A stretch of DNA of 62,776 nt, the filler included, from Sphacelaria rigidula (lineage: Eukaryota), in NCBI GenBank assembly GCA_964200075.2. It is 10 parts of 10 records of this genome, joined end to end, with 100 filler letters (N's around TTAATTAATTAA, not from the genome) between each part and the next. Parts side by side here need not be neighbours in the genome. Positions count along the whole stretch, not along the records: positions 12,577 to 18,764 come from CAXNAA020021640.1; 9 more parts are not named here. One strand, 5' to 3'. A model generated the notes under the pieces. The model saw only the letters and a list, made by a program, of their open reading frames with translations. It did not search any database and was not told the DNA's origin. The position numbers and the translations under genes are program-made. This document shows, one piece after another, positions 1 to 62,776 of this stretch. Each line of letters begins with the position of its first letter. Within the stretch, counting starts at the first letter, position 1.

Positions 1-61
1 AAGACAGATATGCCACTTCAGCCCCATATTTTGTATGAACCCCAAAGTATAAAATCGGCTG

Positions 62-113
62 TCATTTGTTGCTTGCCTTGGTCGTTTGACCATTGACCAC
101 GCATCCCTTTCGA
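62..113 (-). repeat. Copy of the dispersed ~65-bp module CTCCGTCTCGAAAGGGATGCGTGGTCAATGGTCAAA..ATGAGTAC-polyC
   Basis: Reverse complement matches 12378-12441, 18690-18764 and 32338-32411. Confidence 0.85.
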
Positions 114-267
114 GCTCCAGCGGGGGGGGAGGGGGGAGTTTATCTGGACCGCTTTCTTCCACGAAACTCCACTTCAATCACCATGACATCGAGATCCGCT
201 TCCTCGGGTTCCGACCGGGACGGAACAGATTCATGTTCCTGGCTGAGTCATGGTCCTCTGACGAAAT

Positions 268-782
268 TGTCAGGGATGCCCTACAGCGGTGGATTCCGTG
301 ACATTCCCTCGCTGCAGCCTGTACTTTCGAATCCCGTTGTTAGATCCGAGGGCAGGGGATTGCCCCCGGATGAGTCCCTGTCCCTGAACATACGTGTCCA
401 GGATGACCATACAGCTGTTCAATTGCTTCAACCGTGACACCCCCTTCAATGACGGTGAACATATATCTTAACACGTCATGTTACGGATCGCGGCGTAGGG
501 GTGGTAGGGCAATACGATGATGGGTCCGTCGACCTGACGGATGAATGACTCGGAGGGCTGACTGGGGGAACTGGCAAGTGCCGCAGTCAGGGGTGAGGAT
601 GTTTGGATCCCTTGGTGACGGATACATGAACATGCCTCCTTATATCCGGCTTCGATTCAGCTCTTCGCGTACGAGTCCCAGCTGGTACACCCTGGTGATC
701 ACTTGAAAAAGTGCTGGTGAACGACACTAATGGAAAAGAGAAATTTCATCGCCTCTAAACCTGTGACCAAGACACCCTGACA
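268..782. mobile_element. Possible solo LTR
   Basis: Bounded by 8-bp inverted termini TGTCAGGG...CCCTGACA (TG...CA rule); no target-site duplication found. Confidence 0.25.
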
Positions 783-1714
783 TTTAGGATGAGCTATTCT
801 GCGTTGAACTGATCATCCCTTGTGCTGGATACCGCTTGCTCTCACCATTCTGCGTTTTGCTGTCCGATAGCGGTGAGCCAGTACATACAGTCAGTGCATA
901 CATGAATAAATATGACGCGTGCTTGCTTGAAGACGCCAAACGTTTTAGGTTATGCCCCATCGTGTGATGTTTCCGCCACCACAGCACTTGTGCAGTGATC
1001 ATGGCTAACCAATGCAGTTGAGACAACAGTAAAAACGAAGTAGTGTACGGACAAGTCTGGGGCCTTCTCCCCCAACTGTCCGTAACATGGCGCTTTTAAC
1101 CGGGACTATAGTGTTGATTGTATTATTCGTGGTGCATGGATCACTCCTCCTCACGATTTTGCTTAATGCGGGTGCTAACGAAACATCAGTTGACGTGATG
1201 CTTCAGTCCTCATATGTTCAATAATATATAAAAGGATCGAAGTGCAAGTTCGTGGTTCGCTTCAATGTGACAACCGTGATTGTAAGGTCTGGGAGTGTGT
1301 AGCAGCGCACAAAATAGTCAGCAATAATAGATGTGACACCCTCACTGTCGATATACTTCGAGCACGCGCTGATTCAAGCAGCACCGACTGCTTGATCAAG
1401 TAGAAGACAGCTCGTACAACACCACATGTTGAGATGGAAGAAATCAAACAGAGGTATGACGCAAATATATATATATATATATATATATATTGTCACGTTG
1501 AATACCATCGGTATAAATGAGGGGAAAACACATACACTGATCAAGGAAGGGCGAGAGGTGCGGACGTACACCTTCATCAGCTCCTCCGTAAGCTATGAAA
1601 AATGTCCCTCATTTCTTCCGATCGAGAACGCTCAGCACACCGAAGACAACTCTACGGTTGTTCTTTCTCACTTTGAGAAGTACAACGAGAACAACATCGT
1701 TTCCAGAACTAGTG

Positions 1715-1973
1715 CGTGACACTTTCTACGATAGCCTCCCCCCCCAGAACCAGCCCAAAAGTGTCCTTCAAAAAATGGCCATACAGCGCCTGATGTTTGT
1801 ATTTAGGCTGCATAAAGCGCTTCATATTGGCGACATTAGCTAGAGCGAACCCAAGCGTGGGAATTCCCAGCTGCTCGTTGTGCTCGGCTTTTCCCAAATC
1901 GACTTACGTGGAGATTTTGCCCCCCAAAAACATGCACTTTTAGGGGGGGGGGGCTATAGTAGAAAGTGTCGCG
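1715..1973 (+). mobile_element. MITE family B (~260 bp; TIR CGYGACACTTTCTACGATAGCC)
   Basis: ~22-bp imperfect TIRs with TG/TA flanks; full-length homologs at 9884-10137 and 12836-13113. Confidence 0.8.
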
Positions 1974-2342
1974 TATCGTCGGGTTATCCGCCGCTCATTT
2001 CTTCCAACAATCTCGGGACATTATACTGTATCTTACGCTCTTGCATCTCACGCTGTTTCCCATGAGTCAAATTACCACATGATCAACATCCTCCCTAATT
2101 TTGCACATTGAGAACTTGAACACATAAAAACAAATGCACTCATAGAAATCGGTGAAACGCTTCAAACTTCAAATCCTAAAACAAATGTTCCCTACAAGCA
2201 CAGTCGCGTCCAAGTTAAAACCGAAATATGTAGCCTAGCCTCGACTTGTGGCACGGATTTCACGAGAATATACTTACCCCTATTGGGACACACTGAGTTA
2301 AACCTCGCGGCGGCATCTCAATCAAACGGTTCTTAGCTTGAC

Positions 2343-5300
2343 ATATCACCCGTACAAGGTACAAGACTGATGCCTCAGTCGACAACGTTACCTGAGTTAC
2401 TTTATGTCCATCAAAACATTCCTGAGATACAGGAAACTATCCATAGGTAACGGCTACGTCAGCACATCAGTATGCTGTTGAGCTGTCGGGACATGCTCCC
2501 CTTGAATGATCTGCTCAGACACCAACTCTCTCAACAAGCAATGACGTATATCTATATGTGTACTGTTGTGGGAGCTTCGCGGATTATTCTCGAGCTGAAT
2601 AGCTCCCTGGTTGTCCTCGTATACTGTCACCGGAATGCAAAAATCCTTCCTCTGCGGTTGCATGAATTTCAGTACCGCCTTCACAAAAAAAGCATCCTTC
2701 ACCACATCCCTCATTGCTACAAACTCAGCTTGAGTCGTAGACAACGTTGCATTGTTCTGAGTCCGAGAAAACAATTCAACCACAACCCCACAGAAAAATC
2801 TTGCCCCTCCCGACAATGAACGTCGATCGTCGAATTTTGCACAGTCAGCATCCGCATATACGCTACCAACTCGTCGCCCGAACCCCTGATATACGTAATC
2901 GCTAAATCTACCGTTGCCCTCAGGTATTAAAAATCCTCAATACTTTGTGCCAGTCTTCTGTTGTCGGGTTTTCGTTCTGCCTGGACGCAGCTCTTACGGC
3001 ATCGGCGATGTCCGGGCGAGTGTTGCTGGGGAGCCACACCAGCGATCCTACCGCCTCGCGATACCTCCCCTTAAAGTCTTCTCCCTCATCGACCTTGAAA
3101 GAAGGTGTAACATACGAGTCATCCTACGATAGGGGGGGGGGTATGTGGTTGCACGAAAAAAGAGGCTCGTAGGTGTGTCAGACGACCTGCCACACTTGCG
3201 TTGCGCTTGCATTTGGTTTCGAACTGTGTCAGGCGATATAGATGAGCGTTATTCATCCACAACAAGCTCGTTCGAACAACCGTTGCTGCTTTCAACGACA
3301 ATTTGACTCGGAATTTCGTGCAAGAAGTGGCCCAAAATATCCCCCCCTATCGTAGGATGACTCATACGCGGGGGTCGCTGCCGTCCCAGCGATGGAAAAC
3401 CTGATTAGAATCCGTTGGGTATATGCAGCCTGTGACAACTTCAGAGTACCCTTCTCGAGATTGTGTCTGTATTCGCACCCCGCATACACAACCAGTTCTC
3501 CACGAGTGTTCGTCAGAAAGTGGTAGTTGAGATCAGCAGTCAAATTGTTGCACACAACCTTATCACCCACAGCAAACATGTCATCGACATGCACCACAAT
3601 CAGAACCTCAACCTCCTCCGCGTCCATCAACTTGTTTATGCACGGGTCGACCTCACTCTGGTCGACGTCCAGACTTTTCAGAGTTTTCCCTAGCTTACCA
3701 AACCATTCTCTACCCGCTTGTCGAATCCCGTACAAACGTTTCCACCGCTTTGTTCATTGCATCAATCCACGCTTTCTTGAAATGAGAATTGTTTACATGC
3801 TTTTCCGTCTTTGGTGCTACCTCCCTCTCATCAAGAGTAGCACACGGAATCATCTCCAACTCAGACTCCCCTGTTTTTCTTGGATCGTCGGTGTCGCCCA
3901 GGAATGCCAGTATCCTGTCAGCGCCCCACAAATCTTCCGTCGTTACTCACAACGGACTGTGATCGCCTTCTAGATGTTTTAGATCAGGAACATCTTGATG
4001 CAGTCGCTGTTCTTGGCCTTGTTGCTGTAGCAGTCGTGTCTGTTGCCTCATCTAACCCAGCGTCGACTCAGCCGAATCTAGTTGGTTCGCGGTATATCCG
4101 CCACCGACAGACGATGTCGCCGTTGAATCACAACCAGAAGACCGTGCAGACAATGTAGGCGACGTAGGCGACGCAGGTGGCTGCTCCACTGTGTTCTCGC
4201 GGTCGTCATTGTGTGGTCCCTGCTCAGGTTTCGACCGCTCATCTCCATCTCTTTCACGCTCCTCGGACACCGCATCATCCATGATTTCTCCCCCCCACTC
4301 CGAGGTCCGACTCCCCTGAATCAGAGTCCTAGGCATCGCCCTCCCCGCCCTCCACATTCTGCGAGATTTCCCCACCCCGCCTAGAAAATGGAACCGCTGT
4401 TTGCGAACTTGAGGGGGGTAAACGGCACCAAGTGACATTGCGAGTGGTGATGACATGTCTACCCTTCGTTTGCGTTCTCATGGAGTCACGAGGGTACTTG
4501 TAATCAGATCCTAAGTAAAAACACTCCTGTGCTTTGGGCATACTCTTTGACGTTCTCTTGTGCTTAATATACCCCGCCTTGAAGAAAGTTAAAATCTGAA
4601 TCTGTGGTACTACACCATAATATAGTTCATCTGGAGACTTCTTACCAGGGCCAACCGTGGTAGCAGAGCGATTTAGTGCGTCTGCTGCCCAACGATACGG
4701 TTCAGCCCACATTCTTGCCGGAGCACCGACATCGTACAGTACCTTCGCCTAAATTTGAGCAGCTATAGCGGCTTGCTCAATCATTGCTATTGCACTTTCA
4801 GCCACACCGTTATACTCAGGACTGTCTGCTGGGGTGTACTCCTGTCTAATCCCTCGTGCCCTGCACACGTCGCTGAAAGACCCAGCAAACTCTCCACCGC
4901 CGTCCGACCATATAGTTTCCACCAGCGAGGGGATGCACTTTGCACCTACTTCTGCGAGGTACCGCTCGATTACTCTCGTAGTGTCAAACTTGTGTCTCCC
5001 GAAATACATCCAGATTTTCCACGAAAAATCATTCCGAATGAGAAAAAAATAGCTCATATCCCCGTACTCTCAACTAACTTCGGTCCGAACGCATCCATGA
5101 ACACTTGTTCGAACGTTTTTTCTGCTCTAGGATTGGTTGAGGTCGGAATGGGCTTTCGCAGCCCCTTGGCCATGGAGTACCCCTTGCACTCCTCCGACTT
5201 TCCCACCAAAGACACCCCCTGCTGTTTCGCGGCTTCCCGCAACAAGCCCTCATGCAGATGGCCATGAGATTGACGAAACAGATTGGTGTCCACGTGATCG

Positions 5301-6188
5301 AGGTTAATTTTCATCTTTCGAAGGGCGAGAACAGCATTGGCAGACTCATCGTGGTCAACTTTGCGATCCGTCGAGGTGGTTGATGGTGAAACTCGAGTGA
5401 AAACCATTATATCGTCCCTTCCTACTTAAAAACCACCCCTCTCTCATCAGGCAAAGTAATGACGGTCCCTCTCTTCGTCACACTAATCGGCAAATCATGT
5501 TCCACGGCCACACTCTGCGTCGAAAATAAATTTACGTCCAACTCCGGGACATGTGCCACTCTGTTGGTACCGAAATTGGATTGACCATCGTCACGAACTA
5601 TTCATACCAACTGTTTCCCAAGAAGTGTTATCGGTACTTTATGGCTGTTTGCTACACTCGTAATCACGCATTCTTTCCTTCGATAGAGTCATGTGGCATG
5701 ATGCTCCACTATCCGCTATCCTAACCTCCTTGCCCCCTTCATCTAGAATCGGGCAGCCATCTTATACACTGTCTGCTGCGGACGCGTGTTCACCAGTCTT
5801 TGTCTCCGTTGCGACGTATCCAAAATCTCCGGACTCCTCGACATTGTCCGATATACACATCGCAACAATCTTCTGAAACCCCTTGGAGTGTCCCTTGCCT
5901 TCACTTTCTTCACAGATACGTCCAGGGCATTCCGATTTGAAATGACCGGTCTTCCCGCACTTGAAACACGTTAGATTCTCCCTTCCAGTTTTCTGTGTGC
6001 TTGTTGGAATACTGCCGCCAGTATTTCCAGTCGTACCACCGGTACCCTGAACCTTAATAGTGCTGTGTGCTGTCGATGGTTTTGGCGACCTACTCCCACC
6101 CCCTTTACTCTTACTCTTGAGGGTGGAACCTATAACAACGAATTGTGCGAATTGAGGTTTAACTTTGAGATGAGGTTCAAGCCTAAAA
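2343..6188 (-). mobile_element. Degenerate Ty1/Copia LTR retrotransposon, gag-pol broken by stops and frameshifts
   Basis: Minus-strand motifs in Copia order: CCHC knuckle CFKCGKTGHFKSEC (~5925-5970), protease IADSGASCHMT (~5686-5720), pre-integrase HGHL..C (5054-5407), integrase SDGGGEF/TPADSPEYNGVAE (4749-5057), RT YGIRQAGREW/VHVDDM (3292-3735) and YREAVGSL..TRPDIA (~2990-3065), RNase H LSTTQAEF/EDNQGAI/HIDIRH (2454-2816). A putative 3' LTR begins TGTCAAG at 2343. Confidence 0.95.
3115..3364. mobile_element. MITE family A (250 bp; TA target site, Tc1/mariner-type) inserted in the Copia RT
   Basis: TIRs CGAGTCATCCTACGATAGGGGGGG / CCCCCCCTATCGTAGGATGACTCA; TA at 3113-3114 and 3365-3366; removing it restores the RT reading frame. 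Confidence 0.92.
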
Positions 6189-6288
6189 NNNNNNNNNNNN
6201 NNNNNNNNNNNNNNNNNNNNNNNNNNNNNNNNTTAATTAATTAANNNNNNNNNNNNNNNNNNNNNNNNNNNNNNNNNNNNNNNNNNNN
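6189..6288. other. Artificial contig spacer (44N + TTAATTAATTAA + 44N)
   Basis: Identical 100-nt spacer recurs every ~6288 bp; the palindromic core places stop codons in all six frames. Confidence 0.98.
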
Positions 6289-6605
6289 GGGGGTTTGGAA
6301 GAAACCCACTGTCCCCCCACCGCGCCCCGGGGGGAGTTTGGGGTACTTATCCCGGGGCTCCCCCCCCCCCCCCCCCCTTCCTCCTCCCCCGTATGGTTGT
6401 TTTTTATTGTTTATGGATGTGTACGTGTTACGTACATGCTTGCAGTTCGATATTTCCCCAGATGTGGTTATGATATCAAGTACTTGTTCCGTTTCGTATG
6501 TTGTGGTGTTTTTATTTTTCTCGTGTTCGGCAAAATCGGTAGTCATGGTGCTAGTACTGCTCGGTGATGAGTCGTGAATAATGTTTGTTGTTCGGAGGAC
6601 CATTG

Positions 6606-6775
6606 CACACCCTGGACAATATATGGTCAATGGATTCAATAGACAAGAAGTGTACTGCATATAGTATGTGCCTATTGCAACTATTGCCGGCCGACAATAG
6701 CCGCAATAGGCCTATACTCAATGCGGCACTTTTTTTGTCTGTTGCAACTATTGACCATATATTGTCCAAGGTGTG
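6606..6775. mobile_element. Palindromic 170-bp MITE with 8-bp target-site duplication (hAT-type)
   Basis: Arms start CACACCYTGGACAATATATGGTCAAT and pair imperfectly to the centre at ~6690; flanks GACCATTG (6598-6605) and GACCATAG (6776-6783). Confidence 0.85.
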
Positions 6776-7315
6776 GACCATAGTATTTCGCTTTGTTCCG
6801 TCACCCGCCGCTTTGCAGCTGCTCTAGACAAGTCGTGTTGATTGTGCATCAAGGGTTCAAAGTATGCCGTGGGCTAGCAAATTACGAACGCTACACGAAA
6901 GTAGCAATGGTGGTGTGAGAGTTTCGGTGCGGTAGGGGTACAGCTCTGTCCCTGAGGTATATACTCTTGTAAACTCGGTATTTTGAGCGGTTGGTATCAC
7001 CGGCACTTTGGGGTCTCAGAGCTACAAAAAACGTTGACTAGTCAGGTACCCCCACCCTAAGCACCCTTGAAAGGCATGTACTGTAGCACCCGGCTGCTCG
7101 AGTGCAAGCGAGCTGTGACGTTTGTTTGACGGCAAGCACCTGAAAGATATGTCCAAGGCTGTACCGAAACGGGGCGATTATTCAGCGGTGATGATCCACG
7201 GATGGTACATCGTTCCCTTTACCGTGTAAGGTGTCACGTCGGTGACTGACTCAGCCGTTGGCCACTTTCGTTTTTCGCTGATTTGTGTCGTGTGTGTCGC
7301 GGACGTTTCGCATAG

Positions 7316-10300
7316 TCTTTGAAGGAGAATCAAGCGATGGAGCTGGAGCAGCTGGAGAGTATCGTTCACGCCGCTTTGGAAATGGCTCTCGACTACAAGG
7401 TACGTGTGCCATCTTGTGTCCGTCATGCGGGATGCACCGGGTCTCATCTTGAAGAGATGGGAAAAAAATGCGCCCCGGGAGCGAACCAATTCATGATGGT
7501 CTGGATAGGGTGATGGGGTTTGAATGTCGATCGTAGAGCTATGCCGCGATAGCCCGCCTACAAACTAGCGCCAAAACTCGTACTAGGAAAATTGCCACAT
7601 CGCGCATGATCCCTGGCTTCAGACACCTGAAGCGCTGGCGAGAACTATCTCGAGCGTGGGAGTCCCCAGCTGCTCGGTGTGCTCGCCTTCTGTCATTGTG
7701 AATCACATATACGGGGGTTCGATTCCCGATGCCTTGGATTTTTCTTCGTAATGTATGATTTCCACCGTGGAAAGCGTGAGAACGTGACTAAACAAAGTAG
7801 TCGACTGTGTTCGTGTGATGTGAGTTGACGCGGTGCGGGAGTGCTGACCCAGTCCGCGAGACCAAAATGAAAGGCACGTACCGAGGGAGAGATGGGTTGA
7901 TCCCTTGAGACCACGAACTCATCCCGAGAAAGGGGAGGGGTTCAAAGTGTGGGAAAAAAAAGAAAAAAATGTAGTTGTTGCCTCCTCAAAGCAGCTACTT
8001 TCCTTGTGAGGATTATCGCGGCATCAGTCCTTGATGTTTTTTGTTGTGCTGGTTTCCGTTGCGGAAGGCGTGAGGATGTGAAGTGGTGGTGTCGTGATGT
8101 CGACGTGCTGCGGAAGTACCACTATAATCCAGTGCCGGATGATGAATTTCACGGTAAGTACTGGGGGAGAGATGAATTGATCCCTTCAAAGCATGGTCTC
8201 GCCCCAAGGAGAGGGGTAGGGAGGGTGCTAGAAGCATGGTGACTAGATACATATATATATATATTTTTTTACGCACACTTTGAACCTCTCCCCTTTCGGG
8301 ATGAGTCCGTGGTCTCAAGGGATCAACCCGTCTCTCCCCCGGTACGTGCCTTTCATTTTGGTCTCGCGGACTGGGTCAGCACTCCCGCACCGCGTCAACT
8401 CACGTCAAACAAATCCAGTCAACTACTTTGTTTACTCACGTTCTCATGCTTTCCAGGGTGGAACTCATACATTACGAAGAAAAAACCCAACGCATGGGGA
8501 ATCGAACCCCCGTTCTCTCCACCCTAATGGCGACAGTCGGACCATTACACCACCGGGGCTCTGCGATACAAATTTGCGTACGTGCTGCTCCATCTTCGAC
8601 GAAGTTTCAACCGCCTCTTCCCTCGGGACGAGTCCGTGGTATCGAGAGATCAACCCATATCTCCCCGATACTAGCCTTGCATTTTGTTATCGCGGATTGG
8701 ATCACGACCAACATTCCCGCACCGCTTTGACTCCTGTCGAACTTCCCTTTCCTGCTTGCTCACGGTCCCACGTTCTCGGGCCATTTGTTGCGCGATTGGA
8801 GTTCTTCTCACATTTCAAAAGGTGATCTTGACACGTTCGCACAAGGTTTTTCCAGGAAAGCGTGCTGAATTGTCATTGCTTGCCTCAGAGTGAGTGGGTT
8901 AGGAGTTGCCTGAAGACCTACCTATCTAGAAACACGCGATTTTACAAATTGTGCATCACGTTTTTTTTTCCCATGAAGCTTGAGAACCTTCATGAGCATC
9001 GGAATATTTTGGGAAATGTGCACTCTCAGGCTGTGATCTGTAGCCTCGCTCATCCAACTCAAGTCCACCCGCAGTTTGTGAAATCGCGTGTTGGTTCCGA
9101 ATAGTTTCGATCCCCGTTCATTATATTACGAGAAGGTTGTTCCAATTGTCCAGAATCCCGTGTAAACACGGATTGCGCACGAATTTTCGTGTAGGATACG
9201 CGAGGGCACACATCACGGCCGGAGACTGCATTTACATTATTTTCGAAAATATTTCTATGCTCACAAAGGTTCGAAAGGCTCTGAAATGAAATACACGCGG
9301 AATTTGTAAAAACCCGTCCTTGCGTACTTTCCCGCTTCCCCCGAGGTCCGGTAACCGAAAACCATCGGCAACATCTTTCTTGTACAGCGGAGACTGGGTT
9401 GCAACGCCTTTTCTCGATCCAATCCCCGATGTTGATAATTGTTGGGGAAAAGCTGACGGTGATTTTATCGCAACTGGGCCTCTTTAGAAGCGGACAGGTC
9501 CTCTAAATAGGCCTTAGAGAAGCCGAACCCAGACTCACGCGAGGTAAACAGGTTCGCGCATTTTGGGAGACAGAAGCTCTCGTGCTAAACCTAGAAATCA
9601 CATTTTTGAACTGAAACGAAAATGCTCAGAATTGAAAATGAACTACGACGGAAACCATGTGTTGCAAAAAAGAGACATTCTGCCACATTTATGCAAAAAA
9701 AAAAGCTTCCAGGTTATGCAATAAGTAAAATTGTTGTGTCGGGATTCGAACTCGTGACCTCCGTCAATGGAGCCTTCTCTATCAATTGGACCAACACAGC
9801 GCAGCGGTATCACTCAAGAAGTTTTACACGCAGCCCCAATATGTAGGGGTTTTGAGCCGAAATGTTTACAAGGATATCTTGCACGCAAGACATTTTCCAC
9901 TTACCCATCCCCCAAAATCAGCCCAAAAGTGTCACGAAAATATGGCCATACAGCACCTGATGTTTGGGTTCAGGCCGCATGAAGCGCCTCATATTGGCGA
10001 CATTGGCTAAAACGAACCCAAGCGTGGGAATTCCCAGCTGCTTGTTGCGTTCGGCTTCCCCCATTTCGATTTACGTGCAGATTTTGTCTCCCAAAATCAT
10101 GCATTTTGGGGGGGGGGCTATCGTAGAAAGTGTCGCAATTGAAATAAATGTGTAACCGAAGTAACCCCGTTGTTTGTGTTGTCTTCATGGAGTTATGACA
10201 TTATCTAAGTCTCACTCAAAAATCAAATCGCTTTAACTTTTTTTTTTTCCTTGGTTTGCTTGAGACTGTTCCGCGTGTTGATGATGCAAATCTCGTGTCG

Positions 10301-10752
10301 AAATTTCAACGCCTCACTCCTTGAACTCAGCTGCGCATCACCTGTCAATCGCCAATGGAGACTCTCGATTGGTCTCTCTCGTTCGTGCTCGTGCGAACGC
10401 TCAATCACACCCTCTCAACTCGCGTAATATGGCGTTTTCAATGTGAGCAAAGCTGCCGCATCGGGTGTCTGTCGACGATCCACCTGAGGGGTGCGGCGAC
10501 GAAGGGGTTCAAGTGGGGGCGCCACTGTATACGCCGCACCACTCACAGTCATTAGGGAAATCCTCCGCGGTTTGCTGTGTGCAACGCTCTATGTTTTCTA
10601 GACAGACCTCGTCGACAGAGGAGTGGTAGGTATTTTTTCTTCCATCGTCGTACTGTATCAGCCCTTTTATTTGGACTCGCGGTTGAAAAATGCCTAAGAT
10701 TCCCGCACACCACACATGCAAACATCGCTCCTGTCGCAGGGCTGAGGGGTAA
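7316..10752 (+). CDS. Probable 3' exons of an unknown gene: 7316-7399 (SLKENQAMELEQLESIVHAALEMALDYK), 10453-10512, ~10602/10606-10625, 10740-stop
   Basis: Open exons flanked by AG/GT; the first has a strong GTACGT donor and is 28 codons; the downstream exons are tentative. Confidence 0.4.
7535..7690 (+). mobile_element. Diverged partial copy of MITE family B
   Basis: Shares CGATAGCCC, AAGCGCT and GCGTGGGA.T.CCCAGCTGCTCG.TGTGCTCG with 1715-1973. Confidence 0.6.
7711..7969 (+). mobile_element. tRNA-derived SINE family 1, 5'-truncated
   Basis: Starts at the B box GGTTCGATTCC; body matches the reverse complement of 8252-8564; ends in an A-rich tail. Confidence 0.88.
8045..8240 (+). mobile_element. 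Old diverged SINE family 1 remnant
   Basis: Contains GGGGAGAGATG..TTGATCCCTT and purine-rich tail motifs of family 1. Confidence 0.55.
8252..8564 (-). mobile_element. tRNA-derived SINE family 1, full length
   Basis: Minus strand: A box TGGTGTAATGG, B box GGTTCGATTCC, body, then A/(TA)n tail; target-site duplication GATACA at 8246-8251 and 8565-8570. Confidence 0.9.
8603..8785 (-). mobile_element. Diverged SINE family 1 subfamily fragment (core plus tail)
   Basis: Minus strand reads GCGGTGCGGGAATG..CCGCGATAACAAAATGCAAGGC..GGGTTGATC..ACCACGGACTCGTCCCGAG. Confidence 0.7.
9732..9800 (-). pseudogene. tRNA-like Pol III cassette inside a larger dispersed repeat
   Basis: 6/7 acceptor-stem pairs (GCTGTGT/ACACAAC) and B box GAGTTCGAATCCC; homologous to 38650-38716 including both flanks; D arm and anticodon arm are non-canonical. 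Confidence 0.6.
9884..10137 (+). mobile_element. MITE family B copy
   Basis: Colinear with 1715-1973; right TIR GGCTATCGTAGAAAGTGTCGC. Confidence 0.85.
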
Positions 10753-12134
10753 CTTCACTGCTGCGGCGGACTGCAGTTTTTTTTTCTTTCTTCATTGACG
10801 GAAGGAGGAAACCCAACCCAACACTTACCCCGCTAGCGAGTCTCGCAAGCGAGTTCGTGCGCCGATTACCCGAAGGCTCGGCTAGACTACCTCGCGGCAG
10901 TCATGTGGGGAAGGCGCCTCGAGCGGTGGCTCAAGGCAGTATAGGCGACGCTCCCACTAAAACCCCTATCAACTTGGTGCAGTGCACACGCCGCCCTGCT
11001 CTTAGAAGCTTCGGCCCTAGGCGGACTGCAGATGGTACTCTCCCACGCTCAAATACAAGAGGTTATCAACGTTAGAAGCCGGATGAGATAGTGGTGTGCG
11101 CGTGTTTGAGAGAAGGTGTGGGTGGGTGCGTGGGGTGTGTGCACGCGTGTTCGGCTTCGTAGAGTACGACCTATTTTTCACCAAGACAAGATTCCATCCA
11201 GTTAGCGTGACTACACGAAGGTGATGGGGACGATAATTGCCACGTAACCTGCCATGTAACCTGCAAGTAATATCCGTCCGTTTTGGTCATTCATTATCTA
11301 GCGAGCCTGATATGTGATTGTTGAGGATTGCCTTTTTATTTAGGCTTAGGGTCTTTGTTGTGGGGGACGGTATGTATTCCGTTTTATTGGCTCAATACAT
11401 ACCATGTTGCAGCGGTAAGTCGTACAGAAATTGTAGCACCCATGCTTACATGAGACGTGTATTTTTGTTCCTAATTTTGATCTCGAAAGTCTCGTCCATG
11501 CGATCTTTGATCCTTCACTGGTCGATTGATCGATTTAACAGTGATATTTACCCCTCGTGTACGCATGTAAAGTGCCCCCCCCCCGCTCTGAAGAGATTCG
11601 AACAATACTACCTTGTTCTCCATCCAACTCGACGTTTGCGGCATTACCAGGAGGCTTTTACGCGAGTCCGTCAAAAACTACCGTGTATGTCCACGAGAGA
11701 TTTAGCGTTGACGCTTGAATGTTTGAATCTTCCAGGGGGCTAATAGCTCCCCAAGCACTCGCCAGCGTGCAGTAAGAGGCGTTTTTACTCGAATTGGCAC
11801 CCCACATGCGGCGCCTGTTGTACTCTGCCAACACACAGCTTCAAGGGTCGGACAAATCAACGATTCGTCTGGAAATCACTTGGTTCTAGTGTCATCGATT
11901 CGTACTGTACGAATCAATCCTTGGGCTTCGTTTTCAGCGTTGCAACTCAGGTACGCGCAGCCCAGGCACGTGGAATGGCGCAAAAGCTGCGTAGAGATCT
12001 TTTCGATCAGCGTTCAACTTTTTCTTCTTGTTGAGCAATCAGGCCTGAAAAATCTTGGGTACTGGTGATTCGAACCGGCGATTATTCGTCCGAAGCGTGC
12101 ACAGTTTGCCTGAGTCACATCTTGCCCCCCGCCT

Positions 12135-12378
12135 CCTTTTAGGGGTTGCACTTTTAATTTCCGGGTCTCTTTTTTGTTGGAGCCCAAATATATGGGGCTT
12201 ACTGTGCAACACAAATATCCGGGGACCGGACATGCAGATGCACGCGGGGGCCTTTTCGTTAATCGGCATAATTTGCAGCCTTTTTCAAGTAAAAATGATG
12301 TCGATTCCCCAAATGACCCGTCCAACACCACGAGAAACATTTTCGCTAAAAAAGTGCTACCCCTATCGTAGCATCACT
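12135..12378. mobile_element. MITE related to family A (TIR GAGTGATGCTACGATAGGGGTAGCACTTTT; left TIR partial)
   Basis: TAGGGGTTGCACTTTT at ~12140 versus AAAAGTGCTACCCCTATCGTAGCATCACTC at ~12350-12378. Confidence 0.6.
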
Positions 12379-12476
12379 CTCCGTCTCGAAAGGGATACGT
12401 GGTCAATGGTCAAACGACCAAGGTAGGCAACAAATGAGTACGCACACCCCCCCACCCCCCCCACAAACCCCGCACA
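12378..12476 (+). repeat. Dispersed ~65-bp module with a poly-C tract at the contig end
   Basis: Matches 18690-18764 and 32338-32411. Confidence 0.85.
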
Positions 12477-12576
12477 NNNNNNNNNNNNNNNNNNNNNNNN
12501 NNNNNNNNNNNNNNNNNNNNTTAATTAATTAANNNNNNNNNNNNNNNNNNNNNNNNNNNNNNNNNNNNNNNNNNNN
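12477..12576. other. Artificial contig spacer
   Basis: 44N-TTAATTAATTAA-44N. Confidence 0.98.
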
Positions 12577-12609
12577 TGCCCTGGGCTCTGTGTCTTTGTG
12601 TTTGTTGTC

Positions 12610-12807
12610 GGGGGGGGGGGGGGGGGGGGGGTGATTCCACGAGAAAAGGGAACATAGATGTGTCATACGACGTGACACACCCGCGGCGAACGTTTATTTG
12701 GATCAAAACAGTATCAAGCAGGGGCAATGAGCGTCATGTATCGGTAATGAGCGAAATTTCGTGGAATAAATGGCCCAATATACCCTCGCCCATTGTAGCA
12801 TGACTCG
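12610..12807 (+). mobile_element. MITE family A copy (left end lost near the contig edge)
   Basis: Colinear with 3131-3364, ending GGCCCAA.ATA.CC..CCCATTGTAGCATGACTCG. Confidence 0.75.
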
Positions 12808-12835
12808 AAGATATCCGAATTGCTCGGGACCCGTA

Positions 12836-13113
12836 AGGACACTGTCAACGATAGCCCCCTCCCCAAAAGTACGCCCCCCCCCCCCAAAAAAAAAGTGCAT
12901 GGTTTTGGGAGGCAAAATCTACACGTAAATCGAAATGGGAAAAGTCGAGCACAACGAGAAGCTGGGAGTTTTCACGCTTGGGTTCGTTCTAGCCAGTTTC
13001 GCCAATATGAGGCGCTTTATGCAGCCTGAACCCAAACATCAGGCGCTGTATGGCCATTTTTTTCGTAACACTTTAAAATTGGTTTTTGGGGGAGGCTATC
13101 GTAGAAAGGGCCC
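12836..13113 (-). mobile_element. MITE family B copy, inverted
   Basis: Reverse complement is colinear with 1715-1973. Confidence 0.85.
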
Positions 13114-13124
13114 AAGGTACCTGA

Positions 13125-13275
13125 TAACTCTCGAACACTTGCGAGCTCCACGGTGTACACATAAGACACCACTCCGGATTGCTGCGTTGCAGTCCGCATT
13201 TTCGGACTCCTCAAAAATAAAGTTTGCGAGGGAAAAGTCAAGCCACTTCGTTTTCGGAGAAGTCTGAGCGCAGAG
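13125..13275 (+). repeat. Internal fragment of the GGCCC-ended MITE family
   Basis: Matches 13957-14110 (CTCTCGAA..CCACGG.GTACA..TTTTCGGAC..CAAGCC.CTTCG.TTTCGGAGA.GTCTGA). Confidence 0.65.
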
Positions 13276-13279
13276 TGTG

Positions 13280-13850
13280 TGGGAGGGAGGATCCAGGACC
13301 AGGGTGCTCGGTGCAAAAGCGGCTGAAGTGCCTGAGGAATGATCTTCAAGCGTTCGGAGGCGCAGAGGGCTCTACGGAAGACAATCGACATACGTTCGGA
13401 GTTGAAAGCGTCGTCTGTTCCTCAGCAGCCAAGGAGGGGAGTATACCGTGGCACGCGGGGGTACTAGAGGGGGCGGAGAGGTCTTGATCTCATGGCACAA
13501 GGACGAAGATGATGTCAGCCGAATACGTGCGCTTAAACGGAACATGAACAAAATCTGCACGATAATGACGACGGCTCAGAGGAGGGAGGGGGGTAAACAG
13601 GGAAACGGACAAAAACTATCAAATTGAGGATACCAAGGCAGCCGAGGAGAGCAGGGCGGAGATGGAAGAACGTGTGACCAAAAATATAATATAGTACCAG
13701 ACTGAACATGGAGGAGGCGGCAGGAATATCCACTATCCCCCATGCCTTCCTTTCTTTGCTGACCCCAGCCTCCCATTGTACCCCTCCCCCGAGGTGGTGT
13801 GTTGTGCGTTTTTTATCGTTTTTTGCTGCTATGCCTATTATTTTCTTACA
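13280..13850 (+). mobile_element. 5'-truncated degenerate LINE (RTE-like): ORF C-terminus plus 3' UTR
   Basis: Peptide GPG..KRLKCLRNDLQAFGGAEGSTE..FGVE..AAK..WHAGVLEGAER / ISWHKDEDDVSRIR resembles RTE-clade RT C-termini (G.P...W..C...DL...G....W...A....W); frameshifted. Confidence 0.6.
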
Positions 13851-13945
13851 TATGGCCTCCCCTCCAGAGGCACAAAGATAGAATCATGCGATTCTTATAG
13901 CTATGGTTGGTGATCTGGTTCCTGAGTTTAGCTCCATATCTGTCT

Positions 13946-14439
13946 GGCATTGGCGGCTCTCGAAAGCTTGTGGGCGCCACGGCGTACATACACAGGGCAG
14001 CTCCCCGAAGTGCTGTGAGCTGCTCTCAAAAATTTTCGGACTTCTCCACAAATAACATTCGGAGAAAAATTCAAGCCGCTTCGCTTTCGGAGACGTCTGA
14101 ACGCACAGAGTCCGAAAAGTCCGAAAATTTCCGAGATCTCCAAAACCGTAGTGTCGACAATGATGGACCGGAGGCCCATTATTATCATCCTGTTTTTCGG
14201 AGACCTCCGACTTTTCAGACATGCTGTCGGACTCTGCGTTCGCTTTGTTCAACAATGAAGCGGGTTAATTTCTTCTCCGAACTTCCATTGTTGGAAAAGT
14301 CTGAAAAATTATAACTGCGACTCAGCACTTCGGAGAACTGCCCTGCGTGTACGCCTTGGCACTCACAAGCTTTCGAGAGCCATCAATGCCCACAACTTTC
14401 GGATATCTCCGAAACACCAATGTCGATAATATTGGGCCT
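13946..14439. mobile_element. Two opposite-orientation adjacent copies of a ~268-bp MITE with AGGCCCA...TGGGCCT ends (complete copy 14172-14439)
   Basis: 13946-14168 is an imperfect reverse complement of 14172-14390; ~35-bp TIRs AGGCCCA(T/A)TATTATC..TTTCGGAGA. Confidence 0.75.
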
Positions 14440-14953
14440 AGTAATGGGCCTTATTCTCGGGGTTATCTTCTCCCGTAGCCATACATGCAAACATTAACGT
14501 TGCTCGCTGGTAGAAACTGTTACAATCATGTACATGGCGTTGTTGCTGAAGTGACGCGTAGAGCGTGCTTCGAGGATCTCTTTACAAGGCATAAGGCATA
14601 TGCACACACGTGCCACGGACTTCTTGTGTCGTCAGGGAGACCGTAACTTCTCGGCATCAAACGAGCGATGCTGCGGGAATGGCGCATCCCTGAACTTAAA
14701 AAGGTCAGTAGGATCTGCCGAGAACAAGGGGATCGAGGTGACATACGAGTCCCGACGTTCAAGTATGTGCGAACGTAGAGCAGTATAATATTTGGTTCGC
14801 TGTGGAGCCCCCACCTCGCCCACTCAGCTCTTTCTCCTCAACTACGCTCTCCTGGGTTATAGCATCACTTGGGTGCTCTCTATATTTAACGATACGAATC
14901 ATCGACCCTGTGCCTGAGCCAGCGAGTACACTAGTGTTCGATCGATTGGGCAG

Positions 14954-15110
14954 GTATGGCGGGGAACCATGAAATGGCTGCTACTCTTGTAGAGAGCGGT
15001 ATAGGCGTCAACGCTCAACTGCAGACAATGTCGAGTCACTTCACAAGTCAGTTTAGCATGTTACCTGAGCTTGTTAGGAATGTTCTAATGGACAGGGGAA
15101 CCGATAGAGT
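14954..15110 (+). pseudogene. Degenerate ankyrin-repeat coding remnant
   Basis: MAGNHEMAATLVESGIGVNA...LMDRGTD fits the ankyrin consensus (A..G..E....L...G..VN); nearby ANK-like pieces at ~14630 and ~16230 are disrupted. Confidence 0.4.
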
Positions 15111-15124
15111 CTACGGTGCTGCAC

Positions 15125-15862
15125 ACGTGGCCAATCGGCTCCCCCTCATCATTACTCTAGAGTATATTATATACTCTACAGGACATATAATCTAGACTGT
15201 CTACCGGTCACCCCGATGGCTCAGTTGGTAACCTCGAAGCCTTCTGACGGTTGGGTCGTGGATTCGAATCTCGGAGCGATCTGGGATTTTTTCTCATGCC
15301 CAACAGTGGAGAGTGATTATGTCGTGGGTACACAAAAGTCGACTTCACGATCGACGAGGGAAAGGGACTGCTGAACCCCTCTCGCGATAAAAAATAAAGG
15401 CAAGCACCGCAGAAGGAAGGTGGAGTACTAAAATAAAACGAAAAGAAAAGACTCCTGTGTTGACCTTCCTCCTGTGTGACCCCGGCTGGTGCGCCCACAT
15501 ATACCGAAAGGTGTAGACCGGCGTGCAGAGTAGATGGGACGACAATACACAACGCACACACTGTCAGTTTCTTCCAAAGCATACGGTATGTGACAGCTCT
15601 GGAGTGCAAAATATCCCATCTGGAGTTAATTGTCACGAGGGTTGTACCTCGAGAGTATTTCAGAAAAGAAAAACACTCTGGAGGGTCAAGATTGCTCGAG
15701 AGTATAGGGTACGCGAAACCTGTAGACGGCGCATATTTTTCTGGAGGGCTTGATGTCCTCCAGAGGATTATAGAGGACTGCAAACTAGTGACCCATACAG
15801 AGTATTACGAATACTCTGAGGGGTGAAAAAAACTACGCTGGATGGGAGCCGATTGGCCACGT
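15125..15862. mobile_element. Non-autonomous TIR element (19-bp perfect TIRs) containing a SINE insertion
   Basis: ACGTGGCCAATCGGCTCCC (15125-15143) / GGGAGCCGATTGGCCACGT (15844-15862); no clear target-site duplication. Confidence 0.75.
15202..15559 (+). mobile_element. tRNA-derived SINE family 2, full length
   Basis: A box TGGCTCAGTTGG, B-box variant GATTCGAATC, CA-rich tail; target-site duplication ACTGTC at 15196-15201 and 15560-15565; homologs at 44016, 47385 and 50021. Confidence 0.88.
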
Positions 15863-16579
15863 TTGTTGATTCATGTTACAGCACTGACGCATTTGTGTTC
15901 TATGTTTTTACTGTTACACGCGGTAGAAGTTACTATTCTAGTTGGTGTGCTCAGGACCCACGCCTGTGCAGTCTTGGTGGTCGAGCGTGAGGCTTTGCCC
16001 ACTTGATCACTATTTTCTCTTTTCTCTTCGCCTTGCCTGGCTATACAAGACTACACTTCTACACCATCCTGATCGGCTGACAGCCTTGTCCTCTGATCGA
16101 CTATACTAGTCATGTCCATTGAGCTGACCCACGGGATCACAGACCACGAAACAAGGGATGTACAGTAAAGGCAGACTGCATTACAGAGTCGAGCAGATGG
16201 TCTCCAAGGTGCGCATCAGTCCGGTGGCGTGTAATGGAGCGACGTCACTGAAAGCGACGGACCTCCTGGGAGGGGAACCCAAGCGATACAACAGCTGCAG
16301 CCGGCTGACAGCACAGCGAACGAAGCGTGGCAGGAAAACACCGACGCTATCGCGAAAGCGAGCGGGGAACTCCACATGGGATCGACCATGGGGCAGGGAG
16401 CAACGGAGCTAAGGACGTGGGCCCCGCACGTGAGTCAGTCGCCATGTGCGGTCGTAGCGGACAGGGTGTACAAAGTGTTGTTGGTGTGTCTGTTATCAAG
16501 GCTACTGTGCCAAAACATTTTATAAATAGTTCTGTTTTCCTCATTTCAAACACTACTAGCTCATAAACTTTGCAAGAAG

Positions 16580-17543
16580 TAGGGTTGTAAGTGGACCGTT
16601 TTCAGGGGTTGATTTGATACTTGATTTTTTCTTCCAGATCGGGTTGATTTAATCATGATTGGTTGATAAAAACCTACTGATCAACAACACGTCAGTTAAT
16701 CAACGAATCATGATCACTTGATTTTTTCGGTATAATGGAAGCAGCACACAGGCCAAAAAACGACTGAATTATGTCGTGTAATGATGTAGAGCACACGGGC
16801 ACGCATGGGCAAGCCCACAACAGCAGCACAGCAGTATTGTGTTTTAAATTGTTGAACAATCACATACGCGCTGATGTGATTATTGATATAAATCAAATCG
16901 ACTTTTTGAATCAAAATCAATCCTGATTCATGGGTTGACTTACAACCCTAGATGCTAGCGTCTTTTCGGGAGTAGAGTCGATAAGTAGACATATCCGTCG
17001 ATCAATAGTTGCGCCGCAGGCAGAAAAACACGTTACACGACGCAAACGCCTCTTATCTTCCTGGAAAAAATCAGCGAATCAAGATTAATCAAGTTATTTT
17101 GACTTGGTTGATTTAAGTTGATTTCTTTTTTCCCTCACACTTTGAACCCCTCCCCTTCGTCGGGATGAGTCCGTGGTCTCAAGGGATCAACCGTTCTCTC
17201 CCCCGGTACGTGCCTTTCATTTTGATCTCGCTGATTGGATCAGCATTCCCGCACCGCGTCAACTCACGTCACACCAACTCATTCGACTAGTTTTGTGTAC
17301 TCACGTTCTCACGCTTTCCACGGTGGAAATCATACATTACGAAAAAAAAACCAACGCATCGGAAATCGAACCCCCGTTCTCTCCATCCTAATGGCGACAG
17401 TCGGACCATTACACCACCGGGGCGCGGCGGACTAGTTGATATAAATCAACGAATCAGGGACGCGCTGATGTGATTGTTGATATAAATCAAATCAACTTTT
17501 AAATCAAAGTCAACCGTGATTAATGAGTCGACTTACAACCCTA
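16580..17543. mobile_element. Non-autonomous hAT-like element with a duplicated right end
   Basis: Left TIR TAGGGTTGTAAGT at 16580; right TIR ACTTACAACCCTA ending at both 16950 and 17543; GCAAGAAG at 16572-16579 and 17548-17555; many GTTGAT/ATCAAC subterminal motifs. Confidence 0.8.
17123..17433 (-). mobile_element. tRNA-derived SINE family 1, full length, nested in the hAT-like element
   Basis: Close match to 8252-8564; probable target-site duplication AGTTGAT at 17116-17122 and 17434-17440. Confidence 0.88.
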
Positions 17544-18482
17544 GCTAGCAAGAAGCGAAGGCATCGATTGGGCGTTCATTAGGTCTAGCGACAGCTCGCA
17601 TGATGAGAGGTGGGGAACACGGAGTTATCACCACGCTACCTGGGGGCGAGGCACGGCAAAGAAATAGTGCCGGCGAACATGAGAGCTAGACAGAAACTGG
17701 TCGCGAGCTTGGAGAACAAGAGAGACCGGGACATTATTTTACAGGCCGCTTCTTCGGCTGCTGTTATGTCCAGGCGGCAGGTCATTCATGATACACGATA
17801 GCACCTCTGACCGCCGATTGGATCTTGGCTCAACCGTCGTTGCTCACACCTGTGTGTGTGAGAATAGTAGCGGTGACGGGAATATCGCCTCGGTTCCGAC
17901 GACGATGTGTTCTGTATCGCACAGAGGAACGTCCTGTCCAAAAAGAGAGGCAGAGAGGCACCGATCTTTGCACTGGTCAGCGCGACCAACAAAACACGAA
18001 TACATCAGTGAAGATGCGACAAGCCAAGCCTCATCGTTTTATTGGGTTCTTCAACTCACCGCCTGCCATGTAAATGCTGACGGAAGGGCTGGCAAACGAT
18101 ATGTACAGTAGTATCGTGATGGCAATCTCTCGACCGATTGGGAATCACCCAACAAAGACACACAAAAGGACACAGGTGAGGATTTTCCTCTCCCCAGTTG
18201 TTCCTCCGGCGCACTCGTCATCGACGCACGTGTACATCGAATGCATTGGGTGCACCCAGTCACATCTGCTGAAGTTTTGACACAAATGAAGCAGCCGAAA
18301 GTGCTATTCCTTGTGTAACTATTTTGGCTGAAATTGTGAAATTCCGACTGCAGGTTCAACCTCACCGCAATGTTGAACCATATTTTCGAGGAGACCCTCT
18401 TTATTGAAGGTTCGATCTCAGCAGATGGTATGATATCTGCGCGTGATTTTTATCGGGAGTGGTGTCTGACTGTGTTGCGCGC

Positions 18483-18685
18483 GTGTGTTACCATCCCATC
18501 TATTCTGGACGCCAGCCTACACCTCCTGGTGTATGTTGGCGCATCTATTTGGGCATGAGTGTCGTTTCTGCGTAGGTCCTTTTCCACCGAAGCCATGTTG
18601 CAGAGGCCGACCACTTCTAGTTTTTTTTCCTTGTCTTTTCTTTTCCTGTCCTTTATTTCGCTTCCCTTTCCCCCCCTCTTTTTAG
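18483..18685 (-). mobile_element. Retroposon 3' fragment sharing only its last ~60 nt with the SINE family 2 tail
   Basis: Minus strand ends TGCGCCAACATACACCAGGAGGTGTAGGCTGGCGTCCAGAATAGATGGGATGGTAACACAC, matching 15490-15550; the upstream part is unrelated to the SINE. Confidence 0.6.
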
Positions 18686-18689
18686 TCTA

Positions 18690-18764
18690 CTTCCGTCTCG
18701 AAAGGGATGCGTGGTCAATGGTCAAATGACTAAGGCAAGCAACAAATGAGTACGCCCCCCCCCC
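18690..18764 (+). repeat. Dispersed ~65-bp module with a poly-C tract at the contig end
   Basis: Matches 12378-12441 and 32338-32411; preceded by TA. Confidence 0.85.
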
Positions 18765-18864
18765 NNNNNNNNNNNNNNNNNNNNNNNNNNNNNNNNNNNN
18801 NNNNNNNNTTAATTAATTAANNNNNNNNNNNNNNNNNNNNNNNNNNNNNNNNNNNNNNNNNNNN
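18765..18864. other. Artificial contig spacer
   Basis: 44N-TTAATTAATTAA-44N. Confidence 0.98.
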
Positions 18865-18908
18865 CTCCCCCCCCCCCCCACCCCCCCCGTCCGGCACATC
18901 CGATACAG

Positions 18909-21000
18909 ATAAGCGATCACCTCACATGGGCGGGGGCTAACGCCGCTCGCGCCCACGGCCTCAAACACGCCTGCCATGTCACATGGCCACTCTTTATGCT
19001 GGAGGAAGCTGGTTTATTGCCCCCGCGCTCTCTGGCGCGCTACGCGGGGATATGCGCACGCCAGCTGCGGTCTTGTCGACTCGCTCCCGCGTGCGTCAAG
19101 CCGGCGGGGCCTCCTCGTGCGATGCTGAACCGTGTCACCCAGCATTGCTTGGGCGGTGGGAAGGGTAGCTCTGAAGGAGGGCTAGTTCTCGTGACATCGA
19201 GTTTCGGCATCGAGCCACCGAGACCGCTGCCCCCTTTCATTAAAATGATTGGCCGTGGGCACAAGCTAGAGACGGTCGAGGTGCTTGCCGAGCATGCGGA
19301 ACTGAAGGTGAAATATTGGTGGGATTGGACGACAGGAGCGGGCGGTAATGCCTACCTGCCTGGCATCGATGTACATTTACCCCGAGAGGCCAATTTTCCC
19401 CCAATTACTTCGGGATGTATCACCAGGGGGGGAGAAATGGAACCTCAGTTTCTTATAGCATCGAGACCCCGCATTACCATTAAGTCGTCAGAATTTTTCG
19501 TTCACACGAGTTCTTCGAGAAAATGAAGGTTGGCTTCTTACCGTTCCCGGGCGATGGAATTACGTGAACTGCAGCAAACGGAAATGTATGCATTAGTCCT
19601 TGCGGACAAATAAGGCATATCCCAAATGTAGACCACAGGGTATGGCGGTTCATTTGTGGCAAGTTTGGCGCTCCGGTGTATCCTCGATACTTTGCCCGAC
19701 TAGCTCTGACGTCGAGATACTCGCGGCTCGAACGGATGGATGGAAGTTGCTCAGGTCTTCAGCCCGGCCAGGACAAGCAAAAACGATGGATCTCACGCAT
19801 AACCCGCCTTATCAACCTAAGAAACACACTTCTTTCGGGTGACTGTGTCTATCCTCATAATGATCGCGATGCCCGCTGACAGGCGTTTTTGGACGCTAAC
19901 AACAGCGTGGTGTATGTGACCTTCGGTAGCCGTATATCGCCCCCGGCTTCACTTGTGCGAAGCGTTGGAGAAGGGCTTCTGGCTGGAGGGTGGGCGGTCG
20001 TATGGTCGCTTAAACATGAGCAGCATTCATACTTGCCTAGTGGTAAGTGAGGGCTGTGAAAAGACGATGCCCCAGAATAGAACTGGATATCTTCAAGCGG
20101 CCGATACATGATACATGCCGAGATTTGTCAGGACCTCTTAACTTCACTATGTCGACTTGTGGAGTGCTCGTGTTTCTACTAGTGTTTCGGCCAGGTCTTT
20201 TTTGCGTAGTAATTACACCAGTTTTCCGTTGCCGATCACAGGTTCTGGACGGCATTCAGCAGGCAGCGCTACGCCCGCTCGTCGTTGCCTCTTGCGCCGC
20301 TGATTTCTGTGGTTTTCGTCTTGTTCGCGTGCACTGCAACAGCCGCCCTGCAAAGTGGGAGGTTTTTTGTGAGACCCTGGCTGCCGCAAGGAGCGGCATT
20401 AGCGCATCCCAACATCAGGGCAGCTGTGAGTCTCCCGTGATTCTGGAGGTTTTTCCACACTTATCATGACGCACATCAGAATCGTTTCGCCATGGAAAAT
20501 TTACAGTGCGTGCCAACATCGATTCACTGCCTCTGACCCAACAAGTTTGTCGAGCAGCAGGGGCATCTTGTCTCAACAAAACGTCCCATCAGCCCACAAC
20601 CTCTGTCCATCTGCAGCCGCTTCCATCACTACCCTCCCCTGCCCCCCCTTCCCCTTCCACCCGGAACCTCCAGATTACCCACTGTGGCATGGGTGGACTG
20701 TTCGAGTGTGCTGCTAATGCGGTCCCGGTGATTCCACTCCCGTTCTCTCTCTCAGCCGATCAGCCAGTCAACGCACGCGCCGCAGAAGCCGCAGGTTTCG
20801 CCGTGCGTCCCCGCCGGTCGCGCTGGCCTGCGCGTTGGTGGTGCGGCGGCGACCCGGAGGTAACGGCCGCCGCTATCACGGAAGCCGTGGATAGGGCGGT
20901 GCACGACCCGATGGTGTTGGAGGGAGCGAGGCGGGCGCGGCGCGCTGTTTTGGCCGCGGGATATGGTCGAGCGGCCGTTGACGCCGTTGAGTCAGCGTGA
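18909..21000 (+). CDS. Family-1 UDP-glycosyltransferase, 5'-partial; exons 18909-19307, 19883-20042, 20343-20425, 20674-21000
   Basis: Phase-consistent GT-AG exons totalling 969 nt; motifs LVTSSFGIEPPRPLPP..IG, ELKAFLD..VVYVTFGS, and the UDPGT/PSPG box WLPQGAALAHPNIRAAITHCGMGGLFECAANAVPVIPLPFSLSADQPVNA. Confidence 0.92.
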
Positions 21001-24000
21001 GTGAGCCAGGGTGCTTTCAGATCGATTATGTTGGCACTTCAGGGCGTTGTACCCTGTTTACTCTCCACCCCTCTCGTTGACTTGTGGGAAATGGTCCAGC
21101 AGTGAAGACAGCGACGGCGGGCAGCACGTCAGTAGCCTCTCCCCATCGCCGTTCCCTCCCTTGGTCATCTAGCACCGCTGTTGCATTCGCACAGAAACGG
21201 CCTCTTCGCGCATGTCGTCGGCGGTAATCGCGTTCCTGGTGGGTTTCTGCTTGAATAGCACATGTATATATTGAAGAGCTGTCATATAGGGGCGTGCACC
21301 CTTGTGATTTGTGCATCGTTTCTCGAGAACAGCCATCACAGGGATGCTCAAGTGTTGAAGGCGATAAAAAATTCCGTCATTTTCCCACGCGACTCACGCC
21401 TCATGAGCATCTGTCTCCCAACGTCGACTCCTGTGCTTGATCCTGTTTTCACGACGGTTGGGCAAGTGGGCGAATTCTCACGAACCCACGCGAATTCAAA
21501 TCAACCCTCCGCCCCCTCTGCCCCCTCAGGTGTCTACATGGTACGGATCACCTCCAAGTGGGCACAGCACAAGCCGGGTACACCTCAAGCGTGTCGCCAA
21601 TCCTCACCGTGATTGCAGCAGGGGTGGCCATCGGCGCAATGATTGTGGCTGCCGACTGGCCAACACCGTCGCTTTTTGGTCAGCGTGGTGGTGGTTGCAG
21701 TGGGGGCATGAGGTGGCGAGCCGGCAGGACGTGAAACCTGGCGGAACTTGTTTTCAGTGTCAAAAGGCTCACGTGTATATATACCTCCTCTGTCCCATAA
21801 GTCTGGTCGGTTATGGGCGGTTGTTTGTTTGGGTGCAACGGTGTTGACAATGACCTAATAATTGGGTTCTATAGAAACATCAAACGCATACGAAGCTGGT
21901 GAAGAGAACAAATAACCTCGTTTTCAATACAAACATCAGGTCAGAAAATACCCTCTTTTGGCCTTTTTTTGATAATTCTTTTAAGAATTTTTGTGACAAT
22001 TATTTTGAGTAATGGTGTTGAACATCCCACACCTAGCCCACAGACATCACAATACGATGGATTTGCCCCCGAGTACACAACCCCACACACCCCACCCCCC
22101 CCTACCCNNNNNNNNNNCCCCCCCCCCCTCTACTTTTTTTTTTTTTCCCCCCCCTCCCCCCCCCCCCCCCCCCCCCTCGCCGAAGGGGTGCCGAGCTGCA
22201 ATTGGGTCGCCGCTATGTGACTGTGATGGAGGTTGCAATCGCTATTCCACCGGCAAGGTGAGGGTGCCCAAGGGCTCGCTGGGGCCAATTTTTTGCCCCT
22301 GCGCATGGGGCGAAACACGGTCATTTTGGTCCGACTGATTTTTTTGCGGCCGATCGGCCGCATAGTTCAACAGCGAGCTAGAAAGAGAAAATATATGCTT
22401 CCAACTAAAAAACAGCGGAGAACTCGAAAAATGCATCGAAAAACAGATCGAACACGGGTAAGGGCTCGTACAAATATAACCGACTAGAGTTATGGGTCAG
22501 AGGAAGTATATATACTTCACGTGCGTCGCCTTGATGGTCACGTAATTCTAATGGTGACGGCGCCTCGCGTGTAGGGGACAGGGCTATTGGAAGGCATGTC
22601 CATAATTGAGTTGCGCACTAACACATGTCGGCGCAAGGAACACGGTTCGATCCACCCACATTTCAATACTCAGCATGCCGCCAGCGATGACATCCGTCTG
22701 CAGGTCTTTGTTCATGTTGGAGGGGGGCACGGTTGATTTGGGACAAATCTACCTGCCACTGTACAGGACATGGTGTGCTAGAGCCTGCCCCTTGTGCCGT
22801 ACGCCAAAATGCTGACTGATGACAGCACACCGAGGCCTGTAGCGTAGGATATATCGAGAGACAAAACCACCGTTTCTCTCTCTTGGTTTGGCACCGCTGC
22901 TAGTCTCAACCGTCGTTTGGAACAATATCGTCTTTCCATCTTCTGTTTGCAAGCTTCAACAAACAAAACTTGTTCAAGTTACCGGCGATGGAATTGATCG
23001 GCGGCTCTATGCCCCAAATCGATTTCCGACCCGTTCCGCAAACGATATTTTGTTTCTGATCTCTCGAGCACGTTGCTAGACGCAAGGCCACATTCATGAA
23101 ACCAGGACGAGATGAACACAAGTAGGAAGGCATGCAAGACCAGAAAGACAGGTAGAAAGACACAGTCACGAGGGAAGGACACCACAGTCAGCAAGCAGCA
23201 GCAGCAGCAGCAGAGAATGTCAGGCAGGTCACATCGGAACCCCATCGTCACACACAAACGACGCATGCAATTCGCGACAGAAATCTGCAAGGAGTACACC
23301 TTGGAAATAACAGCGATCCGCACATTGCTACAGTTCGAGCACATGAGATGACCATCGCCAAACATCGTGGGTAATCAAGCGGATAACAATCCTAAGAAGC
23401 AACCTCGCGGCAGCCACATTCCCACATCCATCGTGTGCGTAGACGCCTACGTGCAAACAGTCCTTTCACTTCGCGGCCTATACAGTGAACCGTCAGTGAT
23501 TTGCTCATCAATGGAGGTTACAGCCATTGAGAGATCGCGTGATAGACGAAAATGAGGCGTTCCGGCCTGAATCCAGCCGTGCTCACAAGCAAGACGTGCA
23601 CAGGCCATGTTGCATCATCGGGAAGCCCTTGCTAAGGGAACCTCAAGGAGCGGGAAACGTGGAGATGAAAGGAGGGGGGAGGGGAGGGAGGCAAACTGGC
23701 GAATATAGTACAGTATATTCTATAGCACCGCGGCTAGTTTAGGCGCCGTGCTCGTCCTTTGACGATTTTTTATTTTTCACGGAAAGTTGGGAATGGCACG
23801 ACACGGGTGTAATTCGTGCGCAAACGACGTGGCACGGGCATACGATCGCATCTCGACTCCCACCGGCGGAATACTGTTACCTTTTGTTTTTGGTGCTTAT
23901 TCCACCATGGCTCGATTCCTTGAACACATTACTTCGATCCCTCCAACCCGTGGTCACGGGGGGCAAGGATCGAGCATACCACGCATAACCAGAGTTGACA

Positions 24001-24978
24001 GAGGAAGGCATTAAACAAAAACGGTACACGAGAAGAACGAGCCCGAAAAACCGATCGAACTACAAGAAACACCCCGCAAGCTGACAAAATGGCATGCGAT
24101 CTAGAAGACCAACTTGCCACCTACTACTGCTGTATATACGAGTAGTAACAGCGAGCGGAGGAATCGAAATGCCGCAGGGAACAAGAATCGACCCCTGATA
24201 GACCTAGTAATGTTGGAAAATATCCCAGGTTCAAGGAAAGGAGAAAATGGCTTCATCACCAAAACATCAACAATTAATGTAACATCAACTGACTTGACTC
24301 GACATAAAATAAGGGCCTTGGTCACCCTTTTATTAGTTCGGTGTAACTTTCCTAAGCTAATCCAAATTCGAGAAACTTAATCTTTCCGCCCGAAAATCAG
24401 ATAATTCGCCATGTACTACTTTTGAACTTTTATAGCTCTAATACTGTAGCTCTATATCGAACTTAGGACACTTCTCTTTCTCCCTCCTCTCTTAGCCCCC
24501 GAAAGCGCCGGGAAGAGAACATAGTAGGCACGTTTCTGTATACAAAGAAGATGAAGCTCAAGCACAGAAGACGACACAACGCCGAAAAAAAGGAGCGTCA
24601 AATGGGAATAAACAAAGCCGCTAAACAGTCGCAGATGCTGCCGGCAGCCGGCACCTGACGTGAATGTATCGGATGTGAAGAAGTCGGTCATGTTTTGAAA
24701 GTACCAATATGGTTTTAGAACGCATGGGGGTAAAAAAAAGGTAGGCAAGGGGCAGAGTAATAAACAGGGCTGCCTGCAAAACGTCTGACCCCTGAGCTGT
24801 AGGCAGCTGAGGTTCAGGAATCCCGGCCGGCGAATGCTTGTTCGGCCAACAACCAAGGGTCTGTCGAGATAAATTTTTCGAACACGGACCCCCCTCCTCC
24901 CCCTCCTCCCCTCCCTCCCCGGAGGACATTTTTTCGAAAGGGTCTTGCTATTTACGTCAACGTTGACGTAATCTGTTA

Positions 24979-25052
24979 CAGTAGTCAGCGTCAGAAGTAT
25001 GCAGAATCCGTGATTTTAGTTTCTCAAAGATTGTCCAAATTTGTTTTGCTTG
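24979..25052 (+). mobile_element. Terminus of a Tc1/mariner-like element at the contig end
   Basis: TA|CAGTAGTCAGCGTCAGAAGTATGCAGAATCCG..., near-identical to 62707-62776. Confidence 0.7.
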
Positions 25053-25152
25053 NNNNNNNNNNNNNNNNNNNNNNNNNNNNNNNNNNNNNNNNNNNNTTAA
25101 TTAATTAANNNNNNNNNNNNNNNNNNNNNNNNNNNNNNNNNNNNNNNNNNNN
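25053..25152. other. Artificial contig spacer
   Basis: 44N-TTAATTAATTAA-44N. Confidence 0.98.
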
Positions 25153-25209
25153 GCTCTTCCGACCCCCCCCCCCCCCCCCCCCCCCCCCCCTTCTCCTTTA
25201 TGCATCATT

Positions 25210-25965
25210 AGCCTGATGCGGCGAAAACCCGGCGTGCTCCGTCCCGGCTCTGTAAGGACGGACCCCCTAGGGGGTTGTCGTCGGTTGGCACTGACACTGT
25301 AAACCACGCCACTCACTGCGTAGGCTAGGCAACCAAGTAACCGTTTTTTTGTTTTGCGCGCTTGCGTTTTTTTTGTGGTGATGATGGTGGTGGTCGAGCT
25401 AGATCATTTTGTGTGGTGTGGGAGAACCTCGATTCTGCGCAAAGGAAATAATCATACGACGCAGTGTTCTTGAGTGGTGAGACCCCCATGAGGCAGTAGT
25501 CTGATGCTACGGTAGGGGTGCACATATATTTTCCTATATCCTTGTGCTTCTAGAATCGTTGGGAGCCCCTGAACCAGACTTGATTTTGCACAAAAAGTGC
25601 ACCCCTAATGTAGCATTGCTCAATGTGTGAGCCGTGGCTGTCTCGGGAAGTGGCGATACCAGGCAACAAAGCAACTCATTGTAGGCTGTCACCTAAATGC
25701 AAGATAATGTGGACGACTCGGGTATAACAATTTTAGCAGGATGTAGGTCACATTTCATGCGACTCGCTGAACACATCACGGCGCTTCGCGCTTGGTGATT
25801 GAATACGAGCCTGGTCCGGTGAGAACTCATCGTGCTCGAGGTCAACTGTCGTATGACTACGGCATGTATGATCATGAATACATCCCCCCGTGAATTTGTA
25901 GGGATGGATGCGAAGTCAACTGTCGTATGAGTACGGCATGCATGATCATGAGTACATCCCCCCGT
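25210..25965 (+). repeat. Dispersed ~600-bp repeat with an internal tandem module (homolog of 54440-54950 and 56220-56489)
   Basis: Colinear over several hundred bp (GTCGAGCTAGATCAT, GGAAGTGGCGATACC, CACGGCGCTTCGCGCTTGGTGATTG). Confidence 0.85.
25499..25622. mobile_element. ~125-bp mini-MITE related to family A
   Basis: TIRs ATGCTACGGTAGGGGTGCAC / GTGCACCCCTAATGTAGCAT; absent from the homologous repeat copy at ~54685. Confidence 0.75.
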
Positions 25966-26329
25966 GCATCATCAGTCTGATCTGCCTACGGGCATCTCCG
26001 TAGATGCACAACCATACTTTTTCGTATGGTACTCCTGGCCCGTCAACGCTGTACTGCTTGACTGTGCTATGCGACGACGGCAGCATGCTGCGGGGGATTG
26101 GCTCCCGCACAAAACAGCAACGACAATAACGCGCGCCGCATGCGGGACACGGATCTCTTCTTCCATGTAGCCGTCCCCCTTCCTTGGAAAGACTTTCATT
26201 CCGACCCCCCCTCCCCTTCCCCCGGCGCTGAAAAAGTCCATCCGTTTCGCGTCCCCATCTAGGGGGTCCTGGGCGGTGAAGAGAGGAGTTGTGTTGCCGT
26301 TCACCATGGTGGGCAAGAGAAAAAAACCT

Positions 26330-26373
<44 letters not shown>

Positions 26374-26379
26374 CGCGCG
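26330..26379. repeat. (GT)n(GC)n compound microsatellite
   Basis: ~50 bp of alternating purine-pyrimidine. Confidence 0.95.
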
Positions 26380-28911
26380 AATTTTCATCTTCTCTACAGC
26401 AAAATTGTTGGTATTATCTCTTCGCACATCTTTCCTCTACTCTTTTTACTGGATGCAGATCCATGTGCACCAGGGTGTGCATACGAGCAAAAAAAGATTT
26501 AAATAGAAATATCAACAAAAAGTTACTGAAAATAATAAACCACCCTACGTTCTTCGGAAAACTCGAGATAGTAACAAACGAAAAAAGTGCAGCAGAATGG
26601 AAGCTATGCCCAATTGGCCACCGCCCCCCCCCCGCCGCCACCACAAACCACTCGACACAGCTATAAATCATGACAAAACACAAGAAAAAACAGGCAGGGA
26701 AACCGACGTTCATGTAATGAATGGTTGTTTTCCGTCCGCCCTCTACAGGTAAGCATGTTGAAGCGACTCAAAAGCCACGGAATCAATCGTAACAACAATA
26801 ATAGGATGCAGCACCAAATAAAAAAAATTACCCACGTTCCGACCCTCAAAATAACATCTCCCCGACTCCTCGACGAGGTACAGTGAGCTTCCTTACGAAA
26901 AATACGCTCAAAGGAGGGCAACAGAGTAACACGACAGTGGCGACCCGAACGGGTCTCCGAATCACTGTTCCGTCCGCCTCCTCCGCTCAATTTCACGTGA
27001 ACCGAAAAGGGGACTTGTGTACGTTCCTCACCTACATTGTCCTTGACACACAAAGGCACACACACACACACACACACACACAGATAACTCTGAACTGAGA
27101 CAGGCTTTCCCGTAATCATCCATTATCGTCACAATCATCCGCCATCACGATTCTTGACTGAAGATCAAGAGAGACGTACTATTGGCGAAAAAAAAAAAAC
27201 GCTCGCATGTCGTCGTGCTCTTGTCCTCCTCGCTCTTTTCCAGATTCTTGAGTGAAGACCAAGCGTTTGGACACATCCGATCTCTATCAAAATATGTAAA
27301 TACAAACGCTTTACATGAATGGTATTATATATATACCTAGTCTAGATACGGGGTCACAAGCAATGAACGCCACCAGTACCTAGGAAGTCAAATAGGCACC
27401 TGCAGTAGTAGTAGCAGTAGTAGCAATGGTAGTATATGCTTTCCGGTGCTAGGCACCTCAAAACCGTGCTACGACTGCTATCGACCCCCGGGCAAGTTAT
27501 CAAACAAGCAAGGTCACCTACACCACTTACGTATTCCGATTTTCATACACCCCAAAAAACATGAAACTCACAAATCGAACAAGCAACCCTTCACCTCTGC
27601 CTGGGCTTACCAAGGTAAGCTGAAACGTCACCTTCCCTCTTTTACGTCCTTGTCATGGGTAAGGTATACATATATGTATATATATATGTATATGTATGCA
27701 AATGAATTGCAAATTATGTCTCCCCTCCTCCGCCCCTCCCCTCACCCCCGAAAAAAAAGAAGCAAAGAACCTCGCTCGGAGGGAGCGAGCACTAGGCACT
27801 TCAAGAAAGAACCAAGCTAACAAGCAAGCAAAAAGTGATGACACACAAGCAAACCACCCTGCCTGGCAGCGCTGTTCTATGATGGGGGCGAGCACGCTGC
27901 TCCAGCTACTACAGCAGGTGGACCGATAAAAGATTGCACCTACTGTAAAAAAAAACTGAGACAACCCTCCCACCCAGCCTGCTATACAAAACCCTGGGGA
28001 ACCAAGAGGTGCGTTTTGTTCCGCCCCAATAGTTACCCATCATCCATCTCATCCGCAGCGCTATGTGAGAGCGCGCACGTGAAATATACGGGGACTCAAA
28101 ATATATCATCCTTGTCTGCGGGCTATCGAATTGGTTCGTGTGTGTATGTATGTGTTGAGTGTCACCCAATGCACCCTTCACAGAAATCTCCCACTTCCTC
28201 TCCCCCCCCCCCTCCCCCCTCCTTCTCGCTATGACCATAACAATCTTATTCCTACTACTGGCGTGACAAATCAGCAATAATCGCGATCATAGAAACGTAC
28301 TGTCATTTGGCTCACGATGAAGAATGATCAGGAAGAATAAAGTTGGTCATAACAATCTTATCGCGCTGCCGCTTCTCCTCTATTAGGGGCACTAAACGCG
28401 CTGTCCATACACGCGTTCACATGAATGATCAACACCCATAAAACGATGTAAGTAGATGACCGCCTCACCGCTGGGCAACTAGAGAGCATGATATACATCC
28501 TACACTATATCGTTGATAGTCCTGCTGCCCCCCCCCCCCCAACCCTCCCCGTTTGTTTCCCTTACGTGGGGCACACGTTTCACCGCAGAACCATAATAGT
28601 CCCGAATTCCCCACCCACTGCGTTTCTAAACAATGGGGAGGGTAAAAGCACCGCGCAACGTACCGACATCAGCCTCTCTTTCCCTCTCCTCACCTCTCTC
28701 TCTCCCTCCCTCTCTTCGATACACTTGAACACACACAAGTTCAGCTTGATACAAAGTAAAATTCGTGAAACATAAGAAAAAAAAATAAGTCACAGCCACA
28801 TTCACACCTCACGTTCACATCCTGACATCCCCATGTACACATACACGTACCACGTACACATCCACAGCACATTTGTATACCGGTCGTTTTTTATATCTAT
28901 ATCTATCCCAA

Positions 28912-29010
28912 CCGGGGAGAGATGGGTTGATCCCTTGAGACCACGGACTCGTCTCGAGGAAGGAGAAGGGTTCAAAGTGCGACAAATAGCATTTATGAAT
29001 GTAAAAAAAA
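28912..29010 (+). mobile_element. 3' tail fragment of SINE family 1
   Basis: GGGGAGAGATGGGTTGATCCCTTGAGACCACGGACTC..GGGTTCAAAGTG. Confidence 0.8.
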
Positions 29011-29307
29011 TAGTCCGAACCCCCGAAAAAAAACGGACGCACAGGCAGTACATCAACGCGCCACGAGTGTGTCCGTGATGCTCGTTTCAATTCCAAAACA
29101 GCCCCCCCCCTCATTTTGAACACGTCTGTAATAGACGAACAAGAAAGAAAGGAATAAATCTCTTCTTCGTACACTACAACGAGGAGAGAGAAGGATACGA
29201 AGCAGAATTGCTTCTCCTCATCATTGTCTACGCCTGACAAATAACACACGGACGGGATTTTTTTCACCGGCCCATCAGGGGGGGTGGGGAATAAAAGGAC
29301 CCGCCAG

Positions 29308-29580
29308 TTCAAAAAGCTGGACCCCAACAACTCGGTCGAAGGAGGCTTTGGGCGGAAAATCACAAAAAAAGGGGACACCCCTCGTTATTCGCGCGTGCCT
29401 CATCCCAAGGAAAATGATGACTTGGCTCATTCAACACTGCTACTTCAAAAAGCTGGACCCCAATGACTCGGTCAAAGGAGGCTTTGGGCGGAAAATCACA
29501 AAAAAAAGGGGACACCCCTCGTTATTCGCGCGTGCCTCATCCCAAGGAAAATGATGACTTGGCTCATTCAACACTACTAC
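29308..29580. repeat. Tandem duplication of a 136/137-bp unit
   Basis: 29308-29443 and 29444-29580 differ at only a few positions. Confidence 0.95.
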
Positions 29581-29600
29581 ATATTACTGTATCAATCCAA

Positions 29601-30160
29601 TTAATCGAAACTGTAACTGTAGTACTCCAGCGAATAACTGCTACTCACAGGACTACTGCTCTGAGTATCATTCTCGTGTACACCCATGATCTGAGTATCA
29701 TTCAAAACCTGGCAGAAGTACGTCTCTGGTCGTCCTCCAAGCGGTATCGTTATGTCGCTTTCGTTATCGAAGCAGCCGTCACTCTCCATCTTGTAGTTGT
29801 ACAGAACTGGTACGGTGTTGCGCTGCCACAGAGTGTCGTACATCGACCCGAATCGTGACTGATTGCCAGTGATAAAGTTTGCCTGAGGTACGGCCAAAAT
29901 TAAGGGGGGGGGGGGGGGGGGGGGGGGCGAGATCAAGATCTGAGTAAGGATTGGTTGTGTGACAGGATAGAACAAGAAAAAATGAAAGCAGGCGACCGTT
30001 GTTGTTTTATACGTGGATGTGGCAGTTATATTTTCGTTTTTTTTCCGTTTTTTCCTTCCAGGTGGGTGATGAAATCAATAGAGTTTGAAAAACAAATCAC
30101 AACACCAACCGACACAACAGAATATTGTTATGACACACGCATGCATACACGCGCACGCAT

Positions 30161-30192
<32 letters not shown>

Positions 30193-31111
30193 CTCGCACA
30201 CGCCCACAATTACGTACCACGAACTTGTTCTCGTCCGCGTTGTGAAGCTTGACCGCATCAGCATCGGAAAGGAGGCGGTTGGAGTACAGCCGGTTGCGCT
30301 TAGGTCGCCCATCAGACCCAGGAACTTGCGGTTGATCCGCCCCCCTATACATGAAGATTGCGTACCGTTCGTTTTCGCCGCTCACGGTAATGTTGTTACT
30401 GTACACCAAAGAGTCTGAGGCACCCATCGACCATCGGATTCCATCTGGAGAAAAAACGCATTTTTCGGGTCGAGGGGGCAGTAATGGTGGATGGGGCGGG
30501 GGAAAGGGGTTAGGTAGTGCGTCTGCTGGATATTTGCCCTACAGAGAACGACGAGATGCAACGCTGCGGTTACAGTGTGTCTGTCCTGTGATTACTCCTC
30601 CATTATTATTCTTTCATTCCTCATGTACTCGAAGAAAGGGTAGATTTGACGGGTTTTATTAGTTCATTTACATTTACAGTATGTGTCGATTGGGCATGTG
30701 CACCATAAAGTGTGCGCACGTACGTAGTGCACGTACGAAGTGTGCGCACGTACGTAAAAAAAGGGGACAGACGGACATATCTTGCTTTGCGCCCGTGATC
30801 GACGAAAACAACCCACCGATCAGTGATTGATTCTCTCGTATGAGTGAGGGAAAAAGCTGTTTGGCCCGCGCGCACACACACACACGAAATAACACCCACT
30901 CGGAGCTCACATGTATTGCGGTACAGCACGTTCCCCGCGATCTCGGCGAAGGAGCTCTCGTACAGGGCCAAGCCCGCGTCGCCGTTGTCGTAGACGGTAT
31001 TGAACTTCACGACGGCGTGGTCGCAGCTGCGGTGAAGCATGAGCCCGTTTCTGCCGTTGTCGTGCACGATGTTGTTCTGGATCGACACGTTGTCGCACCG
31101 CTTGGATGCAA
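29601..31111 (-). CDS. Mannuronan C-5 epimerase-like (AlgG-type right-handed beta-helix) gene, 5'-partial; exons 31111-30911, 30444-30218, 29882-(29709, 29649 or stop at 29601)
   Basis: Phase-consistent exons encode IASKRCDNVSIQNNIVHDNGRNGLMLHRSCDHAVVKFNTVYDNGDAGLALYESSFAEIAGNVLYRNTYGIRWSMG..YRGADQP..GRPKRN..CFDNESD, matching brown algal MC5E C-terminal motifs (IASKRC, LHRS.D, DAGLA..ES, YGIR.S.G, GRP). Confidence 0.88.
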
Positions 31112-31340
31112 CTATTTTTGTCGTTTTGTTTCGTTGGGGTCGTTTCGGGTAGTTGTGCATTGTTGTCGTGGTCGTTGTGGTTGTCGTCGTCACCATCATT
31201 GTGGTTGTTGTTGCCAAGGGGTGAGGCAGAACAGTTTCAACACCCGAGCGCGCACGGGAGGAAGGGAGTAAGCGTGGGGAGGAGGGGGGGGGGGGGGGGG
31301 GGGTGGGTTGTGTTGGGCCGTACCGGGGAGGGGGTGCGGG

Positions 31341-31440
31341 NNNNNNNNNNNNNNNNNNNNNNNNNNNNNNNNNNNNNNNNNNNNTTAATTAATTAANNNN
31401 NNNNNNNNNNNNNNNNNNNNNNNNNNNNNNNNNNNNNNNN
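31341..31440. other. Artificial contig spacer
   Basis: 44N-TTAATTAATTAA-44N. Confidence 0.98.
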
Positions 31441-31542
31441 TCCAACTCCTAATATCGCGCCGTGCGTCGCCTGAGCGAGATTCACACCTACTCTTGGCTG
31501 GCCCAGCTCTTACTGTCTACTATATCAAGTGATACCATGCCT

Positions 31543-31568
31543 TAGAGTTAGGGTTAGGGTTAGGATTA
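31543..31568 (+). repeat. Short degenerate interstitial (TTAGGG)n
   Basis: TTAGAG TTAGGG TTAGGG TTAGGA. Confidence 0.55.
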
Positions 31569-32337
31569 CCCTTCTGATTTGGTATTGTTATTAGGGAAGG
31601 AGGGAGGGGTTATTGGTGCCAGGTGGGGAGGGGAACGGGGGATACGGCGGGCGGGAGAGCTCTTCCGTTGTTTTTAATCACACGTGATGCTTGAATATCA
31701 GCAAGAAATATTGTTTTTAGGTCCCCGTTCAGTGTTTCATCAATCTCTTTCGTGAGGTCGTAGTGTACCCCACGTCGGGTTTACCTACCAAAATATGCAG
31801 TTTACTGTCCTCCTCTTTCCCGTAATCTCAAAGTGAAAAGAAATGTGTGCTCACCTCGCCCGTAACACCATTTTGTGCGAATCGTGCCGCTTTCGTGTAA
31901 GCTTTGGGGGGTAGCTTGCGATGGCCGCCTACACCCGGAAAGAAGACAGGAGGCGTGTTTGACGGCCGCGAGCTGGTGCTGGACGCAGGGTCTTTGAGAA
32001 GGAAACCCCCGACAGGGTCCCAGGTGCGGGGGAGGGGAGGGAAGTCCGGGTAATAACCTTTCCACTGAGTGGGTGTCTAGCTTTTTGATGGAAAGTGAGA
32101 GCCCAAAGAAATCGGAAATCCTAATAAGTTTATCGACCGGTGAGTTCTTGGCGAATACTGCACGAAGCTAGTCGAGGAGCGGCTCGAATGAAACCTCTTC
32201 TTCATGAGACAAGTTCCATGTACATTTTTGTTGCGTTGACCTCGTCAATTACAAGAATTCTAAAACCCCAGATTTCCATAAATGGTCGGTTAATGCCTGA
32301 AACAGTTTCACTGCCGACATGCCCCCCAGTCATTACG

Positions 32338-32411
32338 CTCCGTCTCGAAAAGGATGCGTGGTCAATGGTCAAACGACTGAGGCAAGCACCAAATGAGTAC
32401 CCCCCCCCCCC
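32338..32411 (+). repeat. Dispersed ~65-bp module with a poly-C tract
   Basis: Matches 12378-12441 and 18690-18764. Confidence 0.85.
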
Positions 32412-35400
32412 AGTCCTTATGCGAGCCTTACACGCTTTCTGTAGTAGCTTGCAACTGAAGCCTCTGATATCCCTGAGTAGGATATCTGTAAGGACACGAC
32501 ATTCTTACCGGCAAAGAAAAACGCGCGCATAAAAAAGTAGTCAAGGTGAAGCGAATCATGAAACTCACCCTCACTCGAATGCTAGATATATAGTCTGGCG
32601 AAAATGTTGTTGGTTGTGGTCCATGTTTGCAATGCGGGAGCGTGTCGGGTGTCATTGCGCATCAGAAAAACAGACGTCATCTCAAAACTCACAAAAGTTG
32701 TCGCGGAGCGCAGAGGATTTGGATCTGCACGATATCGGTCGCTCCAAAGTTTTTTTTTTTTCGCGGTTGCATGTGTGTAGTGCGTTGACCCAGTTCGCTT
32801 GATTGACTCGTGAGGATTTTATTCTGTTCGTCTTAACCGCTGTTCCCTTTTTTGAGAGGATATGGGGGTAGATACGCAAGGAGCCAGAATAACTAGGGTA
32901 TCTACATCCCCGTCTCTGAAGGGTCGGTTTGATTGAGGTACAGTCAGCGTTGGCGTTCTTAGTTATTACGAACAGATGGTAGTTTTCTAACAAGAAAAAT
33001 AAGTCATGATAATACATCAGTCGAAGCGTGACAATCAACCAATCATCAATCAGAATCAATCAATCGATGCATCAAGTGAAGCAGGTTTCACAGTTCAGTA
33101 TTGCCGGTGAATGAGGGCCGATTTTGGGTACTATATTCCGGGAAAGTGGCCCTCGACTGCTGTCTGCAGAAGCAATGAAGCCTATACGAGCCAATCAGTA
33201 TCAGTCACAAGTACACACGTCACCTCGAAATGACGACCACGCTCATACAAAATGTACTGCTAAAGGATATTCTACAACAAAGCTTTGACTGACGTTGCAG
33301 TACGTCTATACACAGGGTTACAACAAGAGGAGGATGGACGCTGCTGCTGATGTTGTTGTGCCGCTCTTGTTGCAGTATGTTGTTGTGCCAATCTTTCAAC
33401 GCGGGTTTCTCGGCAAACAAGCAGAGGGTTGCACTGCGGTTTGTTGCATGCGCGTCCCACAAACGCTGCACGCAACAACAATGTTTCAAAGTGTACCAAG
33501 TTTGACCAAAACAAAAAATGGACATTTTTTTCTCCTGTTTTCTGGGCTTTTTGGGTCTGCTGTGACATCAGGAAAGTTGTTGCATCGTTTCCTACGTCTC
33601 ATGTGTGTGCGGGGTGCTGTAAAGCGCCACAGGCCGGCTTGCTTCCTGTGCCGAGAAACCCGCGATGAAAATACTGCAGTTACGTTGTACTACGACCACA
33701 TTATTAGGGGGACGAAGCGGGTGTCGTACTCCAAACATCTCAACAGCTTGGGACAGCTGATGACGTGTCCGTTATTCCTCCGCGTTATTCATTTTATTAG
33801 CCTGGTCGCACATTTTCGGTCGTTCAGGCCCTCACTTATCGGCATAACAGTACAGTACAGGCACCAGGTGAATATCTCGAAGAACTGTACAGTCAACCAT
33901 GCAGCACATGCACGCACAGGGAGATCAGCATTATGACAAAAAAAAGTCATTACAAGAAGACTACTGCGTACAGTATGGAATATATTGTCTACTACAGTAG
34001 ACGCAGTAGTCGATACTGTACGCAGTACACGTTTTCACAATGTAATCTATTGTCATTATCCAGGGTGTGCAACAAACCGTCATTATCTAGAGCGTGCAAC
34101 ACACCAAACGCAATGCGCCTCGTGAAAGCTAACACACCAAGATACACGAGGCATGGGCGTCACGCACACACCATACACAAGGACCACGCCCGTACACTAC
34201 TCCAGTGCACAATTCTGAAAAAACCGGGAGTAGCGACTCAAATCGCGAGAACCCGTTAACCATGGCATAGTCGTGTCTTTGGGTTCTATGTAATACCAAC
34301 GCGAACGTTTGCGGTTTTGTGCTCTATGCGTGAATAACGCTCCTGTGGAAGTTTTCAAAGTTTTGTTTTGTAGGGTATACCGACTGGAATTCGGCTATTT
34401 ACATCAGTATAAAATAGACACTTTATCGGTAAACCCCCTTCCGAACCGCACCATACTCGATTATTCGGAACAAGGCTCGATACCCTGCCGGCCCATACCG
34501 GGATGTTTGATGCACAGTTCCTTATGGTTTTGTATGCTAACCAAGAACCCCTCATTTCCAAGTTTACCCTGCAGAAAATAAAAACTTGTACGTTGAACTC
34601 TACAATCCCCAAGCTTTGGCAGTCAGCAAGGGTTGGATCATACTACTTCATGTTACACGCAAGCGCAGATGGAACACCTGAGAGAGTGTGGCCGTCTTCT
34701 TTTTTTTTGCGAACATCCCGATTCAGCATATAGATGCGTCCCACCTGCACGGTTAGAATGCCAAGACTTGGATGAAACACGCACAATTTTCGCACGACAG
34801 TCAAAAGCACGGTATATGTGAGGTGGCAGCGAAGCCCGCCCCTGAAAAATACAGCAAGAAGCAATACGTGACGCACACTTTCCCCTCTCCAACTTTCGCG
34901 CATGAGACGCAGAAGCACGGTATACGTGAGAATAGCAGCGAAGCCCGCCCCTTGAAACTACGCCAAGAAGCGTTTCATGTTATGCCGATGCGTTACTTTG
35001 ACAGTTTTTGCCTGCGTTCTCTCCCGTGGATTCACAGATCCAGCAAATGAAACCGAAAGCAGCGGGAAAGTAATTCATGTGGCAACCTTGAGGATGCCCT
35101 AACAGCGTCCACCTTTTACTGGAGCGTCAGCAAACCCCTCTCACAGCATGCACATAAACTATATGATGAAACAGTTGATTTTCGCTGCGGAATGAAACAG
35201 GGGGAGCAGAATAGTAGCGACAGTGTAGGGAGTTGCCGGTGATTTGATCGCACATAGTCCGCACTTAGGATTCGAGTGTCTAGGAGCAATGAGCTTCCGA
35301 GTTTGTGCAAGGACGAAATAAATCCCCTCTACACTAGCTCTGCACTGCTGTTGCGCTTCGTGACGTCGACCATGTCGGAGGGAAAAATAGACTCTGTCCG

Positions 35401-35588
35401 GATTTTTTTGTTCTTCTTCATTTGTTGTACTTTCTTGACCTCCAATCAAGACTCCCTCTTTCTCATCCTGTTTACAATACGTTAAAGTGGCTTTGGTGTG
35501 GATTTTTGCTTCTATTGAACGATTTTTTTTCGATAACGAGCATCACAAGTAACCCCCAACCCTCCCTTCGTCCTTTGGTCTTCACAAG

Positions 35589-37600
35589 GGCGCGGACACT
35601 GATCAGCCACCACCATCATTGGCTCGAGGTGCCGCAACAGCTACCTTCTCCTCCACCACCGCCGGAGCCGGAGCCGTCGCCGCTGAGAAGAAGCAAGTCC
35701 GTATCCAGCCGTCGACCGCGCCACGACCGGCGCCTTCTGGACCACCGCCACCGCCACCGCCCGCGCCAGCGCGACCAAGATCGATTACGCCGGCGGCCAA
35801 GTCGGGGGCGGCCGCATCAGCCGCGTCATCGGCAGCGGCGGCGGCGATGGCGGCGGCGACCGCAGCGGCGGCGGCGGCGGAAAGAGCGGCGTCCGCGAGA
35901 GGCGAGACTGCGGCAGACGGGATGGAGGGCGTAGGGGACAGCGGAGGAGGCGGAGGAGGCAATGGCGGGAGGGGCTCGCTCCCAGTGTTGGGCGCGATTG
36001 GCAAGGGTAGCAAGGACATTTCTTCGTGGAAGACGAGCGGATCGATGGGGGGCAGCGGGTGAGATGTGATGAAGAGGGTTGAGCTCTGGGAGGAACGGCA
36101 AAAGGGGCCGACACCATTTTTATTGAGGAATATGTAGATGTAGTTCGGGGGCGTTTTTTTTTCCTTCGTTCATTGTTGGGGGAGGGGAAGGGAAGCGTGG
36201 CATTTACCTCCCCTTTCCTATCTTTCCTACCTTGGATTTTTTGAAAAAAAAATGTGTGGTTCTCCAGAGGGTTGCATTTTGTTGCGAATATTCCTTGATG
36301 CCTGTGTCGGTGGTGGCACGGAGAGAGGGCATCGATCGGTTCTTGGAAAAAAAAGGCAACGTGCGTAGAGGTTGATTCTGTGGCCACTCTTATACTCGTA
36401 TGCATCGACGAAATATTCTCAATATGCGGTTCTTTTAGCCGCTTGAAGCATCGAAGTTGACAATATACAAGATACTCCCGGGGCTCAACAGTTCGCACAG
36501 TCTATTTTCGTTTCATGTTTCATCCTGCGGTTGTTGTTTGATGGGGGGCGGCGTTGGGCAAACCTTCGCAGGTCAATCGAAGGGTACTACGAGCCGGTCG
36601 TCGTACCGCTGTCGGCAGTAGCTTGGTCGCACGAGCCCGTGCTGAGACTTGGCGAGTGTGGGCTGCCAGCGGTGCGCAAGTGGTCTCTCGCTGACATCGG
36701 AAAAATGGTGTGTATGTCATACTCCAGTGTCGGTCATTTTCCAGTGTGTATGTCATGTTCCTGTGTGTGGTTACTTTTGCGTTGCTATGTTTCGCGTTGT
36801 GTCAAGTATTGTGTCATGTTGATTGTGTGATAGTGTTACCTTGTGCCTACCCTGGTTTATGCCTCATAGAACTCAAAACTTAATTGGTGTCGTTTGCAGA
36901 TTAAGCGATGATGATGATGATGAATATGATGGTGGTGGTGGTGACGATCACGTCGACGTCGACGTCGCTGGTGTTGCTGTCGCTACTCGTTCTACGCGCA
37001 CAGATCGACGAGGACCTGGAACAGGCGCTGCGAGCGCAGACGGACGGTAGCTCCGGCGCGGGCCTCGGACATGGATCATACTCTCTCAAGGCCGGGGCGG
37101 GGCTTGCCGCGGCGGCCGGAGCGGGCGATGGTGTTGAGTTGGATCGTGACAGCGAAAAATTGCTCGAGGTATATGTTTGCGTTATTTCATTGTCTTGATA
37201 ATACCTTTTGAAAATGCCTTTCTCGGTTGACCCAATGTTTTGCTTCGATGTGCCGAGATATAAGTGTGACAGAAAGCTGGACAAGAACGTCACAAAAGTG
37301 TACAGTAGGGCATATGTTGACAGTGATAGTGCACGGCATTGAAGGGTACACGATTACGTAGGTCATTGTGCTTTCTTTGGATACTACCGTGCACGAAAAA
37401 GCCCACGAAATGAAGAACCGAGGCCCCCGCCCCCACCCCCACCCCCAAATGTTGGTTCATATGGGTTCATATGGGTACGCATACTCTGTATGGGCATATA
37501 TTTTTGTTTTACAGGCTGGGCCGCCCAAGAAGCACACTTTCCTTCAGCCCGTTCTAGTTGACGATGTATCGAGAGTTGTGCCCACTATAACACATGGTGG
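35589..37600 (+). CDS. Internal exons of an unknown Pro/Ala/Gly-rich protein: 35589-36058, 36572-36671, 37004-37168, 37515-~37565/37599
   Basis: GC-rich open exons with AG/GT sites and consistent phases (2, 0, 0); no recognisable domain. Confidence 0.7.
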
Positions 37601-37628
37601 TAATCGGCAAATCAGCGTGCGTCTTCCA

Positions 37629-37728
37629 NNNNNNNNNNNNNNNNNNNNNNNNNNNNNNNNNNNNNNNNNNNNTTAATTAATTAANNNNNNNNNNNNNNNN
37701 NNNNNNNNNNNNNNNNNNNNNNNNNNNN
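37629..37728. other. Artificial contig spacer
   Basis: 44N-TTAATTAATTAA-44N. Confidence 0.98.
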
Positions 37729-38649
37729 GTGCAGCCGCGGCACGATACACTACGAACTGCACAGCAAAAATATGAGGCGTAATAATCAGGCGGTCGACAA
37801 CCACACCACCGTCTGTGTTATGACGCAACTATGTACCTCTTATGCACTCCCGGTCTCTTCCGCCGTAGAGTAGGCGTTTTGAGTTGTGACAAAGGAATGA
37901 TTTTGTGATCAAAAAGTGTAGTGTCTACCTCAGTCTACCAGCGGAGGGGTCGCTGTCTAAGGGTTAATACGATGCGACAGAAGTTGGACAAACTTGCAAG
38001 TACAACAACCGGGATGCCCCAGCAGTTGACCTAGTTTGAGTAAGTACACAGCTCGAATCCAACACTGACCGTAAAGCGTACACTGTTGTGCTGGCTTTCA
38101 AATACGAATATAAGGCTGGATAAAAGAATGTGGACTTCAAGCACGTACGAGCTGGGCCGGCTGTCAAAGGTAGGACCCGTGGGCACACTACGATTTTTTC
38201 AGTTTCCGAATCAACCTGATTGAAGCATATCGCAATGAGCTGCGTCGCTACGTGATAAACATACAGCTCCGCCGCTGCTTGATTAGCGCAATTTTGGCGA
38301 TGACGTGATTGTACTGCATTGAGTACCGGGTGCGTCTCATATCGTGTCGTGATAGCGTATTCTGAGCTTTTCTTTTTCATGAAGTGCAGCGGAATTACCG
38401 ATGACAACTTCGACACACACAGTAAAGAGTGCACGGGCAATGCTGCGAAATGGCATCAAGCTCGTCAGCAGCCCCATCAGAGGAGGGCACCTCCGGGCCG
38501 ATTGTCACATATAACGAGCACAGGCAAACGCATCCAACTCGGACTGGGCTAAAATGATTTTCCTCGATTCAATTCCCGATGGTGATCTTTATTGTTAACA
38601 GTTGGGAAAAATAAACAAATCAGCGAGATCATGGGGGGAAAATGATCGT

Positions 38650-38716
38650 GAGGGGATTCGAACTCGTGGTCTGTGTGCAATCGGAAGCTCCTCCCTCAGT
38701 TGAACCACCGGGGTGC
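38650..38716 (-). pseudogene. tRNA-like Pol III cassette inside a larger dispersed repeat
   Basis: Minus strand CCCCGGTGGTTCAACTGAGG...GAGTTCGAATCCCC; homologous to 9732-9800. Confidence 0.6.
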
Positions 38717-40866
38717 CACGGTGCCACACAAAGAGTTCCACGCGGGGCCCAATTTCACGAAAGTTCAGACGAAGCTTACCAGGCATCTGTGCGCAAGTAA
38801 AAATTCGTTTTGCGAGGTACGGTCGTCTTTTGCTTCTCCATGCAGTTATGATATTTTCTAGTTTTTTGCTAGAATTTCGAATCGCCTTAACTTATTTGGT
38901 TTGTTTTCTTCGTATCCTGCACGATGTGTTGCATATGATAAAAATGTGTGAAAATTTCAGCGCCTAACTCTTCGAATTCATCCCCGCGTCATTCATCTTT
39001 CGAAAAAAAGTTTGTTGGCCGGCCCAGCTCGTACACGAATGACGTCATTCATACCCGCCTCAAGTACAACATCAAACTGAGCACCGTGGGTGAAAAACGA
39101 GGCCCAGAGAGAGCTCGGATTCGCCAACAAAGGCCATGTGCGGCGAAATCATCGCGCTTCTCGCGCTGCTTTTAGTGATCCTTCAGACCGCATCTCCTCT
39201 TCTCAAACACCGTGCACAAAGCTGACGGTATCTGTACCCACACGCTGCCACCTAGACAGTTTAACTTGCCCATATACCTATCAACGACAGTGCCGCGTTG
39301 AAATACTCCTTGCCGCGAATTAATAAGCAAAGGTGACGTCGAAAGTGCGACCAGCAGATATCGCACCATCTTCTGAGGTGGGCTATGAATTTCATACGGC
39401 GATCGCGTCTCGGATGGCAGAATGGAGAACGACTTCGCAATAGTAGAAATGCCGGTATCCAGTGTTGATACTTTCGAAGCGACATCTATCGACGTTATGC
39501 GTTATAGTGGATACAACTGACTAGGAGTTATTTGACGTGCCTTCCGACATAATCTACATATCTATTTCCATGTGCTCGTGGTTACATACTTGAATTGACG
39601 TCGTTGATTCCGTCATGTCTAGTTTATACAGGGGGTGGTAACTGAAGTGACGTAACGCGGGCCCAACAGTCTGCCAAAACTCTTTTGACCACCAGGGTGG
39701 ATCATTGGTTGATTGGGCCCCGATGACCCACGCTAACCGTCAAAGGGTTGAATGCCACTGCTCATGCTCGCGTACAGCATACTTTATACGACACAGCTAC
39801 AACAGTGCCAGATAGAGGGCAGGTCGTCTCCCCGCATTCGTCGTGTTTAGGTGCCAACTCGGCTTCTTCTCCTTCCGACATTTCGAATTTCGACGTATAA
39901 CAAACAGTACCGCTCAAAAGCTTCAGTTTTTCAGTCAACACCGACAGACTTCAACAGCAGTACAGTACAGAAGGAACAATTGTAGGCTTTGAGGACAACG
40001 GCAGAAATGCCTCTGATTCGTCTGTATCACCAACAATGAATGTGGAGGTGGACCAACAGACGTACATGTATCGTGTATCGATGCCCTTCCCGTCACCTAT
40101 CGTCACGCTCGTGACTAGCTCCTTCAAAACCGCAAAAAAAATGAACGACCGCGAGCTATCACACCCCCAAAGCACGCCGATTTTGCTTGTATTCTTCAAG
40201 ATTCGAGGCGAGGCTTCCGGAGTTTAGCGGTCACGTTTGTTTTGTCTGTAACGCACCGTAATATTTGCTTCGGGCACTAGCAGTGTCCATGGCTTGTTAC
40301 CTACTGCATTGACCGTCTTTTTCTGCGGGTTAATCAGCGCTTTGATCAAGGGGACGCGTCGATTGTCATCCGTTGAATTGGCATCATTTTTAGGTGAAAA
40401 AAGAAGAAACCAAGATGATCCACGCGAGCAGTGCGAGGGTCAAAACATATACATAAACAGCACAACACCTATTGCCCTGTCAAGTCGGGCCACCCAACGC
40501 GCCTCCTATACTACTGTGGGTGACACCTTACCGCACGTAACTACAACAGTATTGCTCTAGTTCACTCTACGATACCTGAACGCTCCACATCACCCCTGCG
40601 TGGGACTACTTCCCGCAATATTTTTACACGACATGGGCATCTACACCAGTATCGTGCTGGCAAAATTGACACGTTATTTACCACCACCAAAAAATACGCC
40701 CCTGATATGAGTTTTTCGAGTAACCTAACACTCATCACCTGAGGGTGTTCACAACGTTTCACCTGTCCCTACGGTATTCTTGCGTGGCACAACTATTGTG
40801 TGCTGTACCCGGACCGACTGTAAAATCCGAGCGAAAAACACAAAATAAAAAAATATCGCACCGCAC

Positions 40867-41026
40867 CTGCCAGGTCGACTTGCCGCACTTCGCCAGCCCC
40901 CCAGTCGCTTTGGCCGTGCTCATCATTGTCGTCGATGCCATCGATTCGAACCTCATACTTTGTGCCCCCCAGAGGTCGCAGCACCGATGCGCGCGCCCAC
41001 GCCGCCTCCGCATCAGGGACATAAAC
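40867..41026 (-). CDS. Exon resembling a myosin N-terminal SH3-like domain (VYVPDAEAAWARASVLRPLGGTKYEVRIDG...VRQVDL)
   Basis: 160-nt exon bounded by AG/GT; V(W/Y)VPD....W..A.V is the typical myosin N-terminal motif; no motor-domain exons found in the contig. Confidence 0.55.
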
Positions 41027-43165
41027 CTGCGTTGTCGGAGTGTCGGTCGTCTCCTTTCAGTTGTACTACTCGTACTCGTATTGGGTTGAGGGAAAGCCGA
41101 CAACGAGCTGTTGTACTTTGTTTGTCCGCACTACTTGTACTGTTGTAGTCTGTACCCTCGCGTGTGTACGTATGCCCTGACAACAAGGAAAAGAACACAA
41201 AATACAGTCGGGTCAGCGTGATGCACCGTCTGTACTGAGTACAGATAGCGCTGTTGTCACTGTTGTATCGTTAGTGGTGAACAGAATGCATCGGGCTTAT
41301 CGAGTAGGAGAGCACTTGGGAGGGGGAGGAGGGAAGAGGAGGGATTGAGCGTCACGTCTGTCCGCTATGCTGGGTTTTACTTCGGGTGTTTTTGCTACTG
41401 CTACTGCTGCTTGAAATAAAAACATCATACGTGTCCTTGCAGTCAATTGCACATCAACGGTACAATCTCAACATCAAGATCGGTACGCTACGACCGCACT
41501 CTGTCGAGGTATTGCAGCAAGTCATCAAGGTTTGATTCAAGACGGTAGAAGTAAAAAATCTGGATGAGGGGCAACTTAAACCTTCTCTCCAGCCCTGGCC
41601 TTGTGCGCAACGCAAGGCTAGATGAAGCGATAAATTCCACTTCATATCCATGGAGTTGAGCTCCACGATTTTGGATGAAGTCTCCCTCACCTGTGCCTCT
41701 TCAGCAGACATGATCCGTTTGCTTGCGTTCGCTGTTCGCTTTGCTCGCAGCTGCAGGTTGCCGTACGTCGTGAAACCGAGTTTAAAAAGTCAAAAGATTG
41801 ACGGATAAAGAAGACGCAGAGTAGGAAACGGAATTCCCTCCGAAACAAACTAGACTCACTCTCGCAGGTAAAAATCGTGCGCAGCGCCACTAGAGAGAAA
41901 ATATTTTTGGCAATAAGGTCTCCCGTGCGATGCTCCTGGTTATCTCTTGATCTCTCCAAAGCTGTCGCTGTCTGTAGGTGTCGCCGAACGAGGGACGATC
42001 AAAATCGTGGCAAGTGTGGTCGTTTTCCAATGTCATACAATTGATCATACTCTGGTGTGCATGGAGAAGTGGCAAAAGATCCCCCAAGGTATCCTGAAGT
42101 ACCGCTGACAGACGGCTCCCGAAGCACCTCGTACTGATTCTTCAGTATAGTATCTGTCTTGCTGTACAGGTGGACGTAGAAGAGTTGCCACATACCACCA
42201 GAATATTGGCATCAGCTTCTCTAGAGCACCTACAGCTCTCACCCGTGTTTCGGCCGTCGACGATACCGCTGAACATCCCGGGTGTAGTTGACATGAGGGT
42301 CTACTCTAGGAGTAGTGGCGATAGGAGACGAAGGAGGATACCCTGCGCTGCTTCCGCCGTGGCGAGTAACGTACTCATCGTGAGATCGTTGTCGTTGTTG
42401 TTGCTCGCGCGGTGCCAGGCTTTCTCGCCGACATCAATAGCAGGAGCATCGCGGCCTCATGCCGAGCAGGTCCTCAGGTTAAACCAGGTACAGTACTAAA
42501 AATCATGTGTAAACATTTGGACATTTGAAGTAAAGGAAACATTCCTGGCGCTTTACGGTGCAGGAAACTGCGGAGCTTGTGTAGTGCTAGTCGGCGTGTT
42601 TGATGATATGCGCTGCTCACTGTCTGCTCTTATTTCGTAGTAGTGCTGTTGTAACGTTTTCGTCGATCTCTCTCTCTGTCTACTGCCTGTAGAGCCTGTA
42701 TAGACGAGTACTCAGCGCCGGCCCGGTCCGCCTTTACAAACTGGTACGTGCTTCGCCGTTATTGAACCCGGAAATTGGTACGTGCTTCGCTGCTGTGCCG
42801 GAAAACATCGATGTACTGGCCGCTGGCGCGGCCAGGTTAACCCTTTGACCGCGAGCGTAGATCACCTGCTGAATCAGCATCAATATTCACTTGAGAAAAA
42901 ATATGCGTGATCTAGATGAACTACCCACGCCGCGATCAATGGGTTGAACTTGACTGACCAGAGCTGCCAGTTCATAGCTCTACATATCCAGGAGTATTCA
43001 CAAAATAGACGTGTCCATGGTGAAGAAAGCAGGAGCATTTGCCAGGGGGAAGAAAGGGGTAAGGTGGTGAAAGATAGATGAAATAAAGTCACAGCACAAA
43101 CATTCAGGGGGTGACTTACTGCGCACGGGTGATACACCGCGTTCTACTGGGCACACTCGCAACAG

Positions 43166-43440
43166 ACAGGGCTATTTTCACGGTTCGGACGAACAAAATC
43201 GTGATTCGACTCATATTCAACATTTGAACTGATCACTCATACGATTCGCACACAAAGCGTGATTCGTACGTGCTTTGAGCTCGTGATTCGTACGAAACTG
43301 TTTTCATTGTCCACATACCCAGTCCGTGATTCATGTGGTACACCGTCGAAGGAAAATGTTTCACGGTTAGGACAAATCAACTCGTGAGTCAACTCAAAAT
43401 CATCATCTCAATGAATAAACCATGCGGTTCGTACGAGCTG
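43166..43440. repeat. Two ~185-bp-spaced related units rich in CGTGATTCG motifs, probably a transposon subterminal region
   Basis: TTTCACGGTT.GGAC.AA at ~43176 and ~43359; starts CAGGGC. Confidence 0.5.
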
Positions 43441-43470
43441 GGCCAGCTTAGAGGCGGATTTGAAGTTTGC

Positions 43471-43741
43471 AGGCCCATGCTCTTTTATACATTTAGAGTT
43501 GGGCCCTGAAATTTAGTATTGACAGTGCGTAGGGCAGAGAAAAAAAAATTACTGAAGTACCAAAAGTTTTTTTTCTCCATAAGTTAAGGGCATTTTAGTG
43601 ATACACCTGAAAACCGATTACTGCCCTTAACGCATGAAAAAAATAAACTTTTGGTATTTCAGTAATTTTTTTTTTTGCCCTATGCACTGTCCATACCAAA
43701 TTTCAGGGCCCAACTCTAAATGTATAAAAGAGCATGGGCCT
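43471..43741. mobile_element. Fold-back MITE, 271 bp, ~120-bp arms, AGGCCCATG...CATGGGCCT ends
   Basis: Arms 43471-43592 and 43622-43741 are near-perfect reverse complements around a ~30-nt loop. Confidence 0.88.
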
Positions 43742-43915
43742 ATCAAAAACCGGGTCGGTAGAAATTCGGAACAGTATTTCGCAGGCCACTTACCGGCCCA
43801 CGTTTGGTTTTCGTGTATTGAAATTTGGTGTGGGCGCTCTCTAAGGCATAATTAACAAAGTGGGTTAGGTTGATTTTTTTCATTTTTATTCACTGGTTCA
43901 GGGCGTTCTACTATG

Positions 43916-44015
43916 NNNNNNNNNNNNNNNNNNNNNNNNNNNNNNNNNNNNNNNNNNNNTTAATTAATTAANNNNNNNNNNNNNNNNNNNNNNNNNNNNN
44001 NNNNNNNNNNNNNNN
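43916..44015. other. Artificial contig spacer
   Basis: 44N-TTAATTAATTAA-44N. Confidence 0.98.
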
Positions 44016-44079
44016 AACCCCCCAACTCAACCATCAGAAGGTTACGAGGTTACCAACTGAGCCACCGGGGCGACCGGCC
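44016..44079 (-). mobile_element. 5' head of SINE family 2, cut by the contig edge
   Basis: Minus strand CCGGTCGCCCCGGTGGCTCAGTTGGTAACCTCGTAACCTTCTGATGGTTGAG. Confidence 0.85.
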
Positions 44080-44789
44080 ATACACTCTGTACAGTATATT
44101 CAGTCGTCGGCATGTCAAACTTTGTACACATATATTGGCTAGTGCGGACAGACACCTCAACGAAGGGGCGACAGGAAAGTAACATATCTAGAGGCATAAT
44201 CTGCGCTCATTGAGTCAACGCAGTGTACGTAAAAATGCGAGAAGTTAATGGTCGCTTGCCTGGCGTCTCTCCGCCTCTTCCCTCTCCTCGCGCTCCTGCC
44301 GGTACTTGTCCGCCTCCAACGCATCAATCACATACTGGTATTTGGAGTCATTCAGCCCCAACGTGTCGGCCACTACCTGTTGCAGGGACCGTGCGATGGG
44401 CCAGAAACACGGTGCGAGGATGAAAACGAAAGTTGGCTCGTTAACAATACCCTAGGAGAAAGCACATGGGAATCGCATGAATTTTGCTCGAAACGACACC
44501 TGATATGTTGCTAAAAACAATTTCGAAAGCCCCAAGCGCTGCACGCATGTGCCCGCGGACTCACGAGTCTGCCAAGCAGTTTTGAGCGGTGGCAACATCC
44601 CACGTGCTGCGCAAGTGTGGTTCTCGGTTGCAAGCACACAGCGACATGTTGTCGTGACTTTCAGATCATGAATCGGGTGTAGTCGTAAATTTCAGTAGTG
44701 GAAGTATCAAACGTTCGCGTCGTCGCCGCAGACATGATCTCGAGGGTCATGAGCGACAGTCGCTTTTTTTCATTTCCCCTTTCGCTTCA

Positions 44790-44864
44790 GACACACTTGC
44801 AACGCCTTCCCTTCCACGTGACGAGTTCGTTGTCTCAAGGGATCAACCCACCTCTCCCCTCGTA
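44790..44864 (-). mobile_element. 3' tail fragment of SINE family 1
   Basis: GTCTCAAGGGATCAACCCA.CTCTCCCC. Confidence 0.7.
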
Positions 44865-45275
44865 TGGAAACACATTTCACAACATAATGACAACTTTCCG
44901 TCATCCATGTGGATGTACGACATGCTTTTCTCGAAAGTCCGTTTGATGGCATCATCATCGAACAGCACCCCGGTGAGTGTCCTCTCCCAACAATGGCTGA
45001 GCACAGTCGAGAGCGCCGTCTGGAAGGCTAGGCACAAAGCAGGAGCAGTGCTCCACTACAGACATATACGGCGAAGAAGCACATCTATCTGGCACTTCAT
45101 GTGGCGCACACACGCCAGATGCAAGAGGCGGCAAGCAGCGATCACGAGGGCAGTCAACCTCCGTATTCGGACCAACAAGCCGCACTCTTGCTCATCTCCT
45201 GGTCATCATACCAATGCGGACTTGCGGTTGCAAGTCCTCTGCTAGTGCAGCCGTTGTTGCGATTGAATCTTTGAA

Positions 45276-45387
45276 CCCTTTTGGAACCTATTGATTTCTG
45301 TTTTTGTGAATCGGCATCATTTTCGTTTATTTCCAAGTCAAAATGATGCCGATTCACAAAAACAGAAATCAATAGGTTCCAAAATGG
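45276..45387. mobile_element. 112-bp near-perfect hairpin MITE with piggyBac-like ends
   Basis: 48-bp arms with one mismatch and a 16-nt loop; TGAA|CCCTTTTGG ... CCAAAATGG|TTAA. Confidence 0.8.
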
Positions 45388-47384
45388 TTAATAGCAACTC
45401 GCACAACAACCCTCATGTCTATTATAACGGCTTATGAGCTGCACACGGTAGAGCACTACTTTCACATCGACGTTACGGTAGGACCATCGACTACGGGAAG
45501 TGAAGGATGGACAATTATAATTGGGCCTCATTGTATAGAACGACAAATCACCTCTCCAATTGCCTCCGCTCCGCTGAGCGCCTTCACTCCACCGAAGTGA
45601 AACTGATGCCGAATCTTTCCCCAAAAGTCCAGAGAGGCATTCCCGCCTGTTTCCCAGTAGTACGGCTCTGCCTGAGATTGAAAAGTGTGTACAAGCAGTT
45701 TGCGAGCAAAGAGTATTTCGTGAATCTGGCTGATGCTTCATTGATTGGTCGGCTGCTGCTACGGACGCTATTTCAAGCACAGGCAACAAACGGTCAACAC
45801 GGGGCGGGCTTGTTTCCGAGGCAGTGTTATGACACAGGTCCGTCTGCATATGATGTCAGACAACTTGGGTTGGTTCTCCCGCGCGACACGATGCGGTGGG
45901 CGTACTGTCTGGACAAAAGCCGCCACCTGGGCATATTGTAGGTAGCACCCGAGTGGAAGGCGAAAGCGAAGACCTTGTCGAGACATGGGAAATTGATACT
46001 GCTGGTAATGGGGCTGCCAAACTCCCGACCTCCACAAGCTGTCTAGGTAGCTCAAAGACGGCGGTTTCGGCGCAAACTCGCGATCAGTACTCGCACATGG
46101 AGTTGTGCATGCTTTACAGCTCGGACGATCGTCGCCGGTTCGAATCACCAAATCGTCTGATTGCTCGAAAGAGATAAAAAAAGTCGACCGCTGGTCGACA
46201 AGGTTTCGTCGCACTTTTTGCGCCATTCCACTTGCCTGGGCTGCAACGCTGAAAACAAAGGATAAGGATCGGTTCGTACGGTACGAATCAATCACACTGA
46301 AGTCAAGTAATTTCCGGGCGAATCATGAATTCCCCCGACCCTTGCTCGGCATGCTTTTAGTCTTCAGCACTAAGACTGCACATGGTGTGTGCACGAACCG
46401 ACAAGTCACTGCGGTACTCTCCAATCTGGCGAGCATCGAACGCATTTCTGGTAGGTGAGGTCGATACTGGATATCACTCTCGGGTAGGACATGCAGGACA
46501 AGTACTGTGCCGCCCGAGTATGGCCTGTTTTTTTGCCCTGCTTTTCATCGACATTACACCGCAATCCACGACTACTCGATGACACCTTATTTCGGCAACT
46601 GTATTGATCATGGGGGATGCCAGTGGTTTGGCTTGCAGTCAAACATACCCCAGGCGTCGAGCGTACGCGGAGTTACCTGGCCGAGAGGAATGATGAAAAA
46701 TATGTTATGTCCCACATTCCCTAGCGCGGTCCACAGTAGTCATACTTCAAGCAGCAAAAGACATTTTCGATTGAAAGCGATGCTTCACTTTTTCGTTGCC
46801 ACGACTCATCGAGGTTTTTGTTCGATCCCCAACTCTGAGAATCGAGAGACATGAGTATCCGAAACAAGTTTCGAGAAAACAAATCTAGACCAACAGACCA
46901 ATTTTGATGTTTTGAACGCGATCGGTCGTACGAGTGAACAGCCCCCGATTCTCGCTCTTTGATGTTTTCGCTCGACCGAACCAATCCGGATCGTGATAAT
47001 GAAAAAACCCATGGCTTCAGTGTATTTACTCTCTCGATGTTTCTTTAATGCGCTACAGCCGAGAAACCGTGCTTTTGGGTCATATGCGGTCAATAACACC
47101 CCCTCGGCAAGCGGGGTTTTACTCCGTATCGTTCCGACAAAACAAAAATGGGAAACGTGCCCTGCGCACGACCTGCTTCATTTTCCAACGCATACCGACT
47201 CCCAAACTCTCGAGTGAATGTCAAAAATTGTCTGTGAAGAAATCCCGGTGGAGTAGACACCATATTTAAAGTTTGACTACTGTACTTGCAGGTCGCGTGT
47301 ACATGTAAGAGCGTGCAGGTCACGAACTCCTCGAGAACCAAAACACAATAAACCCGATTTCAAATACGTGTTGTCCTCATACAT

Positions 47385-47630
47385 GTGTTGCTTTGTGTTG
47401 CCATCCCATCTATTCTGGAGGCAAGTCTGCACCTCTCGGTGAATGCGGGCGCCTGAGCCGGAGTCGCACAGGAGGAAGGTCAACATAGGAGATATTTCGT
47501 TTTCATCTCGTTTAACCACTCCACCTCCCTTCTGCGGTGCTCGCCTTTCTTTTTTTCGCGAGAAGATATTGGCGGTCCCTTCCCCTCGTCGACTGTGAAG
47601 CGAAGATATAACACAACATAAACCCACCGA
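47385..47630 (-). mobile_element. SINE family 2 body and tail, 5'-truncated and diverged
   Basis: Reverse complement is colinear with ~15320-15555. Confidence 0.82.
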
Positions 47631-48740
47631 CATTGTCAATGGCATAGTGCTAGAGTATAAACAGCTAGAGAAATCGTTGTGGGTACGCAGACGCGTGTGC
47701 ACAGTACCGTAATGTCCGAAGACTGCAGACTGCCGGATTCGCGTGAGTTTTCGGAAGCACTCCGGCGATGCACACTGTAGTCTACAGTCAGTACGGTGTA
47801 GCACAGCACAGCATAGCGCAGCACAGTACTGTACCGCACACGCATCTGCGTGTCTAGATCGGTTGTTCTAGCTGATCATTTTCTCCAGCCATGCTTTTAT
47901 CAATGCCTGTCTTCATGTTGTGTTATCTGTGAGTGCAATACGTACTGAAAATTGGGTTTGCTGTGGATTCTTTCTCAAGGCGTTCGCGACCGGCACGCTT
48001 TTATTTGAACACCCGACCTGCAAATAGGCCGCGCCCTAGCTGAGCACGAGGTCACTGTCGTGGGACAAAGCTGTATCTCACAAGGGGTAGAGCATCCGTC
48101 GGACTTCAACATGCCAGTGTTACTCCCGTTCAATAATATGAAGGCTTTCTTTAATTAGAAGCCTCACTGTTTCGTCACATTTGTTCAAACGTGGTCATGC
48201 TCCACGGTGTTAATTGTACTAAGTTTAGAGGGACACACGTCCTTGGAAGAGAGGTGTCCACATAGCCACGTAAAGCTGGCGATAAGGGCAACGACCATGG
48301 CTGAGGAGTTGGGATGGCGAAGGACGCATGTCGCTGCGTAGATCGGGAGTGCTTAGTAACCAAAATACATCCAGCTACCCGAATTCAAGAGACAAAATTG
48401 GCACTTTGTGCATGTATCAGGCCGTGTTGTACTGGCTGTACGACGCGAACCACGCCTCGCCAGCGCTGCAGTGCCCACGATCCATCCGTGGCAATTAACC
48501 ACGTGAAAATTGCACTCTGCTGCCTTGTGAGACCAAGTGAGACGGTAAAAGACTCCGCGCAAGATAAACCAGGTGAATTTTGCTCAATGCTCAAACTATT
48601 TACGTGGGAGGCACGAGCACTCGAACTCCAAATTGATATCGATAGACGAAGATAGCTATGACCGCCTTCGTGATGATCAGTCTCCTGTGAAATCTGCTAC
48701 AGACTGCTTCACGGAAACGACCTAAAAAACACTCATCGGC

Positions 48741-49440
48741 GAAACTTCATGCCGTTTTAAGAAGTTAGACCCTGAAATTTTGCACGAATGTCCTATGGGT
48801 CATTATGCAATTTTCCAAGGCCGAGTGCTTTTTTACTTCTTTACTTCTTACACCGTTTTGGGGAGTCTCAGTTTTTTCGGGGAGACTTCGATCCAGTCGG
48901 ACCCCCATAAAATGGTATGAACGAAAAAAATGAAAATAAAACCTCGTGCATGCAAAGTTTCGTAATTACCCATAGAACACCTGTGCAAAATTTTAGGGTC
49001 TAACTCCTTGAAACGGCGTGAAGTTTTTCGCGTTTGTGCAATGAACCTTGCCATGCACGGTGAAACAGCGAACTACTAAATTTGAATATGAAAAAAGCGT
49101 TTTTCTGGGCCGTCTTTGGCGTGAACATCGACATTCAAGCATCAGTTTATCGACTTTGGCCACGAAACTTCGTGAGGCTCTTCCTTGGGTTTTGTGGCGA
49201 CAGGGCGTTTGCGAAAAAATGAAGAAAATATCGTGGTGTCGGTTTTCCAGGGCCCCAAAATGAGTGACTTCGGAAAAACGACTTGGATCCCGTCGGACCC
49301 GAGAAGCGGTAAAAAAAAAGTCAAGAAGCAGGAAAACCTCGTTGACAGCAACTTGCGTCATGATTTATAGCATATTTGCGCAAATTTTCAGCGTCTAACT
49401 CCTGCTAACTGCGTGAAGGTTCGCGCGTTTGTGCGAGGAT
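48741..49440. repeat. Degenerate complex repeat: ~130-bp-arm inverted repeat (48741-49026) plus a direct repeat with ~395-bp period
   Basis: GAAACTTCATGCCGTTTTAAGAAGTTAGACCCTGAAATTTTGCAC matches the reverse complement of ~48985-49026; 48885-49045 recurs at 49280-49440. Confidence 0.75.
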
Positions 49441-50020
49441 GTGAGCTTAAAACGTGCAAACTCCCACCAATTTGGTTCTAGTATGAAAACATCCTAATTG
49501 GGTGAATTTTACGTCAAGGCAGGAAATGTTGTATGAGATTTTCGAGTTTCTCCATCAAACTTCGTACATGTATTCCTTGGACTATCCCGGGACGCATCAT
49601 GTTAATCTTTTTTCTTTTGAGTCATTCTGTACCGCCTGCCGGGGGTGCTTGTACTGGGACCCCCGGAAGCCGGTAGAGAACGGAGAAACTTTGACATCTT
49701 GCCAAGAAAACCATTTCTCCATTTTGAGCGTCAATACCTACAGAACTGCCACGTTTGAGGGTGATACGAGCTTTTGTACAACAGGTATAACTGAAATCGT
49801 CACGAGGATCCCTGAGTCTTTCGTACGTATCACGAGTGGAAGTAAGACGACGCCAAACTCCACATCACCGAAACATTACAGTTTCGGGTATGATTCGACC
49901 CCGTTGGAACCGTTTTCAAATATTCTTCTCCCGTTAGATTCCTGAAGTGGTGACAGTCACTACGATTTGAAGCATGTGGAGATTCAGTGGAAATTGGCCT
50001 TGGAATTCGTATTTTCAATT

Positions 50021-50202
50021 CCGGTCGTCCCGGTGACTCAGTTGGTAACCTCGTAACCTCCTGACGGTTGAGTAGTGCGGTTCGATTCCCGGAGCGATCT
50101 GGGATTTCTCTTACACCATGCCCGACAGTGGAGAGCGACGATGTCGTGGGTGCAAAAAATTCGACTTAACGGTCGACGAGGGAAAGGGACTGCTGAACCC
50201 CT
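50021..50202 (+). mobile_element. SINE family 2 head and core, cut by the contig edge
   Basis: A box TGACTCAGTTGG, B box GGTTCGATTCC; colinear with 15204-15380. Confidence 0.88.
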
Positions 50203-50302
50203 NNNNNNNNNNNNNNNNNNNNNNNNNNNNNNNNNNNNNNNNNNNNTTAATTAATTAANNNNNNNNNNNNNNNNNNNNNNNNNNNNNNNNNNNNNNNNNN
50301 NN
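50203..50302. other. Artificial contig spacer
   Basis: 44N-TTAATTAATTAA-44N. Confidence 0.98.
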
Positions 50303-50718
50303 ATATGCAGGACACGTCATTCCTAACCAGCCTCGTTGGTCGTTCTGGAGGCCCAGTCCCAAAAGGGTTAAGGGAGAAAAAGAGAGGGAAAAAGCGGGTC
50401 TCGATGTAAAATAATGAAACAACTCAAGACGAAGGCCCACCCCTGTAGCATGACTTCAGGTGACAGACCGTGCGCAACACACACACACCGTATGGAAGCC
50501 AACTATTGTATAGGTGTACCGGTTCTTGTATGCGGCTGCTCCGCCTACACATAGAGATATCTCCTTGTGGTCTATCCATCTCATTACATCCGGGTATAGT
50601 ATGGAAGACCGTCATTTTACTTTTTTTCGGTTTTAATTTATCATCTTCTTTCTTCTTCATTCCCCATGTCTCGCCTCCATCGATCCCGCCGACCCTCTCA
50701 CCCGTGCTCNNNNNGATG

Positions 50719-50803
<85 letters not shown>

Positions 50804-51329
50804 TCTCGAGCTTCCCTTTTGTCAGCGCTTTCCGTTTTACTTTTATCACGAATAATGTCCTGGACGTGCACATATACGTCCATGTGATGACCACGGCTGG
50901 GTTCTTAGAAGATGATTTGTAACGCTATGCGCCACTAGGTAGCTACTCACGCAAGTGGCCGACCTGGGAGGTTGGTGAAATATGCCGTCACTGCGCAGTA
51001 CGATATATTTTTCTCCGTCTCCACTTGCCGCGTCGGTACTCGTTTTCTCACCGTGAAAGAAGTGTTTAGTCACCTACCCAGGTTGAGATGCTCCAGCGAT
51101 GCCCACCGACCTCTGTGGGTCAGTGAACGAAATATGTGACTGAAGCAGGCTCCTTCCCGGTCGTAGTAAAACGGAACGTTAACTCACGCTCAGCACGAGC
51201 AAGCAAAGGGTCGGCTGCACATTATCATTTTGGTAATATTTTAGTTGATTGCGTTTGTTCTTGTAAGTCGGCTGGAGTCTCAAGAAACAAAAATGATAGG
51301 AAGACTTCATGTCTTGTACGGAATAGCAG

Positions 51330-51430
51330 GGACGGTATTGCAAAGACGAGCCTAGCCTACGCCTGTGACCACGGGTTCGAGAGATCGGACCAATGTGCGG
51401 AAATAGTGAAAACAATGATCGACTACGGTG
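51330..51430 (+). CDS. Possible ankyrin-repeat exon or remnant (KTSLAYACDHG...AEIVKTMIDYG)
   Basis: Fits the ANK consensus T.L..A...G...IV..L...G; preceded by a CAG acceptor. Confidence 0.35.
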
Positions 51431-54019
51431 TACTGAGAACAACCGACAACAGTGAGAACAGTTTTGTATCAGATCTGTTTCTCGCCACCACCAGAAACAA
51501 GGTGGGGTCGAGATAGAACCGAGTGTCGGTGAATCGGAACACGTTCAAGAACCACTACTCGTACTGTTGTTGGCTGTCTTGCACACGCGAGTGCTCGCTG
51601 CCTTGCTCAATCAACACCGACGAGTGTAGAGTGCTTTCTCTCGGAGACTGAACACGACTCAGAGGTGGGGCCGGGGTTTTTGTCCTCACAGGTTGACTCC
51701 TACCATCCCGCTTCGTCGGTATCCGCCACCCCAGAGTCTCTGCTCCAACAAGTCGTCATCCGCCGACACAAACCTCAGATTTCTACGACATCGTATCATG
51801 CTGTGATTTACTGTACTGTACTGTGGACAACAGACAACATTGGCGAGAATTTTTCTGCGTATAGTGTCAAAATCAGTTGTGGGGGGGACGGGGGGCTATC
51901 GCGGTTTCACTCCCAACCCGATACTACATCTTCGACGTGCCTCGAGCGAAGCCGCTCATTTTTCGATAAAAGAGAACCATCCCAGGAGATACTCGAAGTT
52001 TTGGAGAGCTGCTTAGTGCTCCGTGTCCGCCTGAGCCTATTGCGGTGTTCGGCCAAAAGTCCAATGCTTGTTCCCGGTGCGCAGCTTAGAGCCAAGGACG
52101 AAATACTGTCTTGACATTCATAGAGAAGGGATTTCCCTAACGGGGCAATTCCTCATATTGCAGAACAAAAAAAGGTGAAAAAAAGGTGAAAAAATGGATT
52201 TTTTCCCGTCTCTCTCGAAAAGTAAATTGCCGCAGAAGAAAAAACCCGACGCTAGATTTCGGAGAAATTTGTTGTTAATCCTGAAACTATCCATCGCCTG
52301 ACTTGGTTGAGAAATTAGCTCTCACATTTATTGGAATTTCCTTTCCCTCCGGAAAAATCGAGGGGAAACAGACCCGTCAATGATACCCCCAAGAAGTGTG
52401 AAGATTGTTTTCTCAAGTTTTGCTTAGCACAGCGAGACCACCTTCTTGGCCGATCACAGCGTTTCCTGCGTAGGATCGCGTTGGTACAGGTTAGGGCGCA
52501 CTACGTCCGCGCGCGCGAGGGGGGTGATATGCCACGATAGTGACGATGACGCCGCCTTAATATTACTTTTTCTCCTCAAAGGGAGGAGAAAACCTACACC
52601 AGCAAGTGCATCACCCAGACGAGGTGTACGACAAGAACGCACAGGCTAGACCGACTGCGGGGAGCTCATCCGCAGCCCAGCGACCTGAGGAGGCTCAATT
52701 TCCGGTCACGTCCTGCAGCCACATGGGTCAGATGCGCTGCTCAGACTTGCTGCACGTGTTACCGTGCAGGCTGAGTCGGCTGCGGCAACAGATGCTGACA
52801 GACCAAGTCTGATCCGCAGGAAGAATTGTACGATATGCCCCTCCAGACTCTGCTGCGCAGCAAACGCGCAGACTCTCAGTGGTGGAAATATCGTGTGATA
52901 TCCCGTTGATTGAAGTAAAACACGTCGAGCACGAATGGTCGATACGTGGAAACCGACAAACAATGTGCACAGCTCTAGCTCTATGCGCCGACCGGAACCG
53001 GCTAGACATCATGCCCCTAAATGCTCTACACAGCAGTGACGGAACCGTACGGAATGTGTAGCCTTGAACTCCAGGTGATCAGCCCGGGTCCAAAAATCAA
53101 GCAGGTTGACTCGATGTAGACCTCCCGTCAAAGGCCCCATCTCCGAGAGAAACCGATCTTCGATGAACAGCAGTTCGGAAGCAGAGATCCGTCGTGGATC
53201 GCGATCCGGGATTGCTGAAGACGTCGCTCCCCGAAGTATACCGGCGCCACGCGTGACACGTCGAGGCTCATAACACATCACAGGAATTGTGATGTGTTCC
53301 CACGCAGATGGTGGCAGAGGCTGACGCCCACCGACCTTGGTCGATGTGATAGCTCGGAGAGCTTGTGGCAGCAGAAATGCGGCAGTATTTCAGTGCAGAA
53401 TAAGATGCTTCGATGCTGTAAACACGGCGCTTGCGGCCAACGCAGACAGAGACAGACAGATAGACTGGTGGTAGTCTAGGCAAAACGGTGATAGTACTCA
53501 GGATATAGCAAGGATAGCTTTAGTAACTAGAACACCCAGAGAGATCACAAAGAGTGAGGCCTAAGTCGTCGAGAACCAGTGTTGTACAAAATTTAGCAAT
53601 AATCCCTCCGCATACGTTACATGTCAACCGACACTAATCGCATCGATTACCCATGGTTCCAGTACATGAGCTACATATAACAGTGCTACTGAACATTCAT
53701 CATGGGCATATAGAAGATGTTTGGACATTTCCATAGCACAGTTTTATTGTTAAGCCGGTTAGACGTGAATGAAACTGGGCGCTTATTTTCGATAACCTAG
53801 TGGGAACAGCAGCCGCGAGATGAACAGCTCCCGTTTTTGTTCATGTCTAACCGGCATAAGGAATAGGCTCATCATCAATGGATGGAGTCTAAGTCCACCT
53901 GCAGAAGGAGGCGAAAATGGCGTGGAGAAGAGAAAAGAGAGAGGCTCATTATCGGAGAACGGGCCATGGTATAGTCATACTGTAGTGCGTCACACCCATA
54001 ATACAAGCAACCTGTACAG

Positions 54020-56123
54020 TCAGACTCACGCGCGATCACGAATATTGACTGGATGTTTTTACGCTGGTTTGACGAGGGTTTTGACGAGGCAACATGGGCC
54101 ATACCGGCATTTAAAAAATTTGTCGAAGACGGTGCGGAGCCCAAAAAACTGGCGTTGTTCATTAGCCATGTGGTATATACAGCATCGGGGGCACCGTATC
54201 GGACCGCCCACCGTACCGATATGGCGCTGAAGCACATAGCCGAAAGTCCTGAGAATATCACCCGAGGGGTGTCATTGTTCAAAGGGGGGTGGTATTTAGT
54301 GTACGGGGTTTTAATTGAAACTCGCAGTTGTTCCGTACGGTATACTTTTTGTGTGATGCGTTTGTCAGTTGGGGGTTATGCGGTAGATGGTACGTGAAGC
54401 CACGCCTATAGTGTTGTTTTTAGGCTCGATACCCACATTGACCATGAAGGACCCCGTATGGGGTTGGCGTCGGTTGGCGATGACGCTATACTACACGCCC
54501 CTCACGGCGTAAGCTCGGCAACCAGGTTACCGGGTTTTTTTGCGCGCGCTTGCGTTTTATCTTGTGGTAACCATGATGGTAGTCGAGCTAGATCATGTTG
54601 TGCGGGGTGAGAGAACCTCAACGCCGCGCAAAGTAGATGATCGTACTACGTAGTGTTTAAACGGTGAGACAACCATGAGGCAGTGTCAAAGCCGTGGCTG
54701 TCTCCGGAAGTGGCGATACCACAAAATAAAGCAACTCATTGTAGGCTGTCATTTAAAGGCAAGAAAATCCGTACGCTACGGGCCAAACAATTTTAGCAGG
54801 ATGCAGCTCACCCTTCATGCAACTCGCCGAACACAACACGGCGCTTCGCGCTTGGTGATTGATTGCGAGCCCGGTCCGTCGAAAACCTAGCGTGCTCNNN
54901 NNNNNNNCGAGGTCAATGGTCTCATGACTATGGTATGCAAGATCATGAAAGCAAGAACTTTGAAGGTGATGCAGCAGCATGGTTGGCCATGTGCTCATGG
55001 AGATACCCGAATCGTGTGTGTGTGTGTGTGTGAGTTAATATCCAAGTCATGAACTTTGAGAACTAGGCGCGGAGTAGAAATTGTGTGTGGATTTTTTTTA
55101 AATAATGTTATCGTTTTCATCCTTCATCGTGAGACACGCTGTATTTAAGCCTGCTTTTCCAAAGCTCCAGCAATTTTTTCATGCTGCTTCCTTCCTTTGT
55201 GCGTGCGTGCGTTCGTGTGAGCGTGACATATGAGACACGTTATTCGTTTTTGACGAAGAGAGAAGTTTCAGGAACGGTCGAACCCGCTTTACCGAAGAAC
55301 TTTTATGTGTTATACCGGGAAAAAACCGGTTTTCACTCGAAAAACGCGGGAAGTGTTTCCTTGACGACGTACAGATACTCACCTTTGCGTTTGATCATCA
55401 TAGATCCGAACCTGTGGAAGAAGCCTTCCTTCCCTGTAAACGGGGATATTTTTACTATCCAGGGCGTCCCTTACCTGTCTGGGCGCCGGAGTGGGTGGTA
55501 TCTGTTGAATCGGCATCATCTCCGCCACCCCACATGACTTCAAGACATGTAGATTACCTGTTCTGGCTTCCAAGTGGTCAAAGCGGGGATATGACTGTAC
55601 GGCTTTGCGATCGATCGTGCCCGCGAGAGAAAACAGCGGCATTTTTTTTTCTTTTCTTTGAAGCGATATTCGTTCGCGAGAGTGAGAATCTGACTCGATA
55701 TTCTCATGCAGTATCTCCCTACTTACGGGGAAAACGCCTCATGTGTGTGTGCTCGCGCGCGCGTGTACGTGTGTATGTGTATATATGTGTGTGTAATTTT
55801 CTCGGTTCGGGGGGAAAAGATGAAAGAGAGAGCTTCCTTTTTTCCCCAAGAGTCATGATTGTTTTGTTTTTTCTCCTGTTTGTTTTTGGCATTGGCTTTT
55901 TGTCTCTTGGTGTGTGTGTTTTTTGTCGGCGCAGGTGGTTAGCTTTTGGGAGCGTGCAGCCGCGAGCGTCGGAAATACCGTTCTGATCATCAGGCTGGTC
56001 AAGGGGGGCACGTTGTTCTACATGTGGAGCGAGTGCCTGTTCGGGCTGCTGGAAGAAACAGGACCCACGGTGGCGGCCGTGGCTGTGGCCGTCCGACCAG
56101 TCGCTGTTTACGGGTTTTGTACG
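54020..56123 (+). CDS. Internal exons of an unknown protein: ~54020-54288, 55272-55596, 55935-56123
   Basis: Open, phase-consistent exons (phase 2 then 0) with AG/GT sites; no family recognised. Confidence 0.55.
54440..54950 (+). repeat. Copy of the ~600-bp dispersed repeat, without the mini-MITE
   Basis: Colinear with 25255-25875. Confidence 0.85.
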
Positions 56124-56219
56124 GTGAGGGTCGAGATTTGATGAACGGAATTAGAATACACACACATACACACAAACACACACACACACACACATCAAAT
56201 TGTACCCCCTTCCCCCCTC

Positions 56220-56489
56220 ACTGGACCGGCGAAGACTCGGCGTGCTCCATCCCGACTTTGTAGGGATGCAAGGTCAATGGTCATTTGACTGTGGCATGCA
56301 AGATCATGAGTACCCTCCCCCCCTCCCTCCCCCCCCCCCGAACACGCTACGGCGCTTCGCGCTTGGTGATTGCGAGCCTGATCTGGCGAAAAACCAGCGT
56401 GCTCCGTCCTGGCTCTGTAGGGATGCGAGGTCAATAATTAGATGACTATGGAATGCATGATCATGAGTATACCTCCGCCCCCCCCCCCC
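56220..56489 (+). repeat. Tandem copies of a ~150-bp unit ending in ATGAGTA-polyC
   Basis: 56220-56339 and 56340-56489 are related to each other and to 25770-25965. Confidence 0.8.
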
Positions 56490-56589
56490 NNNNNNNNNNN
56501 NNNNNNNNNNNNNNNNNNNNNNNNNNNNNNNNNTTAATTAATTAANNNNNNNNNNNNNNNNNNNNNNNNNNNNNNNNNNNNNNNNNNNN
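56490..56589. other. Artificial contig spacer
   Basis: 44N-TTAATTAATTAA-44N. Confidence 0.98.
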
Positions 56590-57415
56590 GGGATTGATTC
56601 GTACGAGTCGAATCAGTTATACTAAAACCAGGTAATTTCCAGACGAATCATTATTTATCCGACCTTTGCAATCAACCCATCTCTCCCGCGGTTTCCGCCA
56701 TTGAAACGTGAAAAGGTGAGTATGGGAGGAAAATTGACAGAGTCCCGACGGCGCGGAAGTGCTGATCCCACCCGTGATACCAAACATAAGGTAGGTACTG
56801 GGGTGGAGATGGGCTGATTCATTGCAATTCCGGAGTTCTCCTGAGGAAGGGAAGGGAATCAACGTATGGATGAAGAAGGGAAAAAAAACAGTATCTCGAA
56901 ACGTCATTGGTCGAGGCCCAAGGCAAGGCAGTGATTCTCAGGCCCTTAACCCTAGACTACACCAAGCTCCGTATACATCTGGCACAATAAATTCAGTCCA
57001 GGACACTTCAGGGTTAAAAAAATTGCATGCAGCCCTGCGCTGGCGCGAAGATTTTGGCTGATTTGCGCGCAAGGCAGTTTTTGGGCGGGCTTTCGTGCGG
57101 CTAACCGTAAAAAAAAATTGGGCCGCATACTTTTCGCCGAAGGCGGAAAAGATTCTGCGGTCCCCTTTTCGCCGGAAGCGAAAGATTGTTTGGATGTCTT
57201 TTTTTTTCTCCTTCAGATTTTTGGGTGTATGTAACGGGTATTTTGAAGGGAAAAGCAAAAAAAAAAAAACTCTGCGGAGCCGCTCCGGGAGGGCCTACGT
57301 GGCCGGCGCCCTTTGGGGGTCCTCCGGGGGCCCTCCCGCGGGGCCCTGAGGGGGCCGCATATCGCCTTTTGCTCTGGTCTGCGCCAGCGCACGCCGAGCC
57401 TCTGTACTTTTTTAA

Positions 57416-57928
57416 CCCTGGTACACTGACTGTAGCATACGATGCAATACAGCTCGTACTTTGAAAGCTGGGGAGCGCTGCTCGCTGCCCAAGTTCAGGT
57501 ACAGCAGTAACTACGTGTCGAGTATAAAATAACGTTTCAGACCGCGCATTAATAGCGATCATCATGCACGAAGAGGCTACGCTTGATAAACTTTTTCGAG
57601 AAGCTTACATACAAGAAAAATGCACCAAGAGGACCAAATGTGTAGTAGCACTGTAGGGGTGTCGGCGAGTTCGCCAACAACCCATGGTTAGGCTCTGTCT
57701 TATCGAGACCAATACAATAAGCGTAGAACGAAACAAGCGTCGAAAATCGAGCATGTTGATTGATCCCCGCAACCATAGACCCGTCTCGCGAACAATAACT
57801 TGTTTCTTCTTTTTCGCTATTCTTCCTTGTCTCGACAAAGACAGGTTGACCACCAGGGTGAACGATCCGGGTCTTTCTTGTCTCAGTGAGAAGGATGCAA
57901 CATATGGCACACCGACGCAGTCAAAGGG
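57416..57928. mobile_element. Possible non-autonomous piggyBac-like element
   Basis: TTAA|CCCT ... GTCAAAGGG|TTAA; the right end matches ends at 39747 and 42841. Confidence 0.5.
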
Positions 57929-60038
57929 TTAACGCCGATCCGACCTTTGCCAACACACACTTTCCCTATGGCACCCTCCGTGCCCCTACTTGCTCGATGA
58001 TGCGCCGGCTGATCGCGTAACGCTCGGATTGGATTCAGGTTACGTGGTATGAGTTTCGGCGTGCTAACAAGTCCATGTCAACCGTGAAATATAGACTGAT
58101 TCTAAATCAGCATTAAAAGGGGGTCACGTCTCGCCATCACATCACAATGTTGATGTTGATATTACATCCGAAGAGGGTTGTTTGTCATCATGAGCACGGA
58201 CAAAGCCGATCTGTCTAGTTTCGGAATAATTTCAGGCACCCACCCCGTTCCCTACTCGTCATATGTGCAAACTGTATTTACACAAGGAGAGGAAAAAAAA
58301 AAAAAGCAGCAGAGTACATGTATCCAACTAGGCCTCTTCACTGTCGGACCAACAACCTGGGTTGTGATCAAGATCAGCGGTTGTACCGTTCAACGTGCCA
58401 CTCGCAAAATAGTTGCTCGCTGCCGGACCAACTACAGTACTCCGAGATGTGGTCCAACGCTCGCTGTTTTACGCTCTACAATGCACGACCGACCAACCAG
58501 AGCGCCTAAATTTCATCCATATACTACTGGCCATGTATACCGCACGGTGGAGCCAATACAGTCAGCAGTCAGCACTGAAAGACTGTCGAAAAAATACTCC
58601 TCGGCGAAGAGGACGTGTAGAGAACGCCAATCACCATCTGCACCCGGAAACGGATCGATCCCCGCTTGCTCCTCTCAAGATATTTTATCGGAAATCTGAA
58701 ATCTGTGACATGATGGAAACGATCCCATGATCCTTCGCGTGGGGTTGAATCAATGGAAGGATGAGTGCATTATGCACCTTGTACTTCATATTAAAGATCA
58801 GTCCCTCATCTGTCTGCGGAACGAGAAGAAATCATTGAAAAAAATCATGTCATGCGAAAGACAACAGCCGGACCGCCAAAACACGATGTCGCGAGAACGG
58901 GCAACATATTACGGATGCACAGACAACCTGATGCCTACCACTACTGTACATGCTACACGGAGATTTTACAAACCGCCGCAACCTTACCCGACAATGATCC
59001 AACACTGCCTGTACTGCCTTCGTTTGTTTTTTGTCCGGGTTGCTGAACACCATGTAGGAAGTGGAGTCACGTCAAACGAACGCCAAAGTTGTCCTGAATC
59101 CAATCAACGCCCTGCATCCCCGTGCCACACTCGGAAAGCCTGGAGAGAAAACCAAAGTCAGCATGCTTCACACGAGTCCAGCGGTATTCGAAACACGTGA
59201 CACCGAAAATCAAACTGGACTGTTCACCCTGTGCCCACAAAGATGCCTCATCGAGGCCCCACTGCAAATCAAGCGGAGAGGATTTGTAGCGCGTCTCTTG
59301 TATTTACCGCATTTGCCTTCACCTGGTTGCAAGGTGTTTACCTGAAGTACTCGTGTTCCGCGGCTGCCTCTGCTCTTCCTCCCTCCCTAGCTCTCTACTT
59401 CTCTCGCTAACACTAGACTAATAGATATGTTTCAATATGTGCTTGTATCCGTGTTGACTTTGCTGCAGTGCAACAATGCCGGAGCAGACGTCAGGGCTTG
59501 ATCCTTCCGAAGGAGGAAGGTAGGGCCAAGCCACACAGCACAAACATTATTTTTCGCAATAGAGGTTGGAAAAATAATAATGACACATATCCCAGAATTC
59601 ACCGGGCTTCGAGGCGTTTTCTATGGACGTACGTGAATTTGCATTTGTGTGTCACGATCTGTAGTCTTTTACAATGAATCTAAAATCACTTGGTTTGGGT
59701 ATAATACATGACTATGCCTCGGCATCAGGCGTTCTCATTCGCTTCCTAGGCCACGCAGGCGTTCTCTGTATCCCACCTTCACGTCCCTTTCATTTCCCGC
59801 GGTCGAAAATCCAAATCAACGAGGAACAAGCCTACTGAGGTTTTCCGTTCTCAACCGCCATTGAGATCGCTGTCGAGAAGCGTACTGCTGTAGTGCGCTG
59901 TGCAGCAGGCACTGACGGCCGGGCCCGTGTAGAAAGTGGAGATTCGTTTTTGTTGAGGAGAGGGACAGAAACAGACGTGGAAGTGCTTTTGCTTGGCGGA
60001 GAGCGCAAAATAAAGGAACTGGAGCAGCAGCAGCCGCC

Positions 60039-62060
60039 ATGCCGTGGGTCTGCAACGAGCTGGAGTGCAAGAAGCAGCCGTACTACGCCGAGCCGGGCAT
60101 CAAGAAGCCCCTGTACTGCTTCCTGCACAAGCAGGCCGGGCATGTCGACGTGCGAAACAAGAGGTACGATGGTGCCGAACGTGCCCTCGTGTTTTCCCTC
60201 TCCGCTCACTCGCGAAGCACGTTTTACCCCTATCTGTCGGTCCTGTCCTATCTGCAGTAGTATGTTTACTCTGGTACTGGTGTAGTGAAACACCATGTGC
60301 AACATGTTGGCAGAATAGACTAGAAATACGAATCAATGAAGACGTGAACATGCGGCCGATAGGACGATACAGTGCTCGGAAGAGTTGACTTCCAATACTG
60401 CACGAGTCATGCGTCCACTTTCTTGGGATCTCTTCAAATTGTTTGTATTCCACGTACAATACAGAGTGTCGAGGGCTTTATAGCCAAAACGGTGGATATC
60501 ACCCCTACGTTCACGGTAGAAATCACCCCTGGGAATGACTGTTTCTTCGTCCCCTGCGCCACCATGCACCCCCCGCCGAAATATCTAATGATGTCTTCAA
60601 TTTAATTCACTGCATGCTGTGCTGTAACGTTATGAAGGTGCGAAGTCGAGCACTGCGATATAAGGCCTCACTACGGGTACGACGGCGAGGCTCCTCGCTT
60701 CTGTGCACAACACCGCGCGGAGGGTATGCACAACCTAAGGAGTAGACGCTGCCAGGTGTGTACCATATATCCGTGTATGCATGTGAGTGTGCGATAAATC
60801 CACGGAACTCTCTCACCCCTCGGTTCGTGATGTTGTACGGGTCCACGCGGACAGTTACAACAAGCTTTGCACACGTATAGAACCGGTTCGCTAGCAATAA
60901 CCGCGTGCAGGAAGTCAGGAACTTTAGCCAGAACTTCTCAGGGTTGGTTCGAAGTAGGGCCTGAGAAATTGCGGTCGTCAGTCGGGCCTTTACCATTTTC
61001 TACAAACTAGATTTCAGGTGTTGAGATAGTCATTTTTCGAGTGAGGCCCGGGAATACGGTGTGAGCCTGGGACCGAACACTATTCACGAGCCTGTTCTGT
61101 CTTCATACCCACGGGTTTCCGAGTCGCTCAATGCTTACCCTCTTTCCGTTGTCGCCGAGCTGTTTCTACCGCTCAAAGCAGTACATGTCCGTGCTGGGTG
61201 CCGAACGCTCCTCGGCGAAAAACACCGTTTTTTACTCGGATTTGTTCTTCCGTGCGTCTCGGGCGGGGATCGACGCAGCAATCTCCATTAAATTCTCCTT
61301 TGGTACGATTGGTCTCCTAATTGGAGCGCTGGCGGAGACGTCAGGGCAGGGGGGTTTCTCGAGGCCATTCCTCAATCTGGCGTCTGTCAGTGTCATCTGT
61401 TTGCTTCCTCCTCTTTTCCCCCCCGTCTTGTCTCTTTTCTGGATAATTTCCTTTGGCGACCGTTTCTGTTTCCTGTTTAGTTACCCTGGGTACGTCTATC
61501 TTGATGTGACAACGGCTGGACTCATTGCGGGGCTGTGCGACAACCGATCAACCGATCAACCAGTTACTTTGTCGAACGTTTGTTCTGTTGAGTACAGGCC
61601 ACACGCAGATGTGGACCCTGCATTGACCAGTCGAGATGTGTCAGAAACAACATTTTCGTCATCAATCATAGACCCATCTTTCACGAGTGATGTCGTGGGA
61701 ACAAGGCATTGTACGTTATGTCGGCGTTGGGTGGAAGTGCTCGCGGATAAGAGAGGTGCCGTTCAGCTGTAACGTCAAGGTTGTCGCCATTCAAGGGCAG
61801 TCGTCGATATCGCTCTGAAAGGTGGTATCACGTTACCGCAAAAAGTCAATTTCACGGTCACAACATTTTGCATCTTTGCGTCCTGGCCTTTCGCGCCGAC
61901 ACGCCATCTCCGCCGTCGTACATGCTTGCGGCAGAGCGAAGGCTGCGTGAGGTACGCGTCGTGCGGGGATTCTGGGGGCCCTGCCACGTTCTGCGGTGCG
62001 CACAAGGCGGAGGGCATGGTTAACCTCATCGGCCGCCGCTGCGCCGTCGATCACTGCGAG
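60039..62060 (+). CDS. EsV-1-7 cysteine-rich repeat protein, 3'-partial; exons 60039-60163, 60638-60755, 61935-62060
   Basis: Phase-consistent exons encode MPWVCNELECKKQPYYAEPGIKKPLYCFLHKQAGHVDVRNKR / CEVEHCDIRPHYGYDGEAPRFCAQHRAEGMHNLRSRRCQ / SEGCVRYASCGDSGGPATFCGAHKAEGMVNLIGRRCAVDHCE, i.e. tandem C-x4-C...C-x2-H...GM repeats of the EsV-1-7 type. Confidence 0.9.
61100..61561 (+). mobile_element. Probable retroposon 3' end in intron 2 of the EsV-1-7 gene
   Basis: Pyrimidine-rich UTR-like stretch ending in a short tandem tail (CAACCGAT)2CAACC. Confidence 0.35.
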
Positions 62061-62706
62061 GTACTGTGCTGTACTGTGCGGTGGGCGGTGCTGTCTCGTG
62101 AAAAGGACAAATAGCGCAGTTACAACAGTACCGAGTCTCGCGAGGATTGTACTGTATACGGTATATATATATTCATGTTCACGTTTTTTTCCTGTTTTTA
62201 TGAGATCATTGCTCCCACGGAAGACTGGCTGGCCACCGCAGGTACTGCATCGGTGCTCTAGTTGTGGAGTCTGGGGGTGTTGGTGTTGTGTGTAGCACGT
62301 ACAGGGCGATAGTCTTAGAGTTGGTGCATCGTTGGGGGACCGTAATGGCGGAATGCCAGAAACTTGAAGAACGTGCCTTCTGCACCATTTTTTTTTTTCA
62401 TACGTGATAAGGCAAGCGTACCACCGGGGTTGCTCGACCACAAAGCGCACGCGCATCAACGAGCGCGTACCTAGAGGTGCTCATGTAAGGTCACAAGTAT
62501 GGGTACGAGTATTATGGGGTGGTCATACTCCAGGCACCCTGAAATGCTTCGCTGGCCGATACCGTGCGTGCCCTTGAATAATCAGCATCGTCACTCCTGG
62601 GCTACTACAAATGCCCTAAAAAAGAAGCGTACCTGTGGTACAGTACCCCACGGAAACAACACGCACCTGTGGAAGCTACATACCGGAGTGCCTTATGGCA
62701 TCTGTA

Positions 62707-62776
62707 CAGTAGTCAGCGTCAGAAGTATGCAGAATCCGTAATTTCTTAGTTTCTCAAAGATTGTCCAAATTTGTTT
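62707..62776 (+). mobile_element. Terminus of a Tc1/mariner-like element at the contig end
   Basis: TA|CAGTAGTCAGCGTCAGAAGTATGCAGAATCCG, same as 24979-25052. Confidence 0.7.

Follow-up and report, generated by a model that had tools for sequence, protein, structure and literature searches.

Two tRNA-derived SINE families in the brown alga Sphacelaria rigidula with homologous heads and middles and dissimilar 3' tails

The DNA of Sphacelaria rigidula analysed here, a stretch of 62,776 nucleotides referred to as the window, contains members of two families of short interspersed elements, F1 with an A-run and F2 with a CA-rich sequence at the 3' end. Both families are tRNA-derived SINEs. They are homologous from their first bases to a common ACCG, and 3' of this point their tails show no significant overall similarity. 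Probably F1 and F2 are sister families which descend from one ancestral SINE and of which one lineage has changed its 3' end. By analogy they would work like the CORE, V, Deu and Meta SINEs of animals, in which a common head and body is combined with exchanged 3' ends.

The window consists of ten short contigs of a 244-Mb assembly joined by nine N-linkers; bases 1-6188 represent one contig. A brown-algal host, as assumed in the first-pass annotation of the window, is supported by two proteins of a plastid-like contig that are identical to brown-algal records, and by LINE ends resembling those of Ectocarpus, with (CAA)n in one family and a C-run in another, provided that the window contigs and the plastid belong to the same organism. 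The label on the records matching the plastid-like contig is that of what we take to be a brown alga other than Ectocarpus, its class placement being presumed.

A genome search with the F2 copy at 15202-15559 as query gave 4611 first-look candidates, and the 40 that were scored were near full length and 87-91% identical to it. The F1 query (8264-8540) gave 4128 first-look candidates, the 40 scored ones being 90-92% identical and again near full length. From the best 30 aligned copies of each family a consensus of 295 nt plus the A-run was derived for F1 and a CA-tailed consensus of 353 nt for F2. In 200 kb of stretches picked without regard to similarity there were 12 F1 and 10 F2 matches including fragments, which scales up to roughly 15,000 copies and fragments of F1 and 12,000 of F2, a rough figure based on the longer contigs only. 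The two repeated tRNA-headed families with A-run and CA ends that had been proposed from the window thus exist in high copy genome-wide. Members of both are short, non-coding and dispersed, with a fixed 5' start, 5'-truncated copies and a simple-repeat end. Target-site duplications of variable length, as expected of tRNA-derived SINEs, accompany both families: duplications of at least 6 nt flanked 12 of 34 full F1 copies and 16 of 36 full F2 copies (8% in a control with mismatched flanks), and those of F2 frequently started with CA or ACA. Most F1 matches are old; 37 of 60 outside the seed copies were less than 80% identical to the young F1 consensus. Among the F2 matches 47 of 55 showed 85-95% identity, part of the F2 loci having come from tail patterns. 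The middle of F2 was no closer to old F1 (z 10.9) than to young F1 (z 13.6), and the split between the two families therefore predates the old F1 wave.

Within the window the single complete F2 copy lies on the plus strand at 15202-15559. It is 94% identical to the family consensus and is flanked by the duplication ACTGTC (15196-15201 and 15560-15565). Three more F2 copies, first recorded at 44016, 47385 and 50021, do belong to this family, but none of them is full-length. The first (44016-44077, minus strand) is a head cut by the contig linker at 43916-44015, and the last (50021-50202, plus strand) comprises the head and most of the middle before the linker at 50203-50302, so that neither carries a tail. 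The copy at 47385-47600 (minus strand) is 5'-truncated and retains the 3' part of the middle and the whole tail. A terminal F2 fragment missing from the earlier list, the last ~65-80 nt of the element, was found at 18466-18545 on the minus strand. Upstream it adjoins a different repeat, which has no link to the tail elsewhere.

F1 is represented by a complete copy at 17123-17429 (minus strand; A box 17406-17416, B box 17364-17372, RTE-type motif 17172-17181 and 17136-17143, duplication ATCAACT) and a near-complete one at 8262-8559 (minus strand; A box 8542-8552, B box 8500-8508, RTE-type motif 8308-8317 and 8274-8281, duplication TGTATC). The target-site duplications reported earlier for full copies of both families were thus recovered. 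A 5'-truncated F1 copy (7711-7969, plus strand) starts just before the B box. The fragment first noted at 8603 is, as suggested, an old and diverged F1 copy and no separate family; it covers the 3' part of the middle and the tail at 8614-8790 on the minus strand, its upstream limit being approximate. Tails of F1 without the rest of the element are present at 8158-8220 (plus strand, old), 28911-28982 (plus strand) and 44792-44859 (minus strand), and an additional old copy that had been overlooked, about 70% identical, comprises middle and tail at 56672-56886 on the plus strand.

The F1 and F2 consensus sequences were compared part by part, each alignment being scored against 2000 dinucleotide shuffles. 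The middles (15279-15409 in the complete F2 copy) were identical in 95 of 153 positions (62%; z 13.2), a score reached by none of the shuffles, and the homology claimed for them in the first-pass annotation is therefore significant. Identity was 47/74 in the 5' part of the middle and 36/48 (75%) in the last block before ACCG (15364-15409). The heads agreed in 44 of 73 positions (60%; 8/2000 shuffles), although part of this similarity may be generic to tRNAs. The tails 3' of ACCG scored no better than chance (z 0.5; 572/2000), and the same was true for a reverse-complement control of the middle (659/2000). The divergence after ACCG, described earlier as complete, is real at the level of overall similarity, but both tails contain the sequence TG(A/T)GACC(A/C)CGG; their lengths, put at ~75 and ~150 nt, are 70 nt in F1 and 142 nt in F2.

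A global alignment up to ACCG gave 19, 13, 22, 16, 18, 16 and 20 identities per block of 30 columns, followed by 18 in the last 25, without any peak; the block around the B box and the T run (22/30) equalled the best. Because the similarity is even from the first bases to ACCG, it argues for one ancestral SINE and not for a core between unrelated heads. Likewise, middles that are 62% and heads that are 60% alike indicate sister families and no separately conserved core. A distinct core of the CORE type, which had been postulated for the two families, consequently did not emerge, the sole candidate being the 48-column block at 75%.

The number of tails attached to the middle was counted with a joint middle model, which was run over 957 kb of loci plus the window (0.4% of the genome, much of it selected for similarity to F1 or F2). 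Of 161 distinct matches, 76 continued into an F2 tail and 66 into an F1 tail, 13 ended early, 5 lay where a stretch ended and 1 had another tail; reversed sequence gave no match. The single other tail was a decayed F1 tail (z 4.5; 0/500). More than one tail therefore exists, as had been claimed, and no third was present among the 143 assessable middles in ~1 Mb, a sample small enough, and partly chosen by similarity, that rarer tails may still exist. A middle match behind an intact tRNA-Lys gene (loci L164 and L169) was considered as a third family and rejected, being a decayed whole F1 in a duplicated 3-kb segment; locus L165 has the same tRNA without F1. In this segment, present twice with 89% identity, the tRNA-Lys(CTT) gene with the F1 copy directly behind it occupies positions 1501-1860 on the minus strand of both loci. 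The second tRNA-Lys copy differs by two changes, one of them in the anticodon (Glu by ARAGORN), lacks a T run and is probably a pseudogene.

F2 is not confined to this assembly. Parts of it were present in 20 listed sequencing runs, and four runs labelled as other organisms (X14, X17, X18 and X20) were compared at 80% likeness. X14 and X17 cover both families in variants like those of the Sphacelaria rigidula assembly and may stem from close relatives or from DNA of the same alga. X18 and X20 contain the A-box region, the middle and the tail of F2 at very high depth, with substitutions of their own and a much shorter A-rich loop; their contigs bridge the F2 middle and tail and touch F1 in one short bin only. 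Hence F2 occurs in the runs of all four labelled organisms and whole F1 in two, and no new tail was seen on F2 in these four. As middle and tail are joined in the contigs of other organisms, F2 appears to have been inherited as a unit.

SINE superfamilies have been described as families over relatively wide taxa that share a central sequence, and comprise CORE, V, Deu, Ceph and Meta (PMC4824008); MESC and Snail (PMC4758252) and the bivalve HCD SINEs (PMC11481361) extend the list in molluscs. F1 and F2 do share a central sequence in this sense, 62% over 153 columns. Their centre is neither better kept than the head nor kept apart from it. Of the stramenopile analogue of such superfamilies that the first-pass annotation envisaged, the shared centre thus remains, together with only two tails and a probable partner for one of them. 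One could still argue for a true CORE-type superfamily, in which the ~48-nt block at the 3' end of the middle is a mobile, selectively kept domain combined with several heads and LINE tails across brown algae or ochrophytes. The 75% identity in this block compares with about 60% elsewhere, the 3' part of the middle is kept in 67 of 75 positions between old and young F1, the two families separated before the old F1 wave, F2 is present in other labelled organisms, and Ectocarpus has a pair of elements of similar outline (see below). We nevertheless consider such a superfamily unlikely: there are two tails only among the assessable middles, the heads are homologous as well, with the B box/T run block conserved as highly as any, in other organisms an F2-type tail still follows the middle, and the middle folds no better than shuffled sequence in either family (z 0.9 and -0.1).

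Where the tails came from was examined at the 3' ends of LINEs in the same genome. A search for reverse transcriptase (RT) gave 2794 candidates, of which 150 were scored; 20 LINE-type loci were read downstream, and their DNA similarity defined five families. The comparison used twelve 3' ends, which belong to four of these families (A 3, B 3, C 5, E 1). The other eight loci were set aside, three because they belong to the C-run-ended family, which lacks the motif, and five because the end was cut off, interrupted or unread. All twelve ends are built alike, with GACCACGG followed by a hairpin, A(A/T)GTG-GA and a short tandem repeat. The four families (loci L131-L150) are called RTE-type here because the (CAA)n end of family B is like that of RTE-1 and RTE-2 of Ectocarpus and because A, B, C and E are alike in RT, a label of likeness and not of a tree; Pfam and the protein atlas give family C a generic RT label only. 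They have in common GACCACGG, the hairpin, which is variable, and A(A/T)GTG-GA, and they differ in the terminal repeat, (ATCA)n, (CAA)n or (AAT)n. The combination of GACCACGG, hairpin and A(A/T)GTG-GA is a candidate for a compact recognition signal.

A two-part model built from the LINE ends alone was applied to the SINE tails and to 1000 shuffles. The F1 tail scored 27.5 bits, above all shuffles, and the F2 tail 17.3 bits, a weak result equalled by 33/1000; for four control stretches the figure was 139-762/1000. Aligned directly, the F1 tail resembled the five family-C ends (z 2.8-6.1; 0-32/2000) more than the other seven (z 0.5-2.0). Moreover, 4 of 71 F1 tails end in GTGCGACAA like LINE family C. 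One of them is the tail-only insertion at 28911-28982, which ends in AAAGTGCGACAA, an exact match to the family C ending. No part of F1 has been kept better between old and young copies than the tail (67/70, compared with 65/74, 54/76 and 67/75 for the other parts), as would be expected of a recognition signal. The likeness between F1 and the LINEs consists of two short motifs and no long identical tail, and young F1 copies have an A-run at the end where family C has (ATCA)n. The true partner family may therefore be unsampled or extinct. Judged by this correspondence of its last ~48 nt with RTE-type LINE 3' ends of the same genome, which is new here, F1 is probably an RTE-type SINE with an RTE-type LINE as its probable partner.

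For F2 the picture is less clear. Its terminal module (15475-15559 in the complete copy) contains the motif TGTGACCCCGG, a hairpin and the CA-rich end, and is the candidate LINE-derived part. The last ~75 nt of F2 start with the motif, present at 10 of 11 letters, and fold as a hairpin; 13 of 15 letters at the motif are as in the family C end, and the best direct alignment to a LINE end was equalled by 48/2000 shuffles. Motif and hairpin point to RTE. The CA end would fit CRE, since in Ectocarpus the CRE end is (CA)n (PMC12477816). In both families the LINE-derived sequence may be restricted to the last ~48 nt (F1) and ~75 nt (F2) and not extend over everything 3' of ACCG. No LINE with an F2-type terminal module was present among the 20 loci read downstream. 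Two F2-tail patterns, one with 56 matches (30 loci taken) and one with 12, detected F2 copies or 5'-truncated fragments only, and a DNA pattern representing a CRE-type RT motif had no match, a result which by itself does not show the absence of CRE. The suggestion that the tails come from LINEs is hence supported for one of them, by the match of the F1 tail to RTE-type ends; as no second partner was found, the proposed switch of partners can only be inferred.

The middle was missing from 14 of 110 distinct F2 ends, and upstream of these the sole common sequence was a repeat of 1.8 kb. The RT locus L131 had been considered as a partner LINE of F2 and was rejected, as its ~70-nt F2-type end lies inside this unrelated repeat and the LINE ends just before it. 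The repeat is ~1.8 kb long and non-coding (2420 first-look candidates; loci L181-L210, for example L186 at about 750-2600, and L131 from 2523 onward), has at least two 5' variants and carries the ~70-nt F2-type 3' end, a truncated retroposon insertion that was amplified as a passenger of another element.

The sequence common to both tails raises the possibility that no exchange took place and that both tails go back to one RTE-derived 3' end, having diverged by loop expansion and substitution while RTE LINEs were used throughout. In favour of this, TG(A/T)GACC(A/C)CGG is followed by a hairpin in both tails, F2 is close to the family C end at the motif, and there is a weak alignment between the tail of the old F1 consensus and that of F2 (z 2.2; 31/1000). 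The F2-specific stretch between ACCG and the terminal module (15410-15474), a predicted hairpin with an A-rich loop (fold z -2.1), has a short loop in X18 and X20. The corresponding argument fails for F1, in which the stretch before the motif folds like shuffled sequence (z 0.0). Furthermore, similarity between the tails is not significant, in contrast to the 62% identity of the middles, even though the tail is the slowest-changing part of F1, the ends differ in kind (A-run and CA repeats), and F2 duplications starting with CA or ACA suggest a different target preference. Divergence without exchange is thus rather improbable in our view.

A and B boxes were found in the heads of both families, in line with the original reading of these heads as tRNA-like. 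The F2 head (15204-15278; A box 15217-15228, B box at about 15260-15270) matched tRNA-Lys(CTT) best (z 9.5) among 47 tRNAs, of which only 11 are nuclear. ARAGORN called both heads only at a relaxed threshold, and at default settings neither ARAGORN nor Rfam found a tRNA in the window; the heads are too decayed for these defaults, which we count against the explanation preferred here. Both consensus sequences contain a single T6 run, located a few bases 3' of the head (15287-15294 in the complete F2 copy, including the CT behind it). Runs of at least five T followed the head in 32 of 48 F1 copies and 49 of 62 F2 copies, with CT directly after the run in 28 of the 32 and 37 of the 49. In comparison, 11 of 12 nuclear tRNA genes have a run of at least four T (T5-T6) starting within 40 nt of the gene end, the background being 17.5% of 40-nt windows. 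By its position the T run of the SINEs is therefore a local terminator that may stop most transcripts, which again counts against the preferred explanation. None of the 11 tRNA-gene runs is followed by CT. For mollusc SINEs, T4-T5 runs inside the element with C or CT behind them have been reported, with reference to yeast work according to which this context favours read-through (PMC4758252). Given this precedent, leaky Pol III termination at T6-CT is the likely reading. Pol III transcription of F1 and F2 would follow from their boxes; there was no RNA run among the 20 listed runs containing F2.

Descent of F1 and F2 from one SINE with a later change of the 3' end could be envisaged as follows. 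The ancestor would have had a tRNA-like head and a body of ~140-150 nt, and one lineage would later have replaced or remodelled everything 3' of ACCG. Pol III would initiate at the A and B boxes, and part of the transcripts would pass the T6-CT run behind the head. The full RNA would then be inserted by a LINE protein recognising its 3' end, and target-primed reverse transcription would give rise to 5'-truncated copies and to duplications of 6-13 nt. In F1 the last ~48 nt would provide the RTE-type signal (GACCACGG, hairpin, AAAGTG-GA), which matches LINE family C best and makes an RTE LINE the probable partner. The F2 module would keep the first motif and the hairpin and end in CA repeats, its partner being either another RTE family or a CRE-type LINE. 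Template switching is the probable cause of the tail change, which may have gone in either direction. That the elements were instead spread by Pol II read-through transcripts, T6 stopping Pol III and leaving a short tRNA-like RNA, is suggested by a T6 run placed where tRNA genes have theirs and is very improbable, since full copies start at a fixed point just 5' of the head with the duplication directly upstream, as for Pol III starts, and since CT follows the run in most SINE copies and in no tRNA gene. The three alternatives (a mobile central domain, divergence without exchange and Pol II origin) overlap in part.

No brown-algal tRNA SINE and no stramenopile central-domain superfamily came up in a literature search, most subscription papers being outside its reach. 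The words 'SINE' and 'SINEs' are absent from the main text of a preprint on 60 brown-algal genomes (10.1101/2024.02.19.579948), and a Phytophthora SINE is mentioned in PMC3429519. To this extent the elements can be called undescribed, as the first-pass annotation supposed, but the transposable element supplement of Ectocarpus lists a pair of possible SINEs of similar outline, compared here by description only: unknown4-N1_Ec32, (CA)n-ended, 432 bp, 658 copies, and unknown6-N1_Ec32, (A)n-ended, 321 bp, 2002 copies (PMC12477816). Their left ends are 81% similar, both were left unclassified, and CRE was suggested for the CA-ended one. Like F2 and F1 they are brown-algal, short and non-autonomous, with one CA-ended and one A-ended member and similar left ends. 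In contrast to F1 and F2, their rows in the supplement name no tRNA head, defined middle or RTE link, and the lengths found here are 353 and 295 nt. By this resemblance F1 and F2 probably have unclassified counterparts already listed for Ectocarpus. The library itself, as presented in that supplement, is curated and has no SINE category, SINE-like elements being left unclassified; F1 and F2, with their clear Pol III boxes and high copy number, fill this gap in annotation. The same source describes RTEX-N1, RTEX-N2 and RTE-N1, which are also brown-algal and non-autonomous and have only a short 3' end in common with LINEs of the RTE or RTE-X type (in RTE-N1 the repeat and 12 bp); their heads are of no assigned origin there, whereas F1 and F2 have A and B boxes.

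In architecture F1 and F2 are like the animal superfamilies, which combine a tRNA head, a common centre (61-86% in the Meta domain) and differing tails ascribed to template switching between LINE partners. In animals the described superfamilies contain numerous families from wide taxa, in many cases with unlike tRNA heads and several LINE clades; F1 and F2 are two families with homologous heads and one probable partner. The Angio-domain superfamily of flowering plants (cited in PMC9033089) demonstrates that domain sharing is not confined to animals, but its domain, of 37 bp, lies at the 3' end and not in the centre. As to the use of RTE LINEs, PMC3747384 tabulates several tRNA SINEs that depend on them (tobacco TS with RTE-1_Stu, Bov-tA, Afro SINEs and Mar-1) and that, like F1, have a tRNA head and a 3' end from an RTE-clade LINE. 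The stretch that TS has in common with its LINE is ~100 bases long and nearly identical; in F1 there are just two short motifs around a hairpin. The pairs considered here from that table are animal, amoebozoan, plant and green-algal, with no brown alga among them.

A wider reading would make F1 and F2 part of an old brown-algal superfamily extending from this alga to Ectocarpus and the kelps, in which one head-body unit changes its 3' ends at the RTE motif and a leaky T6-CT terminator limits the full RNA and yields a short tRNA-like by-product. We offer this only tentatively; if true, no earlier SINE superfamily with a central domain would be known outside animals, as far as our literature search could find. 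On the preferred reading of sister families, tail replacement on a common body, a principle known from animals and plants, would happen in a stramenopile too. The compact 3' signal, which four RTE-type LINE families have in common with a SINE, is directly testable, and insertions of F1 and F2 could serve as markers for brown-algal phylogeny.

The window contains several other repeats. A MITE-like element of ~260 bp with terminal inverted repeats is present at 11842-12093, 46121-46344 and 56591-56668 and in 18 copies in the sampled loci. The first of these has a B-box-like word and was considered as a SINE relative; its best score against both families was reached by 82/1000 shuffles, and the element is unrelated to the SINEs. 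Two long near-perfect hairpins (45272-45391 and 43471-43741), each found in 6-7 loci, gave sub-threshold Rfam miRNA matches and are probably of the foldback/MITE type. A repeat of ~230-270 bp with C-rich and G-rich inverted ends (1722-1972, 9909-10136 and 12875-13108) occurs in 15 loci. Another, short repeat lies beside G/C runs (62-114, 12372-12452, 18692-18764 and 32331-32411), was seen in 29 loci, often at contig ends, and judged by eye may represent the C-run-ended LINE family (RTE-X-like), of which it would be the 3' end on the opposite strand. At 25257-25878 and 54446-54949 there is a repeat of ~600 bp, found in 20 loci, whose T-rich stretches resemble a LINE 3' UTR. Fragments of a copia-type LTR retrotransposon (RVT_2, zinc knuckle) are located at 3295-3753 and 5765-6232 (minus strand). 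Elsewhere in the assembly, besides the plastid-like contig (C1), two tRNA-rich contigs (C5 and C13) carry mitochondrial-type genes, and as their proteins differ, one of the two may be another organism's. Genes in the window include UDP-glycosyltransferase exons at 20470-20997 and a beta-helix protein at 30624-31388.
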